Position numbers and translations under genes: made by a program
In this document: positions 1 to 64,000 of the stretch, one piece after another
Position numbering within the stretch: the stretch's first letter is position 1
How the letters are laid out: every line of letters begins with the position of its first letter
DNA from: Actinobacteria bacterium RBG_16_68_21
GTDB lineage: Bacteria > Actinomycetota > Acidimicrobiia > Spongiisociales > UBA11373
Assembly (NCBI GenBank): GCA_001767695.1
Contig: MELR01000011.1
Coordinates: 192 to 64,191, forward strand
Length of the DNA: 64,000 nucleotides
Reading direction: 5' to 3'
Notes under the pieces: generated by a model
What the model was told of the DNA's origin: nothing
Databases searched by the model: none
The model's input: the letters and a program-made list of their open reading frames with translations, nothing else

Positions 1-172
1 TCCAAGTTTCCCTGGGCTATCCCGGTCTCCGGGGCAGGTTCCTCACGTGTTACTCACCCGTTCGCCACTAGGTGACCCACCTCGGTTACCCGAGATGGGA
101 CCCTCGTTCGACTTGCATGCATTAGGCACGCCGCCAACGTTCGTCCTGAGCCAGGATCAAACTCTCCAACGA
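1..172 (-). rRNA. rrs: 16S ribosomal RNA, 5' end only (gene continues beyond window start)
   Basis: Reverse complement of 1-172 reads ...TTGGAGAGTTTGATCCTGGCTCAGGACGAACGTTGGCGGCGTGCCTAATGCATGCAAGTCGAACG..., the universal 16S 5' terminus including the 27F primer site. Confidence 0.93.
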
Positions 173-540
173 TGACTCTCGGTCCGAAGACCTCGAATCT
201 CTTTGTGAGTTCGTTATGCGGATGTTTGGCCAAACCGTGCATCCGCTTCTGGCATCAGATCGTTGTCTCTGATGCGTATCTCAAGTACGGCCCCCCGGAG
301 ACGCGAGGAAAGAACCCTCGGTTCCCGGAAGGCAAAACTGGCTTTTGGCACACTGTTTAGTTGTCAAGGAGCCGGGACAGGTCAACACTCCGACAGGCGC
401 GCGCGGCGCACCTCCGGAGAGGACCCGGGATGGTAGCACCGTCGCACCGGCAGTCAAGATGGTACCCGGTCCGGCGCCTTCTCCCGGAATGCGCCTGTCG
501 AGAGTTTGGAACGGCCCCCGGTCGCTACCCTCCCGATCCC

Positions 541-1821
541 ATGACCAATCCGCTCGACCTCCTCACCGAACGCGGATTCGTCGGGGACGTCTCCGATCCC
601 GACGAGCTGCGCACCCTGTTCGAAGCCGGTCCGGTCACCTTCTACTACGGGGCCGATCCGACCGCGACCTCGCTCCACATCGGCAACCTCGTCGGAATCA
701 TGGCCATGGCCTGGCTGCAGCGAGCCGGGCACCGCCCGATCGCCGTCGCCGGCGGTGGTACCGGGCGGATCGGCGACCCCTCCTTCCGCGACGACGAGCG
801 GCCGCTGCTCGACGCGGCCACGATCGCCGCCAATCTGGAGCGCATTTCCGAACAGCTCGGCCGGATCCTCGATCTGTCCACTCCCGAACGCGGACTCATC
901 GTCGACAACGACGGTTGGCTTGCCGGCATGAAGCTCATCGACTTCCTCCGGGATGTCGGTAAGCACTTCTCGGTGAACCAGATGATCGCAAGGGAGTCGG
1001 TCCGTCGGCGGCTCGAGGAGCGCGAGCACGGCATCAGCTACACCGAGTTCTCCTATCAGCTCCTGCAGGCATTCGACTTCGCCCATCTCTATGCGGCCGA
1101 AGGGTGCCGGCTCCAGATCGGAGGCTCGGACCAGTGGGGCAACATCACCGCGGGCATCGACCTCACCAGGCGTCTGCACGGAGGCAAGGTGCATGGCTTG
1201 GTCTGGCCCCTCATCGAGCGCTCCGACGGCAAGAAGTTCTCCAAGTCGGGTGGGGAGGCGGTCTGGCTTGCCGCCGACGAGACCAGCCCCTTTGCCTTCT
1301 ACCAGTGGTTCCTCAACGTTCCCGACGACGACGTCGGCCGATTTCTGAAACTCTTCACCTTCCTGCCCGTGACGAGCATCGCCGAACTCGAGGGAGCCCA
1401 ACTCGCCGACCCGGCAAACCGTCCGGCGCAGCGCGCCCTCGCCGAGGAGGCGACCCGCATCGTCCACGGGGAAGAGGGATTGGCCACAGCCTTGCGGGCA
1501 ACCGCAATCCTCTTCGGGGACGAGCCATTCGCCGAGCTCGACGAGCGGACACTCGCCGACGCCTTCGCCGAGGCTCCTTCCGCCTCTGTCCCCCGGCAGC
1601 GGCTCACCGGTGGCCTCGGGGTACTCGATGTCATCGTCGCCTGCGGCGCCGCCGGCTCCAAAGGAGAGGCCAGGAGGTTGATCTCCCAGGGCGGGGTCCG
1701 GCTCAACAATGCCCCGGTGTCGGATCCGGCCGCCACGATCGGCCCGGCAGATCTGCTCGCCGGATCCATGGTCGTTCTCCGGGTCGGAAAGAAGCGCTAC
1801 TTTCTGGCGAGATTCGTCTGA
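541..1821 (+). CDS. tyrS: tyrosyl-tRNA synthetase
   Basis: Class I aaRS HIGH motif (LHIGNLVG), KFSKS motif and C-terminal S4-like domain; true ATG at 541 (MTNPLDLL...) inside the longer 361..1821 ORF. Confidence 0.9.
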   Translation: MTNPLDLLTERGFVGDVSDPDELRTLFEAGPVTFYYGADPTATSLHIGNLVGIMAMAWLQRAGHRPIAVAGGGTGRIGDPSFRDDERPLLDAATIAANLERISEQLGRILDLSTPERGLIVDNDGWLAGMKLIDFLRDVGKHFSVNQMIARESVRRRLEEREHGISYTEFSYQLLQAFDFAHLYAAEGCRLQIGGSDQWGNITAGIDLTRRLHGGKVHGLVWPLIERSDGKKFSKSGGEAVWLAADETSPFAFYQWFLNVPDDDVGRFLKLFTFLPVTSIAELEGAQLADPANRPAQRALAEEATRIVHGEEGLATALRATAILFGDEPFAELDERTLADAFAEAPSASVPRQRLTGGLGVLDVIVACGAAGSKGEARRLISQGGVRLNNAPVSDPAATIGPADLLAGSMVVLRVGKKRYFLARFV

Positions 1822-1831
1822 GGGCGCCGGT

Positions 1832-4210
1832 CTACGGACTGACCCACACCGTCGCCCGGCCGCTCACCGGCTCACCCGCCGCCGGTACCTGAGCCCACAC
1901 GTGCAACGAGCCCGTGGATCCATCGGGATCATCGAGGAGGATCACGGTCACCCGCTGGCCATCTGCCTCGAGACGGGCAATCGCATCGGCCCGGTGACGT
2001 CCCAGCACGTTGGGCACGACGGTCCCCGGCTCAGGGCCGGCGGCGATCACCTGGACGATCCCCCCGGGGGAGAGAACCGATCCGGCCGCCGGCACCTGCC
2101 CCAGGACCGTGCCCGGTACCAAAGCGGAGTCGTCGTCCCAGGCCAACTGCACCTCATACCCTCCCGCCTCCAGCAGCGACACCGCCTCCACGATCGAGTA
2201 CGAATCCACGGCGGGCACCACCCCGTCCTGGAGAACGGCGAGGCCCTCCGGGTTGTGGATCGGACAGACGATCGATGGCACCAGCGCCGCCGGCAGCACC
2301 ACATCGGCCACTTCACCCCGGGGGCACAGCGGTCCGGCGAGGAAACCCGTCGAGGTGTCGATGCGAGCGGTCACTGTGGCGGCGCCATCGGCACTGGCCG
2401 CGGTGGCGTAGGGGATCCCGGAGAGCGCGGCGAGGCCGAAGCGCGACCAGATCTGCGCCGGCCACGTCCCCCCGGTGACCGAAAAGGGCGTGTCGGGGGC
2501 GTTCATGGCCCGGTTGCCTTCCGGATACCCCACCCAGACCGCGGCGGAGAGCTCAGGGGTGTATCCGACGAACCAGGCGTCAAAGTTGCCTTCGGTGGTC
2601 CCGGTCTTGCCGGAGATCGGCCGCCCGATCTTGGCCTGCTGCCCGGTCCCCCGCCGGACGACCTCGGTGAGGGTGGCGTTCACCTCAGTGGCAACGGAAA
2701 CGTCCATCACCCTCGTGAAGGTCGGCACGTGCTCGTAGAGAACCGTTCCATCGCGGTCCGCGATCCGGGTCACCAGCACCGGGTCGATCTGGATGCCGCC
2801 GGTGGCGAAGGTGCCGTAGGCGGCCGCCATGTCGAGCACGCTCACCTCCTGCGTGCCGAGCACGATCGACGGCACCGGATCGAGCGGTGTCGTGATCCCG
2901 GCGGCCTCCGCCATGGAAGCGATCGTGTCTGCCCCGATCCAATCGGCGACATAGGCGTACGGGACGTTCACGGAGAACACGGTCGCCTCGCGCAGGGTGA
3001 GGCCCGGGTAGTAGGCATCCTCGTAGTTGGCGACCTGCCAGACACCCGATGGGGATCGGATGTAGGCGGCCCGCCCCCCCGGCCAGGTGCTGTCGAGATC
3101 CACTCCGGCCTGAAGGGCGGCGGCGAGTGCAAACGGCTTGAAGGCCGATCCCGGCTGGCGGCGGCCCTGGGTGGCAAGGTTGAACTGAGCGATCGGGTCG
3201 GACGTGTCGTAGAAGTCGCGTCCCCCCACCAGGGCGAGGACATGACCGTTGCGCGGGTCGATCGCCGCCAGAGCTCCCGAGGGCCCATGCGCAGGAATCA
3301 CCGAGGCCATCGCCGCCTCTGCGGCGATCTGCGTCTGCGGATCGAGGGTCGTGTACACGCGGAGGCCGCCACTGGTGATCAACCGGTAGCGCTCCTCCGG
3401 GGTGTCTCCCAGCACCGGGTTCTCCAGAAGGCGTCGCCGTACCTCATCGGTGAAATACGGATGGAGCATCCGATCGGCGCTGCCGCGAGGGATGAGGGAT
3501 AGCGGTGCGGCCGCGGCGGCCAGCGCCTCGCCGGGCTCGATCCAGTTCAGCTCCGCCATCGTGTCGAGGACCAGGTCCCGCCTTTGCAGCGCTCCCTCGG
3601 GGTTGTCGTACGGGTTGAGGGTCGTCGGCTCGTTGATCACTCCGGCGAGCAGCGCCGACTCGTCGAGCGTCAAACTCTCCACGGGCTTCCCGAAGTAGCG
3701 GCGCGCCGCCGCACTCACCCCGTACGCCCCCTCGCCGAAGAAGACGCTGCTGAGATAGCGCTCGAGTATCTCCTGCTTGGTCAGGGTCTCCTCGAGGCGC
3801 AGGGCAAGCCCGATTTCCGCGGTCTTGCGCTCGATGGTGACGTCATCGGTGAGCAGCACCGCCCGGGCGTACTGCTGGGTGATCGTGGAGCCCCCCTCGA
3901 CGACGGAGCCGGCGTCGATGTTCTCCTTGGCCGCACGGGCCATGGCCCGAATGTCGACCCCCGGGTGGATCCAGAACCGGCGGTCCTCGATGGCGACGAC
4001 GGCATCGACGAGATGCTTGGGCAAATCTGAATATGCCACGAGAACCCGGTCTTCCTCCGCGTGCCACTCGGTCAATACCGAGCCATCGGCCGCGTAGACC
4101 GTGGTGGTGAGGCCGCCCGCTCCAATCCCCGGATCCTCGATTGGTGCTATCGAGCAGGCAGCAGTGGCAATCAGCGCTATCGCCACCGCACCCGCCCTCA
4201 CGCGAGGCAT
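1832..4210 (-). CDS. class A penicillin-binding protein (transglycosylase + transpeptidase) with C-terminal PASTA-like domains, PonA-like
   Basis: N-terminal TM segment; GT51 motifs ([22 protein letters not shown]); transpeptidase region; C-terminal PASTA-like repeats ([20 protein letters not shown]). Confidence 0.85.
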
Positions 4211-4253
4211 GTGGGTTGTGTGTCTCCGCGCGGAACGTTAGTTGCCGACCGCG

Positions 4254-4829
4254 CTAAGCGCGGGGATTGTCCGCGCCCTCCCCGGCGGCGAGCCTCAACA
4301 CGAACCGCCACCTCCGCTCCGCCGCCCGGGTGACCCCCACCCGGGGCGTCGCCCGCGTGGTACCCGGAGCCGGTTCACCCTCGATCCGCACCGGTCCGTC
4401 GATGACGGAGTCCCCGTCGAGGGTTCCCGTTATGGCGAGCGCCTGGGCGAGCTTGCCGGGGCCGTCGCAGAGGTGATTGAGGCGGCCTCGCCTCCGGCGG
4501 GCGGGCTCCTCGCCGGCGACGACCATCCCGGCGCGCAACAGCACCGCCCCGGGCCTGCCGACGGGGCCGCACACGACGTTGGCACACCAGTGGATGCCGT
4601 AGGAGCGATAGACGTAGAGCGTCCCCGGCGCCCCGAACATGGAGCGGTTGCGCCCGGTGCGGCCGCGATATGCGTGGCTCGCCGGGTCGTCGCCGCCCCC
4701 GTACGCCTCCACCTCGGTGAGGACGACCGCCACCCGGTCGCCGTCGAGATCGGACACCAGTCGCCTCCCGAGGAGGCCGCGAGCCGCCGCCACCACGGGG
4801 CCGGAGAGCAGGGTCTCCAGGCCGCTCAC
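4254..4829 (-). CDS. mpg: DNA-3-methyladenine glycosylase (MPG/AAG family)
   Basis: 191 aa; MPG-family signature stretches (LTEVEAYGG..DPASHAYRGRTGRNRSMFGAPGTLYVYRSYGIHWCANVVCG); overlaps argF stop by 4 nt. Confidence 0.8.
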   Translation of the reverse strand: MSGLETLLSGPVVAAARGLLGRRLVSDLDGDRVAVVLTEVEAYGGGDDPASHAYRGRTGRNRSMFGAPGTLYVYRSYGIHWCANVVCGPVGRPGAVLLRAGMVVAGEEPARRRRGRLNHLCDGPGKLAQALAITGTLDGDSVIDGPVRIEGEPAPGTTRATPRVGVTRAAERRWRFVLRLAAGEGADNPRA

Positions 4830-5731
4830 TCGGTGATGCGGAGCAGCAACGCCTTGAATGCGTGGAGGCGGTTCTCCGCCTGATCGAAGACCCTGCTGCG
4901 CTCGTGATCCACCACGGCGTCGGTCACCTCGTCACCGCGGTGGGCAGGGAGACAGTGGAGGAAGATGGCATCGGCGGCAGCGAGGGCGAACAGCCGCTCA
5001 TCGACCCGGTAGGGATCGAGACGCTCCCGGCGCGCCGCCGCCTCCGCCTCCTGGCCCATCGACGCCCATACGTCGGTGTACACCGCATCGGCGCCTCGCA
5101 CCGCCTCAGCGGGGTCGTCGGTCACCACGATGTCCACGCCCGGAGCGGCAACGGCCTGGGCCGCCGCCAGGGTTTCTTTCTCCGGCCCGTATCCGGCCGG
5201 TGATGCCACCCGGATCGAGACCCCCATGACGGCGGCTCCGATCATCAGCGAGGTGCACACGTTGTTGTCCCCGTCACCGACGAACGCCACCACGGCACCA
5301 TCGAGGGGCCGGTGCTCGGCGAGGGTTTGCAGGTCGGCGAGCGCCTGACAGGGGTGCTCACGGTCGGAGAGAAGATTCACCACCGGGGCCGCTGCGGCCG
5401 CAGCCAGAGCCTCGAGGTCCGTGTGGCGGAAGACCCTGAAGGCGAGCACATCGAGGTAACGATCGAGCACCCGGGCGACGTCGGCAACGCCCTCGCGCTT
5501 GCCCAACCCCACCTCGTCCTGCTTGAGAACAAAGGGAACACCGCCGAGGTCGGTCACGGCCACCTCGCACGACACCCGGGTGCGCAGCGAGGGCTTCTCG
5601 AAGAACAGGCCAACCCGCACCCCGGGGCGGGTTCCCCGCACCGCCTCCCGCTCGAGTTTGACCCGGGCCGCCGTCGCCAGCGTGTCTGTCAGCCCATCGC
5701 GTCCCAGGTCGCCAATCTGTAGGAAATCCAT
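4826..5731 (-). CDS. argF: ornithine carbamoyltransferase
   Basis: OTC motifs SLRTR (STRTR-type), HPCQ, DVWASMG and HCLP; real start is MDFLQIGD at 5731, not the upstream ORF extension. Confidence 0.85.
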   Translation of the reverse strand: MDFLQIGDLGRDGLTDTLATAARVKLEREAVRGTRPGVRVGLFFEKPSLRTRVSCEVAVTDLGGVPFVLKQDEVGLGKREGVADVARVLDRYLDVLAFRVFRHTDLEALAAAAAAPVVNLLSDREHPCQALADLQTLAEHRPLDGAVVAFVGDGDNNVCTSLMIGAAVMGVSIRVASPAGYGPEKETLAAAQAVAAPGVDIVVTDDPAEAVRGADAVYTDVWASMGQEAEAAARRERLDPYRVDERLFALAAADAIFLHCLPAHRGDEVTDAVVDHERSRVFDQAENRLHAFKALLLRITE

Positions 5732-5732
5732 C

Positions 5733-8102
5733 TCAGCCTCCCCGCAGCCGGCCGCCGAGGTCGTCCGTGACGCGCGACGATATCGCCCGGCGAATCGGAC
5801 CGAGTTCACCATCCACCATCGTGCGATCGGGTGCCCGAAACGCCAGGCGGACCGCGACACTCTTTCGGCCCGGTCCCAGCGGCTCGCCCCGGAATACGTC
5901 GAATATCGCCAGCGACTCGAGAAACGGCCCTGCCGCGGCGCCCACCGTCGCGAGGAGGGCAGCAGCAGCCACCTCCTCGGCCAGATCGAACGCCAGGTCG
6001 AACACCACCGGCGGGTATGCGCTGGGCATGATGAAGGGTGCGGGGGCCGGTGCCTCGAGCGAGGCCAGATCGAACTCCCCCACGACCACCCGGTTCTCGA
6101 GATCCCAGGCGGCCGCCACCAGAGGATCGATCTCCCCGACACTCCCGATCCGGCGGCCGTCGACCTCGAGAAACGCCGCCCTCCCGGGATGCAGCCCCGG
6201 CACCGCCGCCTGAACGATGGTCGCCTGGTGCCCCAGCGCGGTGAGAAGCACTTCGGCGACTCCGGCGGCGTCACCCGCCTCGTAGTCGCCTCCGCTCCGT
6301 CCCCTGCGGGCGCCTGTGGCGGCAAAGGCGAGATGCCTCGGCTGCTCGGGAAGGACGCCCTCGCCCCGGAGAAACACCGACCCGACCTCGAAGAGCGCAA
6401 CGTCTGGACGGTTGCGCTGTACGTTTCGCCGCAATCCGTCGAGCAGCCCGGGCAGCAGCGTGGTGCGCAGGAACTCCTGTTCCTCGTTCAGCGGATTGCG
6501 CAGCCGGATCGGACGGCTGCGGGGATCGTCGGGAGCGAGGCGCAGCCCCTCCAGCGACCTGGCGGCGATGAAATCAAAGGACAGGATCTCGAAGAATCCC
6601 GCGCCCACCATCGCCATGCGGGCCATCCGCAGCATGTTCTGCAGGGGACCGAGCCCGCCACCCTGGCCGCTCACGAGGCGCGAAGGGAAGTTGTCATAGC
6701 CGTGGAGGCGAGCGATCTCCTCGATCAGGTCGGCCGGGCGGGTCACGTCGGGACGGAAGGAGGGCACGACCACCTGCAACGGATTGCCGCCCTCCACCGC
6801 GAACCCGAGGCGTCGCAGGTAGCCCGCCTGCTCGGCGCCGGCGATATCCGCACCGAGCAGCCGGCCGGCTTCGGAGACCGGCAGGGCGATCTCCACGCTC
6901 TGGTGGGGCCGGGGATGGGCGTCCACGAAGCCTCCCACCACACCGCCCCCCGCCACCTCGACCATCAGCGACGCGGCCCGCGCCGAAGCAGCCGGAGGGA
7001 GCTCCGGGTCCACCCCTCGTTCGAACCGGCTCACGGCCTCGGTGCGCAGGCCATGCCGCTTGCCGCTGAGCAGCACCCGGGTGGGCTCGAAGTGGGCCAC
7101 CTCGATGAGCACCCGGGTCGTGGCCGCCGACACCTCCGAGTCGCCTCCTCCCATGATTCCCGCCAGGCCGAGCGGCTCGTCGACGCCGGCGATCACGAGA
7201 TCCTCGGCAGAGAGCGAGCGCGCCACGCCGTCCAGCGTCGTAAGCGGCTCTCCAGCCCGGGCGAGACGCACCACGATCGTCTCGTCGGTGATTCGATCGA
7301 GGTCGAAGGCGTGAAGCGGCTGCCCCAGCTCGAGCATCACGTAGTTGGTGACGTCGACCACGTTGCTGATCGGCCGTACACCGGCGTCGCGCAATCGCAG
7401 CCTCATCCACAGCGGGGAAGGCCCCACCTGGACTCCCCGCACCTCTCGGGCGGTGAAGCGGGTGCACCGTTCGGGCTCCTCGATGATCACCCGTGCCGCG
7501 GTGGCCCCCTCCTCGGAGAAGACCGCGGTGGGGATGCGGACCGGCAGCTCATAGAAGGCGCCCAGCTCGCGCGCCAGGCCGTGGATCGACATGGCGTCCG
7601 GTCGATTGGGCGTGATCGACAGGTCGAAGATCGCGTCTGGGTAGGGCAGCGTCCCGGCGAAGTCCGTGCCCGGCGCGGCGTACCCATCGGGTAGCACCAG
7701 GATCCCGCCCTTCTCCTCTCCGAGGTCCATCTCGATCTCGGAGCAGATCATTCCCGGGGACATGACTCCCCGGACGGGCTTCTTCCCGATCGTGATGCCG
7801 CCGGGGAGCACCGCCCCCACCCGGGCGTAGGCGACGGTCGCCCCCTCGCCAAAGTTCCAGGCTCCGCACACGACGTCGATCGGCTCGCCGCCATCGTCGA
7901 GTGTGGCGATCCTCACCTTGTCGGCAGCCGGATGGGGCTTGATCGCAAGCACTCGCGCCACCACGACGCCGCTGAAGCTTGCCTCCCTGCGCTCGATGCC
8001 CTCCACCTCGATGCCGAGATCGGACAACACCCCGGCGACGACCTCCGCGTCGTTAGTGGGCAGGTCGACGAACTCCTTGATCCAGCGCAGCGAGGCCTTC
8101 AT
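5733..8102 (-). CDS. pheT: phenylalanyl-tRNA synthetase beta subunit
   Basis: Starts MKASLRWIKEFVDLP (tRNA-binding/B3-4 domains), typical PheT N-terminus; about 789 aa; the upstream ORF extension is spurious. Confidence 0.9.
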   Translation of the reverse strand: MKASLRWIKEFVDLPTNDAEVVAGVLSDLGIEVEGIERREASFSGVVVARVLAIKPHPAADKVRIATLDDGGEPIDVVCGAWNFGEGATVAYARVGAVLPGGITIGKKPVRGVMSPGMICSEIEMDLGEEKGGILVLPDGYAAPGTDFAGTLPYPDAIFDLSITPNRPDAMSIHGLARELGAFYELPVRIPTAVFSEEGATAARVIIEEPERCTRFTAREVRGVQVGPSPLWMRLRLRDAGVRPISNVVDVTNYVMLELGQPLHAFDLDRITDETIVVRLARAGEPLTTLDGVARSLSAEDLVIAGVDEPLGLAGIMGGGDSEVSAATTRVLIEVAHFEPTRVLLSGKRHGLRTEAVSRFERGVDPELPPAASARAASLMVEVAGGGVVGGFVDAHPRPHQSVEIALPVSEAGRLLGADIAGAEQAGYLRRLGFAVEGGNPLQVVVPSFRPDVTRPADLIEEIARLHGYDNFPSRLVSGQGGGLGPLQNMLRMARMAMVGAGFFEILSFDFIAARSLEGLRLAPDDPRSRPIRLRNPLNEEQEFLRTTLLPGLLDGLRRNVQRNRPDVALFEVGSVFLRGEGVLPEQPRHLAFAATGARRGRSGGDYEAGDAAGVAEVLLTALGHQATIVQAAVPGLHPGRAAFLEVDGRRIGSVGEIDPLVAAAWDLENRVVVGEFDLASLEAPAPAPFIMPSAYPPVVFDLAFDLAEEVAAAALLATVGAAAGPFLESLAIFDVFRGEPLGPGRKSVAVRLAFRAPDRTMVDGELGPIRRAISSRVTDDLGGRLRGG

Positions 8103-9142
8103 CGGAACTGCTCCAGCACACGGAGGTCGGCATCGAAAAAGAAGCGCAGCTCGGGGATGTCGTGGCGGATCATGGCAAGTCGATCGATTCCGACACCGAA
8201 GGCCCAACCCGAGACGCGACCGGCGTCGTATCCGGCTGCCTCGAGGACGTTGGGATCGACCACCCCGCACCCCAGCAACTCGATCCATCCCCGGTTGCCG
8301 CAGGTGCGACAACCCGAGCCGTCGCAGCGGTGACAGGACACGTGCATCTCGGCGGAAGGTTCGGTGAACGGGAAGAAGTTGGGAAGGAAGCGCTGGCGGG
8401 TGTGCTTCCCGAAGAACTGGTCCATGAAGTAGGCCAGCGTGCCGCGCAGATCGGCGAAGGTGATGTCCTCACCCACGGCCAGGGCCTCCATCTGGTGGAA
8501 CACCGGCGTGTGGGTGGCATCGACGGCGTCGCGCCGGTACACCCGCCCGGGAACGATGATGTGCACGGGCGGCTGATGGCTTTCCATCCATCGCGCCTGG
8601 ACCGGCGAGGTCTGGGTGCGCAACAGCACCCCCTCGGGATCGTCGCCGTAATCGACGTACAAGGTGTCCGACTCCAGGCGGGCCGGATGGGTCGCCGGGG
8701 TGTTCAAGGCGTCGAAGTTGTAGTAGGCGGTCTCCACCTCGGGCCCGGCGGCGACCGTGTATCCGATACCGGTGAAGATGTCCACGATCTCGTCCCACAC
8801 CTGCATCACCAGATGGGCCGCCCCCCGTTCCGGGCGGTATCCGGGGAGCGTCATGTCGACCCGCTCGGCGGCGAGCCGCACGATCCGCTCTTCCTCGGCG
8901 AGCACAGAGCGCCGCGCCGCCAAGGCATCGGCCAGGGTCGTGGTCACCTCGTTGACGATCGCCCCGAGGGCTCGTTTCTGGTCAGGGGTGGCCTCTCGCA
9001 GGCTGCGCCGCGCCGCGGTGATCGGCGACGACTCTCCCAGCGCCTCGTCCTGGAGCCGGTCCACCTCCGCCACCGTGGCGGCGGCACCGATCCGGTACAG
9101 GATGGCCGATGCATGGGCGCGCAGGTCTTCCCGAGGGATCAT
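8099..9142 (-). CDS. pheS: phenylalanyl-tRNA synthetase alpha subunit
   Basis: 347 aa class II aaRS core (motifs 2 and 3, FFPFTEPSAEMHV); ATGA-type overlap with pheT. Confidence 0.9.
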   Translation of the reverse strand: MIPREDLRAHASAILYRIGAAATVAEVDRLQDEALGESSPITAARRSLREATPDQKRALGAIVNEVTTTLADALAARRSVLAEEERIVRLAAERVDMTLPGYRPERGAAHLVMQVWDEIVDIFTGIGYTVAAGPEVETAYYNFDALNTPATHPARLESDTLYVDYGDDPEGVLLRTQTSPVQARWMESHQPPVHIIVPGRVYRRDAVDATHTPVFHQMEALAVGEDITFADLRGTLAYFMDQFFGKHTRQRFLPNFFPFTEPSAEMHVSCHRCDGSGCRTCGNRGWIELLGCGVVDPNVLEAAGYDAGRVSGWAFGVGIDRLAMIRHDIPELRFFFDADLRVLEQFR

Positions 9143-9915
9143 GAGGGAGTCAGGTTAGCCCCGGGCCCTGATGCCCCCAGAAAGGCCACTATCGCCCCGG
9201 CTACGGCCGCGTTGAGGCTCTCACTGCCCTCCGCCATCGGGATCGTCACCGCCACGCCGCAAGCCGCCACGACCTCGGCATCCAGGCCGTGGGGCTCGCT
9301 CCCCACCAGGATCGCGGCGTTCCCCGGCAACGGCCCCGGCGGGGTCCCCCCGCGGGCCACCGCCGCCACCAACACCCGGCCTGCGCCCAGCTGTTCCAGC
9401 GTGGCGGCGCGACCGATCCCGGTATGGAAGTGGGCTCCCGCCGCGGCGCGGAGGACCTTGGGCGACCAGGTCTCGGCGGCACCGGGGCCGGCGAAGTAGT
9501 CGTAGCCGAAGGCGGCTGCCGTCCTGATCAAGGTACCGCAGTTACCCGGATCGCCGACCCCCCAGGCCACCAGCGCCCGCTTCCCCGGAGTGATCGACTC
9601 CTCGGGAATCGTCACCACCGCCACCGGGCTCTGCGGATGCTGGGTGGTAGCCACCTTGGCCAGCGCCGCCGCGTCCACCACCACGAAGGGACACCCCACC
9701 TCGTCGGCGACCTCCCGTCCGACGACATCTGACGCGAGGCCGAAGATGCGATCGAACCGGCATCCTCCCGTAGCCGCCGCGGCGACGAGGATGGGTCCCT
9801 CCACCAACGTACGGCCGGACTCCCGACGGGCGCGGCTCCTCCGCAGCCGGCTTGCCTCGAGGACGAGGGGGTGGCGCGGCGACGAGATCGCCGGCCCTGC
9901 CCCGGGATCAGTCAC
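9139..9915 (-). CDS. SpoU/TrmH-family RNA 2'-O-methyltransferase (TsnR-like)
   Basis: SpoU motifs (NCGTLIRTAAAFG, ILVGSEPHGL, PMAEGSESLNAAVAGAI); sits where tsnR does in mycobacterial infC-rpmI-rplT-tsnR-pheST synteny. Confidence 0.8.
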   Translation of the reverse strand: MTDPGAGPAISSPRHPLVLEASRLRRSRARRESGRTLVEGPILVAAAATGGCRFDRIFGLASDVVGREVADEVGCPFVVVDAAALAKVATTQHPQSPVAVVTIPEESITPGKRALVAWGVGDPGNCGTLIRTAAAFGYDYFAGPGAAETWSPKVLRAAAGAHFHTGIGRAATLEQLGAGRVLVAAVARGGTPPGPLPGNAAILVGSEPHGLDAEVVAACGVAVTIPMAEGSESLNAAVAGAIVAFLGASGPGANLTPS

Positions 9916-9927
9916 GTCTCCGAAGTC

Positions 9928-10284
9928 CTAGGCGTCGGGAAGCCCTGCCGCCTTGACGAGAGCACCGAAGGCCGACGGATCCGACACCGCCATCTCGGCG
10001 AGCATCTTGCGGTCGATTTCGATCTCGTTCGCCTTCAACCCGGCGATCAGCCGCGAATAGGTCGTGCCGTTCTCCCGGGCGGCGGCATTGATGCGGGCGA
10101 TCCACAGCTTGCGGAAGTCGCCCTTACGCGTCCGCCGGTCGCCGTAGGCGTCCTGCATGGCGTTCATCACCTGTTCGTTCGCTGCCCGCAAGCGGCGGCT
10201 GCGTGAACCCTTGTAACCCTTCGCCCGCTCGAGGACCTTGCGCCGGCCCTTCTTCGAGTGAACGGCGCGTTTGACTCGTGCCAT
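9928..10284 (-). CDS. rplT: 50S ribosomal protein L20
   Basis: [24 protein letters not shown]..., canonical L20 N-terminus, 118 aa. Confidence 0.95.
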
Positions 10285-10294
10285 CAGCCGCCTC

Positions 10295-10492
10295 CTAGCG
10301 TCCCAACATCCGGTCGACCCGCTTGCGATCTGCGTCCGACACCGGGGCGTCGCCCTTGAGTCGACGCAGCTGGCGACCCGACTTCTTGCCCACGACGAGG
10401 TGCGCCCTTCCCGACTGGCGGCGGCGGACCTTGCCAGTTCCGGTGACCTTGAACCGCTTGGCGGCCGACCGGCGCGTCTTCTGCTTTGGCAT
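10295..10492 (-). CDS. rpmI: 50S ribosomal protein L35
   Basis: [25 protein letters not shown]..., about 65 aa basic protein between infC and rplT. Confidence 0.9.
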
Positions 10493-10494
10493 GC

Positions 10495-11061
10495 TCACTC
10501 CTCCGTTGCTGCCGGTTCCGCGGGTGGGACCTGTTCCACCGTCTCCCGGCGGCGCTTCTCCGGCATGAATTGCATCGTCATGTTCCGCCCCTCGAGCTTC
10601 GGGCCGGTCTCCACCGCTCCGAACCCGGCGATGTCCTCGGCGAGCCGGCGCAAGATGCGCTCGCCCAGCTCGGGATGGCTCAGCTCACGACCGCGGAACA
10701 TCAGCGTGACCTTCACCTTGTCCCCATCGTCGAGAAACTCGAGCACCCGGCGCTTCTTCCACTCGTAGTCGTGGTCATCCGTCTTGGGCCGGAACTTCAC
10801 TTCCTTGACCACCGTGCGGGTCTGTTTCTTGCGGGCCTCACGCTGGCGTACGGACTGCTCGTATTTGTACTTCCCGAAGTCCATCAGCCTGCAGACCGGG
10901 GGCCGGGCGTCGGGGGCGACCTCGACCAGGTCCATGCCCAGCTGAGTGGCGAGCCATCTCGCCTCCTCGATCTTCTTCACCCCGATCTGACTGCCGTCCG
11001 GCGCGACTACGCGCACCTCCTTGGCCCTGATCTTGTCGTTGACCCTTAGTTCCTGCGTGAT
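10495..11061 (-). CDS. infC: translation initiation factor IF-3 (non-AUG ATC start)
   Basis: IF-3 N and C domains (VNDKIRAKEVRVV..., KEVKFRPKTDDHDYEWK); in-frame ATC codon (ITQELRVNDKI) 8 nt downstream of GGAGGT; IF-3 genes classically start with AUU/AUC/AUA for autoregulation. Confidence 0.85.
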   Translation of the reverse strand: MTQELRVNDKIRAKEVRVVAPDGSQIGVKKIEEARWLATQLGMDLVEVAPDARPPVCRLMDFGKYKYEQSVRQREARKKQTRTVVKEVKFRPKTDDHDYEWKKRRVLEFLDDGDKVKVTLMFRGRELSHPELGERILRRLAEDIAGFGAVETGPKLEGRNMTMQFMPEKRRRETVEQVPPAEPAATEE

Positions 11062-11225
11062 ATTCGGTAGACCTCCTAGGCGGTCAGAACAGAGGAAAGA
11101 CGGCAGGGGCTGCCGTCTTCTCGGTGAGAGGACCACGGCTCACTCCTGATCCCCGCAGGGCAAGGTGGCCGGGTGGGAAGCAGCGCCTCCGCTTTCGACT
11201 CGGTTGTAGGCAAAGGAGTATAGGC
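11062..11225 (-). promoter_or_regulatory. infC-rpmI-rplT leader: TATACT -10-like element plus terminator-like attenuator hairpin (L20-leader-like)
   Basis: Minus-strand leader holds TATACT (plus-strand agtata, about 11217-11222), rare in 70% GC DNA, then hairpin GAAGACGGCAG-cccc-CUGCCGUCUUC (11097-11121) followed by a U/C-rich tract, 36 nt upstream of the infC ATC start. Confidence 0.45.
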
Positions 11226-11286
11226 CGACCGGGGCCGCCAGCAGCCGCCCCCAACCCGACGATGCCGGACCCCGGCAGGGATGGGC

Positions 11287-11997
11287 TCACCCTCCGTCCG
11301 AGTCGAACAGCGTGCCTTGTGGATCCGGCCGGCGGTACCGGCCCACGCCTCCCCAGCTCAGGCCGTCCATGAACACCCAGGACCGTCGATGAATGGCACT
11401 GGGGCCGTACCAGTGGAGAGCGGCGCGGTGCCGCGGGCCCGGATAGCCCTTGTTGGACTCGAACCAGTAATGCGGGTAGTGGCTCGCCTCTGCCCGCATG
11501 ATGCGGTCGCGGGTCACCTTGGCCAGGATCGACGCGGCCGCGATGGACAGGCAGCTCGAGTCGCCTCCGACGATCGTCGTGGTGCGCGGCGACCCGATGA
11601 AATCCCACGAGCCGTCCGCCAGTACGGCATCCGGCGTCATTCCCAGACCGTCGAACGCCCGTCGTGCCGCCAGCCGCTGCGCGGCGGACATGCCGAGCTC
11701 GTCGCACTCCGCGTGGGAGGCATGGCCGACTGCCCAGGCATCGCACCATTCGGCAATCCGATCGAACATCGCCTCCCGCTCCGCCTCGGTGAGCATTTTC
11801 GAGTCACGGATCTTGTAGACGCGACGGTGCCGGGGGATGACCGCCACTCCCACAGTGATCGGGCCGGCCCAGGCGCCCCTTCCCACCTCGTCGGTGCCGA
11901 CCACCACCCGGGCTCCCCCCGCCCAGAGGGCCCGCTCCCTGGTCGTCCCCGGGGCGTTGTGCTTGAGGGAGGCGCGCAGGACGGGAACGGTGGTCAC
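11287..11997 (-). CDS. rnhB: ribonuclease HII
   Basis: GTDEVGRGAWAGPITVGVAV (DEVGRG catalytic motif) and SKMLTEAER; GTG start at 11997. Confidence 0.88.
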   Translation of the reverse strand: MTTVPVLRASLKHNAPGTTRERALWAGGARVVVGTDEVGRGAWAGPITVGVAVIPRHRRVYKIRDSKMLTEAEREAMFDRIAEWCDAWAVGHASHAECDELGMSAAQRLAARRAFDGLGMTPDAVLADGSWDFIGSPRTTTIVGGDSSCLSIAAASILAKVTRDRIMRAEASHYPHYWFESNKGYPGPRHRAALHWYGPSAIHRRSWVFMDGLSWGGVGRYRRPDPQGTLFDSDGG

Positions 11998-12029
11998 CCG
12001 GCGACGTTACTAGGAGGCCGCTTCGCGGC

Positions 12030-12100
12030 CCGCAATTGGCAATTGGCAACCAGTAATTCGCGTCGAAGGGGTTGTCTAACTGGAAATCTGGAAACTGGAG
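12030..12100. repeat. Heptamer tandem-repeat spacer (locus A): (GCAATTG)2-3 then CTGGAAAT-CTGGAAA-CTGGAG
   Basis: gcaattggcaattggcaacc (12032-12050) and ctggaaatctggaaactggag (12079-12099), between ribH stop and rnhB start. Confidence 0.8.
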
Positions 12101-12105
12101 ACGAC

Positions 12106-12567
12106 TCAGAGTTGCCCCAATTGTCGCAACACCCACGCCGCCCGAACCGCCGCCTCAACGGCCTCGGTTCCCTTGTTCCCCGGCCCGGGACGGCTCCGTT
12201 CGATGGCGTGGCCCGGGTCGCGGGCGGTCAGCACCCCGAACCCCACGGGGACACCCGAGGACACCGCTACCTGACGCAGCCCGGCAGCGCACTGCGTGGC
12301 GATGTGTTCGTAGTGGTCGGTGTCTCCGGCGATCACCGCCCCCAGGGCGACCACGGCGTCGCATCCCACTGCCGCCAGCCGGGCCGCCACCACCGGCAAC
12401 TCGAACGCGCCGGGGACGTGGACGATGATCGGGTCTTTCGCCCCGGCCCCGGCGAGTGCCGCCAGGGCACCCTCCAGCAACCCCGACGTCACCGCGGCGT
12501 TGAAGTCGGCCACGACGACCCCGATCCTCATGCCGGTGGCGTCGAAGGGAGCTGCTATCTCAGGCAT
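12106..12567 (-). CDS. ribH: 6,7-dimethyl-8-ribityllumazine synthase
   Basis: 153 aa lumazine synthase fold ([10 protein letters not shown]..., GAFELPVVA..., HYEHIA). Confidence 0.9.
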
Positions 12568-13774
12568 CAGGCTCCAACTCCATGAGGTGGCCCAGCTTGG
12601 CGACCTTGGTCGTCAGGTAATCGATATTCTCCGGCGTCGGGGTGGTCTCCAGCGGAACGCGCTCGACGATGCTCAGCCCGTAGCCCTCGAGTCCGGCACG
12701 CTTCGCCGGGTTGTTGGTGAGCAGGCGCATCGACGTCACGCCGAGGTCGACGAGGATCTGGGCTCCGATTCCGTAGTCCCTGGCGTCGGCGGGGAGACCG
12801 AGGTCGAGATTCGCCTCCACGGTGTCTCTTCCCCGCTCCTGGAGGGCGTAGGCCTGGAGTTTGTGCATCAGACCGATTCCTCGCCCCTCGTGTCCCCGGA
12901 AGTAGAGGACGACCCCCCTACCCTCCCCGGCGATCTTGCGCATCGCGTCGTGCAACTGCACGCCGCAGTCGCAGCGCATGCTCCCGAACACGTCCCCGGT
13001 GAGGCACTCCGAGTGAACCCGCACCAGGACGTCCTCTCCCCCACCGATGTCTCCCTTCACCAGGGCGATGTGGTGGGTGCCGTCGAGCTTCGATTGGTAC
13101 CCGACCGCCGTGAAGTCCCCGTACTCCGTGGGGATCCGCGCCTCGGCGATCCTCTCGACGAAACGCTCACGGTGACGGCGGAACGAAATCAGGTCACCGA
13201 TGCTGACGATGGGAATGCCATGTTCGGCGGCGAAGGCGGTCAACTCGGGGAGCCGGGCCATCGAGCCGTCCTCGTTTACGATCTCGCAGAGCGCCCCGGC
13301 CGGGTACAGGCCGGCGAGACGGGCGAGATCGACCGCGGCCTCCGTGTGCCCCGCCCGCTTCAGCACGCCTCCCTCCTGGTAGCGGAGGGGGAAGATGTGG
13401 CCCGGCCGGGCCAGATCCTGGGGGCGGGTGTCGGGATCGATCAAGGCCCCGATGGTCGCCGCCCGGTCCGCGGCGGAGATGCCCGTGGTCGTTCCATGGA
13501 TGTAGTCCACCGACACCGTGAACGCGGTCCGATGCGAGTCGGTGTTCTCCACCACCATCAGGGGCAGTCGCAGCTCGTCGAGCCGGCTGCCCTCGACCGG
13601 GACGCAGATGAGACCGGACGTGTACCTCACCATGAAGGCGATTCGCTCAGGCGTCACCCGCTCGGCAGCGATGATCAGGTCACCTTCGTTCTCCCGATCG
13701 GCATCGTCGACGACCACCGCGAACTCGCCGCGAGCAACGGCGGCGATCGCGGCTTCGATCGGCGCGAACGTCAC
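12560..13774 (-). CDS. ribBA: bifunctional 3,4-dihydroxy-2-butanone-4-phosphate synthase / GTP cyclohydrolase II
   Basis: DHBP synthase half ([16 protein letters not shown]) plus GTP cyclohydrolase II half with Zn Cys triad ([15 protein letters not shown]) and [10 protein letters not shown]; GTG start at 13774 after GGAGGT, overlapping ribE stop. Confidence 0.9.
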
Positions 13775-14364
13775 GTGCCGACCTCCAGCAGCCGCGCCAC
13801 GTACTTGGCGAGCACATCGACTTCCAGGTTGATCCTGGTGCCGGGAGCGAGCGTCCCGAAAGTGGTCACCTCCCGCGTGTGAGGAATCAGCACGACCTCG
13901 AACCCGCTCTCGTCGATTCCCGACACCGTGAGGCTGACGCCGTCGAGAGCGACCGACCCCTTCGAGGCCACATAGCCGATGAGGCTCGCCGGAGGATCCA
14001 GCCATACCCGCCGCGCATCGCCCTCGGCGGCGACGCTCCGCACCACAGCCACGCCGTCGACATGGCCCTGGACGAAGTGGCCGTCGAACCTCCCGGCGGC
14101 CGAGACCGGCCGCTCGAGGTTGACCTCGGATCCGGCGGAGAGATCACCGAGATTGGTCAGCCGCAACGTCTCGGCGACCGCTTCCACCTCGAAGTCGGCG
14201 GTGCCCACCACGACCGCGGTCAGGCACACCCCATTGATCGCGATCGAATCACCCACGGCGAGACCCGCTGCAGTGACGGGTCCCGAGATCGTGAGGTGGG
14301 TTCCGCCGGACGCCGCGACTACACGGCGCACAACTCCCCGTTCGGCGACGATCCCCGTGAACAT
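13771..14364 (-). CDS. ribE: riboflavin synthase alpha chain
   Basis: MFTGIV...[14 protein letters not shown] / [12 protein letters not shown] internal duplication typical of riboflavin synthase. Confidence 0.9.
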
Positions 14365-15413
14365 CACCTCACCTCCGCGTCGATCCGTACGTCGGGACCG
14401 ATGCGGGCGACCGACGTGATCGCCACCCTCGCCAAGTCCCCCACCGTGGCGAACCGCCCCCCCATCATGGGCACTCCCGCACCCCCGGCGACTGCTCCGG
14501 CGAAGTAGGCCACAAACCGATCGACAAGACCTGCCCTGGTGAACGCTCCGGCGATCACGGGACCGCCCTCCACGAGAAGGTCGACGATGTTGCGCTTGCC
14601 GAGATCCTCGACGACACTTTCGAGATCCACTCCGTCGGCTCCGGGAAGCACCGTCACCTCCCCGGGGAGATCCAGCGGCCGCGACGAGTAGACCAGCGGG
14701 TTCCGCGAGAACACCCGGGCCGTCGGCGGCAGCGGCCGACTCCCGACGAGCACAACGGGTCGGGGCTGGGGTCCATCGTGGCCATCGAGCCGAACCGACA
14801 GCTCGGGATCGTCGGCGAGCACGGTTCCCGCCCCGACGAGAACTGCATCTGCCGTAGACCGCAGCTCATGGGCATCGCGCCGCGCCTCCGGCGAAGTGAT
14901 CCACTGCGACGATCCGTCGGCCGCGGCGGCCTGCCCATCGAGGCTTGCCGCCATCTTGAGGGTGAGCCGCGGCCGTCCGGTGCGTCGATGATGGAAGTAG
15001 CCGGGATCGAGGTCCTCGGCATCCACACCGGCCACCCCGACCCTTACCTCGACCCCGGCGGCCTGCAACGCGGCGATCCCCCGCCCGGCAACCTGGGTGT
15101 CCGGATCGCCCGCCCCGACGATCACCCGGGCGACGCCCGCCTCGATTACCGCGGCGGTGCAAGCCGGGGTGCGTCCCTGGTGGGCACAAGGCTCGAGGGT
15201 GACCACCAGGGTGCCGCCGCGGGCGCGGCCGCCGGCCTGGGCAAGGGCGAGTGCCTCGGCGTGCGGGCTCCCCGCCATTGCGTGGGCACCCGTCCCAACG
15301 ATTGCCCCGGCGGAGTCGAGCACGATTGCTCCCACCCGGGGATTGGGGTGAGGGTGACGGCGGATGGCCAGCTCCATGGCCGACCGCATCAGCCCCCGCT
15401 CGTCCATCTCCAT
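14364..15413 (-). CDS. ribD: bifunctional diaminohydroxyphosphoribosylaminopyrimidine deaminase / 5-amino-6-(5-phosphoribosylamino)uracil reductase
   Basis: N-terminal CMP/dCMP-type deaminase zinc motifs (HAEALAL, PCAHQGRTPAC) and C-terminal reductase domain; first gene after the riboswitch. Confidence 0.9.
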   Translation of the reverse strand: MEMDERGLMRSAMELAIRRHPHPNPRVGAIVLDSAGAIVGTGAHAMAGSPHAEALALAQAGGRARGGTLVVTLEPCAHQGRTPACTAAVIEAGVARVIVGAGDPDTQVAGRGIAALQAAGVEVRVGVAGVDAEDLDPGYFHHRRTGRPRLTLKMAASLDGQAAAADGSSQWITSPEARRDAHELRSTADAVLVGAGTVLADDPELSVRLDGHDGPQPRPVVLVGSRPLPPTARVFSRNPLVYSSRPLDLPGEVTVLPGADGVDLESVVEDLGKRNIVDLLVEGGPVIAGAFTRAGLVDRFVAYFAGAVAGGAGVPMMGGRFATVGDLARVAITSVARIGPDVRIDAEVR

Positions 15414-15424
15414 CGCCTCGTGCT

Positions 15425-15590
15425 CCCGTGGTCAGGGGCACGCGAGCGCGGGCGCGCGGTCGCGTGCCCTTCTTCTCTCATCCGGACTGTCACCGTCGAC
15501 TCCGGATTTCCACCGGATCGGCCTCTCGGAAAGGTTCGCGGGTTGTCACCGCCGGTCGGGAATCGCACCCTGCCCTGAAGAAGGGCTCTG
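15425..15590 (-). promoter_or_regulatory. FMN riboswitch (RFN element) with expression-platform hairpin, 5' of ribD
   Basis: Minus-strand reading has CUUCUUCAGGGCAGGGUGCGAUUCCCGACCGGCGGU...GUCGACGGUGACAGUCCGGAUGAGAGAAGAAGGGC, matching the RFN core (GGGCAGGGUGaAAUUCCCgACCGGCGGU ... GACAGUgAAAGUCUGGAUGgGAGAAGg). P1 is cuucuuc/gaagaag. The P1 3' strand overlaps hairpin GGGCACGCGA...UCGCGUGCCC (15435-15468) just upstream of the GGGAG RBS. Confidence 0.88.
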
Positions 15591-15634
15591 CGGTCACGAG
15601 TCTACCCCCGGGACCGAAACACTCCTCCCGGCGG

Positions 15635-16564
15635 TCAGCGGCCCCTTCGGTCGATCCGGTAGCTGGAGCCGGCCTCGGTCTTGGCGTGCTCCTTCATCTC
15701 CGAGGCCACCGCCGAGGCTTCCCATTCGCTGGAGAAGGTGCGTCGTACGTTGGTCGCCACGCCCAGTGAAATCGAAACGACCGGAAAGGCGTGCCGCTCC
15801 CCGCGCCGGTCTATCACCTCGACGAAGCCCCGCAACGCGTCGTGCGGGTCGTAGAAATCGAGAATGCCCTCATCGAACCTCTCGACGACCTCCTTGCAGA
15901 ACTGTTCGGCGGCCGTCGGGGTCACCACCGCGATGAAGTCATCACCTCCGACGTGGCCGATGAAGAATGTCGGATCGCCCACCTCCAATGCGGCCTCGAC
16001 CAGGGTATTGGCGGTGAACTTGATCACGTTGTCGCCCCTCATGAACCCGTAGTGGTCGTTGAAGGCCTTGAAGTTGTCGAGGTCGGCGTGGATGACCGCC
16101 ACCGGTCCCCCGCCGGTCACCCGTCGTTCGAGTTCCTCGGCGATGCGGAAGTTGCCCGGAAGACCGGTCAGCGGAGAGAGATCTCGCATCGCCCGCGATC
16201 TGCGCAGCACCGAGCCCACCCGGGCGAGCAGCTCTTCGATGTCGAAGGGCTTCTCGACGTAGTCATCCGCCCCTCCCTGCAGCCCCCGGACGAGATCACG
16301 CACATTCGCCTTGGCCGTGAGCAAGACGATCGAGACGTTGGTCGTGGCCGGACTCGTCTGCAGCCGGCGCAGCACCTCGAAGCCGTCCACGCCGGGCATC
16401 ATCAGGTCGAGGAGAACCAGCTCGGGGGGCTCGGCGAAAGCGGCGGCAAGACCGGACTCGGCATCGAGGGCAGTGTGCACCGCGTATCCCTCGAGCTCGA
16501 GGCTCGTCTCGACGAACCTGAGAATCTCAGGATCGTCGTCGATGACAAGGATTCTTTCGCTCAT
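15635..16564 (-). CDS. response regulator: receiver domain + GGDEF (diguanylate cyclase-like) domain, motif variant GGDDF
   Basis: N-terminal REC (ILVIDDDPEI...LLDLMMPGVDGFEVL...LLTAK) then GGDEF-domain sequence (LTGLPGNFR..., GFMRGD, HVGGDDFIAVV); start overlaps rpe stop by 4 nt. Confidence 0.8.
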   Translation of the reverse strand: MSERILVIDDDPEILRFVETSLELEGYAVHTALDAESGLAAAFAEPPELVLLDLMMPGVDGFEVLRRLQTSPATTNVSIVLLTAKANVRDLVRGLQGGADDYVEKPFDIEELLARVGSVLRRSRAMRDLSPLTGLPGNFRIAEELERRVTGGGPVAVIHADLDNFKAFNDHYGFMRGDNVIKFTANTLVEAALEVGDPTFFIGHVGGDDFIAVVTPTAAEQFCKEVVERFDEGILDFYDPHDALRGFVEVIDRRGERHAFPVVSISLGVATNVRRTFSSEWEASAVASEMKEHAKTEAGSSYRIDRRGR

Positions 16565-17223
16565 TCCATCCCGTCGGCAGCGGCACGCAGACGGTCGGCG
16601 GCGGCGGCGGGATCGGGCGATCCGAAGATCGCCGTACCGGCGACGAACACGTTCGCCCCAGCCGCACTTGCCATTCGAGCCGTCTCGGGAGTCACGCCCC
16701 CGTCTATCTCGATATCGGCTCCCAGGCCGGCCGAGTCAACCAACTTCCTGGCGGCTTCCACCTTGGCGAGAACCTCCGGAATGAACTCCTGGCCGCCGAA
16801 TCCCGGAACTACGGACATGACCACGACAAGGTCACACAGCTCGACGAACGGCGCCACCGCGGCAAATGGGGTGGCCGGGTTGACCACCAGACCGAAACCG
16901 AGCTGGAGAGCCCTGGCGGCGGCGGCGGCACTCGTGGGATCGGGGTGGACCTCGATGTGCACCGTGACCAGGTCCGCCCCGGCCTCTTTGAGCGGCTCGA
17001 ACAGAGAGATCGGGTTGGTGACCATCAGGTGGCAGTCGAAGTACAGGTCGGTGACCGCCCGCAGAGCGGCGATTACGGGCATTCCAAGAGAGAGGTTGGG
17101 CACGTAATGCCCGTCCATGACGTCGACGTGAAGCAGGTCCACATGGTCGGCGACCCGGGCGACGTCATCGGCGAGGTGAGCGAAGTCGGCGGCGAGGATC
17201 GAAGGGGCGATCTTTGCGGGCAT
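16561..17223 (-). CDS. rpe: ribulose-phosphate 3-epimerase
   Basis: MPAKIAPSILAADFAHL...HVDVMDGHYVPNLS...CHLMV...; 220 aa; ATG at 17223; long upstream ORF extension is spurious. Confidence 0.9.
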   Translation of the reverse strand: MPAKIAPSILAADFAHLADDVARVADHVDLLHVDVMDGHYVPNLSLGMPVIAALRAVTDLYFDCHLMVTNPISLFEPLKEAGADLVTVHIEVHPDPTSAAAAARALQLGFGLVVNPATPFAAVAPFVELCDLVVVMSVVPGFGGQEFIPEVLAKVEAARKLVDSAGLGADIEIDGGVTPETARMASAAGANVFVAGTAIFGSPDPAAAADRLRAAADGME

Positions 17224-17310
17224 CGCTGCGCAGGTTACCGGGGTCGCGGACCCTCCCCGGGGAGCCGTCCCGACACCGCGCGTCGATTGGCCGCCTGGTA
17301 CCTTCGCCCG

Positions 17311-18111
17311 ATGGATCGCCATCGCATCGCCCCCGGAGACATCGTCGCCCTCGGCAAGCACGATCCGGCCGCTACACCGGGCGCGGCCGACGAGAAGGCG
17401 GCGAAGAAGCGTTCCAAGGCGCTGTGCAAGCGGCTCGAGCAGCTTCAGGAGCTCCTCTACGCGCAAGGCAAGCACCGGCTGCTCGTCGTGCTTCAGGGAA
17501 TGGACACCTCGGGCAAAGATTCGGTGATCCGCCACGTCTTCGAGGGGGTCAATCCGCAAGGCGTGTCGGTGGCGTCGTTCAAGCGGCCGACCCCGGAGGA
17601 GCTCGCCCACGACTACCTGTGGCGGGTGCATCGCCACGTTCCCGGGGACGGCCAGATCACGATCTTCAATCGGAGTCACTACGAAGACGTTCTCGCGGTC
17701 CGGGTCCACGAGCTGGTGCCGGAGAATCGGTGGCAGCGGCGCTACGACCAGATCAACGCCTTCGAGCGCACCCTCGCCGAAGAGGGAACGACGATCCTCA
17801 AGTTCTTCCTGCACATCTCGCGACGGGAGCAGCGCGTCCGGTTGCAGAGCCGGCTCGACGACCCGACGAAGCAATGGAAGTTCTCTTCCGGAGACCTCAC
17901 CGAGAGGGCGCTGTGGGAGCGCCACACCGCCGCCTATGAGGCCGTCCTCTCGTTCACCTCGACCGAATGGGCGCCCTGGTGGCTCGTCCCCAGCGATGTC
18001 ACCTGGTACCGCAATCTGGTCATCGGAGAGACGATCGTCACCTCCCTCGATGGCCTCGACATGGCGTTTCCCCTGCCCACCGAGGACCTGTCCAAGGTGA
18101 CAATCGAGTAG
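17311..18111 (+). CDS. ppk2: polyphosphate kinase 2 family (polyphosphate:nucleotide phosphotransferase)
   Basis: PPK2 Walker A (LQGMDTSGKDS), Walker B and lid region (ITIFNRSHYEDVL); ATG at 17311 (MDRHRIAPGD); one of only two plus-strand genes in the window. Confidence 0.8.
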   Translation: MDRHRIAPGDIVALGKHDPAATPGAADEKAAKKRSKALCKRLEQLQELLYAQGKHRLLVVLQGMDTSGKDSVIRHVFEGVNPQGVSVASFKRPTPEELAHDYLWRVHRHVPGDGQITIFNRSHYEDVLAVRVHELVPENRWQRRYDQINAFERTLAEEGTTILKFFLHISRREQRVRLQSRLDDPTKQWKFSSGDLTERALWERHTAAYEAVLSFTSTEWAPWWLVPSDVTWYRNLVIGETIVTSLDGLDMAFPLPTEDLSKVTIE

Positions 18112-18129
18112 TCGGCTACCTGTTGGCCG

Positions 18130-19056
18130 TCACCGGCTACCCGGAGCCTCGAAGCGGGCGGGCTCTCCCCGGCGGCCATTCATCCACGCGATGGCGCTCA
18201 TCGCCGACCTTCCCGCCGGTTGGATGGACAGCAGCTCCACCGCCCCGTCGGCGCACCCGAGCACCACCCGGCCGTCGACCACACTGGCGATCCCCGGACC
18301 GGCGCCCTTGCCGTCCGCCGGCGCCACCCGCCACAGCTTGCATGTTTGCCCCTCGACCACTCCCCAGGCCCCCGGCCGGGGATTGAACGCTCGCACCGCC
18401 CGGAACACGGCGACGGCACCATGCGCCGCCGGGAGCACCAGGGCTTCACTCCGGGACACCTTCGCCGCCGCGGTAGCCCGTCGGTCGTCCTGTGGCGCGG
18501 CGGTGCGCTTCCCATCCACCCATTCCCCCAGATGAGCGGACAACAGCTCCGCCCCGCGATCTGCAAGGCGGGCCGTCAGTTCGCCGGCGGTCTCCGCGAC
18601 GTGCACCGGCGTCCGTGCCGAGACGATGATCCCTCCGGTATCGAGCCCCTCGTCCATCTCCATGAGAGTGACCCCGGTCTCGTCGTCACCGGCGAGGATC
18701 GTGCGCACCACCGGACTGGCGCCGCGCCACCGCGGCAGCAGCGAGAAGTGCACATTGAGAAACCCGCGGCGCGGTGCGCCGAGGAGGGCGGCGGGGATGA
18801 GACGCCCGTAGGCGGCGACCACCGCGACGTCCATAGCCGCCAGGGCATCGACCACTTCGGCGTGCCTGGCGGGTTGCACCACTCGCAGCCCCCACTGCAG
18901 CGCGGCGACCTTCACCGGGGGTGGAAGCGGGGTACCGGAGCGTCCCCGGGGGCGATCCGGCTGGGTCACGACCAGCGCCACCTCCGCCACGCTCCGCAGG
19001 CCGCCGAGAACCGGCACCGCCTCAGCCGGGGTACCGAAGAAGGCGGCGCGGATCAC
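18130..19056 (-). CDS. fmt: methionyl-tRNA formyltransferase
   Basis: MIRAAFFGTP...VVTQPDRPRGR... formyltransferase N-domain (HFSLLPRWRGASP) plus C-terminal domain. Confidence 0.9.
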   Translation of the reverse strand: MIRAAFFGTPAEAVPVLGGLRSVAEVALVVTQPDRPRGRSGTPLPPPVKVAALQWGLRVVQPARHAEVVDALAAMDVAVVAAYGRLIPAALLGAPRRGFLNVHFSLLPRWRGASPVVRTILAGDDETGVTLMEMDEGLDTGGIIVSARTPVHVAETAGELTARLADRGAELLSAHLGEWVDGKRTAAPQDDRRATAAAKVSRSEALVLPAAHGAVAVFRAVRAFNPRPGAWGVVEGQTCKLWRVAPADGKGAGPGIASVVDGRVVLGCADGAVELLSIQPAGRSAMSAIAWMNGRRGEPARFEAPGSR

Positions 19057-19556
19057 CTCGGACCCTGAGCCTGGAGCGCCTCTTCCCGCAGCTCGCGCAG
19101 AGCTTCGCGTCGGGTCCGGCGGGGAAGCCGGGAGAGCAACAGCACGCCCTCGATGTGGTCGATCTCATGCTGCAGCACGCGCCCCAGCAGTTCTTCGCCC
19201 GCGAAGACCACCGCCCTTCCCTGGCGATCGAGCCCCGAGGCGCGGGCGAACGAAGCCCGTTTGATCCCCCAGTAGTGCTCGGGAACCGACAGGCAGCCTT
19301 CCTCGTACACCCACGAGCCGTTGGAGTCCTCGAGCACTGGGTTCACCAGCGCCTGGGCTCCCTCGCCGGCGTCGAATACCACCACTCGCAGGCCGACCCC
19401 GATCTGCGGGGCGGCGAGTCCCACTCCGGGCGCGGCGTACATCGTCTCGATCATGTCGTCGATCAGACGGCGCACCTCGTCGTCGACGACGGCCACCGCA
19501 CGGGCCGGCATGCGCAGCACCGGGTCGGGGAAGGTTCGAATCGGAAAGACGGCCAT
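19053..19556 (-). CDS. def: peptide deformylase
   Basis: Motifs GVGLAAPQIG, EGCLS and QHEIDH; 167 aa from ATG at 19556; overlaps fmt by 4 nt. Confidence 0.9.
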   Translation of the reverse strand: MAVFPIRTFPDPVLRMPARAVAVVDDEVRRLIDDMIETMYAAPGVGLAAPQIGVGLRVVVFDAGEGAQALVNPVLEDSNGSWVYEEGCLSVPEHYWGIKRASFARASGLDRQGRAVVFAGEELLGRVLQHEIDHIEGVLLLSRLPRRTRREALRELREEALQAQGPR

Positions 19557-19585
19557 TGCGGGGCGAGAGTACTTGCTGCCGCTTC

Positions 19586-21406
19586 TCACAGGTCTATCGG
19601 ATCGGCATCGACCCGCACCCGGGCGCCGCCCTCCCGCCAGCGGCCGACGACGCCGCGGACCACCGCCCGGGTGCTGGCCAGATCCCGCGCCTGGATCAGC
19701 CATCGCAGCGAGCCCCCGCTCTCCGCCGGTCCCAACACCGCGGCCCTGGTGCCGACCTCGTGCGCCAGCTCCCTGTCGGCCCCCGGAGGCAGCCCGCCGG
19801 CCTCGACGACGAGGATCTCCCCGCCGGGGGGAAAGCCGAGCGCCGCCCGACGCGCCGAGTCCTCCCTGACGAAGGCCACCGGATCGCCCTTGAGTAGTGC
19901 GCCGATCACGGGATGCCCCGGGTCAGAGGTCTGCAGGAGAGCGCGCCGACCCCGACCGAGACCGGCGGCAGCCACGGCTCGCGCCAGCAGCCGGAGGGCG
20001 TCCTCGGCCGCCCGGTACGTCGGCGCCATGAGCGGGCCGTCGGCATCGACCACGATCGTGAGGTCTGCTGCGATCATCGGAAGATCGCGCTCTGTGCCCA
20101 CCAAGACCGGTCGCCCGCTCCCCGCCTCCCCAACCTTGTCGGCACCGACGATCCGAGCGACCTCGGATGCCACCCGCGACATACCGGCTCCGAGCGCCTC
20201 GAAGCGGCGGCCGCCGCACTGGGCGCACGCTCCGGTCGGAGCACCACAGCGCCGGCACTCGCCGCCCCCGCCGGGGGCGGCTCCACAGTTCTCGCAGCGC
20301 CTGATGGTCCGGCAACTGGTGCAGCGCATGGTGGTGGTTCGGCGGTCGGTGAACATGAAGACCCGTCTTCCGTCGGCCACCGCCGCCCGCAGCGCCCCGG
20401 CGGTCACGTCGGCAAGCAGTCCGGCACCGGGGGGGTCTGCCCGCCGATCGACCACCTCGACCAGCCCCCACCCGCGGGAGCCGATCGCGCTGACCGACCC
20501 CGCCCGGGCGAGGGCCTCGGCGGTGGGAACGACATCGGAGAGGACGAGGGAGAACCGCTCGGCGGCGGCGCGCTTGGCCAGGAGATCCCGGGCATGCACC
20601 GTGGGGGTGGCTTTGTCCTTCATGCCGCGGCGCCCTTCGCCGAGAACGACGGCCAGCCCGGGAGCGGCCAGGGGCCACGCCGCCACCTCGCGCGTGCCCA
20701 CCACGATGGTTCCCGCCTCGGTGGCCCCCGCCACCCACGACCGGGTCACTTCCGCCCCGGAACGATGCGATCCCCCGCTCACCACCCGTTCACCGAACCG
20801 GCCCCGGAGTTCGCTCTCCACGGCGTCGGCCTCCGCCGCCGTGGCCGCCACGATCAACGACGTCCGGCCCGCGGCCGCCTGACGGCCGGTCAGAGCGGCC
20901 AGGACGGCCAAGGGAACCCTTCCGGCGACCACGATGGTACGCGACCCCGTTCCCAGATCGCGCAGCGCCGGTTGCTCGGGAGACTCGATCGAGCCCAGCG
21001 GCGCGTATCCGGCCGCCTTACCCCGACGAGGGATGTTGGGCGGCGAAGCCTTCGCCAGCAGCGTCGCCAGCGGAGCGACATACCGAGCCGCCGCCCACCG
21101 CAGAACACCCAGCAGCGCCCGATCGAAGGCGGGCACATCACCGGACATCGACAGCACCTCGCGCAGGCCCATCCTCGCCTCCGCCCCGGTGGCGACGACC
21201 CAACCCCGAACCCGGCGCCCTCCAAGGGGTACCCGGACGATCGAGCCGACGGTCGGGTCGAGCCCCTCCGGCACGGCATAGGCGAACCCGTCATCGACCG
21301 CGAATGACGGAACGTCGGGGACGACGCGAACGTTCAGGGCGACCTGAGCGCGACGATACGGTCCCAGAGGCGCGCCGCCACGGCCGCCTTGGACATCGTC
21401 GGCCAC
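19586..21406 (-). CDS. priA: primosomal protein N' homolog (PriA-like) with degenerate helicase motifs and Cys4 zinc-finger region; start uncertain
   Basis: N-terminal 3' DNA-binding-like region (VALNVRVVPDVPSFAVDDGFAYAVPEGL...VRVPLGGRRVRGWVV), Cys-rich insert (CTSCRTIRRCENCG...CRRCGAPTGACAQCG), PriA C-terminus; no intact Walker A GxGKT/S or DExH seen; only in-frame start candidate before the conserved N-terminus is GTG at about 21406, overlapping coaBC 3' end. Confidence 0.6.
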   Translation of the reverse strand: MADDVQGGRGGAPLGPYRRAQVALNVRVVPDVPSFAVDDGFAYAVPEGLDPTVGSIVRVPLGGRRVRGWVVATGAEARMGLREVLSMSGDVPAFDRALLGVLRWAAARYVAPLATLLAKASPPNIPRRGKAAGYAPLGSIESPEQPALRDLGTGSRTIVVAGRVPLAVLAALTGRQAAAGRTSLIVAATAAEADAVESELRGRFGERVVSGGSHRSGAEVTRSWVAGATEAGTIVVGTREVAAWPLAAPGLAVVLGEGRRGMKDKATPTVHARDLLAKRAAAERFSLVLSDVVPTAEALARAGSVSAIGSRGWGLVEVVDRRADPPGAGLLADVTAGALRAAVADGRRVFMFTDRRTTTMRCTSCRTIRRCENCGAAPGGGGECRRCGAPTGACAQCGGRRFEALGAGMSRVASEVARIVGADKVGEAGSGRPVLVGTERDLPMIAADLTIVVDADGPLMAPTYRAAEDALRLLARAVAAAGLGRGRRALLQTSDPGHPVIGALLKGDPVAFVREDSARRAALGFPPGGEILVVEAGGLPPGADRELAHEVGTRAAVLGPAESGGSLRWLIQARDLASTRAVVRGVVGRWREGGARVRVDADPIDL

Positions 21407-22515
21407 TCCTCGAATGCACCGTCGCGCCCGAAGACCGCCACGGCATTGGTCTCGGTCCCGAATCCCGAACCGGCGGCGGTGACGTCGTTGGCAACCAGGA
21501 GGTCCACATCCTTGGCGATCGCCTTGGCGGCGGCACCGGTTGCCGCTCCGGTCTCCGCGGCGAAGCCCACCAGGAAGGGACGGGGTTGCAGCGCGGCCAC
21601 CCCGGCAAGGATATCCGGGGTGTTGGTCAATTCCAGGTCGGGGATCCCGTCGGCACGGCGAACCTTGGACTCGCGGGGATGAGCGGGTCGGAAGTCGGCG
21701 ACCGCCGCGGCCAGCACGGCGACATCCGCCTTCGCCGCCTCTTCCCAAACCGCCGCCGCCATCTCGTCGGCGGTCTCGACGCCGATCGCCCGGATCCGGG
21801 AATGCGATGGCGCCGCCATGGTGGTGACCAGCACGACGTCGGCACCCCGATCCGCGGCCTCGACGGCGATGGCGTTGCCCATCTTCCCCGACGACCGATT
21901 GCCCACATAGCGAACCGGATCTATCGGTTCCCGGGTTCCCCCGGCGGTGACCAGCACCCTCCACCCGGCCATCGTGCCCGCTCCGAGGACCAAGCCGAGC
22001 GCGGCCATGATCTCCTCCGGTTCCGCCATTCTCCCCGGACCCTCGTCGCCACCGGCCAGGGCACCGGTGGCGGGCCCCACGATGTGCACCCCGTCGCTCT
22101 CCAGAGCAGCCACATTGCGGCGGGGCGCCGGGTGCTCCCACATCGCGGTGTGCATCGCCGGTGCCACCAGCACCGGCCCGGAGAAGGCAAGGACCGTACC
22201 GACGAGGAGATCATCGCTCGCTCCCGCAGCGAGGCGGGAGAGGGTCGCCGCGGTGGCCGGAGCGATCACGATGGCGTCCGCCCACGCCGCCATTTCGGTA
22301 TGGGGGCTGACCTCGTCCTCACCGAAATACTCAAACGCGGGAGGGGTCCCGGTGATGGCGGCCAGGGTCTGCGGCCCGAGGAACTCGGTCGCCGAGCGGG
22401 TCATGATCGTGCGCACCAGTGCCCCCGCTTCGACGAATCGTCGCGCCAGATAGGCGGACTTGAAGGCCGCCACCCCGCCGGTGATTCCCAGGATGATGCG
22501 GCGGCCGGCGAGCAT
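21334..22515 (-). CDS. coaBC: bifunctional phosphopantothenoylcysteine decarboxylase / phosphopantothenate-cysteine ligase
   Basis: N-terminal flavoprotein domain (ILGITGGVAAFKS..., PAMHTAMWEHPA) and C-terminal CoaB domain (VGNRSSGKMG, DFRPAHP). Confidence 0.9.
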   Translation of the reverse strand: MLAGRRIILGITGGVAAFKSAYLARRFVEAGALVRTIMTRSATEFLGPQTLAAITGTPPAFEYFGEDEVSPHTEMAAWADAIVIAPATAATLSRLAAGASDDLLVGTVLAFSGPVLVAPAMHTAMWEHPAPRRNVAALESDGVHIVGPATGALAGGDEGPGRMAEPEEIMAALGLVLGAGTMAGWRVLVTAGGTREPIDPVRYVGNRSSGKMGNAIAVEAADRGADVVLVTTMAAPSHSRIRAIGVETADEMAAAVWEEAAKADVAVLAAAVADFRPAHPRESKVRRADGIPDLELTNTPDILAGVAALQPRPFLVGFAAETGAATGAAAKAIAKDVDLLVANDVTAAGSGFGTETNAVAVFGRDGAFEEWPTMSKAAVAARLWDRIVALRSP

Positions 22516-22520
22516 CGCCG

Positions 22521-22751
22521 CTACTCGCCTACGTCGACGACGACCTTGTCGGCGGCGATCTCCTCGAAGGCGATCGAGAGCGGCTTACGCGAGAGGGAGT
22601 GCACCTGAGGCGGGATGTACCCACCGATGCCGTCGCCCAGTTGGTTGAAGTACGCGTTGATCTGGCGGGCACGGCGCGCCGCGAGTACCACGAGGGTGAA
22701 CCGCTCATTGGTGCGCTCGAGAACCGTCTCGATCGGTGGGTCGATCATCAT
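22521..22751 (-). CDS. rpoZ: DNA-directed RNA polymerase omega subunit
   Basis: 76 aa from tandem ATG ATG at 22751 (MMIDPPIETVLERTNERFTLVVLAARRARQINAY...); the long N-terminal ORF extension is spurious. Confidence 0.85.
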   Translation of the reverse strand: MMIDPPIETVLERTNERFTLVVLAARRARQINAYFNQLGDGIGGYIPPQVHSLSRKPLSIAFEEIAADKVVVDVGE

Positions 22752-23305
22752 GAGGGATCCGGTCGGTCGGGGACGTCGCGGAGTATATCGGTCACCCGGT
22801 CGATAGCGGCGCCGAGGTCCTCGTTGACCACGATGTGGTCGAAGAGCGTCGCCGCCTCGCGCATCTGATCGTCGGCGACGGCGAGCCGCCTGCTCACGTC
22901 TTCGTCGGTGGTGTCTCCTCGCGCCCTCAAGCGGCGCTCTAGATCGGCCAGGCTCGGGGGGGCGATGAAGATCATGATCGCGTCGGGATGGGCATCCTTG
23001 ATCGCCCTGGCTCCGACCATCTCGATGTCGAGCAGCACGTCGTGGCCGTCCGAGCGGCGTTTGAGCTCGGAGACCGGCGTGCCGTAGAGATTGCCGCCGT
23101 AGGAAGCCCACTCGGCCAGCTCGCCATCGTCCACCGCCCGGGCGAAGCGCTGCGGCGAGACGAAGTGATAGTCGACCCCGTCCACTTCATGGGGACGCGC
23201 CGGCCGGGTGGTCATCGAGACCGAGAAATGGAAGGGAATCCGCTGGGAAAGGCCCTCGACGACGCTGGTCTTGCCGACCCCCGACGGGCCCGACACGACT
23301 ATCAA
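22748..23305 (-). CDS. gmk: guanylate kinase
   Basis: P-loop VSGPSGVGKTS, GMP-binding region (SVSMTTRPARPHEVDGVDYHFV) and EGNLYGT-type motif. Confidence 0.9.
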   Translation of the reverse strand: MIVVSGPSGVGKTSVVEGLSQRIPFHFSVSMTTRPARPHEVDGVDYHFVSPQRFARAVDDGELAEWASYGGNLYGTPVSELKRRSDGHDVLLDIEMVGARAIKDAHPDAIMIFIAPPSLADLERRLRARGDTTDEDVSRRLAVADDQMREAATLFDHIVVNEDLGAAIDRVTDILRDVPDRPDPS

Positions 23306-23321
23306 GCGCCCCGGGGGCGAC

Positions 23322-23639
23322 TCAGGAAAGAGCGTCGATGAGGGCCTTCCTCTGCTTCGGGCCGAGACCGCGCACCCGGCGGTTGTCGGCGATCCCGAGC
23401 CTCTCCATCAATCGATACGACTTGACCTTGCCCAGTCCGGGAAGGGCGGTCAGCACGGCCTTGACCTTCATTCCCCCGATGATCTCTTCATCTGATCGCA
23501 TGAGCACGTCCTGCAGCGAAAAGCCGCCGGTTCGCAACGACTCACGCACCTCGGCCCGGCCCCTTCTCGCCGCTCCGGCTTTCTCCAGCGCCGCAGCCCG
23601 CTGTTCCGGCGACAGTATCGGCGGACCCGCCACGTTCAT
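23322..23639 (-). CDS. mihF: integration host factor, actinobacterial type
   Basis: 105 aa from ATG at 23639 (MNVAGPPILSPEQRAAALEKA...SLQDVL...PGLGKVKSYRLMERLGIADNRRVRGLGPKQRKALIDAL); conserved mihF-gmk-rpoZ-coaBC order. Confidence 0.8.
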   Translation of the reverse strand: MNVAGPPILSPEQRAAALEKAGAARRGRAEVRESLRTGGFSLQDVLMRSDEEIIGGMKVKAVLTALPGLGKVKSYRLMERLGIADNRRVRGLGPKQRKALIDALS

Positions 23640-23682
23640 CCTCCTCGCGTCCTCGGCCAACTCTATCCGGCTCCCACTTCGC

Positions 23683-24306
23683 TCAACCGAAGGCGGCCAG
23701 TGCCTCTGCCGGGTCCCTGCCCACCAGCACCGTTCCATCGAGGATGGCCCCCGTGGCGCCGCGGGCGAACGCATTCGCGGCGTCGGCGCCGGTCCGTGCC
23801 CCCCAGGCGAATCGGCTGAGCTCGGGAGCCACCTGACCGACGACCCCGAGATCGGGGATCGAGCACAGCACCGCCCCGATGCCTGCGGCCGCGGCGGCAC
23901 GCGCCAGGCGGGATACCACGCGGCCTCGGGAGTCGCCCAGCCGGGCAGCCGCCACCGCGGCGTCGTCCAGTCCCGGCCGGAGGGTCACCGCCAGCACGCG
24001 GGGCCCTCCCACCGCAGCCGCCACCGCCTCCATCGTCTCCGGACCATCCACCGACTGGACGCTTACCAGGGACGCGCCGAATTCGACGAGTCTTCGCGCC
24101 GCCAGGGCGGCATCCTCGGGCTCACCGTGCAGGCCGGCGAGCACCAGCACGGGACCTATCGCCGCCAGCGCGGCGACGACCGCAGGGCCCGGTCCGGCGA
24201 GCAGCGCCGGGGTCACCACCAGTCCGCACCGGCCGGAACATGCCTCGGCGGTCCGCACCGCCTCCTCGGCGGTCCGCGACGGCAGAACCGCCCACAACCC
24301 GCTCAC
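23683..24306 (-). CDS. orotidine-5'-phosphate decarboxylase-like protein (PyrF-fold, possibly non-catalytic: zero Lys)
   Basis: 207 aa; C-terminal region (GAVLCSIPDLGVVGQ...GATGAILDGTVLVGRDPAEALAAF) looks like PyrF C-terminus (VVCS...TPGIR...GADYIVVGRPI...DP), and the position matches pyrF upstream of mihF in mycobacteria; no lysine anywhere, so DxKxxD catalytic motif is absent. Confidence 0.4.
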   Translation of the reverse strand: MSGLWAVLPSRTAEEAVRTAEACSGRCGLVVTPALLAGPGPAVVAALAAIGPVLVLAGLHGEPEDAALAARRLVEFGASLVSVQSVDGPETMEAVAAAVGGPRVLAVTLRPGLDDAAVAAARLGDSRGRVVSRLARAAAAAGIGAVLCSIPDLGVVGQVAPELSRFAWGARTGADAANAFARGATGAILDGTVLVGRDPAEALAAFG

Positions 24307-24668
24307 CGCCGCTCCGTGGCCAAGCGGGCGAGCACGCCGTTCACGAACCCTCCGCTGCGTCCCGTCGAGTAGGTCTTGGCGAGCCGGACGGCCTCCGAGA
24401 TCACCACCGCCACCGGTGTCGCCGGCCGGTGGCGGAGTTCCCAGAGGGCGATCCGTAACACGTTGCGATCCACCGGAGGCATCCTTTCCACCCGCCAGCC
24501 GGTCGACACCGCCCCGATCGCGCTGTCGAGCTCCGCCCTTTCCTGCCAGACCCCGGTGACCATGTCTGCCGCCCGGCCACCGAGCTCCCCGCAGTCCGGA
24601 TCGGCGCGACGCTGATCGGCCTCGTAGAGGGTACGGAGGGCGTCCTCTCGGGCCTCCGTCGGCCTCAT
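24303..24668 (-). CDS. nusB: transcription antitermination factor NusB
   Basis: 121 aa; REDALRTLYEADQRRAD...LRIALWELRHR...ISEAVRLAKTYST...GFVNGVLARL typical NusB. Confidence 0.9.
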   Translation of the reverse strand: MRPTEAREDALRTLYEADQRRADPDCGELGGRAADMVTGVWQERAELDSAIGAVSTGWRVERMPPVDRNVLRIALWELRHRPATPVAVVISEAVRLAKTYSTGRSGGFVNGVLARLATERR

Positions 24669-25231
24669 GACACCCGGGTCATGTACGAGCCGGTCTGCGT
24701 CTCGACCTTGATCCGGTCGCCCTCCTCGACGAACAGCGGCACCTGGACCACCAGGCCGGTCTCGGTCGTCGCCGGCTTGGTACCCGCCGAGGAGCGGTCG
24801 CCTTTGACCCCCGGCTCTGTGGCGACGATGCCGAGCTCCACCGAGGCAGGGAGGTCGATGCCGATGGCCTTGCCCTCGTACATGGCCAGCTGCGCCGCCT
24901 CACCGGCCTTGAGATACCAGGCGGCATCGCCGACCTCGTCCTCGGACAGCGACATCTGCGCGAAGGTCTCGCCGTCCATGAAGTGGAATCCATCGTCGTC
25001 CCGGTAGAGGAATTGATGCGGGCGCCGATCGATGACCGCCTGTTGCACCGGCTCATCGGCGCGGAAGGTGCGCTCCACCACCGCCCCCGTCTGCACGTTC
25101 TTCAGTTTCATCCGCACGAAGGCCTTGCCCTTGCCCGGCTTGACGTGCTGGTACTCGACGATGCGGAAGAGGCCGTCATCGAGGTCGAGGGTCATGCCCG
25201 GCTTCACGTCGTTGGTGGAGATCATTGCCAC
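24665..25231 (-). CDS. efp: elongation factor P
   Basis: MISTNDVKPGMTLDLDDGLFRIVEYQHVKPGKGKAFVRMKLKN..., KOW-like N-domain with KPGKG loop; 188 aa. Confidence 0.93.
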   Translation of the reverse strand: MAMISTNDVKPGMTLDLDDGLFRIVEYQHVKPGKGKAFVRMKLKNVQTGAVVERTFRADEPVQQAVIDRRPHQFLYRDDDGFHFMDGETFAQMSLSEDEVGDAAWYLKAGEAAQLAMYEGKAIGIDLPASVELGIVATEPGVKGDRSSAGTKPATTETGLVVQVPLFVEEGDRIKVETQTGSYMTRVS

Positions 25232-26283
25232 ATCGCCTTCGGGGAAGAGGTCAGCAGGCGTCCGCCCGAACCGGTGACCACCACCATGTCCTCGATGCGA
25301 ACACCGCCGATCCCGGGAAGATACACCCCCGGCTCGACCGTCACCGCGTCGCCCTCCGCGAGGAGGTCGTCGTTGCCCCGTCTGATCCAGGGAGGCTCGT
25401 GGATCTCCAAGCCCACGCCGTGCCCGGTGCTGTGGAGGAACTGCTTCTCGTAGCCATATCCCCGCAGCACCGCCCGCACGGCTTCATCCACATCGCCGCA
25501 AGCCACTCCCGGCCCGATGGCGGCGATGCCGGCAGCTTGGGACTCGTGCACCGCTTGGTAGACACGCGACATCTCGGGATCCGGCACCCCTTCGAGCCAG
25601 ACCGTCCGGGTCATGTCGGAGTGATATCCGTCGAACACGCAGCCGTAGTCGAGGAGAAGGAGGCCGGAGCCGACCGGCTTGCGTCCCGATCGGTAGTGGG
25701 GAATGGATGCCCCCGCCCCGGCCGCCACGATCGGCTCCCAGGTGGCGGCATCGCCACCGTGGCTCCGCATGACGTCGATCAGCCGCCAGCCGAGCTCGGC
25801 CTCGGTGATGCTCCGATCGGTGAACCTACCCAACGCGGCGAAGGCGGCATCCCCGGCGGCGGCGGCCTTGTCCAACGCGGCGATCTCTTCGGCATCTTTG
25901 GCCCGCCGCAGCTCCTCCACGGCCCCGCTCCCGGCCACGGTCTCTACTCCGGTCTCCGCGGCAAATTCGGTGGCGAACGACCACGTGACCCCGTCGGATT
26001 CAAGCGTGATTGTCCCGATCCCTTCCACCAGGGAACGGAACACGTCCCACATCCCCGAGGTGTAGACCACGAGATCGGTGTCGGGCAGCTCGGCCACCAG
26101 CGCCTCGGCCATCTCGCCGTAGCGGCCGTCGGTGACGAACACCGAAGTACCCGAAGCCTTGGCGAGGAGGAACCCGTTGCTGCCGGTGAAGCCGGTCAGG
26201 TAACGCAGATTGGGTGCCTTCGACACCAGGAGGGGTGTTTCGATTCGGGCGCGCAGCATTCCCAGTCGTCCTGCATGGTTCAT
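25222..26283 (-). CDS. pepQ: Xaa-Pro aminopeptidase/dipeptidase (M24 family)
   Basis: Creatinase/prolidase N-domain plus M24 metal-binding residues (DYGCVFDGYHSDMTRT, HSTGHGVGLEIHE, VEPGVY, IEDMVVVT). Confidence 0.85.
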   Translation of the reverse strand: MNHAGRLGMLRARIETPLLVSKAPNLRYLTGFTGSNGFLLAKASGTSVFVTDGRYGEMAEALVAELPDTDLVVYTSGMWDVFRSLVEGIGTITLESDGVTWSFATEFAAETGVETVAGSGAVEELRRAKDAEEIAALDKAAAAGDAAFAALGRFTDRSITEAELGWRLIDVMRSHGGDAATWEPIVAAGAGASIPHYRSGRKPVGSGLLLLDYGCVFDGYHSDMTRTVWLEGVPDPEMSRVYQAVHESQAAGIAAIGPGVACGDVDEAVRAVLRGYGYEKQFLHSTGHGVGLEIHEPPWIRRGNDDLLAEGDAVTVEPGVYLPGIGGVRIEDMVVVTGSGGRLLTSSPKAMWQ

Positions 26284-27314
26284 TGCTGTCTCCTGATCCC
26301 GACGGCCGCCAGCGCGGACCGTACGGTAGCGGCATCGACGCCCGTCACTCTCGGCCGGCCGATCGCTTCGAGCAACACCATGCGAAGGCCGGAGCGATCC
26401 CGCTTCTTGTCGAGGGACATCATCGACTCCACCCGGGCCGCATCGACGGGAGGAGCCGACACTTCCAACCCGAGCCGGGCGATCACCGCATCGTGCCGCC
26501 TCCGGTCGGAGAATCCGGTCACCAGCCGTGAGGCCTCGGCGGCGGCCACCATTCCCACGGCCACCGCCTCGCCGTGTGAGATCCCGGCGACGATCTCGAC
26601 GGCGTGCCCGACGGTATGGCCGTAGTTGAGGATCGCCCGCTCTCCGGTCTCGGTGAAGTCGCGGCCTACCACGTCCGCCTTGACCGTCAGCGCCCTACGC
26701 ACCACGGTCCCCAGGTCGGCTGCGAGCCCGTCGCGCTCATACAACGCCACCAGCTCCGGATCGCCGACAAACCCCGCCTTGAGCGCTTCCGCCGCCCCAT
26801 CGCGCAGCAGTGCCGGAGGCAACCCTTCAAGAACGCCGAGGTCGATGACCACACGGGCGGGATGCCGGAACGCACCCACCAGGTTCTTCGCCCCGACGTT
26901 CACCCCGGTCTTGCCGCCGATGGCCGCATCCACCGCGCCCACCAGCGTCGTGACCACGTAATGGACCTGCACTCCGCGTAGGTAGGTAGCCGCCACGAAT
27001 CCTGCCAGATCGGTGGTCGATCCCCCGCCGACGGCGATTATCAATCCGTCCCGGGTCATGGCCAGGGCGTTGAGTGCCCGCACGGTGGCGTCGACGGTCT
27101 CGAGAGTCTTGGCCGCCTCGCCGTCGGGAACGGCGATCCGCCCCACGGGTCGCTCGCCCAGGCCCTGCACTACTCGATCGGCGATCGCGGCCACCGCCGG
27201 CGAGGCGATCACGGCCACCAGCGGGGGATTCGCCGTGCCGAGCAGGGAGGGAGCCTCGAGCACCTCCCGCCCGATGACCACCGTGGTGGCGCCGGCTACG
27301 ACGAGAGGTTCCAC
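26280..27314 (-). CDS. aroB: 3-dehydroquinate synthase
   Basis: NAD-binding GGGSTTDLAGFVAATYLRG, metal site (GHTVGHAVE), LLRDGAAEALK. Confidence 0.9.
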   Translation of the reverse strand: MEPLVVAGATTVVIGREVLEAPSLLGTANPPLVAVIASPAVAAIADRVVQGLGERPVGRIAVPDGEAAKTLETVDATVRALNALAMTRDGLIIAVGGGSTTDLAGFVAATYLRGVQVHYVVTTLVGAVDAAIGGKTGVNVGAKNLVGAFRHPARVVIDLGVLEGLPPALLRDGAAEALKAGFVGDPELVALYERDGLAADLGTVVRRALTVKADVVGRDFTETGERAILNYGHTVGHAVEIVAGISHGEAVAVGMVAAAEASRLVTGFSDRRRHDAVIARLGLEVSAPPVDAARVESMMSLDKKRDRSGLRMVLLEAIGRPRVTGVDAATVRSALAAVGIRRQQ

Positions 27315-27796
27315 GCGTCCACCACTCGCTCGGCGACCGTCTCTTCCACATCCTCGGCGTCGACGACGGCGTGGGCCGCCGCCGCGTACCTCTCCGCTCG
27401 CTCCCGGTCGATCCTCAGCAGCGCCGCCTCCACCCCTTCGGCCAGCAGGGGACGTCCCTCACCCTTCCCGAGTCGTGCCGCCAGAGTCACCGGCGAGGCG
27501 TCGAGGTGGATCACCCGCCCGGTCTCCCGCATCAGGGTCACGGTGGCGTCGTCGAGCACTACGCCGCCACCGCACGCCACCACGGCGTCACGCCCGGCCA
27601 GGCGGGCCACCTCGGCGCGCTCCAGGGCGCGGAATCCCGGCTCATCTTCGGTGATCAGGGCGGCGAGCGATCTGCCGGAGCGCGCCTCGATCTCCCGATC
27701 GGTGTCGTACCACGGCAGGTCGAGGCGGGCGGCCACGAGGGGCGCCACGGCCGTCTTCCCGGAGCCCATCATCCCGATCAGCCACAACGTCGCCAC
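27296..27796 (-). CDS. aroK: shikimate kinase
   Basis: P-loop LIGMMGSGKTAV, YDTD motif, VVACGGGVV. Confidence 0.9.
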   Translation of the reverse strand: MATLWLIGMMGSGKTAVAPLVAARLDLPWYDTDREIEARSGRSLAALITEDEPGFRALERAEVARLAGRDAVVACGGGVVLDDATVTLMRETGRVIHLDASPVTLAARLGKGEGRPLLAEGVEAALLRIDRERAERYAAAAHAVVDAEDVEETVAERVVDAWNLSS

Positions 27797-28945
27797 TCAG
27801 AAGCTCGCGACTCGCCGTCGATACGCGACGACGGCTTGAGTGAAGTCGTCGACGGTGTCGCCACCGAACTTGCGGGCCAACTCGTCGGCGAGAACGAATG
27901 CAACCATCTGCTCGGCCACAACGCCGGCGGCGGGAACCGCGCAGACGTCGGACCGCTCCCGGAAGGCTTCTGCCGGCTCCTTGGTGATGACATCGACCGT
28001 GCCCAGCGGTCGCATCAGGGTCGACAGCGGCTTCATGGCCGCTCGCAGCCGCAGGGTCTGACCGGTGGTCATCCCCCCCTCCAGGCCGCCGGCGCGATCG
28101 GTTGGGCGGCTGAATCCGGCTTCGTCGTGGCGGATCTCGTCGTGGGCCGCCGACCCGAGCCGGGCCGCCGACCTCAGGCCGTCTCCGACCTCCACCGCCT
28201 TGATCGCCGGGATCGACATGAGGGCGCCGGCCAGTAACCCGTCGAGACGTCGATCCCAGTGGACGTGGCTCCCGACGCCGGGAGGCAGCCCGAAGGCGAG
28301 TACCTCGACCACTCCCCCCAACGTGTCGCGCTCGGATTGTGCTCGATCGATGGCGGCGATCATGTCCGTCTCCGCCGTCGGGTCGAAAGTTCGCACCGGC
28401 GAGGCGTCGATCGTCGCCAGGTCATCCGGCCCCGGCACGAGTTCCTTGGCGGCGACGCCCCCGATGGCGACGACGTGGCTGATCACCGTCACCCCTGCCG
28501 TCGCCAATAGGCCCTTGGCGAGGTACCCGACAACGGTGCGCGCCGCGGTCTCCCGCGCCGATGAGCGCTCGAGTATGTCCCGGGCATCATGGGTATCCGT
28601 CTTGATCATCCCGGAGAGATCGGCGTGACCGGGGCGCGGTGTGGTCAGTGGCCTGCGGGCGGAGCCGGGAGCGGTGCTCATCTCCTCCTCCCACTTCGGC
28701 CATTCGGTGTTCCTGATCACCACTGCCACCGGACCGCCGAGCGTCCGGCTGAAGCGCACCCCGCCGAGGATCTCCAGGTCGTCCTGTTCGATGAGCATCC
28801 TCCGGCCCCGGCCGTGACCGAGCCGGCGCCGCCGCAGTTCCGCGGCGATGCCGTCGATGTCCACGACGAGCCCCGCCGGCAAGCCCTCGACGACGGCCAC
28901 CAGTCCCGGGCCGTGGGATTCACCTGCGGTGAGGAAGCGAAGCAT
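27797..28945 (-). CDS. aroC: chorismate synthase
   Basis: MLRFLTAGESHGPGLVAVVEG..., GHGRGRRMLIEQDD, conserved FMN-binding motifs; 382 aa. Confidence 0.93.
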   Translation of the reverse strand: MLRFLTAGESHGPGLVAVVEGLPAGLVVDIDGIAAELRRRRLGHGRGRRMLIEQDDLEILGGVRFSRTLGGPVAVVIRNTEWPKWEEEMSTAPGSARRPLTTPRPGHADLSGMIKTDTHDARDILERSSARETAARTVVGYLAKGLLATAGVTVISHVVAIGGVAAKELVPGPDDLATIDASPVRTFDPTAETDMIAAIDRAQSERDTLGGVVEVLAFGLPPGVGSHVHWDRRLDGLLAGALMSIPAIKAVEVGDGLRSAARLGSAAHDEIRHDEAGFSRPTDRAGGLEGGMTTGQTLRLRAAMKPLSTLMRPLGTVDVITKEPAEAFRERSDVCAVPAAGVVAEQMVAFVLADELARKFGGDTVDDFTQAVVAYRRRVASF

Positions 28946-29000
28946 GGCTGAAGACTAGGTAAGCCTGCCGCGCAGAGCCCCCGTGGGGCGATCCGCAGTC

Positions 29001-29025
29001 GGCAATTGGCAATTGGCAATCGGCA
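29001..29025. repeat. Heptamer tandem repeat (locus B): (GGCAATT)2-GGCAATC-GGCA
   Basis: ggcaattggcaattggcaatcggca, between PilP-like gene stop (29090) and aroC start (28945). Confidence 0.8.
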
Positions 29026-29089
29026 TCCCCCGGAAGGGTCCGCCCGCAGACCCTCATTCAATCGCGCACCGCGGGTAGTGGGCCGCGGC

Positions 29090-29710
29090 CTATTTGAGGA
29101 TGCTCTGGCCGACCGCCAGGGTGAAGGCGCTCGAGCCGTAGGTGAACACGCCTCCGTTGTCGGTGAGGCTGACCACCTTGAAGTTGGTGGCGAAGGTGTC
29201 CCCTACCCCCACCGTGTAGGTCTGGCCATCGACCTCGACGACCGCCACCTTGCCACCGGCCTCGTCCCGCACCTCGAGCAACATCACCCTGATGCCGTCG
29301 GGGGTGTCGCCGCTCGTCGTCGTCGTGACACCCCCGGTCGTCGTGGTGGTGTCCCCACCCGTCGTCGTGGTGGTCTCCCCTCCGGCCGCGGTGGTCGTGG
29401 TCTCGCCACCGGCCACGGTGGTCGTCGTCTCCCCACCGGCCCCCGTCGTCGTCGTTTCCTCGGTGGGAGTGGTCACCAGGGGCTGGAAGGGATCGCGCGG
29501 CTGGGCGACCTGGTAGTCCCCGGTGAGCCCGATCGGGGCCCCCTGGGCTGCCGAGGTGTCCACCGCCCCGCTGTCCGGTGCGCCGGGGAGCGCGCTCTCG
29601 GCTCCCGTAAAGACCCCGGCCGACGCCATCAGCCATACCGACGCCACCGCGGTGCCCACGAGCAGCAGTGAAACGAATACCGACACCAGGGTTCGCTTGG
29701 CTCCGATCAT
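29090..29710 (-). CDS. type IV pilus assembly protein, PilP-like, with Thr-rich (GGETTTT)n linker
   Basis: From ATG at about 29710 (MIGAKRTLVSVFVSLLLVG, TM anchor); four-fold GGETTTTxA repeat; C-terminal beta-rich domain (GIRVMLLEVRDEAGGKVAVVEVDGQTYTVGVGDTF...); last gene of the pilM-pilN-pilO block. Confidence 0.55.
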   Translation of the reverse strand: MIGAKRTLVSVFVSLLLVGTAVASVWLMASAGVFTGAESALPGAPDSGAVDTSAAQGAPIGLTGDYQVAQPRDPFQPLVTTPTEETTTTGAGGETTTTVAGGETTTTAAGGETTTTTGGDTTTTTGGVTTTTSGDTPDGIRVMLLEVRDEAGGKVAVVEVDGQTYTVGVGDTFATNFKVVSLTDNGGVFTYGSSAFTLAVGQSILK

Positions 29711-29711
29711 C

Positions 29712-30350
29712 TCATGAGCCTCCCCGGTTCGCCTCGAACGACGAGTCCGTCGTCGGACCGGTCGTGGTCGTCGTGTCGCCTCCCAGCTCGCCGGCATCGA
29801 CGGTCGGCAGCAGGTCCGCCGTGGTGAAGAGCCGCATCTGGATGGTGGCCGCCAGAAGGGTGTTCCCCTCCTCGTCCTGGGTCGAGGACAACGACACTCC
29901 GTCGACCCGGACCAGGCGCTCCATGTCGTTCAGGCCGAAGAGGAACCCGAGCAGCTCGAAGAACTCCCCTTCCACCTGCGCACTGATGTCGATCCGGCGC
30001 AGCTCGGTGCCGTCCTCGGTAGGTGCGGGAACGGATGGCGACAGGGTCTGCAGGACCACTCCGGTCTCCTCGGCGAGGGAGTAGATCTGCTCGATGGCCT
30101 GATCGAGCAGCGGGCGGTCGGGGATGAGCGCGTTGAGCTTCCCCAGCGCCGCCTCGTACTCCACCCCGCGATCCCGGATCTCCTGGAGCTGTTGGATCTG
30201 CGCTCGCAGGCTGCCCTCGGTATCGACTGCGGCGCTCAACTCCCGGTGGGCGTCGTCGATCTTGGCGTTGCGCGGCGAGATCAACAAGAACCACCAGGCA
30301 GCCGTCACCGCCAGCGCGGCCAGCACGACGATCAGTCCCACGCGGCGCAT
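29712..30350 (-). CDS. pilO: type IV pilus assembly protein PilO
   Basis: 212 aa from ATG at 30350 (MRRVGLIVVLAALAVTAAWWFLLISPRNAKIDDAHRELSAAVDTEGSLRAQIQQLQ: TM plus coiled coil) then PilO-like periplasmic domain; TGATG junction with pilN. Confidence 0.7.
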   Translation of the reverse strand: MRRVGLIVVLAALAVTAAWWFLLISPRNAKIDDAHRELSAAVDTEGSLRAQIQQLQEIRDRGVEYEAALGKLNALIPDRPLLDQAIEQIYSLAEETGVVLQTLSPSVPAPTEDGTELRRIDISAQVEGEFFELLGFLFGLNDMERLVRVDGVSLSSTQDEEGNTLLAATIQMRLFTTADLLPTVDAGELGGDTTTTTGPTTDSSFEANRGGS

Positions 30351-30964
30351 CACGGCACCTCCGGAATGAGGGTGTCGGCGCGATTGGTGGTCGCCCCGCT
30401 GGTGAGCGCCGCCGTCGACGAGAAGGTCACCACATCCGTGTCGCCGATCGCCCCCTGGGACACCGTGCTCACCCAGGGGCCGGTCACGCCGCTGAATTGC
30501 CCGGAATCCAGCGCCCGCAGCCACTCCGAGACGTCGGGGTAGTCGAACCCGACGCCGCTGAAGGCCACCTGGCCCAGGACCCCGGGGATCGATGCGGAAG
30601 CGACGGTTCCCGAGAAGGTCTCCATCCAGACCCGTTGCGGCAGCAGCCTCGCCAGGTCGTTGAGGAAGATGCCCCAATCCACGTCTGAGGCGAGTGCCGC
30701 CCGAACCAGGTCCGCCTTTCCGTCGTACTCGATCTTCACCTCGTTGGCCGACGACAAGGTCGCCACGTCCCCTTCCAGCGACTGGTTGATGGCGGTCTGG
30801 GCATCCACGTCGGACTGTGCGGCCGCCACCTTGCCGTTCCAGTAGAAGACACCCACCACCAGCAGTGCCACATATACGCAGGCGGCGAACACACCAGCCC
30901 CGACGCGCCGTCGTCGGCTCCTCTCCTGGCCGACCTCCGGTGGCAGGAGATTGATTGGTCTCAT
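30350..30964 (-). CDS. pilN: type IV pilus assembly protein PilN
   Basis: MRPINLLPPEV (the INLLP signature of PilN), TM segment, periplasmic domain. Confidence 0.75.
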   Translation of the reverse strand: MRPINLLPPEVGQERSRRRRVGAGVFAACVYVALLVVGVFYWNGKVAAAQSDVDAQTAINQSLEGDVATLSSANEVKIEYDGKADLVRAALASDVDWGIFLNDLARLLPQRVWMETFSGTVASASIPGVLGQVAFSGVGFDYPDVSEWLRALDSGQFSGVTGPWVSTVSQGAIGDTDVVTFSSTAALTSGATTNRADTLIPEVP

Positions 30965-30973
30965 GACGGCGTC

Positions 30974-32077
30974 CTAGGCGACATGGGCGAATCGATTCGT
31001 CGGCGGAACGACGTACGAGCCCCACAGTCCCAGTCCGACCGCCGCCGGCAGGACCGGCTGGTACTCGAGCAACTGGCTTTCGGTCATCTGCACCCTGCCG
31101 ACGGTGACGTGGTCCAACACCCGGACCGGTTCGACCCGGGTGTTGAGCGAACGGCCAATGCGATTCGCCAGGTGCGGGAGGCGGGCGCCGTTTCCGGACA
31201 CGACGAGGCGGCCGAGAGCGTGCTCCCCGGCCTGGGTGAGGTAGTAGTTGACCGAGCCCCTGATCTCCTCGATCAAGGCGTCCCCGGTGCGGGTCAGGAT
31301 CCGGCGGGCGATCATCTCGGAGTCCTCGCCCTCGGGGAAACCCTGGGGAGCGACCCCCACCCGCCGTTTCAGCTCCTCGGCGTCTTCACGAGACAGCGAC
31401 ATCCCCGTCATCAGCGTCTCCGTGAAGTGCTCCCCGCCCGTGGGGATGATGCGCACGAATCGGGTGATCCCGCCGCGAACGATGGCGATCTGAGAGATGG
31501 ATGCCCCGATGTCGAGCAGCGCCTGGGGCCCGTCACCCCCGAGGAGGAGGTCCGCGCCAAAGGCGGCCCGTACCAATCCGAAGGCCTGCAGGTCGATGGA
31601 GAGGACGCTCAGGCCGGCACCGTCGGCGATCCTCACCAGACCGTCGACCATGTCACGCTGCGCCGCCACCACCAGGATCGAGAGCATCAGGTCCCCTTCC
31701 GGGGTGGTGAACTCCTCGAGAGGCACGAAGTCGAGCACGGCGTCGTCCACGGGAATGGGGATGGCGTCTTGGACCTGGAAGGGAAGCGCGTCGACGAGCT
31801 CGGATTCCTCCAGGTGGGGTACGTCCACCTGCCGGACGATCACCCGCTGGTTGGCCAGGCCGACCACGACCCGCTTCCGGGGCAGGTGGTGCCGCTTCCA
31901 CAGCGCAGCAACCGCCTCGGTGACCGCCCCCTCGTCGGCGACGTCGCCTGCCTCGACGACCCCGGGCGGAAGCGGCATCTCGGCGAACCGCCGCAGCACG
32001 GGCGCGCCCTTGCCGGCCTCGACGACGGCGGCGCGCACGGCATCAGAGCCAATGTCGAGACCTATCGCGACCGGCAT
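30974..32077 (-). CDS. pilM: type IV pilus assembly ATPase-fold protein PilM
   Basis: Actin-like fold: MPVAIGLDIGSDAVRAAVVE..., ...VVVGLANQRVIVRQVDVP..., LSVLSIDLQAFGLVRA; internal ATG at about 32077 has a better RBS (GCGAGG) than the GTG at 32131. Confidence 0.8.
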   Translation of the reverse strand: MPVAIGLDIGSDAVRAAVVEAGKGAPVLRRFAEMPLPPGVVEAGDVADEGAVTEAVAALWKRHHLPRKRVVVGLANQRVIVRQVDVPHLEESELVDALPFQVQDAIPIPVDDAVLDFVPLEEFTTPEGDLMLSILVVAAQRDMVDGLVRIADGAGLSVLSIDLQAFGLVRAAFGADLLLGGDGPQALLDIGASISQIAIVRGGITRFVRIIPTGGEHFTETLMTGMSLSREDAEELKRRVGVAPQGFPEGEDSEMIARRILTRTGDALIEEIRGSVNYYLTQAGEHALGRLVVSGNGARLPHLANRIGRSLNTRVEPVRVLDHVTVGRVQMTESQLLEYQPVLPAAVGLGLWGSYVVPPTNRFAHVA

Positions 32078-32244
32078 GTCGTGCCTCGCGAGCGGGTCAC
32101 TGGCGCCATATGACGCTCCTGTTCTACTCACAGACGAGTAGTTACGCCTGTGTCATCACGAGGCTACACAGGGCATCGCGCCGGACCAAGGATTCTGAAC
32201 GCGCCGCGCCACCGGATCGCGCGCTTTGCGCGGTGAGGCTTCCC

Positions 32245-33024
32245 TCAGCCCAGATACCACGAGGCGATCGCCTCGCCGGCAGCGATCGCCACCCAGGCCC
32301 CCACCACCAGGGCCGGCCCGAAAGGGATCGTGTCACGGCGACCGGCGCGGCGAGTCGCCATCAGCACGATCGCCGACAGACCGCCGAGCACGAAGGCGGC
32401 GAACACCGCCACCGCCAGTGAGCCCCACGAGCGGTAGGCGGCGAAGACGCCGAGGAGGAAGGCCAGTTTCACGTCGCCCATCCCGAAGCCTCCGCGGGCG
32501 ACCAGGGCGATCACCAGGAGCCCTCCGAAGTAGGCGGCGCCGCCGGCGAGCGCCTGACCCAGTCGCCCGCTCGTTCCCTCGAGGAGCGCTCCTGTGGAGA
32601 GCAAGACCACCGCAACCGCGGTGCCCGGGTAGAGGATCAGATTGGGCAGCCGCTTTTCATCGAGGTCGACGACCGCGAGCACGAGCGTGACCGCGGCGAA
32701 CCAGAGGTAGGCGGGGAGCACCCAGGAGAGGCCGATGACGGCTGCCGTGATCCCGAAGAGCGCTCCCGAGGCCGCCTCCACCAGCGGGTACCTGACCGAG
32801 ATCGGTTGGCCACACGCCCGGCAGCGGCCCCGCAACAACACCCAGGAGAGCACCGGGATGTTGTCGACCGCACGGATCTCGGCGCGGCAGTTGGGGCAGG
32901 CGGATGGCGGCCTCACGATCGAGATGCCCGCCGGGACGCGGTAGGCCACCACGTTGAGGAAACTCCCGATCAACACCCCAGCGAAGGCGGCGACGGCGAC
33001 GGTCACCAATCCCTTCCCGTGCAC
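32245..33024 (-). CDS. pilD: prepilin peptidase (A24 family) PilD
   Basis: N-terminal Cys-x-x-Cys...Cys-x-x-Cys zinc motif (PSACPNCRAEI...RGRCRACGQPI) and polytopic membrane domain with peptidase A24 Asp motifs (GGFGMGDVKLAFL). Confidence 0.88.
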   Translation of the reverse strand: MHGKGLVTVAVAAFAGVLIGSFLNVVAYRVPAGISIVRPPSACPNCRAEIRAVDNIPVLSWVLLRGRCRACGQPISVRYPLVEAASGALFGITAAVIGLSWVLPAYLWFAAVTLVLAVVDLDEKRLPNLILYPGTAVAVVLLSTGALLEGTSGRLGQALAGGAAYFGGLLVIALVARGGFGMGDVKLAFLLGVFAAYRSWGSLAVAVFAAFVLGGLSAIVLMATRRAGRRDTIPFGPALVVGAWVAIAAGEAIASWYLG

Positions 33025-33446
33025 ACTGCGAGTGTCATCTCTGCCTCGGTCTCTTCCCTACAGGTGAAGTGGCCCCGAGCCCCTCCCGCCACGGCGAGGC
33101 GGGCGCCGAACCAGGTTCCGCTGCGGGAGCGAGCGTACAGCAGCACCTGAGCGGAGTCTCCCGGCTTGACGTCGGCGACGACCACCCGCACCGAGGTATC
33201 CGCAGATCCGAGGTCGATGCCGGGGGCGATTTCGGTCAGCCGGCCGGCGTCGGTGCTGAACGCACCATCGGCGACCATGAGGCCCATCTCGGCGGTGGCG
33301 GCGTGGCTGAGACTCGACGTGGCCCGGGCGTCGTTGGCCCGCGACCGGAAGCCCTCGAGGATCGCCACGAGGATCGCAACGATGGCGAGGACGACCGCCA
33401 GCTCCACCAGCGTGTAACCGCCGTCGTGATTCCGGGGCATGGTCAC
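33003..33446 (-). CDS. type IV pilin (second pilin gene)
   Basis: Class III signal: MTMPRNHDGG|YTLVELAVVLAIVAIL (G-1, E+5); 147 aa; RBS GAGGAG just after the upstream hairpin. Confidence 0.8.
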   Translation of the reverse strand: MTMPRNHDGGYTLVELAVVLAIVAILVAILEGFRSRANDARATSSLSHAATAEMGLMVADGAFSTDAGRLTEIAPGIDLGSADTSVRVVVADVKPGDSAQVLLYARSRSGTWFGARLAVAGGARGHFTCREETEAEMTLAVCTGRDW

Positions 33447-33457
33447 TCCTCATGTGA

Positions 33458-33489
33458 GAAGGGGGCGGGTCTTACGATCCGCCCCCTTC
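33458..33489 (-). terminator. GC-rich stem-loop between pilA and the second pilin gene (partial terminator/attenuator)
   Basis: GAAGGGGGCGG-(10 nt loop)-CCGCCCCCUUC, 11-bp perfect stem, 24 nt after pilA stop and followed at once by the RBS/ATG of the next pilin gene. Confidence 0.55.
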
Positions 33490-33512
33490 CCGATTGGTGA
33501 TCGACCGTGGAC

Positions 33513-33974
33513 TTACCAGCCGCCCTGGGCGTAGGCCCCAGGAGCAGCGTCGGGACAGGTGACGCTGAGGTCAGTGGCTCCGTACCACGTTCCAAGTGTC
33601 GAGCTCTCCCAGATGGCGAACGTGTTGCCGGAAGCGGCGGTCCGGGTCAGGCACACGGTGTCCGAGGTGGTGGCGTTCAACTGCAGCGCCACACCGCTCG
33701 CCGGGTTGGCGTTGATCACCGCGTTCGGTTCGAATGCCGTGATGTCCGCGGCGGTCTCGGTGTAGTCGCCGTTGTCCAGCCAGTACGCCTTCTCGGAGAG
33801 AAGGACGTTGCGGATATCGCTCTGGGCAGAACGATCCTGCGCCGACTTGCGGAACCCGAGGAACGAGGGGATGGCAATGGCGATGAGAACTGCAATGATC
33901 ATCACCACGACCATCAGCTCGATGAGCGTGAACCCTTCGTCGCCCTTAAGGCCACGTCGGATGGTCTTCATCAT
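33513..33974 (-). CDS. pilA: type IVa major pilin PilA
   Basis: 153 aa from ATG ATG at 33974 with GGAGG RBS: MMKTIRRGLKGDEG|FTLIELMVVVMIIAVLIAIAIPSF, canonical prepilin leader/N-methyl-Phe/E5 N-terminus; C-terminal Cys pair (C..C). Confidence 0.88.
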   Translation of the reverse strand: MMKTIRRGLKGDEGFTLIELMVVVMIIAVLIAIAIPSFLGFRKSAQDRSAQSDIRNVLLSEKAYWLDNGDYTETAADITAFEPNAVINANPASGVALQLNATTSDTVCLTRTAASGNTFAIWESSTLGTWYGATDLSVTCPDAAPGAYAQGGW

Positions 33975-34104
33975 TGTTCGAGAACCTCCTAGTGGTTTCT
34001 CTCGCGTGGGACGCAAAGTGCGACCCGTCGTGGTTATCGGCTTGAAGCCGCAGGGGCCTTGAGGGCTATTTCGCGATCTGGTCCGCGGCCGAAAGCTGAA
34101 CACT

Positions 34105-34153
34105 GACCTTCGACCTTGGACCTTGGACCTTGGACCTTGGACCTTGGACCTTG
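34105..34153. repeat. Heptamer tandem repeat (locus C, part 1): ACCTTCG + (ACCTTGG)6; on the pilA-coding strand (CCAAGGT)6
   Basis: accttcgaccttggaccttggaccttggaccttggaccttggaccttgg, perfect 7-nt period, about 130-180 nt upstream of the pilA start. Confidence 0.9.
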
Positions 34154-34200
34154 GAGAGACGTTCGCGAACGGTCCGGAGTCCCGAGGCGCATCGCCCGAC

Positions 34201-34248
34201 AGCGGGAGAGCGGCCAGCGGAAAGCGGGCAGCCGGCAGCGGGCAGCGA
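34201..34248. repeat. Heptamer-periodic array (locus C, part 2): AGCGGGA GAGCGGC CAGCGGA AAGCGGG CAGCCGG CAGCGGG CAGCGAC
   Basis: Seven in-register degenerate heptamers (consensus cAGCGGG) abutting the pilC stop codon (34249). Confidence 0.75.
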
Positions 34249-35475
34249 CTAGTTGTTGATCAGGTTGGCGATGTTGAACATCGGCAGGTAGAGGGAGATG
34301 AGGATCCCGCCGACGGCGACGCCCATCACGATGATCAAGATCGGTTCGATCAACGAGGTGAGCGCGTTCACGGTGTCATCGACCTCGTTGTCGTAGAAGT
34401 CGGCCACCTTGGCCAGCATGGCATCGAGGGCGCCGGTCTCCTCCCCGACGGCCATCATGTGGGTGACCATGGGCGGGAAGACCTCGTGCCGCCCGAGTGG
34501 TCCGGCGAGTGACTCGCCCCGGCGGACTGACGCCTGGACGTCGGTCACCGCCCGGCTGACCAGGGCATTGCCCGAGGTCTGCGCCACGATGTCCAGCGCC
34601 TGCAGCACCGGTACGCCGGTCCGGCTCAGCACCGAGAAGGTCCTGGCGAACCGGCTGATCGCCACCTTCTGCACCAGAGAGCCGAAGACGGGGGCCCTCA
34701 ACTTGAGGGTGTCCCATCGCAGCTTCCCGGTGTCGGTTCGCTTCCAGCGCCGGAAGACGATCACTCCCCCGAGCAGTGACCCGAGCACGACCCACCAGAA
34801 CTTGGTGATGGCGCCCGAGATGTTGATCAGTGCCTGGGTGGGGAGAGGCAGGGTCCCCCCGAGGTCCTCGTACATCTTCTGGAAGATGGGGACGACGAAC
34901 AGCAACATCCCGGAGACGATGCACACGATCAGCACCAGCACCACCACCGGGTAGGCCATCGCCGACTTCACCTTCGACCGTAGCCGAACACCGGCTTCGA
35001 GCGTGTCGGCCAGCCGCACCAGAGTCTCGTCGAGCGCCCCGCCCACCTCCCCGGCGCGCACCATCGACACGTACAGATGGTTGAACACGTCGGGATGCTG
35101 CTCGAGGGCCGCGGAAAGGCTGTTCCCCTGCTCGACGTTGGTGCGAACCTCGCCGATGATGCCCGCCAACGCCGGGTTCTCGTTCTGTTCCTCGAGGATG
35201 GCCAGCGCCCGGATCAGGGTGAGGCCGGAGTTGACCATCGTTGCCAGCTGCCGGCTGAAGATGGCGACTTCCTTGAGCTTCACCTTCTTCTTGAATCCTG
35301 GGATCGTGATCTCTCTGTCGAGACCGGACACCCGCTTGGCGTCGACGCGCAGAGCCGTATAGCCCTTCTCGCGCAATGCTCCGGCGACCGATGCCGGCGA
35401 GGAGCCCTCCATCGACCCGCTGTGGACGTTGCCGGATCGATCGCGCGCCTTGTACTCGTAGATTGCGGTGCTCAT
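34249..35475 (-). CDS. pilC: type IV pilus inner-membrane platform protein PilC
   Basis: 408 aa; MSTAIYEYKARDRSGNVHSGSMEG..., two GspF/PilC repeats with three TM segments. Confidence 0.88.
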   Translation of the reverse strand: MSTAIYEYKARDRSGNVHSGSMEGSSPASVAGALREKGYTALRVDAKRVSGLDREITIPGFKKKVKLKEVAIFSRQLATMVNSGLTLIRALAILEEQNENPALAGIIGEVRTNVEQGNSLSAALEQHPDVFNHLYVSMVRAGEVGGALDETLVRLADTLEAGVRLRSKVKSAMAYPVVVLVLIVCIVSGMLLFVVPIFQKMYEDLGGTLPLPTQALINISGAITKFWWVVLGSLLGGVIVFRRWKRTDTGKLRWDTLKLRAPVFGSLVQKVAISRFARTFSVLSRTGVPVLQALDIVAQTSGNALVSRAVTDVQASVRRGESLAGPLGRHEVFPPMVTHMMAVGEETGALDAMLAKVADFYDNEVDDTVNALTSLIEPILIIVMGVAVGGILISLYLPMFNIANLINN

Positions 35476-37091
35476 CGCCCCTGACCTCCCAGAAGGTTCG
35501 TCAGCTCTTCGACGTTCTGCGCCCGTTCCATGGCGAGGCGAACATCGATCCTGCCGGAGCGCACGAGTCCTGCCAGGGACTTGTCCATCGTCTGCATGCC
35601 GTGGCGTCCCCCCGACTGGATCGTGCTGCGGATCTGGTGGACCTTGCCTTCGCGGATCAGGTTGCGAACGGCAGGGATCGCCACCATCACCTCGACGGCG
35701 GCCGCCCGCCCCTGGCCGTCGACGGTGGGCAGCAACTGCTGAGTCAGCACACCCTGGAGGGACTCGGCCAGTTGGACCCGCACCTGCTGCTGCTGGTGGG
35801 GAGGAAAGACGTCGATGATCCGCTCAATGGCCCCGGGGGCATCCTGGGTGTGCAGAGTGGCGAAGACCAGGTGTCCCGTCTCTGCGGCAGTCAGGGTGGT
35901 CGCCATCGTCTCCAGGTCCCGCATCTCGCCGACCAGAATCACATCGGGATCCTGGCGGAGGGCATGCCGCAACGCCGTGGAGAACGCGCTCGTGTCGGCA
36001 CCCACCTCGCGTTGGTTGACGATCGAGCTCTTGTGTCTGTGCATGAATTCGATCGGGTCTTCGATCGTCATGACGTGGACCGCCCGGTGAGTGTTGATCT
36101 CGTCCACCAACGAGGCCAGGGTCGTCGACTTGCCGGTACCGGTGGCTCCGGTGACGAGCACGAGACCTCGCGGCAGGTAGGCGAAATCGCGAACCACCGC
36201 CGGCATTCCGAGTTCGGCGAGCGACTGGACTTCATTGGGGATGGCTCGCATCACCGCGCCGACTGCTCCCCTCTGAAAGAACACATTGACACGGAACCTT
36301 CCCGCGCCGGGAAGAGGATGTGAACAATCCAGTTCGAGGTTGTTCTCGAGCTCCTCGCGTTGACGCGCCGAGAGGATCGCGTAGACGAGACCTCGCAGCG
36401 GCCCCGGCATCAGCGTGTCGTAGCCCTCGATGGGGAGCAGGGCCCCGTGCACCCGCATCAGCGGCGGCAAGCCGGCGCTCAGATGGAGATCGGAGCCGTG
36501 GGCTTCGAGCAGGATCTTCAGCAGCTCGTTGATGTGATACCCCGATTCGCCGACGGCCTCCGCAGGGCGGGAAGACGGCACAGGGGGTCCGTCGAGAACC
36601 GCGTGGAGCTGCTTGGTCCCCGGGGTGGGCACCGCAGTCCCCCGAGCGCTCGAGTAGGTGCGGCGCACGACGTCGTCGAGTGAGTCACGCGGAGCGAGGG
36701 CCACCGAGATCTCCCCACCTGCCGCCGCGGCGACGCGACGGCGCCGTTCGACGTCCAGGGGGTCGGCCATCGCCACGACCAGGTTCCTCGACTCCATGCG
36801 CAGTGGAAGGACGACCTCGGCGACGGCCACCGCCGGATCCAATCGGGAGAGCACGCCGGGATCGGGAGCGGCGCCCAGAACGGGATCGTAGAACTCGACG
36901 CCGATCCCTTCGGCGATCACACGGAGGACATCGGCGCGATGCATCGCCCCGGTCTGCAGCAGCTCTGTGATGGGATCGGTACCTCGGCTGCCGGCGAGTT
37001 GCTCGGCTTCGGCAAGGGCGTCGGTGGGCAGCAGGTGCCCATCGACGAGGCGTTGACCGATCTGGCGGATCAGCTGATCGATGGGCATCAG
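35472..37091 (-). CDS. PilT-like retraction-type ATPase with N-terminal GspE_N/MshEN-like extension
   Basis: C-terminal about 350 aa is PilT-type (Walker A GATGTGKST, Asp box, Walker B DVILVGEMRD, His box ATLHT); N-terminal about 190 aa (MPIDQLIRQIGQRLVDGHLLPTDALAEAEQ...LRMESRNLVVAMADPLD) looks like the T2SS-E N-terminal domain; ATG at about 37088 overlaps pilB stop. Confidence 0.75.
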   Translation of the reverse strand: MMPIDQLIRQIGQRLVDGHLLPTDALAEAEQLAGSRGTDPITELLQTGAMHRADVLRVIAEGIGVEFYDPVLGAAPDPGVLSRLDPAVAVAEVVLPLRMESRNLVVAMADPLDVERRRRVAAAAGGEISVALAPRDSLDDVVRRTYSSARGTAVPTPGTKQLHAVLDGPPVPSSRPAEAVGESGYHINELLKILLEAHGSDLHLSAGLPPLMRVHGALLPIEGYDTLMPGPLRGLVYAILSARQREELENNLELDCSHPLPGAGRFRVNVFFQRGAVGAVMRAIPNEVQSLAELGMPAVVRDFAYLPRGLVLVTGATGTGKSTTLASLVDEINTHRAVHVMTIEDPIEFMHRHKSSIVNQREVGADTSAFSTALRHALRQDPDVILVGEMRDLETMATTLTAAETGHLVFATLHTQDAPGAIERIIDVFPPHQQQQVRVQLAESLQGVLTQQLLPTVDGQGRAAAVEVMVAIPAVRNLIREGKVHQIRSTIQSGGRHGMQTMDKSLAGLVRSGRIDVRLAMERAQNVEELTNLLGGQGR

Positions 37092-38776
37092 ACCACCACC
37101 CTGAGAATCTCCTCGAGCGTCGTGAGCCCCAGCCTGACCTTCTCCATGCCGTCCTGGCGAAGGGTCTTCATGCCTTGGCTCACCGCAACCCGCTTGATCT
37201 CGTCTGAGGGTCGGTGCTCGACGATCATCCGCTGCATCTCCTCGCTTACCAGCAGGGTCTCGTTCACCGCGAGCCGTCCCCGGTAGCCGGTGCTCGTGCA
37301 CGCCTTGCATCCGACCGCCCGGTAGATCGTCATCGGGCCATCATCGGGATCGAAACCCATTTGCTGGACGATCTCGGGGGACGCGATCCGGGCCTCCCTG
37401 CAGCGATCGCAGATCTTGCGCGCCAGACGCTGGGCGAGGACGGAGTCGAGGGCCGACGACACCAGGTAGGGCTCTACGCCCATGTCGATCAGTCGCCCGA
37501 ATGCGGAGGACGAGTCGTTGGTGTGCAGCGTGCTCAGCACCAGGTGCCCGGTCAGTGCAGCCTCGACGGCGATCTTGGCCGTCTCGGTGTCACGCACCTC
37601 GCCGATGAGCACGATGTCGGGGTCCGAGCGGAGAATCGCCTTGAGGACCGTTGCGAACTGGAGTCCCGCCTTGCGGTTCACCTGCACCTGGGTGACACCC
37701 TTGAGGCGATACTCGACCGGATCCTCGACGGTGATGATGTTCTTGTCGGGTGAATTGAGGATGTTGAGTGCCGAGTACAGCGTGGTCGTCTTGCCGGATC
37801 CGGTCGGGCCGGTGACCAGGATCGCCCCGTACGGCTTGCTGTACGACTGCTCGAATCGGGCAAGGGCGGAGGGGAGGAATCCGAGCTGAGCGAGGTCGAG
37901 GACCGCGTCCTCCTTGTCGAGGATCCGCAGCACGACCTTCTCACCGTAGATGTTGGGGAGGGTGGCCACCCGAAGGTCGATCTGCCGGCCCGACACCCGC
38001 AGGCTCACGCGCCCATCCTGTGGCACCCGGCGCTCGGCGATGTCGAGATCCGCCATGATCTTGAGCCTGCTGACGACCGCTCCGGACACCGATCGCGGTG
38101 TACTCATGATCTCGTGGAGCACGCCGTCGATCCGGAACCGCACCCGCAGGTCGCGTTCGCCGGGTTCGACGTGAAGGTCGGAGGCCCGCTCGTTGACGGC
38201 GCGGCTGATCAGCGTGTTCACCAGCTTGACGATTGGGGCCTCCTCGACCGCCAACTCGATGTTGCTCAGATCCTCCTGGGCAATGTCCCCGCCCACGAGG
38301 TCCGCCAGGTCGGCCACCGAGTCGTCGTAACGGCCCTGGCGACGGATGGCATCATCGATGTCCCCCCGGGTGGCGATCTTGGGGATGATGCGCAGTCCGG
38401 TGATGGCCCGGATGTCGTCGATGACGAGCACGTTGGCCGGATCCGCCATCGCCACCACGAGCGCGTCATCATCGAACTTGACTGGAATGACGCCGTAGCG
38501 CCGCGCCAGCGACTCGGGAATCAGAGCGGCCGCGCCGGGGTCGATCGTGGTCTCATTGAGGTTGATGAACTCGACCCCGCTGTGCGTGGCGATCGCCTGG
38601 ACCAGGTCGAGTTCCTTGACCATGCCTTCCGCGACGAGGATGCGAGTCAGCGTCTCCCCGGTCTCTGCCTGGCGGGCGCGAGCGCGCGCCATATCTCCCG
38701 TCGACACCAGACCGGAATCTTCGAGGACCGTGCCGATGTGATCGCGCTCTGACACCCGAACTCCCGTGCGGAACAC
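37088..38776 (-). CDS. pilB: type IV pilus assembly (extension) ATPase PilB
   Basis: 562 aa; GspE_N-type N-domain (VVAMADPANVLVIDDI), Walker A GPTGSGKTTTLYS, Asp/His boxes, tetracysteine motif (CDRC...CKAC). Confidence 0.88.
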   Translation of the reverse strand: MFRTGVRVSERDHIGTVLEDSGLVSTGDMARARARQAETGETLTRILVAEGMVKELDLVQAIATHSGVEFINLNETTIDPGAAALIPESLARRYGVIPVKFDDDALVVAMADPANVLVIDDIRAITGLRIIPKIATRGDIDDAIRRQGRYDDSVADLADLVGGDIAQEDLSNIELAVEEAPIVKLVNTLISRAVNERASDLHVEPGERDLRVRFRIDGVLHEIMSTPRSVSGAVVSRLKIMADLDIAERRVPQDGRVSLRVSGRQIDLRVATLPNIYGEKVVLRILDKEDAVLDLAQLGFLPSALARFEQSYSKPYGAILVTGPTGSGKTTTLYSALNILNSPDKNIITVEDPVEYRLKGVTQVQVNRKAGLQFATVLKAILRSDPDIVLIGEVRDTETAKIAVEAALTGHLVLSTLHTNDSSSAFGRLIDMGVEPYLVSSALDSVLAQRLARKICDRCREARIASPEIVQQMGFDPDDGPMTIYRAVGCKACTSTGYRGRLAVNETLLVSEEMQRMIVEHRPSDEIKRVAVSQGMKTLRQDGMEKVRLGLTTLEEILRVVV

Positions 38777-38910
38777 CGCACCTCGGAACCGTGCTTATCA
38801 CGGGGTTTGTCGGCATGACGGAGGCTGCTCTTGAGTGGTGTCCCCGGCCAGGTTCCGCCGAGGTGCCCGGAAGGAACCGCAGCACCGCCTCGGGAAAGGA
38901 CCGGTCGCGC

Positions 38911-39675
38911 CTAGGCCCGGGCCGCCTCCCGCATGACCTCGACGGGTGCCTCCACGCCCGTCCAGATGCGGAACGATTCGGCCGCTTGAGCGACGAGCAG
39001 GTCTATGCCGTCGACGCAGTTGATCCCGAGACGACGGGCGGCGGCACATGCCGGCGTGGCCTCCGCGGCGTAGGGCAGGTCGATCAGCCCGCCGGCGGCG
39101 GCGAGGACGGCCTCGGGGAGCCGCTCCCCGCGCATTCCGATCGGGGTCGCGTTGACGACCAAGGCCCCGGGCACGGCCATGCCCCAGGCCACCGCCCGGG
39201 CCGAGGGACACAGTTGTCGGGCATGACGGGCGGCGGCATCGGGGCGGCGGGCGGCGACCCACACGCGGTCAGCGGAGAACGCGACCAGCGCCGCCGCCGC
39301 CGCTCCCCCGGCGCCGAGCACCAGCACCGTTCTCTCCCCGGGCCTTCCGGTGGCGACCGAGCGGAGGGCGGCCACGTCGGTGTTCCATCCGCAGAGCTCT
39401 CCATCCCGGATCGCCAGGGTGTTGGTCGCCCGCCCGGCGGCGGCATCCGCATCGAGTCGGTCGCACAGCCGTGCCGCCAGACGCTTGTGGGGCATGGTGA
39501 CGTTCGCCCCGTCGAGTGCCCCGGAACGGAGTTCTCCGACGGCGTCGGCGACACCGCCGGCGTCGACCCGGCGAGCCAGGTACTCCCCGGCGATGCCGAG
39601 ATGGGCGAGAGCCGCGGAATGAATCGCCGGAGAACGGGAGTGGGCGACGGGGTTGCCGAGCAACACCAGTCTCAT
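38911..39675 (-). CDS. aroE: shikimate dehydrogenase
   Basis: GNPVAHSRSP, NVTMPHK, NT(D) and GAGGAA Rossmann motif. Confidence 0.88.
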   Translation of the reverse strand: MRLVLLGNPVAHSRSPAIHSAALAHLGIAGEYLARRVDAGGVADAVGELRSGALDGANVTMPHKRLAARLCDRLDADAAAGRATNTLAIRDGELCGWNTDVAALRSVATGRPGERTVLVLGAGGAAAAALVAFSADRVWVAARRPDAAARHARQLCPSARAVAWGMAVPGALVVNATPIGMRGERLPEAVLAAAGGLIDLPYAAEATPACAAARRLGINCVDGIDLLVAQAAESFRIWTGVEAPVEVMREAARA

Positions 39676-40778
39676 GAAGTCGCTCCCGCCTCCTCCTGGA
39701 GCCGGAGGAACTCATCGAAGTCGGCCGTAAAGGTGAACTTGCCGGTGTCGTCGGTCGTGAGGAAATACAAGTAGTCGCTCTCCGCGGGCGCGGCGGCAGC
39801 CTCGAGCGAGGCGATGCGCACCCCGGCGATCGGCGTGGGCGGAAGACCGGTGTGAAGGTAGGTGTTGTAAGGCGATTCGATGGACAGGTCGTCGAGGGTG
39901 AGCCCACCATCGGGAAGCCCGCCGAGCGCGTAGACCACGGTGGCGTCGAACTGGAGAGCCATGCCGAGATCGAGGCGGTTGTAGATCACACTCGCCACCA
40001 GGGGCCGATCCTCGTCGAGGACCGCCTCGCGTTCCACCAGCGAGGCGATGATCACCCCGTCGTAGGGGGTGAGCCCCCGATCGGTCAGATAGGTCCAGTC
40101 GATGGCCCCGACGCGTTCCTCGGCGGTCCGAGCCATAAGGGCGAGTATCTCGGCGGCATCGGCGTCCGTGGAGAACTCATAGGTGTCGGGGAACAGCAGC
40201 CCCTCCCAATCCTGGAGCTGGCGGGGCGGATCGGGCATCAAGGACGAGGCGACCGATCCGTCGAGAAGAGCCGCCGCCAGATCCTCGAAGGAGATCCCGG
40301 TCTGGCGTGATATCGAGTCGAGCATCTTCCCGACGCTGAGGCCCTCGATCACGGTGAGGCGGTAGGTGCGGTCCGGGGGTCCGGCCACCAGGATCGCCAG
40401 CACCGCGGCCGGGTCCATTCCGGTCTCCAACTCATAGGTGCCCGCCTGGAGCCGGTCGCTGGCATTGGCGTCACGCACCTCCTTGTCGAAGCCGGCGGCA
40501 GAAGCCACCACGCCTGCGGAAACGAGGTCGCGAGCGATCTGGGACGCCGGGGTCCCGGCGAGAACTTCGAAGTCGACGGGGGTGCCGGGAGCAACCGTGG
40601 AGCTGTCCGGCGAGGCGATCACGTCGTTGACCGCCGAGGCGAGCCACTTGACGCCGAGGTACGCCATGCCGAAGAAAACGATCACCAGCCCGAGCACCGC
40701 GAACCACCGCATGCCCCGATTGGGACCCGACGGCTCGTCGGGACGTTCCGGCCGATAGCGCTCCACCTCGATGCTCAT
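39672..40778 (-). CDS. mltG: endolytic murein transglycosylase MltG (YceG family)
   Basis: N-terminal TM anchor, YceG-like domain with conserved catalytic Glu region (LVASVIYNRL) and ...NTYLHTGLPPTPI.... Confidence 0.82.
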   Translation of the reverse strand: MSIEVERYRPERPDEPSGPNRGMRWFAVLGLVIVFFGMAYLGVKWLASAVNDVIASPDSSTVAPGTPVDFEVLAGTPASQIARDLVSAGVVASAAGFDKEVRDANASDRLQAGTYELETGMDPAAVLAILVAGPPDRTYRLTVIEGLSVGKMLDSISRQTGISFEDLAAALLDGSVASSLMPDPPRQLQDWEGLLFPDTYEFSTDADAAEILALMARTAEERVGAIDWTYLTDRGLTPYDGVIIASLVEREAVLDEDRPLVASVIYNRLDLGMALQFDATVVYALGGLPDGGLTLDDLSIESPYNTYLHTGLPPTPIAGVRIASLEAAAAPAESDYLYFLTTDDTGKFTFTADFDEFLRLQEEAGATS

Positions 40779-41179
40779 GATCCGTCCAGGTACGACTGCA
40801 GAAAGACCGCGGCAGCAACGCTGTCCCGGGATCGCCTCCTGCGATCCCGACGAGCCCCCGCCTCGATCATGGCTCTTTCGGCGATGACGGTGCTGTACCG
40901 CTCATCCACAAGGTCCGTCGGCAACCCCGTGGCGGCGCGCACCTCCTCGGCGAAGCGGCGCGCCTCCTGGGCCGCCGCCCCTTCCGAGCCGTCGAGGCCG
41001 ACGGGAAGACCCACCACGATCCGTTCGACGGCGAGATCGGCCACCAGGGTTCCGATCTGCTCGATGAGCCCGGCACCTGCCGCGATCACCGAGTGGGGAT
41101 GCGCGGTGAGGCCGAGTGAGTCGCTCACCGCGACACCCACCCTGGTGGAACCGTGATCGAGGGCGAGCACTCGCCCCAC
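40775..41179 (-). CDS. ruvX: Holliday-junction resolvase-like RNase YqgF/RuvX
   Basis: VGRVLALDHGSTRVGVAVSD... (RuvX N-terminus), about 134 aa from GTG at about 41179, next to alaS stop. Confidence 0.8.
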   Translation of the reverse strand: MGRVLALDHGSTRVGVAVSDSLGLTAHPHSVIAAGAGLIEQIGTLVADLAVERIVVGLPVGLDGSEGAAAQEARRFAEEVRAATGLPTDLVDERYSTVIAERAMIEAGARRDRRRRSRDSVAAAVFLQSYLDGS

Positions 41180-41180
41180 G

Positions 41181-43808
<2,628 letters not shown>

Positions 43809-43906
43809 TGCAGGGTTCGAGGGTGGCGCATCGTGGGAAGGGTAGTTGGACCCGGGAGAGCGGCACGCGCGACGTCTGATGCGGTCGGGTCGGCCGCGGC
43901 CGGCGG

Positions 43907-44053
43907 CGATGAGCGATGGGAGATGGGCGTGACGCGATTAGCAGCTGGCGATTAGCGATGCGCAATTGGCAATTAGCCGCCTGCCCGGCGCGACTCTTGC
44001 GGGTTGCGGGCAGCGGGCAGCGGGTTGCGGGTTGCGGGCAGCGGGCAGCGGGT
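43907..44053. repeat. 147-bp array of about 21 in-register degenerate heptamers (locus D): GCGATGG GAGATGG GCGTGAC GCGATTA GCAGCTG GCGATTA GCGATGC GCAATTG GCAATTA ... (TTGCGGG/CAGCGGG)8
   Basis: Strict 7-nt register across the whole alaS-rarA spacer; ends 2 nt before the rarA stop codon. Confidence 0.85.
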
Positions 44054-44055
44054 GC

Positions 44056-45399
44056 CTACTCCCCCGGCTCTCTTCCTTCCCGTCCCATGCGGCGGTCGAT
44101 CTCGGCGAGACGCTCGGCGGTGGCCGCCTCGGCCCCGTGGCGCGACGGCCGGTAGAGGATCGACCCGGCGGCATCGTCCGGCAGGTACTGCTGGGCGACC
44201 ACCCCTCCGGGATGATCATGAGGATACCGGTAGCCGACGCCGTGCCCCAGCTGCGCCGCTCCCCGATACCCGGTGGAGCGCAGGTGGGGCGGCACCTCGG
44301 CGCCTGGGGTCGTCTCGACCGCCTCCCGCGCCGCCATGATCGTCCGTCCGATCGAGTTCGATTTCGGCGCCGTCGCCAGGTACAGGGCGGCATGATGCAG
44401 GGCGTAGTTCGCCTCGGGGAGGCCGACAAAGGCGAGCGCCTCGGCGGCGGCGACGGCGACCAGCAAAGCCCGGGAGTCGGCCAGGCCGACATCCTCGGAG
44501 GCGAGGATCACCATCCGCCTGGCGATGAACTCCGGATCCTCACCGGCGACGAGCATGGTCTCCAGCCAGTAGGCGGCCGCATCGGGATCGGAGCCGCGCA
44601 GGCTCTTGATGAACGCCGAGATCACGTCGTAGTGCTGGTCGCCTCCCTTGTCGTAGCGCACCACCCGGCGCTGCAGGGCCTCGGTCACCGCCGCCTCGTC
44701 GATCGCCTCCGACCCCCGGCCGGCGGAGATCACCGCCGCCATCTCGAGGGCGTTCAGCGCCAGCCGGGCGTCACCTCCGGACCGCTCGGCGAGCAGATCG
44801 CGCGCCGCGGATTCGATCGCCCGCGGCTCGGAGATCCCTCGCTCCGGGTCGGTCACCGCCGCCTCGATCAGCCCGGCGATCTCAAGGGGGCTCAGCGGCT
44901 CGAGGCGGAAGAGGGTGCTACGCGAGATGAGCGGCGAGTTCACTTCGAAGAATGGGTTCTCGGTGGTCGCCCCCACCAGGATGACCGTGCCGTTCTCCAC
45001 CCCCGGCAGCAGGGCGTCCTGCTGGCTCTTGGAGAAACGGTGGATCTCGTCGAGGAAGAGGACGGTGCGCCGCTCGTCCTGCTCGAGGCGCCGCGTCGCC
45101 CGCTCCAGCACTTCGCGGACGTCCTTGACCCCGGCAGAGGTGGCCGACAGGGCCTCGAAGGCGGCCGCCGATTCCGAGGCGACCAGTCGGGCGAGGGTGG
45201 TCTTTCCCGTGCCCGGTGGCCCCCAGAGGATCATGGAGAGCGGCCGGCCGGCGCGCACCATCGTCGCAAAGGCGGCGCCGGTGGCCAGCAGGTGCCGCTG
45301 GCCGACGACCTCGTCCAGCGTCCGGGGCCGCATCCTGGCGGCGAGGGGTTCGGCGGCTGCTCGCCGCGCCTCTCGTTCGGCCCCGAAGAGGTCGTCCAT
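44056..45399 (-). CDS. rarA: replication-associated recombination protein A (RarA/MgsA AAA+ ATPase)
   Basis: Walker A GPPGTGKTTLA, Walker B LFLDEIHRF, sensor motifs, MgsA C-terminal domains. Confidence 0.88.
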   Translation of the reverse strand: MDDLFGAEREARRAAAEPLAARMRPRTLDEVVGQRHLLATGAAFATMVRAGRPLSMILWGPPGTGKTTLARLVASESAAAFEALSATSAGVKDVREVLERATRRLEQDERRTVLFLDEIHRFSKSQQDALLPGVENGTVILVGATTENPFFEVNSPLISRSTLFRLEPLSPLEIAGLIEAAVTDPERGISEPRAIESAARDLLAERSGGDARLALNALEMAAVISAGRGSEAIDEAAVTEALQRRVVRYDKGGDQHYDVISAFIKSLRGSDPDAAAYWLETMLVAGEDPEFIARRMVILASEDVGLADSRALLVAVAAAEALAFVGLPEANYALHHAALYLATAPKSNSIGRTIMAAREAVETTPGAEVPPHLRSTGYRGAAQLGHGVGYRYPHDHPGGVVAQQYLPDDAAGSILYRPSRHGAEAATAERLAEIDRRMGREGREPGE

Positions 45400-47189
45400 C
45401 AGCCGTCCGGCGAGTCCGTGGCGAGCGCCTCCCGTACGTCGGGCCGCAGGTCGATCCCCAGTTCGACCAGTTGGAGCTCATCGACCGCGCTGGGAGAGTT
45501 GGTCATCGGGTCGTAACCGCTCTGGGTCTTGGGAAACGGCATGACCTCGCGGATGTTCGGCTCGTTCTGGAGGATCATCACCAGTCGATCGACGCCGACG
45601 GCGAACCCGGCGTGGGGCGGCGTGCCGTAACGCAACGCCCGCATGAACCATCCGAAGCGCGACTCGGCTTCCCGGTCGGAGATGCCGAGTACGTCGAAGA
45701 CCTCCTTCTGTACGCGGGGGTCGTGAATTCGTTCGCTCCCCGATCCCAGCTCCACCCCGTTGAGCACCAGGTCGTAGGCTCGGGACAGTGCCTCGGCGGG
45801 ATGGTCGCGCATCTCGGTGATGTCGTACGGGGCGGTGAACGGGTGATGCTCCGGCGACAAGCTGCCGTCGTCGCCCACCGCGAACACCGGGAAGTCGGTG
45901 ACCCAGAGAAAGCGCAGCTCGTCGTGGCCCTCGGGTCGTCCCAGGTCGAGCCGCAGTGCGCCGAGAACCAGCCTGGTGACCTTGGGGCGATCGCCCACGA
46001 TCAGCAGGAGATCGCCCGGGGAGGCCTGCATCGCGCTGACAAGCGCCGCCTGTTCCTCGTCCCCGAGGAACTTGGCGATCGGGGATCGCAGCGTCCCGTC
46101 GTCCTCGACGACGATCCACACCAGGCCGCGCGCTCCGAGGTCGCGAGCCCGCTCCACCAGGGCATCGAGCGCCGACCGGGAGAGGTCGCGCCGACCGGCG
46201 TCGATCCCTGCCACCAGGCCTCCGGCGGCGAGCACATCGGCGAAGGCCCTGAAACCCGAGCCGGCGAACACATCGGACAGCTCGACGAGCTCCATGCCGA
46301 AACGGAGGTCCGGTTTATCGGTCCCGAAGCGGGCCATCGATTCCGCCCAGGTGAGCCGGGGGAAAGGCGCGGGGATCTCGATACCCCGCAGCGCGCGGGC
46401 CACCGCGGCCACCGCCGGCTCCAGTGCGGCGAACACGTCTTCGCGACCCCAGAACGCGCCCTCGATGTCGAGTTGGGTGAACTCGATCTGGCGGTCGGCG
46501 CGGAAGTCCTCGTCGCGGTAGCACCGGGCGATCTGGTAGTAGCGCTCCACCCCACCCACCATCAGCAGCTGCTTGAACAGCTGCGGTGACTGCGGAAGGG
46601 CATAGAACGAGCCCTGACGCAGCCTGCTGGGCACCAGTACGTCCCGGGCGCCCTCCGGGGTGGACTTCACCAGGGTGGGGGTCTCCACCTCGAGGAACCC
46701 CTGATCGACCATGGCGGTGCGCATCGCGGCGATGGCCCGCGATCGCGCCACCAGGTTGGCGGCCATCCGCGGCCGGCGCAGGTCGAGATACCGGAACTCC
46801 AGACGCCGCCCCTCGTCGACATCGGCGCGGTCGTCGATCTGGAACGGCAGCGGCTCGGATGGGGAGAGCACACGCAGCTCGGTGACGGCGACCTCGACCT
46901 CCCCGGTGGGAAGGTCGGGGTTGATCGTGCCCTCCGGACGCTTGCGAACCAACCCCGAAAGGGCGATGCAATACTCGTCGCGCAGAACGTCGGCGACCGT
47001 GCCCACTGCCGGGTTCTCCTCCGGGTTGATCACCGCCTGAATCCGGCCCGAGGCGTCGCGCAGGTCGATGAACACCACTCCCCCGTGATCGCGCCGGGTC
47101 GCCACCCAACCGGCGAGCTTCACATCCGTGCCGGCGTCGGACGCCCGCAACTCCCCGGCCCGCGCACTCCTCAGCGACGCCTGATCCAC
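45399..47189 (-). CDS. aspS: aspartyl-tRNA synthetase
   Basis: N-terminal OB anticodon-binding domain (KLAGWVATRRDHGGVVFIDLRD), class II motifs 1-3, GAD insertion; GTG at 47189 preceded by GGGAGG lies inside the last codons of hisS (19-nt overlap). Confidence 0.85.
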   Translation of the reverse strand: MDQASLRSARAGELRASDAGTDVKLAGWVATRRDHGGVVFIDLRDASGRIQAVINPEENPAVGTVADVLRDEYCIALSGLVRKRPEGTINPDLPTGEVEVAVTELRVLSPSEPLPFQIDDRADVDEGRRLEFRYLDLRRPRMAANLVARSRAIAAMRTAMVDQGFLEVETPTLVKSTPEGARDVLVPSRLRQGSFYALPQSPQLFKQLLMVGGVERYYQIARCYRDEDFRADRQIEFTQLDIEGAFWGREDVFAALEPAVAAVARALRGIEIPAPFPRLTWAESMARFGTDKPDLRFGMELVELSDVFAGSGFRAFADVLAAGGLVAGIDAGRRDLSRSALDALVERARDLGARGLVWIVVEDDGTLRSPIAKFLGDEEQAALVSAMQASPGDLLLIVGDRPKVTRLVLGALRLDLGRPEGHDELRFLWVTDFPVFAVGDDGSLSPEHHPFTAPYDITEMRDHPAEALSRAYDLVLNGVELGSGSERIHDPRVQKEVFDVLGISDREAESRFGWFMRALRYGTPPHAGFAVGVDRLVMILQNEPNIREVMPFPKTQSGYDPMTNSPSAVDELQLVELGIDLRPDVREALATDSPDG

Positions 47190-48400
47190 TTCGCGACCTC
47201 CCGCGCATCGACCGACGACTCGGCGCCGGATCTCAAGTCCTTCATGGTCACCCGGCCCGACTCCCACTCCTCGCCGACCACTGCGGCCGTTGCTGCCCGG
47301 CGCCGATCCGCCGCCCGGAACTGCGCCTTGACCGACTTGTCACCCAGATCCAGGTCGACGCGAAGACCCTCGGCCCGCAACGAGCGCACCAGCTCGAGGG
47401 CGATGGTCCGACGGCCGGCATCGGCCGCCACCACGAACACGTCGAGCACCGCCTCCTCGTCGCCGGCGGGCATGGCGAGAACGATCCGATCGACCCCCAT
47501 CGCCAGGCCCACACCGGGAACCTCGGGGCCGCCGAGCATGCCGGCGAGCGGGTCGTAGCGCCCTCCGCCGCCGAGCGAGGCCTGGGCGGCCTGGTACGAG
47601 GCCGACTGGTATTCGAACACGGTCCGGTTGTAGTAGTCGAGCCCCCGGACCAGCCGCGGCTCCTCCTGATGTGGGATCGCCATCGCGTCCAGGCCGGCCC
47701 GCACCGCGGCGATGTGGCCGGCGGCGGCGGGACTCAGGTGGCCGGCGGGCGTCGGGGCGTCGGCAAGCACGGCGGCATCGGCCTTGCTGTCGAGCACCCG
47801 CAACGGGTTGGCGGCGATACGCCGCCGGGCGTCTGCGGTCAGCTCCCCGGCGCGTTCGGTGAGGAAGGCTGCGAGCAGTTCCCGATAGGCGGCCCGGTCG
47901 GCGGGATCACCGATCGAGTTGAGCAGGACGACCGCATCGGTGATCCCCACCGCCTCCAGCAGACGAAAGCCGATCTCGATGACCTCGACGTCGGCATCCG
48001 GCGATGGCTCGCCGATGTACTCCACCCCCACTTGGTGGAACTGCCGCCGCCGTCCCGCCTGGGGTTGCTCGTAGCGGAACATGGGGCCGGCGTAGGCCAC
48101 CTTGAACACCGCCGAGGAGCCTCCCTGCAGGTAGGCGCGCACCACCGAGGCGGTCGCCTCGGGCCGGAGGGTCACCGAACGGCCTCCCTTGTCCTCGAAG
48201 GTGTACATCTGCTTCTCGACGACCTCGGTCTCCGCCCCGACCCCCCGGGAGAACAGCTCGGTGGCTTCGAACATGGGGGTGATCACCAGTCCGTAACCGA
48301 ATCGCTCGGCGAGATCGTCAAAGGCGCGCAGCAGCACCCGCCACCGATCCGAGGCGGGCGGCAGGATGTCGTCGGTGCCCTTGGGGGGGCGAGGGATCAC
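47171..48400 (-). CDS. hisS: histidyl-tRNA synthetase
   Basis: MIPRPPKGTDDILP..., class II motifs, HisA/HisB histidine-binding motifs, C-terminal anticodon-binding domain; 409 aa. Confidence 0.9.
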   Translation of the reverse strand: MIPRPPKGTDDILPPASDRWRVLLRAFDDLAERFGYGLVITPMFEATELFSRGVGAETEVVEKQMYTFEDKGGRSVTLRPEATASVVRAYLQGGSSAVFKVAYAGPMFRYEQPQAGRRRQFHQVGVEYIGEPSPDADVEVIEIGFRLLEAVGITDAVVLLNSIGDPADRAAYRELLAAFLTERAGELTADARRRIAANPLRVLDSKADAAVLADAPTPAGHLSPAAAGHIAAVRAGLDAMAIPHQEEPRLVRGLDYYNRTVFEYQSASYQAAQASLGGGGRYDPLAGMLGGPEVPGVGLAMGVDRIVLAMPAGDEEAVLDVFVVAADAGRRTIALELVRSLRAEGLRVDLDLGDKSVKAQFRAADRRRAATAAVVGEEWESGRVTMKDLRSGAESSVDAREVAKWIRRR

Positions 48401-49047
48401 GAGCGCAGCTCCTCGAGAAACGGGTTTGTCGCCAGCTCACGCGCCAGGGTAGTGGTGGGCCCGTGGCCGGGAAACACCGCGGTATCGGCGGGGAGGGTGA
48501 CCACCCGTTCGGCCATCGATCGCATGAGCGTGTCGTAGTCTCCCCCGGGCAGGTCGGTGCGCCCGATCGACCCGGCGAAGAGCTGATCGCCGCTGAAGAA
48601 GACGCCGTCATCGGCGACGTGGAAGCAGCAATGCCCCGGGGTGTGACCCGGGGTGTGAACGACTCGCACGTCGAAACCGGCGAGCTGGAGCACTGCACCG
48701 TCGGCGATGTCTTCGTACTGGTGGGGTGGCTCGTATTCGCCCGGGGGCACCATCCCCCACAGGGCGCGCAGCTGGGCGATGGGATCTGCGGCGAGCCATC
48801 CGTCGTCGGGATGCAGGTAGGCCGACACCGAGTATCTCTTGGCGAGCGCGCCGGCACCGCCGAGATGATCGACATGCCCGTGGGTCACCAGCAGCGCGAC
48901 GGGGACCAGGTCATGACGTCGCAGCAGTGCGGCGACCGCCTCGGGGTCCGGGGGGGCGTCGACCACGAAAGCCTTGTCGCCCGGCCCGGATGCCATCACC
49001 CAGGCGTTGGTGCCGGCCAGCCACAGTGACGCACCGTCGATGAACAT
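48397..49047 (-). CDS. MBL-fold metallo-hydrolase (glyoxalase II-like)
   Basis: 216 aa from ATG at 49047; THGHVDHLGG zinc motif (HxHxDH), later His/Asp ligands (HTPGHTPGH, D...H). Confidence 0.8.
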   Translation of the reverse strand: MFIDGASLWLAGTNAWVMASGPGDKAFVVDAPPDPEAVAALLRRHDLVPVALLVTHGHVDHLGGAGALAKRYSVSAYLHPDDGWLAADPIAQLRALWGMVPPGEYEPPHQYEDIADGAVLQLAGFDVRVVHTPGHTPGHCCFHVADDGVFFSGDQLFAGSIGRTDLPGGDYDTLMRSMAERVVTLPADTAVFPGHGPTTTLARELATNPFLEELRS

Positions 49048-49103
49048 CGACCCACGATACGGGAGCCGAATGATCGGGCGTGAATGCGGCGGCCCAGAGC
49101 CTG

Positions 49104-50495
49104 TCAGAGCTCGAGCCAGCTCCTCGGCATGAGCACGTACTCCGGTGCCGCCAGGTCCGTGGCGAGGGGGCCGTGGTTGTTGACCGTCGCCCCGCCGCCC
49201 ACGTAGGACCCCTGTACCGGACTCCCGGGCGTGTCGCAGTGATCTGGATAGCCGCCCTGGGCCAGGAACGAGCCATCTTCGACATCGAGATCGCCGGTGA
49301 TCTCGATCTGTTCGTGGGCTGCCGCCAGCCCGGTGAAGTCGGCATTGCCGCTGATATCGATGTCTCGCCCCGCCAACAGCTGGAGCTTCCCGGTGGTGTT
49401 GTACGGCTTCATCACCGGGTGTCCCGAAATGATGATGTCGCCTCCCTGGAGCGCGCCGCACGAGGAGCCGAGCGACTCGACGAAGATCGACACCTCCCAG
49501 GGCAGCAGGGCGGCACCCGGGCTCGACACGACGGTGGCGATGCCCTGGTATACGTAGAACACCCCGTCGTTGGCGTTCGTCGATTCGTACTTCCAGCTCG
49601 CCCAGTTGGACGCGTCGCAACACCCCATGAACTTCCACCCCATGTAGGCGCTCGTCGCGGCAGAGGACGTCAGGGCCGCCCCCGTACACGGCACGTTGGT
49701 GGCGGTGTTCCCGTACGTCGGGTTCGCCGGTCCTGCCCGCACCTTGCCATCCGGGCACAGGTCGTACTGGCTCTTGAGCCAATGAGCGCGGGGGTCAACC
49801 TCGGGGATGATGACGATCGGTTGATCTCCAGGAGGAGGGCACTCGGGCGGTTGGACAAAACTCCCCGTGACCTTGGAGCCTCCCGATGCCGATACACACC
49901 CGTCCGAGGAGGTGCTCCCACCGACGTCGAGGAAGCCGTTGGTGTGGATCCCCACACCGGCGCCGGTGAGGAATGTCGGATTCCCCCGGAACTCCAGATG
50001 GTCGCCGGCGAGGAACGCCAGGCGGGTGGTCCAGGAGGTCGATTGCAGCAGCACCTCGAAGCGAGCCCGCACCACTCGCACCCGCCGGTCGTCCGCATCC
50101 CGGGACGGGGCGTAACCGACCGCAAACACGTACGGGTAGTCGACCGGCTTGATCACGACAAACTCGCCGTCGGAGGTGCGGACGACGTCGCCGGAGGGGC
50201 GGGCGTCGGCGGCGGCCGTCGCCCACGCCTTCTCCTCGGTGGAGCCGATGAGGTCCTCGCGCAGGCTCTCCCCGGTCGTGTACGCCCCGTCGGCCTCGAC
50301 TGTGGCGAGACCGAGATTGAGTCCTGACTCCGCGGCCGCCAGGGCTTGCTCCCACAGGGCGTCGTCGTTCGTGTTGCCGTACTGGTCGAGTCCGCGGGCG
50401 AACACGACGGCCAACACGAGCAGGAGTGCGGTGCTCAGCATGACCACCGTGATCATGGCCAACCCCGACTCGTCGAAGAGACGAAACCGCTTCAT
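49104..50495 (-). CDS. large prepilin-like pilus-associated protein (pseudopilin N-terminus, about 463 aa)
   Basis: From ATG at 50495: MKRFRLFDESG|LAMITVVMLSTALLLVLAVVF (prepilin-like hydrophobic N-terminus without E5), then large Cys-containing domain; first of five co-oriented prepilin-like genes ending at 53837. Confidence 0.55.
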   Translation of the reverse strand: MKRFRLFDESGLAMITVVMLSTALLLVLAVVFARGLDQYGNTNDDALWEQALAAAESGLNLGLATVEADGAYTTGESLREDLIGSTEEKAWATAAADARPSGDVVRTSDGEFVVIKPVDYPYVFAVGYAPSRDADDRRVRVVRARFEVLLQSTSWTTRLAFLAGDHLEFRGNPTFLTGAGVGIHTNGFLDVGGSTSSDGCVSASGGSKVTGSFVQPPECPPPGDQPIVIIPEVDPRAHWLKSQYDLCPDGKVRAGPANPTYGNTATNVPCTGAALTSSAATSAYMGWKFMGCCDASNWASWKYESTNANDGVFYVYQGIATVVSSPGAALLPWEVSIFVESLGSSCGALQGGDIIISGHPVMKPYNTTGKLQLLAGRDIDISGNADFTGLAAAHEQIEITGDLDVEDGSFLAQGGYPDHCDTPGSPVQGSYVGGGATVNNHGPLATDLAAPEYVLMPRSWLEL

Positions 50496-51013
50496 CCGGC
50501 ATTCCTCACGCTGACGCCGACCGTGAGGGTGCGCTGTGACGGCTCCCCCGTGCGCGCCGTCACCGAGGCGACCAGGGTCACCTCGATCTGGGTCACCGCG
50601 GCCGCCGGGGATGCATCGTAAGTGAACCGGCTCTGGTACACATCCAGGTTGGACGCCTCGATGTGCGGCGCGGTGAGATCGGTGCACTTGGTCAGGCTGC
50701 CGTTCTCGATGCGCCAGGTGACCGCCTCCCCCGGGTCCTGGTACTCGTCCTCGTCGGCATCCACCCACACCGAGACCTGGGAGGGCTCTGCCACCAGAAC
50801 CGAACGGGCGACCCGCAGGTCGCGGGTGATGTGCTCCTTGGCGACGCGGAGATCCTGGACAGCTTGATCGTCTTCCCGGTGGAGCCCTGCGGCTTTGCTG
50901 GCCGACGAGATCCAGGTGATGAGCGTGATGCTCATCAGCGAGGTGATGAGCAGGGTCATCGCGAGCTCGACCAGGGACATTCCCGAGTCGGCGGAAAGGC
51001 GCCGCCGAATCAT
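50492..51013 (-). CDS. minor pilin / pseudopilin
   Basis: MIRRRLSADSG|MSLVELAMTLLITSLMSITL (G-1, E+5 prepilin signature); 173 aa. Confidence 0.75.
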   Translation of the reverse strand: MIRRRLSADSGMSLVELAMTLLITSLMSITLITWISSASKAAGLHREDDQAVQDLRVAKEHITRDLRVARSVLVAEPSQVSVWVDADEDEYQDPGEAVTWRIENGSLTKCTDLTAPHIEASNLDVYQSRFTYDASPAAAVTQIEVTLVASVTARTGEPSQRTLTVGVSVRNAG

Positions 51014-51549
51014 CGCGTTCCCGCCTCGGAGATGAGGGTGGAGGTCCGGTGGCTCGCGGCGTCAGCGCCCCCATCCCACTCGACGAGCACGAGCACCCGT
51101 CGCAGCCCCTGAGACGCGTCCGTGACATACCGCCAGATGGAGTAGATGACCCCGTCGACGGTTTGAATCTCAGTGGGGCCAAGGAGCCCGCCAACCGGAT
51201 CGACGATCAGGTCTTCGTCCCGATCGAGCCCCGCCTCCCCACCGACGAGGACACCGCGATCGGGGTCGATGAGGGGCGCATCGTGAACCATGGACGACAT
51301 GGCGATGTGATCGAAGTCCAGAGATCGGGCGAACTCGAGCTGTTCCACACCTATTGCGGTCGCCTCCTGGGCGGCGGCGTTGTCCTTCGAGCCCAGGTAG
51401 GCGACGCCGAGCCCCTTCCCGAAGCCTGCGAACACGAGCACCACTATGAAAGAGGCGACGACGGCTTCGATCAGCGAAAACCCGTCGGTCGCTCCAAGCA
51501 TCCCCAACAACCCGTGACTAGTTCGCGGTCTCATACACTCAGTAGTCAT
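51010..51549 (-). CDS. minor pilin / pseudopilin
   Basis: ...GLLGMLGATDG|FSLIEAVVASFIVVLVFAG (prepilin signature with E+5). Confidence 0.75.
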   Translation of the reverse strand: MTTECMRPRTSHGLLGMLGATDGFSLIEAVVASFIVVLVFAGFGKGLGVAYLGSKDNAAAQEATAIGVEQLEFARSLDFDHIAMSSMVHDAPLIDPDRGVLVGGEAGLDRDEDLIVDPVGGLLGPTEIQTVDGVIYSIWRYVTDASQGLRRVLVLVEWDGGADAASHRTSTLISEAGTR

Positions 51550-51586
51550 ATCGACCGCACTCCGCTGTTTCTTGAGCGGGGGAGGG

Positions 51587-53191
51587 TTATCCGCAGCCGG
51601 CGCGCTGGGCCCAGCAGGGCAGATTGGTCTCCACCCAATTGCCGTACTTCCAGGTGTCGCCCATGAGGGGGAAAAGCGGTGGCCGCAGCGACTCGAGACG
51701 GTCGTCGAACCCGTAGTTGCGAGTGCCGAAGTGGGCGGCGACGTCGCCGGTGTGACGGATGGCCATCGATCCGTTGGTGTTCAGGATCGAGGTCGGCACG
51801 CCGCCGCTGTAGGGGAGCACGGAGCTTCCCGAAGTACCGCAGTCGCGCGCGACCTGGAATGACCCGTTCTGGGCCAGGATGGCAGCGTTGATGTTCAGAA
51901 CCCCGTCGTTGCCGACCGAGTGCGGGTTCACCCACACCTCGTCGGAGGCGATGAGCCCGAGAACCGTGGTACCGCTCGTCCCGTCGTGGTAGGTGATGTC
52001 GCTGGCGATGATGATGTTCTTGGGGCTGCCGACCGATCCGGCGTAGATCGTCGTCGGTCGACCGATCGCAGCACCCAGCCCGGGTTGGCTGATCACCGTG
52101 TGGCCGTCGACCCAGATCACTCCGTTCGCGGGGACGTCGTAGGTCCCCAGCGGTGTCCACGACGCGCGATGCGAGTTCAACCACCACCACTCCTCGGCGG
52201 TGAGGCACGAGGTCGTCGTGTTCGAGTACGAGACCAGGACCCTCACCCGGCTCTGGGAGCCCGATACCGCCGGCTCCAGTTTCCACGCGGTCGGGGTCTG
52301 GGTCAATCCCAGCGATGGATTCGCCGATCGGCTGAGGCAGAGGCCGCCCCCGCCGCAGGCCACCTGGCGGATCAGGTCGAGGTCGTCCCAGAAGTTCCCG
52401 AAATCCAGTGGATCGGGATAGACGCTGCGAATATCCAGATAGTCGCCTACCCCGTCGTAGGCCCGGGCGCCGTCGGCGAACAAGGGCGGTCCGTAGCCGG
52501 ACCGGCGGCCGATGGCATGCTCGGCGTAGATGTTGCGGTGCACCACGCCCTGCACCGGGGTGGGGTCGAAGTCGAGATCGCCACCGACGTAGATCTTGCC
52601 GTCGATGTCGGCTCCCGAACCGAAGCGGAGGTCCTCGTCCACCAGGAACTCGAATTCGCTGATCGACTCCGGGCTGATCACCGCCTCCACCGCCCGCAGC
52701 TGGCCGAAGTCCTGTTCGGCGGAGACGATGGTCAATGCCACTCCGGCGTCGCCGCCGACCGGGGGGGTGACGGTGAGCAGCGTCCCGATGTCGTCTGCGG
52801 CGATGTCGCTGCGGCCCTCGAGGAGCGGGTGATCGAAGTAGTCGCCGCTCACCGGGTAGTCCCACGCGTGGCACTCGGTGTACCAGGCGTTGCCCGGCTG
52901 CACGGTGAGCCCGTAGTGAGCAGAAGCCGGGTCGGTGCAGTGCCGGGGCAATTCGGCCTCGTCGACGAAGTTCTGGTAGTAGCGGGGGTCGATGGTGAGC
53001 TTGGCGGCGTACCGCTCGAGCATCGCTTCTGCCCCCGCAATGATCGTGTCGTCCCGTCTCTGGTACTGCGATCCGTGGTACTCGCGCACCGCGCCCTGGA
53101 AGATGACGACCACGATGAAGATGAGCGCACCGATGCCCATCACCACCGCCATCATGGCGAAGCCGCCCTGATCCCGTAGCCTGTCACGCAT
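51587..53191 (-). CDS. large prepilin-like protein (GspK/PilX-like N-terminus lacking E5), 534 aa
   Basis: MRDRLRDQGG|FAMMAVVMGIGALIFIVVVIF then a large domain with several Cys and W-rich stretches; context makes it part of a pilus tip/minor-pilin set. Confidence 0.5.
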   Translation of the reverse strand: MRDRLRDQGGFAMMAVVMGIGALIFIVVVIFQGAVREYHGSQYQRRDDTIIAGAEAMLERYAAKLTIDPRYYQNFVDEAELPRHCTDPASAHYGLTVQPGNAWYTECHAWDYPVSGDYFDHPLLEGRSDIAADDIGTLLTVTPPVGGDAGVALTIVSAEQDFGQLRAVEAVISPESISEFEFLVDEDLRFGSGADIDGKIYVGGDLDFDPTPVQGVVHRNIYAEHAIGRRSGYGPPLFADGARAYDGVGDYLDIRSVYPDPLDFGNFWDDLDLIRQVACGGGGLCLSRSANPSLGLTQTPTAWKLEPAVSGSQSRVRVLVSYSNTTTSCLTAEEWWWLNSHRASWTPLGTYDVPANGVIWVDGHTVISQPGLGAAIGRPTTIYAGSVGSPKNIIIASDITYHDGTSGTTVLGLIASDEVWVNPHSVGNDGVLNINAAILAQNGSFQVARDCGTSGSSVLPYSGGVPTSILNTNGSMAIRHTGDVAAHFGTRNYGFDDRLESLRPPLFPLMGDTWKYGNWVETNLPCWAQRAGCG

Positions 53192-53837
53192 TGCGCAGCC
53201 TCACTTGCTCCTGCATCTCGAAGGGGGTGCGGGCCCCCTCCGACGTGTTCGCCGGATAGGACCGCAGCGTGATCGACACCAAGGGGAAGGCGCACGACAC
53301 CGACGTGCCGTTGCAGGAGGTCACCGTGGAGAGAGTCTTGGGATTCCCCGACCAGCGCCCCCCTGAGAAGAGCGGAACGTCGGCGAGCACGCCGGTGAGG
53401 AGGAGGCTCTGCTCGAACGGAGTGCCGGAGAACGTGTAGGTCCCCTGGGTGATTCCGTTCGACGCATACCGCTGGCGGTGCAGTTCACACTCGCCATGAT
53501 CACAGGCGGTGCGCTGGTAGGCCACCTTGACCGGCGCCGCCGAACCGATCTCGGTCGTGTAGAACGTGATCCCATCGGCGGTCATGGTGGCGATCGGGTC
53601 CGAGTTGGGGCCGGGCGCCACCGCCTGGCGGATCTCGACGACCATCTCGACGAGGACTTCCCGGGCCTGCTCCTGGGAGTCGGCCCGTCCGGTGACGTCG
53701 GCGGCGTTCTGACTGAACGAGAAGAACATGGTGACGAAGGTGCCCACCACCATCGACGACAGCATGAGGGCTACCGAGAGTTCGACGAGACTGAACCCGC
53801 GGTCGTCGCGCAGTGCCCGGGCGATACGGCGGATCAT
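53184..53837 (-). CDS. minor pilin / pseudopilin
   Basis: From ATG at about 53837: MIRRIARALRDDRG|FSLVELSVALMLSSMVVG (prepilin signature, E+5); 217 aa; Cys pairs in C-terminal half. Confidence 0.75.
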   Translation of the reverse strand: MIRRIARALRDDRGFSLVELSVALMLSSMVVGTFVTMFFSFSQNAADVTGRADSQEQAREVLVEMVVEIRQAVAPGPNSDPIATMTADGITFYTTEIGSAAPVKVAYQRTACDHGECELHRQRYASNGITQGTYTFSGTPFEQSLLLTGVLADVPLFSGGRWSGNPKTLSTVTSCNGTSVSCAFPLVSITLRSYPANTSEGARTPFEMQEQVRLRNA

Positions 53838-55489
53838 GGGCACCACCCGGAGATGCTGGTGGACAGGTCTTTCTTCTTCGAGATCGACACCGTCTTCTCG
53901 CCGAGGACGTTGCCGTCGGCCAGGCACCGCTTGGCGACGTCGAATGCGCCGGCGTAGTCGACGAAGCTCGCCTCGCCCTGGTAGTTGGGCGGTAGCACGG
54001 TCCACGGTCCGGAGCCGTGAGGACGGTAGAGGAACTCCGCCCGGTCTCCGGCACGCAGGATCATGGTTCCCATGTTCCTCGGTCGCTCCAGACGGAGATC
54101 GATCGTGTTGTCGTCGTCGGGATCGAAGGTCATGTCGTCGGGACCGTGGCCCCAGATCGTCGAGGCAACCACCGTGTAGTCGACATTCCGGATGAGGCTG
54201 TATGTGCTCTGCCCGTGATCGTCCGTGGTGAGCACGATGGTCGGCTTCCCCGGTGCGGTGATAGTGAGGGTCGCGCCGTGGACCACCCGATTGGTGCTGT
54301 CCTTCACCGTGAACGTGACCAGGTTGGTGTTGGCGGGGACCGTGGTCGTGGTGGTGGTCGCGGCCACGGTGGTCGTCGTCGCCCCCGGCTGCGTGGTCGT
54401 GGTCGTTGCTCCCGGCTGCGTGGTCGAGGTGGTGGAGGTCGTCGTGGTCGTCGAGGGTCCGATCGGCTGCATGTGCACCGTGAGGTCGTGCACCGAATCC
54501 GGGTAGCCGCCGGGGATGTTGACCGAGGACAGCGTCCAGGTCTGATAGCCGGAGGCGGTCACGGTCAGGTCGTAGGCGTCGGGGATCAGCCCTGTGGCGG
54601 TGAGCACTCCCGGCGCCAGCGTCACGGTCTGATTAATCACCAGATTGTTGAAGGCGAGCTGCGGCGACGCCACAACCTGGCCGGTGTAGAAGTCGACCAC
54701 CGTGACCCGGAGCGTGGCGGGGCGATACACCCGCAACGTGGTCTCGGTCAAGGTGCCCGCGGTCACGTGCAGGCGGTCGTTGCCCGCCAGGACGTCGTCG
54801 GGGTGGATGATCCACCCGTCAGCGTCCTCGAGGGTGACCGTGTAATCGGCCGGCGGGATCGCCGGGAATACCTGCTCGTCGGCGTAGAGGGCCGAGGAGA
54901 TCGGAGCCGCCGGGGACGCCTGGATCTTGAGCGAGGGGAGGTCGTGGCTGCTGGGGGCGAACGGCTCGTAGGCGGCGAGGTACACCCGGGCGTTGGCGAT
55001 CCCCTCGTGGGCGCCGACGCTGCGCGGCGAGACGATGGTCTCCATGACCACCGGGTCGGCCTCCCGCCCCGCCGCGGTGACCGTGACCGTGACCACCTTG
55101 TAGTCCACTCCCGGGTCCCAGGAGCCCTGGACCCCGTCACCCCCCTGGGGGATGACATCGAGTCCGGTCACCGACCCGGCGTATCTGACGTCGAGGGCGA
55201 CGTCGTAGGACCGGCCTTCGACGGTCACCACGTGATGAGCGGTGAGGACGCCACCGGGGGTCCGCCCCGGCAGTCCGATTTCCTCGTACGGGAGGGCGCG
55301 CAGCGACTCGATCTCCGCCTGAGCGAGGTTCTCGGCCACCGAGATCACCCGGGCGTCGCCGATGCGCTGCAGGGATGCCACCACCGGTTGAATGGTGAGC
55401 GCGATGGCGACGGCGAGGATGGTCACCGCCACCATGGCCTCGACGATCGTGAATCCTTCCTCCTCGCGGAGGCGGCGCAGCGTGGTCAT
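53834..55489 (-). CDS. large minor pilin / pilus-associated adhesin-like protein with Thr-rich linker, 551 aa
   Basis: MTTLRRLREEEG|FTIVEAMVAVTILAVAIAL (prepilin signature), beta-rich domains, Thr/Pro linker TTTTTSTTSTTQPGATTTTTQPGATTTTVAATTTTTTVP, C-terminal domain ending in Cys. Confidence 0.65.
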   Translation of the reverse strand: MTTLRRLREEEGFTIVEAMVAVTILAVAIALTIQPVVASLQRIGDARVISVAENLAQAEIESLRALPYEEIGLPGRTPGGVLTAHHVVTVEGRSYDVALDVRYAGSVTGLDVIPQGGDGVQGSWDPGVDYKVVTVTVTAAGREADPVVMETIVSPRSVGAHEGIANARVYLAAYEPFAPSSHDLPSLKIQASPAAPISSALYADEQVFPAIPPADYTVTLEDADGWIIHPDDVLAGNDRLHVTAGTLTETTLRVYRPATLRVTVVDFYTGQVVASPQLAFNNLVINQTVTLAPGVLTATGLIPDAYDLTVTASGYQTWTLSSVNIPGGYPDSVHDLTVHMQPIGPSTTTTTSTTSTTQPGATTTTTQPGATTTTVAATTTTTTVPANTNLVTFTVKDSTNRVVHGATLTITAPGKPTIVLTTDDHGQSTYSLIRNVDYTVVASTIWGHGPDDMTFDPDDDNTIDLRLERPRNMGTMILRAGDRAEFLYRPHGSGPWTVLPPNYQGEASFVDYAGAFDVAKRCLADGNVLGEKTVSISKKKDLSTSISGWCP

Positions 55490-55612
55490 GGAAACACTGT
55501 CGGTAGGGTCTCAGACCACGTTGAGTAGTATTCACCAGGTGTCAAAGTGACTAGTCCGGTCGAGCTGCCCGCATTTCGCCACCCAGAGTGCACAGTGGAC
55601 AGCGGACGAAGC

Positions 55613-57799
55613 CTATCCCCCGCCGGGGAGCAGGCGGTAGGCGTCGTAGACCCCGTCGAGGCGGCGCATCTCGGTGATCGCCCGTTCCAGGGTCGAGGTG
55701 TCGGACAGCTCGAGCTCGAAGCGGAGCACCGCCACCCGGTCCCGGTTCGTGGCCGACGACGAGGAGACGATGTTCGCCCCCAGGTCGGTGAGCGCCACGG
55801 TGACGTCGCGCAGCAGACGGGGCCGGTCGAGCGCCTCCACCTGGATCGCCGAGCGGAACGACCCCACCTCGCCGGCCCAACCCACCTCGATCATCCGCTC
55901 CGCCCGCTCCCCGAGAGCCTCGATGTTGGTGCAGTCGGAGCGGTGGATCGACACCCCCCGACCGACCGTAACAAAGCCCACGATGGAGTCGCCGGGCACC
56001 GGAGCACAGCACTGGGCGACTCGCACCAGCATGTCGTCGAGACCCTCGACGACGATCCCCCCGGTGGGGGCCAGGCGGGTCGGCGAGTAGGCGACGAACT
56101 CGGGCTCGGCTTCCTCGAGAGCCTCGGCATCCTCGGGGCGCACCAGCCGGACGAGACGGCCGACCACGGTCTGCGGGTGGGTGTTGCCGTCGCCCACCGA
56201 CACGTACAGCGACTCCAGATCGCGGAACCCGAGGGAGTCGGCGATCTGCCCCAGCAGCTCGTCGCGTTTCGCTGCCGACAGCCCCAGGCCCTCCTTGCGC
56301 AGCAGTCGGCTGACCCCGTCCCGCCCCTCGAGCAGCGACTGCTCGCGGCGCTCCCGGCTGAACCACTGGCGGATCTTGGCCGCGGCCCGGGAAGTGCGGA
56401 CGAAGCCCAGCCAATCGCGGCTGGGACCATCGCTGCGCGAGGTGATCACCTCGACGATGTCTCCCGACTCGAGACGGGTGGACAGCGGCACCAGACGTCC
56501 GTTCACCCGCGCCCCGGTGCAGCGGTGGCCGACCTCGGTGTGCACCGCGTACGCGAAGTCCACCGGCGTGGCCCCCCGCGGAAGCGACTTGACGTCCCCG
56601 TTGGGGGTCAGCACGAATACCTCGTCCTGGTAGAGATCGAGTTTCAGCCCGGCGAGGAACTCCGCCGGCGTCTCGTAGTCGTCGGACGTCTCGGTGAGAT
56701 CGAGAACCGGTTCTTCCCCGGCCGGCGACTCGCCTCCCTCCTTGTACCGCCAGTGGGCGGCGATCCCCTGCTCCGCCCGGTCGTGCATCTCCCGGGTCCT
56801 GATCTGGACTTCGAGCGGCTTGCGGTCGGGTCCGAGGACGGTGGTGTGCAGGCTCTGGTAGAGGTTGAACTTGGGCATGGCGATGTAGTCCTTGAACCGC
56901 CCGTGCACCGGAGGCCACCTCGTGTGGATCGCCCCCAGGGCGGCGTAGCAGTCCGCCACCTCCTTGGTGACGATCCTGATCCCGATGAGGTCGTGGATCT
57001 CATCGAAGCTGCGCCCACCGTCGACCATCTTGCGGTACACCGAGTACACGTGCTTCGGCCTCCCGGTCACCTCGGCACTCACCCCGAGTTCGCCGAGAAG
57101 GCGTTCCACCTCGGCAACGACATCGTTTATGTAGGCGTCTCTCTCCGGCGCCCTGGCCTTCATCAACTCGACGACCTCGGCATACCGGCGGGGGAGGAGT
57201 ACCGCGAAGCAGCGATCCTCCATCTCGTGCTTGATCTCCTGAACACCCAGCCGATGGGCGAGCGGCGCATACACCTCGAGCGTCTCGAGGGCGATCCGCT
57301 GCTGGCGATCCGGATCGAGCGGGGCGATCGTGCGAATGTTGTGCAGGCGGTCGGCGAGCTTGATGAGGAGCACCCGCACATCCCGCGCCATGGCGATGAC
57401 CATCTTGCGGATCGTGGCAGCCTGCTGATCCTCCCGATTGGAGAACTTGACCCGCTGCAACTTGGTGACGCCGTCGATGAGACGCGCCACCACTTCGCCG
57501 TACTCGGAAGCCACCGCGTCGAGGGTCAGGCCGGTGTCCTCCACCGTGTCGTGGAGGAGTGCGGCCACCACGGTGTCGGTGTCCAAGCCGTAGTAGGCAA
57601 GGATCTCGGCGACGGCCAGGGGATGAGTGATGTATGGCTGACCGGTCTTGCGGAACTGGCCCTCGTGCTCTGCCCGGGCCGTCTCGTAGGCTCGCTCGAT
57701 GATCTCGACCGGGGCATGAGGGTGATGACGCCGGAACTCCTCGAGCACCGGGCCGATGTCGGTGATCGTCACCTCCGCGGGCGGACGATCCTCAGTCAT
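55613..57799 (-). CDS. relA: bifunctional (p)ppGpp synthetase/hydrolase RelA/SpoT
   Basis: 728 aa; HD hydrolase domain (HPLAVAEIL...HDTVEDT), synthetase domain (RxKD...YQSLHT), TGS and ACT domains. Confidence 0.92.
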   Translation of the reverse strand: MTEDRPPAEVTITDIGPVLEEFRRHHPHAPVEIIERAYETARAEHEGQFRKTGQPYITHPLAVAEILAYYGLDTDTVVAALLHDTVEDTGLTLDAVASEYGEVVARLIDGVTKLQRVKFSNREDQQAATIRKMVIAMARDVRVLLIKLADRLHNIRTIAPLDPDRQQRIALETLEVYAPLAHRLGVQEIKHEMEDRCFAVLLPRRYAEVVELMKARAPERDAYINDVVAEVERLLGELGVSAEVTGRPKHVYSVYRKMVDGGRSFDEIHDLIGIRIVTKEVADCYAALGAIHTRWPPVHGRFKDYIAMPKFNLYQSLHTTVLGPDRKPLEVQIRTREMHDRAEQGIAAHWRYKEGGESPAGEEPVLDLTETSDDYETPAEFLAGLKLDLYQDEVFVLTPNGDVKSLPRGATPVDFAYAVHTEVGHRCTGARVNGRLVPLSTRLESGDIVEVITSRSDGPSRDWLGFVRTSRAAAKIRQWFSRERREQSLLEGRDGVSRLLRKEGLGLSAAKRDELLGQIADSLGFRDLESLYVSVGDGNTHPQTVVGRLVRLVRPEDAEALEEAEPEFVAYSPTRLAPTGGIVVEGLDDMLVRVAQCCAPVPGDSIVGFVTVGRGVSIHRSDCTNIEALGERAERMIEVGWAGEVGSFRSAIQVEALDRPRLLRDVTVALTDLGANIVSSSSATNRDRVAVLRFELELSDTSTLERAITEMRRLDGVYDAYRLLPGGG

Positions 57800-58307
57800 A
57801 GGTGATCACGGCCCTCACCGGGACGTCGAGACGACCCCGGCCGCCCAGGAACCGCAGCTCGATCAGCACGGCCACTCCGGTCACGAGCGCCCCGGTGTGC
57901 CGTATCAATTCGACCGTCGCCGCCGCGGTGCCCCCGGTGGCGAGGACGTCGTCGACCACCACCACGCGGTCTTCCGGGCCGAGGGCGTCGGCATGCATCT
58001 CGAGGGTGTCCGACCCGTATTCCAGGTCGTAGGTGCGCGACACGGTCGTCCATGGGAGCTTGCCGAACTTCCGCACCGGGACGAAGCCGATCTCCAGCGC
58101 GATCGCCACCGGTGGCCCGAGGATGAAACCGCGCGATTCGATCCCGACCACCTTGGTGATCCCCCTCCCCTGCTCGTGGCGCGCCATGCCCGCCACCGCC
58201 GCCGCCAGGGCCGCCGGGTCGCCGAGGAGCGGGGTGATGTCCCTGAAGACGATCCCCGGCTCGGGAAAGTCGGGCACGTCCCGGATCAAGGCGGTGAGAT
58301 CGACCAT
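57792..58307 (-). CDS. apt: adenine phosphoribosyltransferase
   Basis: 171 aa; PRPP-binding motif VVVVDDVLATGGTA, FPEPGIVFRDITPLL. Confidence 0.9.
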   Translation of the reverse strand: MVDLTALIRDVPDFPEPGIVFRDITPLLGDPAALAAAVAGMARHEQGRGITKVVGIESRGFILGPPVAIALEIGFVPVRKFGKLPWTTVSRTYDLEYGSDTLEMHADALGPEDRVVVVDDVLATGGTAAATVELIRHTGALVTGVAVLIELRFLGGRGRLDVPVRAVITYD

Positions 58308-58333
58308 CCGGCGATTGTAGGAAGACGGCAGTC

Positions 58334-58422
58334 AGCATTTAGCAATTGGCGATTGGCGATTGGCGATCAGCGATTAGCGGCCAGCACGACTGTGCCTTGC
58401 CGGTGACGGGCGACGGGTGACG
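58334..58422. repeat. Heptamer-periodic array (locus E): AGCATTT AGCAATT (GGCGATT)2 GGCGATC AGCGATT AGCGGCC ... CGGTGAC GGGCGAC GGGTGAC GG
   Basis: In-register 7-nt periodicity across the secF-apt spacer; ends 6 nt before the secF stop codon. Confidence 0.8.
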
Positions 58423-58428
58423 GAGCGG

Positions 58429-59499
58429 CTAGCGCTTCTTGCGGCGTTTGCGGGGGGGACGGGGAGCCGCCCCCGAGGTGTCCCGCACCGAGGCGACGGT
58501 CTCGGTGGTGGCGGGGCGAGGTGCCGCTGCCTTGGCGGCGAACTCCTCGTCGCCGCCGCGGCGCTCGAGACGCCGCCGCACCCGAATCCAGTGCTCCTCG
58601 CCCTCCTTCCACACCCCGAGGATCGGGGCGGCCAGGAAGATCGACGAGTAGGTCCCGGTGGCGACGCCGATGAACAAGGCGAGGGCGAACTCCCGCAGGG
58701 TGGTGGCCCCGAGCAGGAACGACCCGACGAAGAGCAGGCTGCCGATGGGCAGGAGGCTGGTGAGCGATGTGTTCACCGAGCGCATGAAGACCTGGTTCAT
58801 CGACATGTTGACGATCGCCGCGAAGGTGTGGCGGTCGCCCCGCTCCTTGACGTTCTCCTGCACCTTGTCGTAGACGACGACGGTGTCGTAGAGCGAGTAT
58901 CCAAGAATCGTCAGGATGGCAATCACCGTTGCCGGGGTCACTTCGAACCCGACGAGGGCATAGATACCCGCAGTGAATATCAGGTCGTGGCCCAAGGCGA
59001 GCAAGGCCGTGGCCGCCATCTTCCACTCCATGCGCCAGGTGATGAACAGGGCCACCACGATCAGGAAGATGATCAGGGCCCGCAGCGCCGAGGCGGCGAC
59101 CGCACTCCCGAATGTGGGTCCGACCGACTGGCGGCTGGCCTCGCCCGGATCGACCCCGGCGAGGGCGGCCACGGTTTCCACCAGCGCATCCTCATTGGCG
59201 GGCGCCAGTTGGGAGGTCTGCACCCGCAGGCCGGCGCCGCCCCCGGTCGCCTGCACCTTGGCGCCGACGATCCCCAGAGTCTCGATGGCATCACGCACCA
59301 TGGCGACGGAGGCGCCCTGGGGGTTTTCCATCTCGACGAGCGTGCCGCCCTCGAAGTCGACACCCAGATTGAGATGGCGAATGGCCAGTGCCCCGAGCGA
59401 CACCACGATGATCAGCGCCGAAGCCGCGAACCAGCGCCGCCGGGCCCCGAAGAAGTCGAAGGTGGTGCTCCCGTGATAGAGATCCCGCCACACGCTCAT
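58429..59499 (-). CDS. secF: protein translocase subunit SecF
   Basis: 356 aa; six-TM SecF topology and conserved SecD/F motifs; long basic C-terminal tail. Confidence 0.88.
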   Translation of the reverse strand: MSVWRDLYHGSTTFDFFGARRRWFAASALIIVVSLGALAIRHLNLGVDFEGGTLVEMENPQGASVAMVRDAIETLGIVGAKVQATGGGAGLRVQTSQLAPANEDALVETVAALAGVDPGEASRQSVGPTFGSAVAASALRALIIFLIVVALFITWRMEWKMAATALLALGHDLIFTAGIYALVGFEVTPATVIAILTILGYSLYDTVVVYDKVQENVKERGDRHTFAAIVNMSMNQVFMRSVNTSLTSLLPIGSLLFVGSFLLGATTLREFALALFIGVATGTYSSIFLAAPILGVWKEGEEHWIRVRRRLERRGGDEEFAAKAAAPRPATTETVASVRDTSGAAPRPPRKRRKKR

Positions 59500-61250
59500 T
59501 TCGCCACCTCCCCCGGCGCGCCGGTGGCTCCCCTGATGCTGAACGCGCCACCCTCACCGAACCTGGTCTGGGCGACGAGGGCGACCGCGGGACGGGTGTA
59601 GAAGACAGCCACCAGGACGTCGGTGACCGTGGCGACGCCGAGGGCCAGGGCGAATCCCTTCACCGATCCGGCGGCGAGGAAGAACAACAGCACCGCGGCG
59701 GTGAAAGAGACCGTATCGGCGGTGATGAGGGTGTGGAACGCCCGCGTGAAGCCCTGGTCGATGGCGGCGCGCAGCGACCGGCCCTTGTGGACCTCTTCCT
59801 TGATCCGCTCGAAATACACGATGTAGGAGTCGGCGGTGATGCCCACCGAGACGATCACGCCGGCGACCCCGGCCAGCGTCAACGTCACCCCCGACCAGGC
59901 ACCGAGCAGCGAGAAGATCACCAGCACCGTGCTGCCGAACACGAAGAGGCCGATGACGTTGATCAGCCCGAGCGCCCGGTAGTAGAGGATCATCGCCAGG
60001 GCCACCAGGATCAGTCCGGCTACTCCGGCGACGAGGCCGGCCTTCAGCGAGTCGGAGCCGAGCGTCGCCGACACCGACTGCACGCTCGACTGGGTGAAGG
60101 CAACCGGCAAAGCGCCGTACTTGAGCACGACTGCCAGGTCGTTGGCTTCCTTCTCCTGATTGTCGGAGTTGCCCAGGGTGATCACTGCCGAGTCGCCCAC
60201 GATCCCGGTGGCCGGATCGACGTCCGAGGCGATCTGGGGAGCGGACTGGATCACCTCGTCGAGGACGATGGCAAACTGCCGCTGCGGATCACCGGTGGGG
60301 AACTGCGCCAGTTCCTTGGTGGTCTGGGTGAACTTGGCCGCTCCCTCCGCGTTGAAGTTCAACTGGACGATCCAGCTGCCCGCACCGCCCCCACCCCCGA
60401 GCGGGGAACCGCCGCCGCTCGCCGAATACTGAGCCTGCGCGCTCTCGAGGTCGGAGCCGAGCACCCGCGCCACCGACAGGTGGTAGATCGTGCCGCCCTG
60501 GTCGGCCAGGTAGGCGTCGAGGTCGGGAGAGGGATCGGAGGTGACCCCGGTGGTCACGTCGACACAACCCGGTTGGTCCACCTCGTCGCACCAGGTGATC
60601 CCCTCGGGGAGCACGACCCCGGCCTTGGGGTCGAGCGTCGTGGTGGTGGTGTCCCCGGCCACGGTCGTCGTGGTGGTGTCCCCGGCGACGGTCGTCGTGG
60701 TCGTCTCGGCTGCCGCGGTTGTCGTCGTCGCCGCGGTCGTGGTCGTGGTGTCGCCGGCGCTCGTGGTGGTCGTCTCCCCGACACCGGTGGTCGTGGTCTC
60801 CCCGGGCACCGTCGTGGTCGAGGCGTCGGGAAGGGTGGTCGTGGTGGTGGTCGTCTCCGCGACGTTGAGGAACACCGGGCTCAGCCCGGGGATGGGGCCG
60901 ATCTCGAGCACCGGTCGGAACTCGAGAAGACCGGTGGTGCCGACCGCGGCGAGTGCCCGATCGCGGTCGGTGACGCCGGGAAGCTGCACCTCCACCGCCC
61001 GATCGCCGACGATGGTGATCTCGGGTTCCTGGACGTTGCCGAGTGCCTCGATGCGACGCCGCATGATCGCCACCGCCTGCTCCAGCACGTCGGGGGGAGT
61101 CCCCTCCGGGGCATCGAGAACGACGGAGAAGCCTCCCTGCAGGTCGAGGCCCAGCTTGGGTGTGGTGTGCGTGCTCTGGGTGAGGAACAGAAGGCCGAAC
61201 ACGATCACCAGTGTGAGCGTAAGGGTCACCGAGGCGGTGCGGCGTGACAC
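59496..61250 (-). CDS. secD: protein translocase subunit SecD with Thr-rich tandem-repeat insertion in the periplasmic P1 domain
   Basis: 584 aa; SecD N-terminal TM, P1 domain, C-terminal six-TM block (LGLINVIGLFVF...); residues about 125-196 are (G/A)(D/E)TTTTT(V/A)A repeats (coding 60660-60890). Confidence 0.88.
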   Translation of the reverse strand: MSRRTASVTLTLTLVIVFGLLFLTQSTHTTPKLGLDLQGGFSVVLDAPEGTPPDVLEQAVAIMRRRIEALGNVQEPEITIVGDRAVEVQLPGVTDRDRALAAVGTTGLLEFRPVLEIGPIPGLSPVFLNVAETTTTTTTLPDASTTTVPGETTTTGVGETTTTSAGDTTTTTAATTTTAAAETTTTTVAGDTTTTTVAGDTTTTTLDPKAGVVLPEGITWCDEVDQPGCVDVTTGVTSDPSPDLDAYLADQGGTIYHLSVARVLGSDLESAQAQYSASGGGSPLGGGGGAGSWIVQLNFNAEGAAKFTQTTKELAQFPTGDPQRQFAIVLDEVIQSAPQIASDVDPATGIVGDSAVITLGNSDNQEKEANDLAVVLKYGALPVAFTQSSVQSVSATLGSDSLKAGLVAGVAGLILVALAMILYYRALGLINVIGLFVFGSTVLVIFSLLGAWSGVTLTLAGVAGVIVSVGITADSYIVYFERIKEEVHKGRSLRAAIDQGFTRAFHTLITADTVSFTAAVLLFFLAAGSVKGFALALGVATVTDVLVAVFYTRPAVALVAQTRFGEGGAFSIRGATGAPGEVAK

Positions 61251-61255
61251 GTCTT

Positions 61256-61576
61256 CTACTCGGCGGAGGTCTTGCCGGCCAGGGCGCGTCTCGCCACTCG
61301 CAGCCGTCCGCCGCCCTCCACCTGGAGGATGGCGGTGGTGTCGTCGAGGAATTCGATGCGGCCGTAGATGCCGCCGATCGTCTGCACCTCGTCGCCGACG
61401 CCGAGTTGGGCCAGGAGTTCCTCCTGGCGGCGCATCCGGGTCCGCTGTGGGCGGATCATGAAGAGGTAGAAGAAGCCGCCGATCACCACCGCGTACAGCA
61501 CGAGGGTGAGGACGAGGTTGCCGCCCGATGATGTCGTCGCGGTGTCCCCCGTCGTCTGCGCCAGGATGTTGAGCAT
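61256..61576 (-). CDS. yajC: preprotein translocase subunit YajC
   Basis: 106 aa from ATG at 61576: single TM (LVLTLVLYAVVIGGFFYLFMIRPQRTRMRRQEEL) then YajC C-terminal domain (GDEVQTIGGIYGRI). Confidence 0.82.
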   Translation of the reverse strand: MLNILAQTTGDTATTSSGGNLVLTLVLYAVVIGGFFYLFMIRPQRTRMRRQEELLAQLGVGDEVQTIGGIYGRIEFLDDTTAILQVEGGGRLRVARRALAGKTSAE

Positions 61577-61604
61577 CGATCCTCCGAAGGAAACGCCGAC
61601 CAGC

Positions 61605-63900
<2,296 letters not shown>

Positions 63901-63901
63901 C

Positions 63902-64000
63902 CTACAAGAGCCTCCCCTGCTCCACCTCGGTGGGTACCGCCAACCCGAGGTGCACGTACGCCAGCCGGGTGGCCACCCGGCCCCGCGGGGTGCGCTGCAG
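63902..64000 (-). CDS. ruvB: Holliday junction branch-migration ATPase RuvB, C-terminal end (partial)
   Basis: Minus-strand translation ...LQRTPRGRVATRLAYVHLGLAVPTEVEQGRLL* matches the conserved RuvB C-terminus (LQRTPRGR..T..AY.HLG). Confidence 0.75.
   Translation of the reverse strand: MQRTPRGRVATRLAYVHLGLAVPTEVEQGRLL

Follow-up and report, generated by a model that had tools for sequence, protein, structure and literature searches.

[quoted passage not shown] The original prediction had proposed an architecture of this type, and we find the same parts in the same order in 69 loci, which a covariance model built from Acidimicrobiia operators (R1) links to the operators of Firmicutes. What is new is a high-GC form of the L20 leader that is missed by the Rfam model, occurs in every Acidimicrobiia locus examined and is supported by covariation; it amounts to a correction of annotation and adds no new mechanism. 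L20-dependent attenuation of infC–rpmI–rplT appears to be the rule in this whole actinobacterial class, and the presence of the leader in Acidimicrobiia weakens the view that it is narrowly confined to Firmicutes. The alignment of 61 sequences and the model derived here could seed a high-GC extension of the Rfam family (RF00558), and studies of RNA recognition by L20 could make use of the element as a naturally occurring GC-rich variant.

The infC locus and the parts of its leader

On the minus strand of the window, infC follows ribD–ribE–ribBA–ribH, rnhB and a gap of 225 nt, and precedes rpmI, rplT, a gene for a SpoU-type methylase and pheS/pheT; an Rfam search of the window placed an FMN riboswitch 5′ of ribD–ribE–ribBA–ribH. 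There is no intergenic space between infC and rpmI, the ATG of rpmI (10492) overlapping the end of infC (10495). rplT is presumed to be the last gene of the regulated unit and its product, L20, the regulator protein. L20 lies downstream of infC in all 78 of 78 loci, with L35 detected between the two in all but three.

Relatives were collected by scanning a genome collection with the IF-3 protein, a scan that is biased by the peptide patterns used and that gave 80 loci (73 of the Acidimicrobiia type and 7 from Firmicutes, the latter, from Moorella, Peptococcaceae and Thermincola, serving as controls); a separate large protein search with IF-3 returned only close relatives, with at least 69% identity, and the IF-3 of the window is identical to a protein of ‘Actinobacteria bacterium RBG_16_68_21’. 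The leader comparison covers 69 infC loci, almost all of them labelled Acidimicrobiia (68 relatives in addition to the window), for each of which 230 nt of upstream sequence were read. These leaders share one order of parts: a TANNNT hexamer, often an ACAAYCGA box, the operator helices P1 and P2, a linker (5 to about 90 nt between P2 and the hairpin across loci), a hairpin with a U-rich tail, a Shine–Dalgarno sequence and an AUN start codon. The hairpin, the −10 box, the Shine–Dalgarno sequence and the AUN start stand at the same places in the relatives, and the conservation of the hairpin among them is beyond chance.

Table 1. Features of the infC leader and its flanking genes, in order of transcription (window coordinates).
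Feature	Position	Strand	Remarks
rnhB	11997..11287	−	upstream neighbour of infC
−10 hexamer TATACT	11217..11222	−	assignment by conservation only
ACAAYCGA box	11200..11207	−	predicted transcript 5′ end; exact match at the same place in about 27 loci
Operator domain (AA-G, P1, P2)	11130..11203	−	model R1: 64.2 bits, E = 6.6e-14
AAAG (unpaired AA dimer and G directly 5′ of P1)	11192..11195	−	motif in 61/61 operators
Helix P1 (‘conserved domain’)	11176..11190	−	GGAGGC, loop GCU, GCUUCC; six pairs
Predicted antiterminator, 5′ strand	11177..11187	−	GGCGCUGCUUC; MFE fold of the transcript cut before the terminator 3′ arm
Helix P2	11132..11174	−	ACCCGGCCAC with GUG-a-GCCG-u-GGU; ten pairs, covariation
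Predicted antiterminator, 3′ strand	11108..11120	−	GAAG-a-CGGC-a-GCC; hairpin 5′ arm and loop
Putative terminator hairpin	11096..11120	−	GAAGACGGCAG (11120..11110), loop CCC, CUGCCGUCUUU (11106..11096)
U/C-rich tail	11085..11095	−	CCUCUGUUCUG; weak U tract; relatives mostly with runs of 4–8 U
Shine–Dalgarno sequence GGAGGU	11071..11076	−	9 nt before the start codon
infC (IF-3, 188 aa)	10495..11061	−	Pfam IF3_N at residues 7–76, then IF3_C
rpmI (L35)	10295..10492	−	Pfam Ribosomal_L35p; gene order kept in relatives
rplT (L20)	9928..10284	−	Pfam Ribosomal_L20 across the full length

The −10 box TATACT that had been noted upstream of infC is present (11222..11217), and its place is conserved: a TANNNT hexamer stands 13–30 nt (mode 24–25) 5′ of P1 in 62 of 62 loci, TATACT being the commonest form (24 loci). 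A −35 element with at least four of six matches occurs in 27 loci, several of which have TTGACA at 16 nt; in the window, no good −35 was found near TATACT, and a σ70 scan found no promoter. The ACAAYCGA box lies directly 5′ of the operator. The 5′ untranslated region of infC–rpmI–rplT is predicted to run from about 11210 to 11062 on the minus strand.

The hairpin lies 96 nt past TATACT, in agreement with the distance of about 95 nt first given, and has a predicted energy of −16.3 kcal/mol in the window. It had been described as a perfect 11-bp hairpin; the hairpin is there, but its stem consists of ten Watson–Crick pairs and a closing G·U and is not perfect, and the last base of one arm, given as C, is actually U. 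The tail downstream of it is likewise real, in a form lacking two extra letters that had been written into it, and its U tract is poor in the window (UUUCCUCUGUU). The ribosome-binding site, placed by the original prediction 36 nt past the hairpin, begins 19 nt after it, and it is the ATC, 34 nt after the hairpin, that falls nearer to that distance. In most relatives, an equivalent hairpin with a T-rich tail stands 21–55 nt before the start codon; its GCAGC-rich stem varies in sequence across relatives and its pairing is kept.

The operator and its counterpart in Firmicutes

Between the −10 box and the hairpin, the loci share the pattern AAG-N-GGARGC, a loop of 3–6 nt, GCUUCC-CACCCGGCC(R)CC, a variable apex and GG(Y)G-x-GCCG-x-GGU. 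Upstream of P1, the spelling is AAG-N-GGRRGY in 44 of 61 operators and AAGAG-N-GGRRGY in the other 17 (17/61). P2 carries two 1-nt bulges on its 3′ strand and, in the window, a variable apical extension at 11144..11164. We examined this structure on an alignment of 61 distinct operators, in which the six pairs of P1 and the ten of P2 make up 976 cells. Standard pairs fill 99.1% of these cells (100% for P1 and 98.5% for P2), and a control in which the partners were slid by 1–3 columns gave 28–54% paired. Five pairs of P2 change on both sides; at one position, 33 sequences have A-U, 24 have G-C and 3 have C-G. None of 500 shuffles attained the observed values, so the covariation that had been called for as a check is found in related genomes and the leader structure is kept there. 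P1 shows only one-sided changes (A-U to G·U), as expected for a protein site conserved in sequence; at its base, the adjacent G-C pairs 15–33 and 16–32 of the 61-operator alignment are invariant, and pairs 19–28 and 20–27 are standard G-C/C-G in 59/61 and 58/61 sequences, respectively, the rest being G·U. Both helices also emerged from an unguided RNAalifold prediction on 20 full leaders. Folded as a single sequence, the window leader is no more stable than its shuffles (z = −0.87 and −0.03), and thermodynamics alone is uninformative on this leader.

Searches with the existing Rfam models passed over the element. At gathering scores, no Rfam family in the whole window matched the leader or the infC/rpmI junction, and RF00558 (gathering threshold, 58.7 bits) gave no match on 10900..11400 even at E ≤ 10. 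Among the relatives, RF00558 matched 0 of 13 Acidimicrobiia loci at the gathering score and, as a positive control, 4 of 7 Firmicutes loci; relaxing the limit to E ≤ 10 yielded one full-length match below the threshold, of 27.6 bits and at the correct place, in an Acidimicrobiia-set locus (L010). The reverse search was made with R1, which was built from Acidimicrobiia operators only and run over 535 kb. It gave 69 matches of 38–69 bits, one per locus and each just 5′ of infC, including 7 in loci that had not been used in building it; the best background match reached 15.4 bits, and the five loci that it did not match either are truncated or have Ns. Across the 64 kb of the window, the operator is its sole strong match. 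R1 also matched 7 of 7 Firmicutes loci, at 20.7–30.3 bits; in the four of them that RF00558 recognizes, the R1 match lies no more than 3 nt from the RF00558 5′ end. The two groups can be written side by side as AAG-N-AGARGC ... GCUUCU-CACCUUAC...GGU in Firmicutes and AAG-N-GGARGC ... GCUUCC-CACCCGGC...GGU in Acidimicrobiia, with the same bulge pattern in helix 2. From the matching of the Firmicutes loci, we take the leader to be the operator of the B. subtilis L20 leader and, as the reverse search connects both groups, the failure of RF00558 to be a limit of that model rather than biology.

In B. subtilis, the L20 operator is composed of a conserved 5′ domain that makes up the upper helix, a pair of unpaired A residues preceding this helix and a neighbouring helix, and L20 footprints and toeprints this operator (Choonee et al. 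2007, PMC1865079); the same parts are seen here. L20 leaders as a family share the AA dimer and two consecutive G-C pairs (later surveys, PMC7247131), and the AA-G motif found here has its counterpart in the AA that is conserved in the B. subtilis leader (PMC1865079; PMC3849166). On this analogy, the operator of the window is presumed to be both the L20-binding site and the anti-antiterminator. In B. subtilis, the operator is a mimic of the 23S rRNA site for L20, which lies at the H40/H41 junction. The window holds no 23S rRNA gene. R1, run against Escherichia coli 23S rRNA, scored at best 6.6 bits, at about nt 1266–1364 and outside H40/H41; a weak score is expected because the site is discontinuous. 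We also considered whether AGAAGC of the leader might be a copy of 23S rRNA and dropped the idea, the 23S sequence concerned lying at about nt 1062–1076, which we take to be the L11-binding GTPase-associated region (H43/H44), well 3′ of H40/H41.

The predicted antiterminator and the weighing of other readings

[quoted passage not shown] The minimum-free-energy (MFE) fold of the cut window transcript contains a pairing of this kind: 11120..11108 is paired with 11187..11177, a stretch that runs from the end of the P1 5′ arm through the loop and across most of the 3′ arm, and P2 is enclosed by this pairing. In the folding models, the complementarity between the hairpin 5′ arm and the P1 loop and 3′ arm is the predicted equivalent of the antiterminator of the B. 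subtilis model. Across loci, the best 14-nt partner of the hairpin 5′ arm is the P1 loop and 3′ arm in 32 of 55 cases, against about 6.6 expected, and when transcripts are folded up to the hairpin loop, at least five arm bases pair with the P1 region in 44 of 55 loci (mean, 6.4 compared with 1.8 for shuffled arms; 9 of 11 in the window). The complementary sequences differ between the phyla (GCUGC/GCAGC in Acidimicrobiia, not the (U)CCGC/GCGG(A) of Firmicutes), and the operator–arm duplex energy is −12.9 and −14.5 kcal/mol within each phylum compared with −8.9 and −9.0 kcal/mol across phyla. Within the clade, covariation of the antiterminator is not significant: the own arm gives −12.95, permuted arms −12.75 ± 0.23, and 992 of 5,000 permutations are as good. 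This null result is explained by the GCUGC/GCAGC core that nearly all loci have in common, and the covariation evidence for the antiterminator thus lies between phyla and not within the clade. In the window itself, the hairpin is stronger than the predicted antiterminator duplex (about −11 kcal/mol), and P1 is equalled or surpassed as a partner of the hairpin arm by four other stretches of 14 nt. A direct repeat of the 5′ leader (ACCGAG...) and the terminator flank, which a few loci had suggested, is not general (mean z = 0.5, with z > 2 in 6 of 55 loci).

If the B. subtilis model carries over, transcription would start a few bases past TATACT, and the nascent leader RNA could fold in two ways, either into the P1/P2 operator or into the antiterminator, in which GGCGCUGCUUC would pair with the 5′ arm of the downstream hairpin. 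Free L20 in excess would bind and lock P1/P2; with P1/P2 locked, the hairpin and its U-rich tail would form and RNA polymerase would stop before infC. Once newly made rRNA takes up L20, the antiterminator would prevail and the whole operon, including rplT, would be transcribed. A second, independent loop would act on translation, through the AUC start of infC that IF-3 discriminates against. From the B. subtilis experiments and homology, we infer that L20 is the ligand, and the same experiments suggest that the hairpin terminates transcription in the Acidimicrobiia host.

The hairpin might instead serve solely to end transcription of rnhB and the rib operon upstream, infC having an ordinary and unregulated leader. 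It follows rnhB on the same strand, 167 nt past the stop codon of that gene, and could also stop read-through from the upstream genes; in a simple scan it is the only terminator-like site on the minus strand in 2.4 kb, and counting both strands gives 3 such sites compared with 1.2 ± 1.4 expected, which means that the hairpin taken alone is not beyond chance. Yet a conserved −10 box and a 74-nt covarying operator stand between rnhB and the hairpin, the 5′ arm of which is complementary to that operator. Moreover, rnhB is 5′ of infC only in the window and eight close relatives, ribH taking this place in most loci and other genes elsewhere, and the same leader and hairpin accompany infC whether rnhB, ribH or an unrelated gene sits upstream. 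The leader is therefore not simply the rnhB terminator; this objection, which had been raised together with the original prediction, is largely refuted by synteny, and we hold a role confined to upstream termination to be highly improbable. Another reading is that of a different effector (L35, IF-3 or another) or a different read-out (RNA stability or translation) acting through the same architecture; L35 and IF-3 are also encoded in the operon, and the U tract of the window is weak. Against it, the alignment of the operator to that of the B. subtilis type holds position by position, U tracts are canonical in most relatives, and the Shine–Dalgarno sequence was found in no conserved pairing; we consider such an arrangement improbable, and attenuation by L20 remains the preferred reading.

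The origin of the element is a separate matter, as the mechanism could be the same and the Acidimicrobiia form nonetheless have arisen independently or have been transferred horizontally from Clostridia-like Firmicutes. Selection to mimic the same rRNA site can make sequences converge; horizontal transfer has been suggested for the few actinobacterial homologs (Deiorio-Haggar et al., PMC3849166); and the nearest IF-3 proteins outside the clade are those of Moorella, Peptococcaceae and Thermincola, in the scan that was biased by its peptide patterns. However, the likeness extends beyond the protein-binding site to the position before infC, the bulges of P2 and the logic of P1 loop and terminator, and no Acidimicrobiia locus with enough upstream sequence lacks the element, a distribution that suggests long vertical inheritance inside the class. 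On balance, an independent origin or a transfer seems to us unlikely. We put forward tentatively the possibility that the L20 leader, instead of being a narrowly distributed element of Firmicutes with stray transfers, is universal in Acidimicrobiia and inherited vertically there, perhaps even across Actinomycetota; if this is true, the attenuator would go back to an ancestor that Firmicutes and Actinobacteria had in common, and its high-GC forms would be escaping the current models.

Relation to known systems and the infC start codon

The leader resembles the Firmicutes L20 leader (RF00558) in the AA dimer before helix 1, in helix 1 itself ((A/G)GARGC ... GCUUC(U/C)CACC), in the bulged helix 2 that comes directly next and is followed by a hairpin of the intrinsic-terminator type, in the complementarity of the helix 1 loop and 3′ side to the 5′ side of the terminator, and in the non-AUG start of infC. 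It differs from it in being GC-rich, in the sequence of the complementary pair, in a P2 apex that varies from 4 to about 45 nt, in the weak U tract of the window and in a score below the RF00558 threshold; in the subclade of the window, moreover, the linker between P2 and the terminator measures only 7–11 nt, so there is no fourth helix. That the L20 leader is known only from Firmicutes, as the original prediction held, has been superseded: in 2010, Mpr8 of Mycobacterium bovis BCG, which is co-transcribed with infC, was assigned to this family (PMC2896511), and a 2013 survey, which suggested horizontal transfer, listed ‘a few homologs’ in Actinobacteria (PMC3849166). Mpr8 and the other actinobacterial homologs are likewise L20-leader-type elements before infC in a high-GC Gram-positive host. 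Those reports are of Rfam hits in Actinomycetes and contain no structural or comparative analysis, whereas the element described here is that of the class Acidimicrobiia, goes undetected by the Rfam model and occurs at every locus examined.

A second known system, the L20 translational operator of E. coli, is a pseudoknot with an irregular stem at the infC/rpmI junction; it sits inside the 3′ end of infC and acts on the translation of rpmI. The element of the window would share with it L20 as the presumed effector and the principle of a putative rRNA mimic that carries an AA dimer, but precedes infC and is coupled to a predicted terminator. No E. coli-type L20 site was found at the infC/rpmI junction of the window, where the genes overlap and no Rfam family matches.

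The ATC start proposed for infC is borne out by the reading frame (11061..11059, in frame with the IF-3 open reading frame that ends at 10495). With this codon as residue 1, residue 7 is the first of the Pfam domain IF3_N. The nearest canonical in-frame start 3′ of the ATC is a GTG at codon 15, within IF3_N, into which a start there would cut, and the only canonical in-frame start on its 5′ side is a GTG at 11136, 25 codons earlier and inside helix P2 of the leader. The spacer between GGAGGT and ATC had been given as 8 nt and measures 9 nt. In the 78 loci, an AUN codon stands at the aligned position (63 ATC, 9 ATT and 6 ATA) and is preceded by a Shine–Dalgarno sequence of the GGAGG type, and in 33 of 71 Acidimicrobiia loci there is an upstream in-frame stop with no canonical start after it; together, these starts and stops make the non-canonical start of infC a conserved feature.

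Myxococcus infC also begins with AUC. An AUN start was named by the original prediction as a known autoregulatory feature of infC, and it is indeed documented: infC starts with ATT in E. coli and with ATC in Streptomyces, IF-3 represses its own translation through such a start, and annotators usually miss it (PMC5472188). The ATC start is therefore textbook knowledge and nothing new; the AUC behind a strong Shine–Dalgarno sequence occurs clade-wide here and shows no difference from the known cases of IF-3 autoregulation. Public records list the IF-3 of the window as a protein of 203 or 213 aa, with starts placed inside the leader RNA.

Annotated starts of IF-3 and detection of the leader

The public IF-3 records for 'Actinobacteria bacterium RBG_16_68_21' match the window at 100%, and their lengths place the start of the protein upstream of the conserved ATC codon. 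The NCBI record gives 203 amino acids versus the 188 that are encoded from ATC, a length that corresponds to a start at CTG (11106, minus strand), within the 3' arm of the terminator, and the 213 amino acids of the JGI/ENA record equal the length of the open reading frame from GTG (11136, minus strand), within helix P2.

Some Firmicutes members of the L20-leader family also escape the Rfam model RF00558, given that three infC loci of Moorella-type Firmicutes (L070, L074 and L080) score under its gathering score in a search and are nevertheless detected, at 21.8–29.4 bits, by R1, the covariance model that was built from Acidimicrobiia operators only.

Sequence and gene order upstream of infC

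The predicted 5' end of the transcript carries a conserved box, ACAAYCGA, which is situated downstream of the -10 hexamer and upstream of the operator and occupies the same place in about 27 loci; neither a partner sequence nor a function was found for this box. Among the 80 infC loci compared (L001–L080), the leader is preceded directly by ribH in most Acidimicrobiia, and rnhB separates ribH from infC only in the subclade of the window (L001, L002, L004 and L006–L009). In the window, a ribD–ribE–ribBA–ribH operon immediately follows the FMN riboswitch and is itself directly followed by rnhB and infC. The gap between ribH and rnhB, which has an apparently lower GC content than its surroundings, contains short tandem repeats (CAATTGG CAATTGG; CTGGAAAT CTGGAAACTGGAG) and, adjoining the start of rnhB, a GGCCGC-GAA-GCGGCC hairpin.

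Positions of features in the window and the basis of their assignment
Feature	Window position	Strand	Basis
16S rRNA gene, 5' end, running off the window start	1-172	-	RF00177, 115.2 bits
Alternative annotated IF-3 starts	11104-11136	-	Lengths in public records
ACAAYCGA box	11200-11207	-	
ribH/rnhB gap	11998-12105		
FMN riboswitch	15466-15586	-	RF00050, 108.4 bits

Labels and quality of related contigs

Five loci (L010, L022, L048, L030 and L061) come from metagenome-assembled genomes (MAGs) labelled Kiloniellaceae, Gammaproteobacteria or Acidobacteriota. As all of these carry an IF-3 and an L20 leader of Acidimicrobiia type, the contigs were probably mis-binned or mislabelled. In a further public MAG contig (L033; CALCCX010000372.1), an assembly artefact truncates the infC leader, given that the 230 nt upstream of infC open with approximately 60 bases that resemble an Illumina adapter/index sequence (...CAGACGGCATACGAGAT...GTGACTGGAGTTCAGACGTGTGCTCTTCCGATCT).

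Follow-up and report, generated by a model that had tools for sequence, protein, structure and literature searches.

A predicted secretin-less type IVa pilus locus within the shikimate-gene neighbourhood of an Acidimicrobiia genome

The region at 29090-38776 encodes, with a probability that we put at about 0.85, a complete type IVa pilus (T4aP) machine of an uncultured, monoderm member of the Acidimicrobiia (Actinomycetota) that has been inherited vertically in its present chromosomal neighbourhood. Within the window, by which we mean the whole 64-kb stretch of DNA analysed, ten intact and genuine pil open reading frames (ORFs) occupy the minus strand at the positions assigned by an earlier sequence-only reading; all ten have a GC3 of 0.80-0.90 in the expected frame, and an independently made public annotation of the source contig has the same genes (ENA ERZ27256843 k141_1718054). 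Matches to the locus come from named Acidimicrobiia or Actinomycetota MAGs. Pfam and NCBIfam searches agree with that reading on the machine, with ATPases for extension and for PilT-type retraction, a platform protein, prepilin peptidase, PilMNO and pilins, to which the fold of the tenth protein adds a PilP-like component; the flanking genes are those it named, aroE (38911-39675) and aroC (27797-28945). The features of the block are as follows.

37088-38776, minus strand: pilB, extension ATPase, 555-562 aa depending on the GTG start chosen; MshEN and T2SSE domains
35472-37088, minus strand: PilT-family retraction ATPase, 538 aa; TIGR01420 with an N-terminal MshEN domain
34249-35475, minus strand: pilC, platform protein, 408 aa; T2SSF (231 bits) in two stretches
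34105-34155, no strand: heptamer tandem repeat GACCTTG (as read on the plus strand), 7.3 copies, in the pilC-pilA1 spacer; TRF, 97% matches
34034-34063, minus strand: sigma-28/FliA/WhiG-type promoter-like site, CTCAAG-N16-GCCGATAA, from a motif search
33513-33974, minus strand: pilA1, probable major prepilin, 153 aa; N_methyl 31 bits, TIGR02532 31 bits
33003-33446, minus strand: pilA2, second prepilin, 145-149 aa; N_methyl 29 bits, TIGR02532 25 bits
32245-33024, minus strand: pilD, prepilin peptidase/N-methyltransferase, 253-259 aa; A24_N_bact 117 bits, Peptidase_A24 49 bits
30974-32077, minus strand: pilM, actin-like cytoplasmic assembly protein, 367 aa; PilM_2 139 bits, TIGR01175 190 bits (cut-off 133)
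30350-30964, minus strand: pilN, 204 aa; PilN 27.8 bits (cut-off 22.8)
29712-30350, minus strand: pilO, 212 aa; PilO 39 bits (cut-off 22), T2SSM_b 25.7 bits
29090-29710, minus strand: orf10, PilP-like protein, 206 aa; from the fold of its C-terminal domain

PilB, 555 aa long in the public gene call, carries an N-terminal MshEN/GSPII domain, the Walker A motif GPTGSGKT and a C-terminal tetracysteine (CxxC...CxxC); it scores 474 bits with PF00437 and 80 bits with PF05157, and its top match, TIGR02538 at 624 bits, falls under the equivalog cut-off of 675, with GspE at 608 bits. The PilT-family ORF, whose start overlaps the pilB stop, matches TIGR01420 over residues 186-527 (476 bits against a cut-off of 319), and its translation contains the PilT signature AVRNLIRE and, like PilB, a Walker A motif. 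The best NCBIfam models for PilC are those of Thermus (433 bits) and Myxococcus (426 bits), with ComGB reaching just 152 bits. PilD has CxxC...CxxC in its N-terminal domain and a GMGDVK (GxGD) motif, and PilM has 1808 homologues at E <= 0.001 among 8000 candidates scored. PilN begins MRPINLLP, in which we take INLLP to be the conserved PilM-binding motif of the family, followed by one transmembrane helix; E. coli HofN matches this ORF with an E-value of 0.005 here and 5e-6 in a related locus, L082. The pilO start overlaps the pilN stop, and its frame is supported by GC3.

Both pilins had been credited with a GFTLIE N terminus, which is true of PilA1 (14-residue leader, cleavage site G|FTLIELMVV, Glu at +5, two C-terminal Cys), whereas PilA2 starts GYTLVE (cleavage site G|YTLVELAVV), and the 3' end of its gene overlaps the pilD start. 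PilA1 scores about equally for GspG and PilA in NCBIfam. Among the 80 loci scanned, its gene is present in one to three copies in every one that covers the position; tblastn finds pilA2 in a minority of related loci, and extra pilins thus differ in number and sequence from locus to locus.

The predicted pilus system extends beyond this block to a six-gene minor-pilin cluster about 10 kb away, at 49104-55489.

53834-55489, minus strand: large prepilin-like protein, 551 aa; G|FTIVE, CarboxypepD_reg 35.9 bits
53184-53837, minus strand: minor prepilin-like protein, 217 aa; G|FSLVE, N_methyl 21.3 bits (cut-off 21.2), TIGR02532 19.1 (cut-off 16.3)
51587-53191, minus strand: 534-aa protein; pilin-like hydrophobic N terminus (GGFAMMAVVMGIG) with no Glu at +5
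51010-51549, minus strand: minor prepilin-like protein, 179 aa; G|FSLIE from the translation, N_methyl just 13.8 bits (E 0.044)
50492-51013, minus strand: minor prepilin-like protein, 173 aa; G|MSLVE from the translation, N_methyl 11 bits, weak XpsH match
49104-50495, minus strand: 463-aa protein; pilin-like hydrophobic N terminus (SGLAMITVVMLS)

The 551-aa protein, with CarboxypepD_reg-like beta domains, a Thr-rich linker, an N_methyl score of 20.4 bits (just under the 21.2 cut-off) and weak PilV/HpsB/GspI-type matches, is a candidate modular minor pilin or adhesin. No significant family was matched by the 534-aa protein, which its N-terminal sequence and gene position make a candidate PilX-type or tip-associated protein. 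The 463-aa protein is likewise a PilX-type candidate, and its N terminus resembles that of a 512-aa protein inside the pil cluster of a distant relative, L087 (E 4.5e-4). We assign the cluster to the pilus system provisionally, from these motifs and the analogy with L087.

Expression, piliation and retraction are predicted from the genes and from studied T4aP. By that analogy, PilD would remove the short leaders of PilA1, PilA2 and four minor prepilins, and the minor pilins would prime the fibre; a PilB hexamer, seated on PilC and kept in place by PilM-PilN-PilO, would lift membrane pilins into the growing fibre, and the PilT-family ATPase would replace PilB to retract it. The PilT-family enzyme carries an additional N-terminal MshEN domain (Pfam, 51 bits, residues 75-150). 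Its residues 185-535 correspond to known PilT structures (5zfq at 6.5e-116, also 6ojx, 2ewv and 3jvu), all of which have no N-terminal domain, while residues 9-180 align with PilB chains only; the N-terminal region is kept in 41 of 48 related loci. The c-di-GMP-binding MshEN/GSPII domains of MshE, PilB and Thermus PilF are known from extension ATPases (PMC11731258); here MshEN is N-terminal in both ATPases and is additionally fused to a PilT-family core. Both 24-residue c-di-GMP motifs are degenerate in PilB and in the PilT-family protein, the first Arg being absent and several Leu/Gly altered (PilB scores 32.6 against the NCBIfam motif cut-off of 38), and c-di-GMP binding by either ATPase is therefore doubtful.

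A second possible connection to c-di-GMP lies upstream of pilA1, which appears to have its own putative sigma-28/WhiG-type promoter. The promoter-like site ends 59 nt upstream of the pilA1 ATG and is the sole match in the window (0.09 expected). In 34 of 52 related loci, a (C)TCAA(G)-like box, spacer and xCCGATAx element stand equally far from the start codon, and the other 18 are without the motif; a manual count over 1.14 Mb of loci places about 21 of all 44 CCGATAA sites in the pilA1 upstream spacer. The flagellar/WhiG consensus (PMC8325347) is TAAA / GCCGATAA, against which the -35-like box here reads TCAA. That paper also describes c-di-GMP-linked sigma control in Rubrobacter and reports RsiG in 3 of 4 Acidimicrobiales, and by analogy the site suggests similar control of pilA1; no sigma-28 gene is present in the 64-kb window. 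About 43 nt separate the end of the heptamer repeat from the -35-like element downstream, and the repeat varies in copy number between samples: in contig L002, from another sample, the pilC-pilA1 spacer is identical except for 40 extra bases of GACCTTG repeat.

The tenth gene, orf10, had been called PilP-like, a description that the fold of its C-terminal domain upholds and that sequence families do not, as no curated Pfam or NCBIfam family was matched. The protein has a transmembrane helix at the N terminus and no lipobox; an invariant QPRDPFxPL motif and a Thr/Gly-rich repeat linker, which varies in length, lead to a beta domain of some 65 residues at the C terminus. Residues 138-206 are predicted with pLDDT >95, and the top 13 PDB matches in a Foldseek search are all PilP, GspC/LspC HR domains or GspB, although for this small domain the E-values run from 6e-3 to 0.2, none being <= 1e-3. 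The family counts 930 representatives at 50% identity, and weak Pfam matches occur to PilP in 6 of 63 members and to T2SSB in 8 of 63, none at threshold. The predicted structure points to a membrane-anchored relative of PilP, which probably binds PilN/PilO via its RDPF region and whose Thr-rich spacer would hold the PilP/GspC-fold domain out in the wall zone.

The sequence-only reading explained the position of the pil genes by acquisition: a horizontally transferred block that entered between aroE and aroC and interrupted the ancestral actinobacterial gene order, which mycobacteria keep. The flanking order, alaS-ruvX-mltG-aroE ... aroC-aroK-aroB-pepQ-efp-nusB, presumably resembles the mycobacterial one, and the total GC of pilB, pilC and pilA1 is 1.5-2.4 SD below that of other window genes; T4aP have moreover been described as polyphyletic with some transfer (PMC6668835). 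We nonetheless consider insertion very improbable. Across 80 species-level loci with 49-95% PilM identity, the gene order is shared; orf10 lies between pilO and aroC in 59 of 63 Acidimicrobiia species loci, aroE precedes pilB in 33 of 36, and among related Acidimicrobiia species practically all loci of sufficient length have aroE-pil-aroC. These loci were collected via PilM, and they show where the cluster sits when present, not the share of Acidimicrobiia without it. Two distant Actinomycetota contigs, with orf10 family members about 30% identical, share the pilO-orf10-aroC placement. Pil protein identity tracks that of flanking housekeeping proteins (Spearman rho 0.81, n=38), all ten genes are native in GC3 and synonymous codon choice, staying within 2 SD of the values for 30 other genes of the window, and the gene tables show neither an integrase nor a tRNA or repeat boundary. 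Linkage of pil to aro genes is also found as hofMNOPQ-aroK-aroB in E. coli K-12 and, in Proteobacteria, as pilMNOPQ with aroK and aroB on its flanks (PMC7545093). Insertion is contradicted at class level, and any such event would predate the divergence of these lineages; the same placement and vertical inheritance are what the relatives display. The pil-shikimate linkage (pilMNO[PQ]-aro[C]KB) is ancient synteny rather than the scar of an insertion, and given the constant placement, co-divergence, native codons and pil-aro linkage elsewhere, it is more likely that mycobacteria are without genes which this neighbourhood already contained.

The reported absence of a PilQ secretin holds within the window and 84 related loci, where the best E-value of a tblastn search with E. 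coli HofQ was 2.8; PF00263 was likewise absent from Pfam gene tables covering about 50 kb of window sequence. A diderm or mycomembrane-like envelope, with a secretin encoded elsewhere and the PilP-like protein as its usual linker, would account for the retention of a PilP/GspC-fold domain, which in known systems binds the secretin N0 domain (PMC6916266, PMC10191384), and only 64 kb of the genome is visible. Yet pilQ nearly always lies directly after pilP in diderms (PMC7545093), whereas aroC follows orf10 here (median gap 70 bp in related loci). The absence of HofQ-like sequence also speaks against this reading, as do the transmembrane anchor and long Thr-rich spacer that orf10 has instead of a lipobox. 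Actinomycetota, including cultured Acidimicrobiia, are Gram-positive monoderms, and of the explanations weighed here we regard a diderm envelope as the least credible. A Com- or T2SS-like pseudopilus serving mainly DNA uptake (competence) or protein export, in place of a long adhesion or twitching surface pilus, is also unlikely, if less so. The nearly equal GspE and PilB scores of PilB and the similar GspG and PilA scores of PilA1 would fit it, hofMNOPQ, its counterpart in E. coli, carries a DNA-utilisation annotation, and T4aP serve DNA uptake in many species (PMC6370729). However, monoderm Com systems have neither PilMNO nor PilT, and T2SS needs an outer membrane and secretin (PMC10191384, PMC6668835), whereas this locus has PilT, PilMNO, a T4aP-type PilC and a full minor-pilin set. 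Since retractile T4aP can also take up DNA, the question concerns the role of the pilus more than the identity of the machine. We favour a monoderm T4aP that, by analogy, would operate with neither outer membrane nor secretin.

Apart from a few details, the locus is mostly ordinary. The earlier description of such pili as uncommon and little studied holds in part: experiments are few, but T4aP genes have already been reported across Actinobacteria (PMC6668835, PMC6916266), including order UBA5794 of the Acidimicrobiia (PMC12008989), Rubrobacter radiotolerans and R. xylanophilus (PMC8325347) and the zoospore pili of Actinoplanes missouriensis (Kimura 2019, via PMC8325347, PMC12871210), and at least 107 matching stretches occur in a species-representative genome collection. 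As described, the Rubrobacter, Actinoplanes and UBA5794 clusters share with this locus, here known from its genes, the kind of machine, the phylum, the absence of a secretin and a sigma-28/WhiG-type promoter with a GCCGATAA -10 before the pil genes; c-di-GMP enzymes are linked to the cluster in Rubrobacter and likewise in the distant relative L086. The Firmicutes T4aP of Streptococcus sanguinis, Clostridium perfringens and C. difficile (PMC6916266, PMC4832360) are also secretin-less and clustered, with pilB, pilT, pilC, pilD, pilMNO, more than one pilin and modular minor pilins, but Firmicute major pilins are reported to carry long leaders (PMC6916266), in contrast to the 14 residues of PilA1. 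Diderm T4aP (pilBCD, pilT and pilMNOPQ of Pseudomonas, Neisseria and Myxococcus) and E. coli hofMNOPQ have the same core proteins, pilM-N-O-P order and downstream aroK-aroB, with aroC intervening before aroK here, and the orf10 C-terminal domain superposes on PilP and on GspC HR domains. Unlike diderm systems, this locus has no PilQ or pilotin, holds its core genes in one block rather than scattered, adds MshEN to PilT, and anchors its PilP-like protein by a transmembrane helix rather than a lipid, with a long Thr/Gly-rich spacer. PilP has been reported absent from S. sanguinis, which was deemed logical for monoderms (PMC6916266), whereas a PilP-like gene is conserved here. The new points, all minor, are the retention of a PilP-like protein without a secretin, the conserved sigma-28/WhiG-type promoter-like site before pilA1 and the length-variable heptamer repeat upstream of it.

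The closest homologues of the window's proteins come from MAGs named Acidimicrobiia or Actinomycetota, and the contig itself, from an uncultured Acidimicrobiia bacterium, is of high GC content (about 68%). At the window edge (1-172, minus strand) is the start of a 16S rRNA gene, its positions 1 to 162, and an FMN riboswitch (108 bits; 15466-15586, minus strand) stands ahead of a riboflavin operon. Between the shikimate genes aroE (38911-39675) and aroC (27797-28945) are ten closely packed open reading frames, all on the minus strand. Their frames are supported by third-position GC, public gene calls on an identical sequence (ENA ERZ27256843 k141_1718054) agree, and with the family searches these bear out the ten-gene pil locus proposed in the sequence-only reading.

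Genes of the pil locus
37088-38776, minus strand, pilB: MshEN and T2SSE domains, TIGR02538 as best match
35472-37088, minus strand, PilT-family ATPase: TIGR01420 at 476 bits, cut-off 319
34249-35475, minus strand, pilC: T2SSF
33513-33974, minus strand, pilA1: prepilin, G/FTLIE
33003-33446, minus strand, pilA2: prepilin, G/YTLVE
32245-33024, minus strand, pilD: A24_N_bact and Peptidase_A24
30974-32077, minus strand, pilM: PilM_2
30350-30964, minus strand, pilN: PilN
29712-30350, minus strand, pilO: PilO
29090-29710, minus strand, orf10: no Pfam or NCBIfam family match

Every component that defines a type IVa pilus (T4aP) and was tested for is present, the secretin excepted. The PilB-type extension ATPase (T2SSE 474 bits; TIGR02538 624 bits, under the strict equivalog cut-off of 675) and the PilT-type retraction ATPase (well above its TIGR01420 cut-off, with an AVRNLIRE motif) both contain Walker A boxes, and their translations also reveal a tetracysteine motif in PilB. 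The platform is one unsplit PilC protein with two T2SSF repeats, in contrast to the split platform of Tad systems. All three members of the PilM-PilN-PilO subcomplex exceed their Pfam gathering scores, and INLLP at the PilN N terminus and GMGD in PilD can be read from the translations. The prepilin peptidase PilD is accompanied by two pilins with class III signal peptides (G-1, F/Y/M+1, E+5); the GFTLIE N terminus that had been ascribed to both belongs to pilA1, while pilA2 has YTLVE after the glycine. A Tad or Com system is ruled out by the single PilC, the presence of PilMNO and PilT, and the full-size pilins. The machine qualifies as a T4aP of the monoderm kind, predicted from its genes to produce a retractile filament. 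Start codons overlap the preceding stop at pilB/pilT, pilT/pilC, pilN/pilO and pilO/orf10, which would fit co-translation in operons. A sigma-70 promoter scan found none and the count of intrinsic terminators was at chance level, so that neither marks out operon boundaries.

The absence of a PilQ secretin, also claimed from the sequence alone, holds within the window and 84 related loci, where a query with E. coli HofQ returned nothing (best E 2.8) while HofN and HofM did detect pilN and pilM in the same search. Pfam tables spanning ~50 kb of window sequence likewise contain no Secretin domain. Such an absence is expected in monoderm T4aP (PMC6668835, PMC10191384). Diderm bacteria have pilQ after pilP with hardly an exception (PMC7545093); in the related loci aroC follows orf10, the tenth gene of the pil locus, with a median gap of 70 bp.

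The related loci come from a PilM alignment scan of GTDB, with one genome per species, that yielded at least 80 loci at 49%-95% PilM identity; all 80 were read as Acidimicrobiia MAGs, three of them labelled as other phyla and probably mis-binned. Selected through PilM, they show the placement of the system where it is present and are no measure of Acidimicrobiia without it. They were annotated with the window's own proteins, and gene order was judged over the part covered by each contig. With few exceptions this order is alaS-ruvX-mltG-aroE-pilB-pilT-pilC-pilA(1-3)-pilD-pilM-pilN-pilO-orf10-aroC-aroK-aroB-(pepQ)-efp-nusB. Among the matches listed, aroC comes next after orf10 in 59 of 63 loci; efp or pepQ stands next to orf10 in place of aroC in three of the four exceptions, and in the fourth aroC follows pilO, with orf10 not detected. 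Upstream, aroE precedes pilB in 33 of 36 loci and mltG does so in the other three.

This shared placement argues against acquisition of the cluster by insertion between aroE and aroC, as the sequence-only reading had supposed, and so does the co-divergence of the pil genes with their surroundings: mean identity over five Pil proteins rises and falls with mean identity over the housekeeping proteins on either side (Spearman 0.81, p = 8e-10, n = 38), at averages of 64% versus 61%. Composition also speaks against insertion: GC3 and synonymous codon choice of all ten pil genes lie within 2 SD of 30 other window genes, and total GC is somewhat low in only pilB, pilC and pilA1. The linkage also reaches far beyond close relatives. 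Members of the orf10 family only ~30% identical to the window protein occur in other Actinomycetota lineages, and two long contigs from such distant Actinomycetota that carry these members (L086 and L087) have the order pilM-pilN-pilO-orf10-aroC-aroK/aroB-aroQ-pepQ-efp-nusB-pyrR-pyrB-pyrC, with pilB, pilT(MshEN), pilC and pilins upstream of pilM. In Proteobacteria, pilMNOPQ is reported to be flanked by aroK and aroB (PMC7545093), and the E. coli K-12 genes run hofM-N-O-P-Q-aroK-aroB, oriented alike. Conserved placement, co-divergence, native codon use and the synteny with distant Actinomycetota, E. coli and other Proteobacteria together mark the locus as native and its linkage to the shikimate genes as old. 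Insertion, the most distinctive claim of the sequence-only reading, is wrong, and the pil-less mycobacterial order is better explained by loss. Mycobacteria or corynebacteria may have a prepilin-peptidase remnant in the aroE-aroC interval. The order in Thermus and Deinococcus is probably pilMNOWQ-aroC-aroK-aroB, which forms no part of the evidence here; a literature search for pilQ beside chorismate synthase in these genera yielded no usable result.

Five related loci (L054, L068, L069, L071 and L079) lack aroC-aroK-aroB or aroE beside the pil cluster, which still lies between mltG and efp. The mobile partners in these five are the aro genes, not the pil genes.

The conserved PilP-fold protein of this secretin-less system, orf10, is the most interesting detail of the locus. 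The window protein gives no above-threshold match in Pfam or NCBIfam, PilP (PF04351) included, and Amino_oxidase, NAD_binding_8, Cupin and New_glue were rejected as families for it, the matches being all sub-threshold and either short or of low complexity (that to New_glue falls on the Thr-rich linker). It nevertheless belongs to a sizeable family, with 286 homologues among 90% clusters (E <= 0.001) and a profile that matches 930 representatives at 50% identity. Its members are built alike, from a predicted transmembrane helix at the N terminus, where there is no lipobox, a nearly invariant (R/K)(D/N)PFxPL motif, a linker of Thr/Gly-rich repeats whose length varies, and a C-terminal domain of ~65 residues that ends in ...G(Q/E)xILK.

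In the AlphaFold model the C-terminal domain has pLDDT above 95, and the top 13 matches of a Foldseek search against the PDB are all PilP (among them 2lc4, 3jc8_Pa, 2y4y, 2y4x, 2ivw and 4av2_M), the homologous HR (beta-sandwich) domain of GspC/LspC (3oss_C, 7oio) or GspB (4wfw), with no unrelated fold between; PulC HR (6hcg_e) is at rank 20. Target TM-scores reach 0.78 and rmsd is 1.9-3.9 Å over 61-75 columns, the E-values (6e-3 to 0.2) being modest because the domain is small. At the sequence level, weak Pfam matches to PilP occur in 6 of 63 family members (best E 3e-3) and to T2SSB in 8 of 63, and the family profile gave only insignificant matches to PDB sequences, with M. xanthus PilP at E 0.52. 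Given the modelled PilP/GspC fold and a place directly downstream of pilO in the window and related loci, 'PilP-like' is a fair description of orf10. The name, already used in the sequence-only reading, stands for fold and position; it does not extend to membership of the Pfam PilP family, to a secretin partner or to a lipid anchor, as the protein has no Cys at all and thus no lipoprotein anchor. The invariant RDPF region is what suggests that orf10 may interact with PilN/PilO.

Reviews describe PilP as missing from S. sanguinis, a model monoderm, and call this logical (PMC6916266); they also count it among the eight proteins that suffice for assembly in a synthetic Neisseria system (PMC10191384). 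Retention of a PilP-fold protein without a secretin fits the latter observation. A tentative reading, to which we give a probability of about 0.3, is that the orf10 family is a secretin-independent PilP and that Actinomycetota lost only pilQ from an ancestral pilMNOPQ-aro arrangement. PilP would then have stayed, with a transmembrane helix as its new anchor and a long, possibly glycosylated Thr-rich spacer added to it, and the HR domains of orf10 might form a collar in the wall zone or stabilise PilN/PilO, so that the pilus could cross a thick wall. If true, PilP would take part in core assembly in its own right, in line with hints from the Neisseria minimal-machine data, and the view of PilP as pointless in monoderms would be contradicted. 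Thr/Gly-rich linkers encoded by 24-27-nt repeats occur in three exported proteins of the window (29314-29459, 54325-54456 and 60636-60820), namely orf10, a prepilin of 551 aa and a protein of 584 aa (59496-61250), and may be glycosylated or wall-spanning spacers.

The PilT homologue has an added N-terminal domain. Residues 185-535 match subunits of solved PilT hexamers (best E 6.5e-116), structures of 356-390 residues that have no N-terminal extension, while residues 9-180 align solely with PilB-type chains and contain Pfam MshEN (51 bits), a domain known from extension ATPases. The extension is kept in 41 of 48 related loci, and a distant Actinomycetota contig also encodes an extended PilT (542 aa, MshEN and T2SSE). 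MshEN receptors of c-di-GMP have two tandem 24-residue motifs 5 residues apart, of the form (R/K/L)LGxx(L/V/I)(L/V/I)xxG(L/V/I)(L/V/I)...L...L..Q (PMC11731258). Pfam recognises the MshEN fold in both PilB and PilT, and on comparison by eye both motifs are degenerate in each: PilB keeps about half of the key positions, PilT fewer. Scored with the NCBIfam c-di-GMP motif model, PilB reaches 32.6 against a cut-off of 38, and PilT gives no match. Canonical c-di-GMP binding by the two MshEN domains is unsupported by these motifs, and given their degeneracy and the sub-cut-off score we describe the architecture and do not claim binding.

Six co-oriented genes with no curated family name (49104-55489, minus strand) lie ~10 kb from the core pil locus, with a RelA/SpoT-like gene on one side and a metallo-beta-lactamase-fold gene followed by hisS on the other. 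Four encode prepilin N termini (G/FTIVE, G/FSLVE, G/FSLIE and G/MSLVE), one of which reaches the N_methyl and TIGR02532 cut-offs, and the other two encode large proteins (534 and 463 aa) whose hydrophobic N termini resemble those of pilins and have no Glu+5. In addition to its prepilin N terminus, the 551-aa protein has CarboxypepD_reg-type beta domains and a Thr-rich linker, and resembles modular pilins described in monoderms. Within the L087 pil cluster, between pilA and pilM, is a comparable set that encodes one large prepilin-like protein, one prepilin of 218 aa and one protein of 512 aa whose N terminus is similar. Given the prepilin motifs and this analogous set inside a pil cluster, we read the six genes, with moderate confidence, as a putative minor-pilin/tip set of the same pilus machine.

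The 274-bp spacer ahead of pilA1 contains CTCAAG-N16-GCCGATAA, ending 59 nt before the ATG, the sole such site in the window against 0.09 expected. A promoter-like arrangement at equal distance to the start codon is found in 34 of 52 related loci, and this one spacer accounts for about 21 of the 44 CCGATAA heptamers counted across 1.14 Mb of these loci. Sigma-28/FliA/WhiG promoters, those of actinobacterial WhiG included, have a -35 TAAA, a spacer of ~15-16 nt and a -10 GCCGATAA (PMC8325347); the pilA1 site matches the -10 exactly and has TCAA for a -35-like box. WhiG promoters within the Rubrobacter pil cluster were confirmed by transcription-start mapping (PMC8325347), and a 2026 preprint gives WhiG-pil predictions for further families, with no mention of Acidimicrobiia (PMC12871210). 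From the exact, position-conserved -10 and the Rubrobacter precedent, we infer that the major pilin gene is under WhiG-type control; the case is weakened by a -35-like box of TCAA, and no sigma gene was seen in the window. RsiG, a c-di-GMP-dependent anti-sigma factor, is reported in three of four Acidimicrobiales (PMC8325347). A response-regulator-GGDEF gene lies in the window (15635-16564, minus strand) and a GGDEF-EAL gene inside the L086 pil cluster (L086 5340-7268), as reported for Rubrobacter; these hint at c-di-GMP control. A small HTH_17 (excisionase/MerR-like) gene directly precedes pilM in both distant contigs (L086 7461-7664, L087 7459-7659); the window has no counterpart, and 167 bp separate its pilD and pilM.

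The spacer ahead of pilA1 also contains, about 43 nt upstream of its -35-like box, 7.3 tandem copies of a heptamer (34105-34155), and in a contig from another sample the spacer is identical but for 40 extra bases of this heptamer repeat. Across the window and 1.14 Mb of related loci, perfect arrays of at least 4 copies, at periods of 4-12 nt, have period 7 only. The window has imperfect heptamer arrays in five further intergenic regions.

Heptamer arrays elsewhere in the window
29001-29025, intergenic
34200-34247, intergenic
43999-44053, intergenic
58345-58379, intergenic
63880-63899, intergenic

The repeat unit differs from array to array, and arrays are also present in related loci L006, L016, L053 and L070. 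Similar arrays in the five other regions rule out the repeat as a pilin-specific switch; the arrays are a genome-wide feature, not a device of the pilin gene.

T4aP of this kind are already known in Actinobacteria, and the locus adds another case. They are recorded in genome surveys (PMC6668835, PMC6916266) and in gene lists for the Acidimicrobiia order UBA5794 (PMC12008989), and experiments or transcript mapping document them in Actinoplanes and Rubrobacter (PMC8325347). Against the literature compared, four points are each mildly new: a PilP-fold protein conserved where there is no secretin, the fusion of MshEN to PilT, the apparently conserved WhiG-type pilin promoter in Acidimicrobiia, and the use of pilMNO(P)-aro synteny to trace a precise loss of pilQ.

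For annotation, the locus should be read as a native, conserved Acidimicrobiia T4aP and not as a genomic island. Secretin loss can usefully be traced by the pilMNO(P)-aro synteny that Actinomycetota share with Proteobacteria. Retention of the PilP fold and the combination of a PilT core with a PilB-type N-terminal domain offer small, testable leads on how type IV pili function and are regulated where there is no outer membrane, and the conserved, putative WhiG-type promoter of the major pilin beside a length-variable repeat offers a further one. Acidimicrobiia are an abundant, almost uncultured group of soils, sediments and waters, for which the locus is a candidate surface-attachment, twitching or DNA-uptake machinery.

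Follow-up and report, generated by a model that had tools for sequence, protein, structure and literature searches.

The window analysed in this study is the whole stretch of 64,000 nt (64 kb) from the Acidimicrobiia MAG RBG_16_68_21 (68% G+C), and the feature under study lies in its pilus gene cluster, within the 274-nt spacer (33975-34248) that separates the gene of the platform protein PilC from that of the major pilin PilA. A second pilin gene, a prepilin peptidase gene and pilM/N are found downstream of pilA, and two MshEN-T2SSE ATPase genes upstream of pilC. An earlier examination of this DNA from its letters only (hereafter the sequence-only reading) had placed a heptamer tract between pilC and pilA, and this gene context was confirmed by the domain searches. 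The two genes and the repeat-bearing part of their spacer are listed below in the 5' to 3' order of the minus strand.

34249 to 35475, minus strand: pilC, platform protein with T2SSF domains, the same protein as the PilC of NCBI 'Actinobacteria bacterium RBG_16_68_21' (domain search, protein comparison)
34200 to 34247, minus strand: degenerate heptamer array of ~6.7 CTGCCCG-like units (TRF, contig comparison)
34156 to 34199, minus strand: unique inter-array segment with the 12-nt palindrome CGTTCGCGAACG at 34160-34171 (sequence, comparison with relatives)
34105 to 34155, minus strand: heptamer tract (CCAAGGT)6 + CGAAGGT, length-polymorphic (TRF, sequence, strain comparison)
33513 to 33974, minus strand: pilA, major pilin of 153 aa with an N-terminal methylation (N_methyl) motif and MMKTIRRGLKGDEGFTLIELM (domain search, translation)

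Read on the minus strand, which is the coding strand, the tract consists of six CCAAGGT units and one variant unit, CGAAGGT, and is located upstream of pilA at 131-181 nt from its ATG (33974). TRF describes it as a period-7 repeat of 7.3 copies with 97% matches and a score of 95, and the strictly perfect period-7 run covers 44 nt (34112-34155). The array announced by the sequence-only reading is therefore real, although its description as 6.9 perfect copies was slightly generous, since six units are perfect and one carries a single mismatch. The second array of seven units that had been described next to it also exists, but it is degenerate (6.7 copies, 75% matches in TRF); its onset is found 1 nt past the pilC stop codon (3 nt in the CTGCCCG phase), and no difference in it was seen among the population contigs (five of five). 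The tract is far beyond chance: at a threshold of 28/35, the real window contains three lag-7 regions and 20 shuffles of the window contain none, and at the same threshold lags 4-6, 8-13 and 15 gave no region in the real window.

Copy number of the tract

The tract was compared in population contigs found by exact-protein look-up in other samples, which are 99.2-100% identical to the window and all derive from short-read metagenome assemblies. The DNA flanking it is near-identical (99.75-99.97% over each contig of 2.6-7.2 kb), and the contigs cut at the tract differ from the window by one to three mismatches over 2.6-4.3 kb. Within these flanks, the window and contig L081 share the allele of six units plus CGAAGGT; L084 has the length of the window with a C>T change in unit 1; and L082 carries three units, a 5-nt partial unit CCGGT, eight further units and CGAAGGT. 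In ERZ27256988, the tract is not spanned by one contig: the pilC-side contig (L085) breaks off when 12 or more units have been read, and the pilA-side contig (L089) opens with ~13 units, without the CGAAGGT variant. Of the five pilC-bearing contigs, three stop within the pilC-pilA spacer, and for L083 and L085 the break falls inside the tract itself.

As far as such assemblies allow, the tract is hypervariable. It is a perfect SSR whose length changes among close relatives, with alleles of 6, 3 + CCGGT + 8 and at least 12-13 units, and the proposal that it is a slipped-strand hypermutable repeat agrees with these alleles. Copy-number invariance, the outcome set beforehand as contradicting a slipped-strand switch of pilin expression, is not what the near-identical assemblies show. 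The flank anchor CGGACCGTTCGCGAACGTCTCT, searched in the metagenome scan, returned only an unrelated coding-region match (L086).

A predicted WhiG-type promoter between the tract and pilA

A scan of the pilC-pilA spacer with the sigma-70 consensus detected no promoter. The WhiG/sigma-28 consensus consists of a -35 T(A/C)AA, N16 and a -10 GCCGATAA (PMC12871210, PMC8325347); searched with a spacer of ~16 nt and at 200 nt or less from a start codon, it pointed to the following elements.

38807 to 38814, minus strand: second WhiG-type -10, GCCGACAA, after CTCAAG-N15, just upstream of pilB (motif scan, alignment)
34059 to 34062, minus strand: predicted -35 TCAA, inside CTCAAG, of a WhiG/sigma-28-type pilA promoter (consensus from PMC12871210 and PMC8325347)
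34034 to 34041, minus strand: predicted -10 GCCGATAA, exact consensus, 17 nt from the -35 (motif scan, alignment)
33975 to 34033, minus strand: the 59 nt from the -10 to the pilA ATG, with the putative TSS, the predicted leader and AGGAGG (alignment)

The pilA motif, TCAA-N17-GCCGATAA (34062-34034), ends 59 nt before the ATG, and its -10 is the only exact GCCGATAA of the 64 kb window. Over both strands of these 64 kb, two WhiG-type matches are found, one before pilA and one before pilB, against 0.16 expected, and the pilB site is kept in all ten relatives examined. The pilA promoter combines agreement with the sigma-28/WhiG motif and conservation at the orthologous genes. In an alignment of 11 species, the ~110 nt adjoining pilA are conserved and everything farther upstream is not; the conserved block reads GAAA...CTCAAG-N16-GCCGATAA and continues for 51-59 nt, in which the predicted leader of ~50 nt contains a stem-like element, GGGTCG...CCC, which is conserved, and AGGAGG as an invariant ribosome-binding site. 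This succession of TCAA-N16/17-GCCGATAA, leader and AGGAGG before pilA is kept in the 11 species, among which the species called P0039 below is already counted (it is L003), and the promoter motif also precedes pilA in two further species, P0025 and P0114. Across species, 85 to 229 nt separate the pilC stop codon from the -10. Judging from this motif, the sigma factor acting at the pilA promoter would be WhiG, and the pilA TSS would lie near 34027, which would place the tract at about -78 to -128.

Between the pilC stop codon and the tract, the only TA dinucleotide is that of the stop codon itself, so that no TANNNT -10 exists upstream of the tract. The sequence-only reading had supposed that changes in unit number would modify the spacing between promoter elements, or the phasing of a regulator site. 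The sole promoter-like element of the spacer sits between the tract and pilA, and the tract, whose onset (34105) is 42 nt upstream of the predicted -35, is not inserted between the -35 (34059-34062) and the -10 (34034-34041), where the repeat of a contingency switch would be expected; with the promoter in this position, unit number cannot alter the -35/-10 spacing. No relative shares the unique segment on the far side of the tract, and there is accordingly no evidence for a regulator site whose phasing would be altered.

An intrinsic-terminator scan of the pilC-pilA spacer found no minus-strand terminator. Read-through from pilC may then extend into the tract, which could exert an effect as RNA.

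Search for operators and RNA structures in the spacer

The distal segment (34156-34199) has no counterpart in the spacer of any relative. Its palindrome CGTTCGCGAACG was considered as a distal operator and rejected, as the window contains 42 such palindromes of 12 nt, this one included, and the relatives do not conserve the segment that carries it. The spacer RNA has no more structure than its shuffles (z = -0.31) and contains no arm complementary to the repeat, the absence of which argues against an RNA hairpin comparable to that of the Haemophilus hmw genes. The arrays are likewise no more prone to folding than shuffled sequences (z from -0.3 to +1.8), which speaks against a hairpin, cruciform or terminator role. 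An Rfam search of 33400-34800 at a permissive E-value gave no credible riboswitch or leader, the best match having 18.5 bits against a 45-bit threshold and none reaching the gathering score.

Rho loading was examined in view of the base composition of the arrays. On the sense strand, C exceeds G in 12 of the 14 window arrays, though that strand is overall richer in G than in C. This bias is absent at the pilA tract, whose C/G skew on the sense strand is -0.03, without C excess, and it is not consistent in the relatives, where the sense-strand skew of the arrays is mixed (five positive, five negative); Rho loading was consequently not retained.

Period-7 arrays elsewhere in the window

Period-7 arrays fill at least six spacers of the window, five of the six flanking housekeeping genes (aroC, ribH/rnhB, mgsA/alaS, secF/apt and queA); these five had escaped the sequence-only reading.

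12032 to 12099, minus strand: two short heptamer arrays in the ribH->rnhB spacer (period-7 scan)
29001 to 29025, minus strand: short GCCAATT-type heptamer array upstream of aroC (period-7 scan)
43906 to 44053, minus strand: heptamer arrays of the mgsA->alaS spacer, same class as the pilA tract (TRF, period-7 scan)
58345 to 58423, minus strand: heptamer arrays of the secF->apt spacer, same class as the pilA tract (TRF, period-7 scan)
63779 to 63899, minus strand: five short heptamer arrays, with four different units, upstream of queA (TRF, period-7 scan)

All the lag-7 regions of the window are intergenic. In sliding-window tests, several arrays (5-7 regions) appeared only at lag 7 and at its multiple 14; lags 8, 10, 11 and 13 gave none and the other non-multiples of 7 gave 0-2. 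The units are diverse (GCAATTG/GCCAATT, GGAAACT, GGCGACT, CAGCGGG/CAACCCG, GCGATTA, TCCGCTA and GACGGGY), and each genome has favoured ones, GCCAATT for instance occurring in at least five window spacers. The CCAAGGT array of pilA has no other copy in the window or in the loci L001-L080 of the genome scan.

Some of these arrays vary as well. Exactly 14 nt, corresponding to two units (CAACCCG CAACCCG), are missing from the mgsA->alaS arrays in two strains, and the secF->apt array undergoes whole-unit swaps between strains at a constant total length; the ribH->rnhB arrays have a constant length in four contigs, and the aroC array is invariant in the one other contig found. Length change rises with array perfection, from the 2.5-3-unit arrays of aroC and ribH->rnhB, which are length-invariant, to the perfect six-unit pilA tract, which has at least three length alleles, and slippage fits these data because the variation scales with the number of perfect units. 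The repeats are not concentrated at surface or contingency genes, as would be expected from contingency switches, since arrays are found at aroC, rnhB, alaS, apt and queA and some of them are variable. The properties of heptanucleotide long SSRs are all present: an excess of period 7, an intergenic location at many loci whatever the gene, and turnover at orthologous spacers, which is described below.

Heptamer arrays in related species

The density of exact period-7 runs (2.5 units or more) is 1.25 per 10 kb in the window and, for twelve loci of related Acidimicrobiia, 0.82 per 10 kb, against 0.05-0.06 per 10 kb in other Actinomycetota and in the Nitrospirota-and-other set, and this contrast between the Acidimicrobiia and the outgroups makes the arrays a clade-level property. 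Exact runs with periods of 8-12 were encountered in none of the sets. In the relatives, arrays contain 0.1% of the coding bases versus 1.4-19.7% of the non-coding ones. In ten relatives, they represent 19.7% of the pilC-pilA spacer bases versus 1.4% of the other non-coding bases (~14-fold), the counts of spacers and of other non-coding bases being approximate because the GC3-based gene maps miss some genes (such as pilA and the second ATPase gene).

The pilC-pilA spacers of the related Acidimicrobiia contain the same promoter, together with unrelated heptamer arrays or none. The species without arrays in this spacer are L007, L010 and P0114, and the array-less relatives have a GC-rich hairpin in the same place; in the P0114 species, the spacer measures 110 nt and its length is invariant. 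A sister species (PilC P0025) has a (GCCCGTC)n array at the end of the spacer remote from pilA, immediately behind the pilC stop codon, with n = 4, 6 or 7 across ten contigs and the 6-unit length in eight of them. In the P0039 species, strains with an identical PilC and the same promoter have wholly different array segments between the stop codon and the promoter. The gap between array and pilA -35 is 42 nt in the window. It measures ~20 nt in L001, which is the closest of the species representatives that the genome scan recovered, and ~130 nt in the P0025 species. Inverted pairs of heptamer arrays were also found in relatives (L002, L003, L004 and L117), with arms of 22-31 nt that are 60-100 nt apart and made of related GGYAYCA-type units in different spacers and species.

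A pilA-specific hot spot was considered and rejected: the enrichment (19.7% versus 1.4%) is real, but the spacer upstream of aroC displays the same cross-species persistence, with heptamer arrays of unrelated units in the window, L003, L005 and L009. Because the aroC spacer behaves likewise, the persistence of arrays at a given spacer combined with the turnover of their units looks general.

The longest perfect arrays (at least 6 units) adjoin the pilA promoter, with CCAAGGT in the window and GCGAATT in L001. Together with the ~14-fold enrichment of the pilC-pilA spacer, this is the observation that speaks against regarding the arrays as filler DNA, and recurrent repeats at one surface-structure gene are a pattern also expected from selection for a contingency locus.

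Discussion

The model that we propose, and that we consider rather likely, is that the tract is a slippage-driven heptanucleotide long SSR situated in expendable DNA of the spacer, upstream of the predicted WhiG-type promoter of pilA. Replication slippage would add and remove 7-nt units in a dispensable part of the pilC-pilA spacer, and the tract would be one of the period-7 arrays that are found throughout the lineage in intergenic spacers, whatever the function of the flanking gene. pilA would have a sigma-28/WhiG-type promoter of its own, on the pilA side of the tract, and the length of the tract would leave the geometry of the core promoter unchanged. The tract would then probably be slippage-prone filler DNA and not an on/off switch of the pilin, slippage being the presumed mechanism of its variation and the expression of pilA being presumably unaffected by it.

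Heptamer arrays are also familiar from the cyanobacteria, in the form of the STRR heptamers. According to what is quoted of Mrazek et al. (2007) in PMC4692102 and PMC4679880, heptamers are the most abundant class of long SSRs and polymerase slippage has been proposed as their cause; in the quoted part of that survey, three Actinobacteria are among the repeat-rich genomes. The intergenic GGGAATC arrays of Xanthomonas and GGGGA(T/C)T arrays of Nostoc vary in length and sequence between close relatives, some of them form inverted pairs, and they have no known function (Rehm et al. 2015, PMC4692102); Calothrix heptanucleotides are mentioned in the same paper. The arrays described here resemble those of Xanthomonas and Nostoc in that period 7 is over-represented, the arrays are exclusively intergenic and present at many loci irrespective of gene function, certain unit families are favoured, length and sequence vary extensively at the same spacer among close relatives, and some arrays form inverted pairs. 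They differ by their host, an Acidimicrobiia of 68% G+C, by the presence of many units per genome without a single dominant one, and by units that are not G4-forming. Our literature search did not find this class of heptamer arrays reported in Acidimicrobiia.

Could the length of the tract nevertheless modulate pilA from upstream, as a contingency locus or rheostat that does not operate through the -35/-10 spacing? It would do so through the distance or helical phase to an unrecognised distal site, through upstream DNA geometry, or through the fate of a repeat-bearing pilC read-through RNA, as for Haemophilus hmw; an effect on the level of pilA by pilC read-through or upstream DNA geometry is possible, and we regard the contingency or rheostat explanation as a whole as unlikely. 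In favour of this explanation, the tract is genuinely hypervariable, with 6 to 13 or more units in near-identical flanks, the pilC-pilA spacer is a recurrent site of arrays across species, the longest perfect arrays of the window and of L001 adjoin the pilA promoter, and no terminator was predicted in the spacer. Expression is moreover known to be set by heptamers that precede adhesin genes (hmw, PMC12721329) or toxin genes (ctxAB, bioRxiv 10.1101/2021.05.14.444153). In H. influenzae, the (ATCTTTC)n repeats of hmw1A/hmw2A lie in the 5'-UTR and pair with a G-rich arm to give a long hairpin that is cut by RNase III (PMC12721329). The pilA tract shares with them a 7-nt unit upstream of an adhesin or filament gene and a copy number that is hypervariable in natural populations. 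The resemblance stops there: the hmw repeat is downstream of the promoter and transcribed, whereas the tract is upstream of the predicted pilA promoter and is accompanied by neither a complementary arm nor an excess of structure; the hmw repeat is locus-specific and conserved in sequence, whereas here each related species has a unit of its own and housekeeping genes are also flanked by similar arrays.

In Neisseria meningitidis, a TAAA tract is situated upstream of the -35 of nadA. In Vibrio cholerae, the ctxAB promoter carries TTTTGAT heptad repeats (bioRxiv 10.1101/2021.05.14.444153). In both cases, as for pilA, the repeat is upstream of the core promoter and its copy number depends on the strain, but the ctxAB and nadA repeats are regulator sites themselves or spacers between operators and the promoter, and at pilA we could detect neither a regulator site nor a conserved distal element. 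Several of our observations weigh against modulation from upstream: the 42 nt that separate the tract from the -35, the lack of conservation of the distal unique segment, a spacer RNA that is not over-structured and has no arm complementary to the repeat, the array position relative to the promoter, which is not conserved (the gaps of ~20, 42 and ~130 nt), the absence of arrays in some relatives, and the parallel persistence at the aroC spacer, to which the variation of arrays at housekeeping genes has to be added. The enrichment of the spacer is the sole positive evidence for a modulatory role of the tract, which seems doubtful to us. We also consider it unlikely that the pilA-proximal tract is a selected contingency element of a free-living, uncultivated actinobacterium, whose rapid length changes (6 to >13 units) would tune or switch type IV pilin output, for instance by way of pilC read-through RNA or upstream promoter geometry; the return of unrelated heptamer arrays to this one spacer across the clade would then reflect selection that repeatedly favoured variability in a gene for a phage receptor or for adhesion.

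The arrays may alternatively fulfil a generic, sequence-independent role at operon boundaries, either as unstructured C-rich RNA for Rho loading or as an insulating spacer before the next promoter, which we find distinctly improbable. Such a role would agree with the onset of arrays within a few nucleotides of the upstream stop codon, with folding no more structured than that of shuffles and tending to less, with the C>G sense-strand bias of 12 of the 14 window arrays against the strand-wide excess of G, and with the GC-rich hairpin that takes the same place in array-less relatives. It agrees poorly with the pilA tract itself, which has no C excess, and with the mixed skew of the relatives; moreover, many window arrays share unit families and are not independent observations, hairpin and arrays coexist in some spacers, and several true spacers, such as that upstream of pilB, are array-free.

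The delivery or exchange of arrays as cassettes by a mobile or recombining element, the pilA tract being a remnant of such an event and not an array grown in situ, is very unlikely. The completely different array segments of the P0039 strains, the inverted pairs with related units in different spacers and species and the favoured units of each genome, such as GCCAATT, would find an explanation in this mechanism. The window tract is, on the contrary, a simple direct array without an inverted partner, its CCAAGGT unit forms no other array in the window or in L001-L080, and its alleles differ by whole units while the DNA around them is the same, a pattern that is the hallmark of slippage in situ. 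That the copy-number differences would be artefacts of the short-read assembly of a tandem repeat is hardly credible: the population contigs all come from short-read metagenome assemblies (the ENA and relative contigs bear names with a k141 prefix) and contigs do break in the spacer and, for L083 and L085, inside the tract, but the fully assembled tracts of 49-89 nt are shorter than a 141-nt k-mer and can be spanned, they contain internal markers that an assembler would not invent (the CCGGT partial unit, the C>T change in unit 1, the loss of CGAAGGT), and other arrays, as well as another species, independently show steps of exactly 7 and 14 nt.

Control of pilA by the tract, if it existed, would be the first case in a monoderm of type IV pili whose phase variation depends on an SSR, and this in an environmental non-pathogen. 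The evidence favours the general explanation, that of slippage in expendable spacer DNA, in which this clade of Acidimicrobiia has the same unexplained intergenic heptamer arrays as those long known from Nostoc and Xanthomonas. Array turnover can be observed in one natural population, as gains and losses of whole units and as unit swaps, and the wholesale replacement of an array segment is seen as well. The genomes of this clade are therefore a usable natural system for studying why 7-nt repeats accumulate in bacterial spacers.

The predicted promoters deserve attention in their own right. In Rubrobacter, pilus genes are under WhiG control, with mapped TSSs, and several WhiG promoters are found inside the pilus cluster (PMC8325347, PMC12871210); RsiG, the anti-sigma factor of WhiG, was reported in three of four Acidimicrobiales (PMC8325347). 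The present promoters resemble the WhiG pilus promoters of Rubrobacter and Actinoplanes by their motif, by the presence of more than one promoter in the pilus cluster (before pilB and before pilA) and by their host, a unicellular actinobacterium, and they differ by the 17-nt spacer at pilA, by the extended -35 CTCAAG and by being predicted from sequence; whiG itself is located outside the window. Acidimicrobiia pilus clusters with WhiG promoters are not described in PMC8325347 or PMC12871210. The two conserved WhiG/sigma-28-type promoters would thus extend to the Acidimicrobiia the link between c-di-GMP, WhiG and pili that was proposed for Rubrobacter. As a practical by-product, the predicted location of the pilA promoter is now available for reporter design.

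Apparent replacement of heptamer arrays and the inverted pairs

Within a single sister species, whose contigs L116-L125 encode identical PilC proteins, the array-bearing segments of L116 and of L117-L125 (positions about 2128-2290, alignment A2) are wholly different from the pilC stop to the promoter, while the pilA promoter is the same. This difference looks like the wholesale replacement of a cassette and not like stepwise slippage. Heptamer arrays also occur as inverted pairs, in L117 and in three related Acidimicrobiia loci (L002-L004):

L117, 2125-2272, inverted heptamer-array pair
L002, 1330-1452, inverted heptamer-array pair
L003, 12104-12228, inverted heptamer-array pair
L004, 2501-2611, inverted heptamer-array pair

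The arms of these pairs measure 22-31 nt, are 73-91% complementary and are separated by 60-100 nt. The recurrence of related GGYAYCA-type units in them, across species and across spacers (pilC-pilA, upstream of aroC and upstream of pilB), points to either a discrete element or a structure with a long stem. In the spacer upstream of aroC in the related locus L007 (about 12100-12330), heptamer arrays were not found and their place is taken by a direct repeat of ~100 nt, CATGCGGAGGCG(T/C)TTCGGGGCCGAG(C/T)AGGACCCGAACGCCG...

Favoured units and strand bias

At least five separate spacers of this 68% G+C genome hold the AT-rich unit family GCCAATT/GCAATTG, which contains the palindrome CAATTG, always in one orientation, and the family is also present in the closest sister species (L001, 7300-7320).

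GCCAATT/GCAATTG-family arrays in the window
12032
29001
43960
58345
63779
63824

Judged from these sequences, each genome seems to have favoured heptamer units. Of the 14 heptamer arrays in the window, 12 have more C than G on the sense strand (skew +0.2 to +0.47), whereas the same strand overall carries more G than C (-0.03); this C-rich bias is absent in the relatives and, with unit families shared between the window arrays, may not be meaningful.

Organization of the pilus cluster

Besides the predicted WhiG/sigma-28-type promoter of pilA, a second one lies directly upstream of pilB; two ATPase genes are located upstream of pilC:

38807-38845, minus strand, predicted WhiG/sigma-28-type promoter, CTCAAG-N15-GCCGACAA
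37088-38776, minus strand, ATPase gene, MshEN domain and T2SSE
35472-37090, minus strand, ATPase gene, MshEN domain and T2SSE

The pilB motif is kept in 10/10 relatives examined (L001-L011 loci), and with both motifs the pilus cluster appears to comprise two WhiG-type transcription units, an arrangement not described for Acidimicrobiia in the papers on WhiG-dependent pilus promoters (PMC8325347, PMC12871210). Because MshEN and T2SSE are present in both ATPase genes, the one that the sequence-only reading would name pilT appears to be a second ATPase of the PilB/MshE-like type, whose N-terminus could potentially bind c-di-GMP, a point of interest in view of the link between WhiG and c-di-GMP.

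Coding repeats and the pilA leader

The second pilin gene (33003-33446, minus strand) holds a period-12 repeat at 33356-33382 with a 12-nt in-frame indel polymorphism: the window and the contigs L087 and L089 read ...VAILEGF..., and L081/L088 ...VAIMVPSLEGF... Four residues, one of them a proline, are present or absent between strains in the N-terminal pilin helix. Three separate genes on the minus strand carry longer coding tandem repeats, of 24-27 nt, whose consensus sequences resemble one another (GTCGTCGTGGTGGTGTCCCC...):

29314-29459, minus strand, coding tandem repeat
54325-54456, minus strand, coding tandem repeat
60636-60820, minus strand, coding tandem repeat

They probably encode Thr/Gly/Pro-rich linker segments, since the single translation inspected, that of 29712-31025, reads GGDTTTTTGPTTD in the repeat region.

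At the extreme 5' start of the predicted pilA leader lies a stem-like element, GGGTCGC...GCG.CCC (33995-34027, minus strand), which is kept in most relatives (alignment A1, columns about 84-110) and may stabilise the pilin mRNA as a hairpin at its 5' end.

Follow-up and report, generated by a model that had tools for sequence, protein, structure and literature searches.

It is a standing question how the type IV pilus brings its motors for extension and retraction to its base and exchanges them there, and what the N1/MshEN domain does beyond c-di-GMP binding is poorly understood (review, PMC11656802). The window analysed here, i.e., a whole stretch of 64,000 nucleotides from Actinobacteria bacterium RBG_16_68_21, raises the question of whether a retraction motor can carry the N1 domain of the extension motors and, if so, what that domain would do there.

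A pilT gene between pilB and pilC

The gene in question lies in a type IVa pilus cluster on the (-) strand. Below pilC, the rest of this cluster spans 29712..34103 (-).

37088..38776, (-) strand: pilB, extension ATPase of 562 aa (T2SSE, 474 bits)
35472..37088, (-) strand: MshEN-PilT gene, complete ORF of 538 aa plus stop
34249..35475, (-) strand: pilC, platform protein (T2SSF, two matches)
33513..34103, (-) strand: pilin (Pfam N_methyl)
33003..33446, (-) strand: second pilin-like gene of the type IVa pilus cluster
32245..33024, (-) strand: prepilin peptidase (Pfam A24_N_bact/Peptidase_A24)
30974..32131, (-) strand: pilM (Pfam PilM_2)
30350..30964, (-) strand: pilN (Pfam PilN)
stop codon at 29712..29714, (-) strand: pilO (Pfam PilO), starting at the internal Met (MRRVGL...) of the ORF 29712..31025

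The MshEN-PilT gene starts with the ATG at 37088..37086, which has one base in common with the TGA stop codon of pilB (37090..37088; sequence TGATG), and ends with the TGA at 35474..35472, which overlaps the ATG of pilC by 4 nt (ATGA). The overlapping stop and start codons suggest that pilB, pilT and pilC may be translationally coupled. The upper coordinate given in the initial annotation, 37091, lies 3 nt too far, at a CTG codon. The encoded protein is composed of a 150-aa MshEN/GSPII-type domain, a disordered linker (about residues 152-185) and a full-length PilT core (residues 186-538).

The PilT core

The following features of the core were located:

35475..36533, (-) strand: PilT core, residues 186-538, N2-type domain and ATPase domain (TIGR01420, PilT structures)
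36123..36149, (-) strand: Walker A, GATGTGKST, residues 314-322, from the translation, invariant in the family
35916..35945, (-) strand: Walker B region, DVILVGEMRD, residues 382-391, from the translation, invariant or near-invariant in the family
35649..35672, (-) strand: AVRNLIRE, residues 473-480, PilT-specific motif of the AIRNLIRE type, from the translation

The profile TIGR01420 (pilT_fam) matched residues 186-527 with 476.6 bits (cut-off 319.1), covering profile positions 2-342 of 343, and PilT crystal structures matched residues 185-535 with up to 392 bits. The translation also contains the Asp box EDPIE (residues 343-347) and the His box TGHLVFATLHT (residues 404-414); both boxes and GATGTGKST are invariant across 55 homologues. 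Within AVRNLIRE, R475, N476 and R479 are invariant in the family, and I478 and E480 are nearly so. The protein contains a single Cys and therefore no Zn-binding tetracysteine. To judge from these scores and motifs, the gene encodes a genuine PilT-type ATPase of the type IVa pilus system of a monoderm Actinomycetota, with a predicted role in retraction, and the first assignment as a PilT-type ATPase holds.

The core is 50-60% identical to characterised PilTs (Pseudomonas aeruginosa 3JVV, Geobacter 6OJX/5ZFQ and Aquifex 2EWV), with which it has in common the Walker A and B motifs, the Asp and His boxes, the AIRNLIRE-type motif, the lack of Zn-binding cysteines and a gene position between pilB and pilC. 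However, characterised PilTs have approximately 345-390 aa and begin at the N2-type domain, whereas MshEN-PilT has 185 more residues, forming a folded N1 domain and a linker.

We also considered MshEN-PilT as a second PilB, which was ruled out by its motifs and by its score with the PilB model TIGR02538 (151.8 bits, cut-off 675.65) compared with that for TIGR01420. The PilB of the window itself scored 624 bits with TIGR02538, under the same cut-off, and has the CxxC...CxxC motif in the form CDRC...CKAC.

An N1 domain ahead of the core

The region upstream of the core was divided as follows:

36903..37082, (-) strand: N-domain subdomain 1, residues 3-62, four-helix bundle (models; Foldseek matches to 5HTL and 8PDK)
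36636..36899, (-) strand: N-domain subdomain 2, residues 64-151, alpha/beta T2SSE_N domain, GspE-N1-like (PF05157)
36534..36635, (-) strand: flexible linker rich in Pro, Ala and Ser, residues 152-185 (low pLDDT, low conservation)

Pfam MshEN (PF05157, T2SSE_N) matched residues 75-150 with 51.3 bits, above the gathering threshold of 23.1 (E = 1.2e-13). Beyond this stretch, the MshEN region of NfrB aligned with residues 8-151, and among PDB sequences the GSPII domains of PilF and the N-terminus of Myxococcus xanthus PilB aligned with residues 9-152. The adjoining PilB carries its own N1 domain, as had been proposed (Pfam MshEN, 80.2 bits), which is 31% identical to that of MshEN-PilT (E = 1e-11).

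An AlphaFold model of residues 1-155 alone reached a pLDDT of 93.1, and in the model of the whole protein the N-domain, with a pLDDT of 83-96, was again a four-helix bundle (helices 3-16, 22-35, 39-46 and 51-62) followed by an alpha/beta module. When the N-domain model was compared with the PDB using Foldseek, the top 20 matches were all N1/MshEN/GSPII domains with a probability of 1.0, the best being MshE-N 5HTL and GSPII domains of PilF; 2D27/2D28 and 7LKM were also among them, and 5HTL, 8PDK, 6EJF, 2D27 and 7LKM had TM scores of 0.5-0.63. Both 2BH1 and 4PHT were among the matches, the similarity to 2BH1 EpsE-N1 being weak. Subdomain 1 is homologous to the half of MshEN that binds c-di-GMP, although its ligand contacts are degenerate, and subdomain 2 bears the conserved signature LPLR...VAMADPLD, in which the family shows A88, A106 and P110 as invariant and L94, P95 and D109 as near-invariant. 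The linker had a pLDDT of about 33 (residues 151-180) and, in the family alignment, the lowest conservation and a gap fraction of 0.26.

These results confirmed that the protein is a PilT with the N1 domain of extension ATPases (PilB, GspE, MshE, PilF), to which this domain is normally confined, ahead of its core; the N-terminal extension of approximately 185 aa, which had been recognised as N1-like from its residues, is a conserved MshEN/T2SSE_N domain with a confidently predicted fold, homologous to that of the adjacent PilB. The comparison set comprised the N1 domains of MshE (5HTL), PilF GSPII-A/B/C (8PDK, 9G1W and 6EJF), M. xanthus and Clostridium perfringens PilB, Xanthomonas XpsE (2D27) and PilB-N (7LKM). 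With these, the domain has in common the two-subdomain fold at 20-25% identity. As in extension ATPases, it stands at the N-terminus of an ATPase of the PilT/VirB11 superfamily and contains the T2SSE_N signature LP...ADP-L-D. Unlike in extension ATPases, however, it is joined to a retraction-type core.

Contact residues of the c-di-GMP site

The initial annotation suggested looking for the MshEN motif in the N-domain. The motif comprises tandem 24-residue repeats, RLGxx(L/V/I)(L/V/I)xxG(L/V/I)(L/V/I)xxxxLxxxLxxQ, with a 5-residue spacing (Wang et al. 2016). It was absent from the window protein, and not even one relaxed repeat was found among 116 family members (0/116), the strict form likewise being absent. 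When PilB and PilF are used to set the register, the sequence of motif I is QIG..LV..HLL....L...E..A and that of motif II is DPI..LL..GAM....V...I..G. Each agrees with 7/11 relaxed positions, and the hydrophobic positions are largely retained.

The contact positions were replaced across the family. R9 is Q in 73/116 members and Q32 is A in 100/116; R38 is replaced by P, H, D or N, and G40 by A, L, P or V, with Gly in none of the 116; Q61 is mostly R or H. The core positions 14, 15, 43, 47 and 49, in contrast, were kept in 97-105 of the 116 members. That is, the alignments indicate a family in which the MshEN fold, with both subdomains and the hydrophobic core, is kept and the residues that contact c-di-GMP are replaced.

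Proposed role of the N-domain

As the c-di-GMP-binding residues are gone, it is more probable that the N-domain acts as an adaptor, for docking or regulation, than that it senses c-di-GMP. The reading that we favour, to which we give about an even chance as a whole, is that of a PilT with an N1 adaptor that has lost its ligand site and would dock on the PilM/PilC platform. The N-domain would then be no canonical c-di-GMP receptor but a tethered adaptor that docks or places the hexamer of PilT at the cytoplasmic side of the pilus machine through PilM and/or PilC; alternatively, at this step it may bind another protein partner. The extension and retraction motors would use homologous adaptors and might be rivals for one platform or take turns on it. 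The cluster that holds MshEN-PilT also encodes PilM, PilN, PilO and PilC. PilM is a homologue of GspL, which binds GspE-N1 (2BH1 and 4PHT), and according to a review (PMC11656802) N1 is believed to contact parts of the platform. Against this reading, plain PilTs work without any N1 domain, so that docking does not require N1.

A natural PilT whose N1 domain has a decayed ligand site separates two possible roles of N1. If the domain still matters for function, this would point to a docking or positioning role common to PilB, and MshEN-PilT would be a tractable test system for the roles of N1 in both PilB and PilT. More tentatively, MshEN-PilT may be a distinct and undescribed class of retraction motor with an N1 domain captured from an extension ATPase, in which, in these monoderm Actinomycetota, PilB and PilT would reach one site on PilM/PilC by way of homologous domains and their exchange would be a direct competition, which the remodelled helix bundle could tune through a signal other than c-di-GMP.

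Conservation in the N-domain also bears on a different account, in which it is a regulatory module for another input, such as another nucleotide or small molecule in a remodelled groove of the helix bundle, a lineage-specific protein, or autoinhibition or gating of the hexamer pending its engagement. The mean frequency of the top residue was 0.50 in the helix bundle and 0.51 in the alpha/beta module; the bundle, being conserved as much as the rest of the N-domain, is under selection for something. Family-specific residues outside the contacts are conserved as well (L55 is invariant and A59, G47 and V49 almost invariant, alongside a V-R-R-x-D-x-L-R consensus), although they are mostly hydrophobics of the buried type, which maintenance of the fold alone could explain. 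N1 domains bind proteins elsewhere: in X. citri, PilZ is bound by the N-terminal part of PilB (7LKM), and 2BH1 is EpsE-N1 with EpsL. The long flexible linker would permit contacts in cis; however, in the full-length monomer model (pTM 0.59, linker disordered) the N-domain was not confidently packed on the core, and the cluster consists of standard pil genes only, with no candidate ligand or partner gene visible in it. We consider such an input possible but rather unlikely.

c-di-GMP and the REC-GGDEF-like gene

It had been proposed that c-di-GMP controls both pilus ATPases, the N-domain of PilT acting as a functional receptor and the window containing a REC-GGDEF gene as a possible source. The homology is true, the fold is that of the c-di-GMP-binding domains 5HTL and 8PDK, and the motifs keep most of their hydrophobic positions. 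In addition, PilF GSPII-B can do without the Arg that opens the motif (PMC11731258), so that a deviation from the motif alone is no proof of lost binding; a non-canonical mode of c-di-GMP binding, or binding of another nucleotide, may occur in the MshEN-PilT N-domain. However, c-di-GMP is not bound by PilF GSPII-A, in which one motif is good and the other degenerate (PMC11731258), and its motif II is less degenerate than that of MshEN-PilT. By its degenerate Arg, Gly and Gln contacts, the MshEN-PilT N-domain is nearer to this non-binding domain than to MshE or GSPII-B.

NF053729, the NCBIfam model of the c-di-GMP motif (cut-off 38 bits), gave no match to the MshEN-PilT of the window even at E <= 10. 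It weakly matched 21 of 33 family N-domains, the best at E = 2.6e-8 and about 33 bits, and none reached 38. One distant MshEN-PilT (L001) has near-canonical repeats (RLG... and SLS...Q, 9/11 positions each) and 32.8 bits; with such motifs in some distant members, the ancestor may have sensed c-di-GMP and members elsewhere may still do so. The PilB of the window, at 32.6 bits, was also under the cut-off.

The second part of the proposal concerned a single gene:

15635..16564, (-) strand: REC-GGDEF-like response regulator of 309 aa (phmmer, Pfam)

This gene was found by phmmer with CheY, PleD and WspR queries and was confirmed by Pfam (Response_reg, 97.8 bits; GGDEF, PF00990, 47.5 bits over profile positions 5-106 of 161). 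A search of the six frames of the window with the regular expression G[GAS][DE]EF gave no occurrence, nor did less strict patterns yield anything of use on a selection of ORFs. The predicted protein has GGDDF instead of the GG(D/E)EF signature of a diguanylate cyclase, and its domain appears incomplete. Thus, the REC-GGDEF gene does exist in the window, but it lies 19 kb from the MshEN-PilT gene in an unrelated neighbourhood, with no link to the pilus genes established. With the contacts replaced family-wide and the motif model silent on this protein, we consider a c-di-GMP receptor on the retraction motor improbable, and the proposed control of both ATPases is not borne out. For Actinomycetota, this means that the Pfam architecture of MshEN plus T2SSE is unusable for calling PilB or for counting c-di-GMP receptors.

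The start of the gene

A public record for the same organism (P0008, 353 aa, 100% identical to the window protein) begins at residue 186; if it represented the true protein, the upstream 555 nt would be a decayed remnant or an untranslated spacer. However, the codon of residue 186 is ATC, and ATG, GTG and TTG are all absent nearby. The GC content by codon position is of the coding type in the N-domain (GC3 0.79, GC2 0.47) as in the core (GC3 0.81, GC2 0.42). The extension is covered by more than 110 homologues at 54-83% identity, mainly from Acidimicrobiia, and in more than 100 homologues its conservation extends over 98-100% coverage; 113 of the best 120 homologues have 500-560 aa, and those with a reported BLASTP alignment span 91-100% of the query, with PF05157 and PF00437 in almost every one. 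The start coincides with the pilB stop both in the window and in L081, and a relative with 63% identity shows the same gene order with starts overlapping likewise. Together with the pLDDT of 93 of the N-domain model, these observations effectively refute a 353-aa protein, which we regard as most improbable. The long start is correct, and the extension is not removed by an internal start. Starts trimmed by homology, such as that of the deposited record, conceal the N1 domain.

Distribution and evolution of MshEN-PilT

The initial annotation called a retraction motor with this domain unusual. This stands with respect to the literature, in which our searches, incomplete in coverage, turned up no account of a PilT with an N1/MshEN domain; in sequence space, however, a large group of Acidimicrobiia-like PilTs has this architecture as a rule. 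Among the matches listed in a GTDB scan, plain PilTs of many phyla dominated, and MshEN-PilT occurred in L001, L002, L011 and L017.

NJ trees were built from PilT cores and from N-domains with regard to a single or several captures from PilB. At pairwise identities of 18-29%, which are too low for NJ, the MshEN-positive PilTs fell into 11 pure clades (midpoint rooting), and 28 of 37 PilT N-domains fell on one side of a bipartition of the N-domain tree. This side also held B_L011_17, which is a split PilT N-domain ORF of L011 despite its PilB-type label. A recent gene conversion with the neighbouring pilB as donor was ruled out by the 23-29% identity between the PilT N-domain and that of the cognate PilB in four genomes.

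Other PilTs of Actinomycetota were seen to include REC-PilT fusions and proteins with Pro/Ala-rich N-terminal extensions, and cyanobacterial PilT2 is extended at its N-terminus by a proline-rich stretch (PMC4390875). As in these proteins, a lineage-specific addition and a low-complexity linker precede the core of MshEN-PilT; their additions are disordered or receiver domains, whereas that of MshEN-PilT is the N1 domain of an extension motor.

Start codon and locus of the MshEN-PilT gene

The minus-strand open reading frame ending at 35472 extends back to 37310, and the ATG at 37088..37086 is the biologically sensible start, giving a product of 538 aa. The A of this ATG doubles as the last base of the TGA that ends pilB, the gene upstream (GTC TGATG CCC), and a purine-rich GGGTGGTGG stretch precedes it. 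The upper limit in the initial annotation, 37091, was one codon (CTG) past the real start. Downstream, the gene's own TGA (35474..35472) runs into the ATG of pilC with an overlap of four bases (ATGA). These stop-start overlaps suggest that pilB, the MshEN-PilT gene and pilC are translationally coupled. The features concerned are as follows:

35472..37088 (-), MshEN-PilT gene
about 25000..44000 (-), type IVa pilus cluster pilB-pilT-pilC-pilins-pilD-pilM-pilN-pilO, between aroE and aroC
33003..33446 (-), pilin-type gene
33513..34103 (-), pilin-type gene
15635..16564 (-), response regulator with REC and GGDEF-like domains, 19 kb from the pilus genes

The two pilin-type genes encode class III signal peptides (G/FTLIE and G/YTLVE), and the one at 33003..33446 shares about 20 nt with the gene for the prepilin peptidase. 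The pilus cluster is embedded in a conserved actinobacterial block, alaS-ruvX-mltG-aroE...aroC-aroK-aroB-efp. Positions 1..21617 of L081, a 273-kb contig from a relative with 63% identity, are arranged alike (alaS-ruvX-mltG-aroE-pilB-pilT-pilC-pilin-pilD-pilM-pilN-pilO-(unknown)-aroC-aroK-aroB-pepP-efp), with the matching frame of housekeeping genes found around the pilus genes of the window.

The best database match to the PilT core, P0008 (a protein record of "Actinobacteria bacterium RBG_16_68_21"), was 100% identical to it and only 353 aa long. Its N-terminus, MNELL..., corresponds to residue 186 of the 538-aa protein; that codon is ATC, and neither ATG, GTG nor TTG lies near it. With the start in the public record (35475..36533 vs 35472..37088, -), 555 nt of coding sequence that is conserved and spans the entire N1 domain go unannotated. 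Among the 120 best homologues, 113 were 500-560 aa long and nearly all carried PF05157 and PF00437 together; those with a reported BLASTP alignment covered 91-100% of the query at identities from 83% down to 54%. The composition of the N-domain was of the coding type (GC1/2/3 of 0.81/0.47/0.79 vs 0.71/0.42/0.81 in the core), and the counterpart in L081 also encodes 538 aa and starts 4 nt inside pilB. The TGATG overlap, the full-length homologues, the GC pattern and L081 bear out the long form initially proposed, in which no internal start removes the extension; the long start is correct and the public annotation is wrong.

A PilT core carrying a folded N1 domain

The assignment to the PilT type was upheld by profile, structure and motifs. 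TIGR01420 (NCBIfam, PilT/PilU family) matched residues 186-527 over nearly the entire profile at 476.6 bits (cut-off 319.1), and PilT structures from Geobacter, Aquifex, Pseudomonas and Thermus matched residues 185-535 with 355-392 bits. The PilB and GspE equivalog models reached about 150 bits (cut-offs above 630), and PilB structures only about 115-124 bits. Walker A GATGTGKST, Asp box EDPIE, Walker B DVILVGEMRD, His box TGHLVFATLHT and the PilT-type AVRNLIRE were found, and these core motifs were invariant or nearly so across 55 homologues. The protein has one cysteine in total; the adjoining PilB has a CxxC...CxxC zinc motif. No second PilT-like gene was found within the 64-kb window.

The N-terminal region is an N1 domain, as had been proposed. 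Pfam MshEN (PF05157) matched residues 75-150 (51.3 bits; cut-off, 23.1), and residues 8-151 aligned to the MshEN region of NfrB. A phmmer search against PDB sequences matched residues 9-152 to the GSPII domains of PilF and the N-terminus of Myxococcus xanthus PilB, and in BLASTP the domain and the N-terminal part of the adjacent PilB were 31% identical over 135 aligned residues (E = 1e-11). AlphaFold2 with the 55-sequence alignment predicted a four-helix bundle (helices 3-16, 22-35, 39-46 and 51-62) and an alpha/beta module up to residue 151, both at pLDDT 83-96, a disordered linker at 151-180 (pLDDT about 33) and then the PilT core. Residues 1-155 modelled alone gave a pLDDT of 93.1 and a pTM of 0.80, and their 20 best Foldseek matches in the PDB were exclusively N1 domains (probability 1.0, TM 0.5-0.63), among them MshE-N with c-di-GMP (5HTL), PilF GSPII-B/A/C, XpsE-N and the Xanthomonas PilB-N/PilZ complex. 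The alpha/beta half also showed a weak likeness to EpsE-N1 in the EpsL complex (2BH1, TM 0.62 on target). The protein consists of a PilT core with a tethered, folded and conserved N1 domain, and we regard this architecture and identity as highly probable.

Loss of the c-di-GMP motif

The initial annotation read the N-domain as a possible c-di-GMP receptor. With the register fixed by alignments to PilB and PilF, motif I is QIGQRLVDGHLLPTDALAEAEQLA and motif II is DPITELLQTGAMHRADVLRVIAEG, separated by the spacer GSRGT. The motif of Wang et al., strict or relaxed, was absent from the window protein and from all family members (116/116 without it); among the PilB-type N-domains of the sampled loci, 17 of 51 had at least one relaxed motif. 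Structural positions are conserved in the family (L14 in 105 of 116, V15 in 97, L43 in 97, G47 in 104 and V49 in 100). The ligand-contacting positions are substituted: R9 by Q in 73 members, Q32 by A in 100, R38 by P, H, D or N, G40 by A, L, P or V and never G, and Q61 by R or H. The NCBIfam c-di-GMP-motif model NF053729 (cut-off 38 bits) left the window protein unmatched at an E-value limit as loose as 10, and the strongest match among family members had an E-value of about 2.6e-8. In PilF, GSPII-A has one near-perfect motif and one 45% conserved yet does not bind c-di-GMP, and GSPII-B keeps binding without the arginines (PMC11731258). Given the decayed site, the NF053729 result and the PilF precedent, the protein probably does not bind c-di-GMP in the canonical manner, and c-di-GMP sensing, the functional idea behind the appeal of the finding, is not supported.

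A distant MshEN-PilT with 51% identity, at about 7986..9572 (+) of L001 (an Actinomycetes MAG), has near-canonical motifs (RLGEFLVD... and SLSKMLLAEG...Q, 9/11 and 9/11 positions) and scored 32.8 bits on NF053729. Binding may be ancestral and lost in the family of the window protein, and may persist in some lineages.

Control of PilB by c-di-GMP, also proposed, fared little better: its motifs (HIG...Q and TLT...H) retain 8/11 and 8/11 relaxed positions, and its 32.6 bits on NF053729 lie below the cut-off. The REC-GGDEF gene cited for such control is indeed present, but it lies beyond both the pilus cluster and the aro genes that flank it, has GGDDF in place of the catalytic GG(D/E)EF and matches only positions 5-106 of the 161 in the Pfam GGDEF profile; it lends this idea little weight. 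Judging from the partial match, diguanylate cyclase activity of its product appears doubtful.

Possible roles of the N1 domain

The N1 domain of GspE binds the cytoplasmic domain of GspL, a homologue of PilM, and PilB-N of Xanthomonas binds PilZ. The N1 domain of PilB is thought to touch platform components, according to the review PMC11656802. The MshEN-PilT gene shares stop/start overlaps with pilB and pilC, and PilM, PilN, PilO and PilC are encoded in the same cluster. A PilB-like adaptor would dock the retraction motor of this lineage to the PilM/PilC platform, or to a partner protein, and PilB and PilT would then compete through homologous N-domains. By analogy with these systems, we put forward the docking role specifically as a tentative reading, somewhat short of an even chance. 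In the main alternative, the remodelled helix bundle would be regulatory, acting through a partner, a different ligand or autoinhibition; the bundle is conserved as strongly as the alpha/beta half, which keeps this alternative alive. MshEN-PilT is real and conserved, and is mechanistically suggestive for how extension and retraction motors swap.

Distribution of MshEN-PilT and other PilT extensions

Among the 150 PilT-type proteins listed as 50%-identity cluster representatives, 16 had an MshEN N-domain, 56 were extended by 100 aa or more in some other way and 78 were plain. The other long extensions were nearly all proline-rich and without a Pfam domain, except for HEAT_2 (2) and DUF4388 (2). 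Among the matches listed from GTDB species genomes, the fusion occurred in at least four loci:

L001, "Actinomycetes" MAG
L002, Egicoccus MAG
L017, Acidimicrobiaceae MAG
L011, another Acidimicrobiaceae MAG, gene split by a probable frameshift

In L011, the N1-domain and PilT-core reading frames (7391..8005 and 7917..9056, +) overlap in different frames, probably a frameshift error of long-read assembly; another PilT-like gene lies at 2349..3542 of this locus. Among the same matches, the N-domain was found neither in other Actinomycetota PilTs (for example Cellulomonas, Actinoplanes, Leifsonia, Solirubrobacterales, Gaiellaceae, Rubrobacter, Coriobacteriia) nor on PilTs of other phyla. These counts indicate that, at the level of sequence, the architecture is typical of the lineage and not a one-off. 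The domain had been called unusual for a retraction motor. This holds for the literature: in the available text of the reviews and primary papers searched, N1/MshEN domains are placed on PilB, GspE, MshE and PilF (and NfrB), no description of one on PilT was found, and the only PilT extension found described was the proline-rich one of cyanobacterial PilT2 (PMC4390875). It does not hold among sequences of the lineage. In the databases these proteins go by no more specific name than "PilT/PilU family type 4a pilus ATPase", and their Pfam architecture is indistinguishable from that of PilB.

Other architectures were also observed. In a Rubrobacter sp. MAG (L020, 1724..4999, +), a PilB-type ATPase has three MshEN/GSPII domains with a REC domain between the second and third (MshEN x3, 199.9 bits; Response_reg, 80.7 bits); the triple GSPII arrangement is said to be reported from Deinococcus-Thermus only (PMC11731258). 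Four loci from Coriobacteriia-type and other MAGs (L029, L031, L033 and L034, at about 7300..8000) have a receiver domain, with a linker rich in Pro and Ala, ahead of the PilT core, a response-regulator-PilT fusion (Response_reg, 57 bits in L029 and 54 bits in L033). In high-GC MAGs of Cellulomonas, Kineosporiaceae and Actinomycetes (L007, L014 and L023), an in-frame stretch that may encode about 200 aa, Pro/Ala-rich and apparently disordered, lies between pilB and the PilT core. The representatives P0121 (1024 aa) and P0127 (942 aa) each contain two tandem PilT cores; P0122, P0123, P0125, P0126 and P0130 (about 720-740 aa), with two matched stretches each in the representative search, may do so as well. 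All of these may go back either to PilT-PilT/PilU gene fusions or to the merging of separate gene calls.
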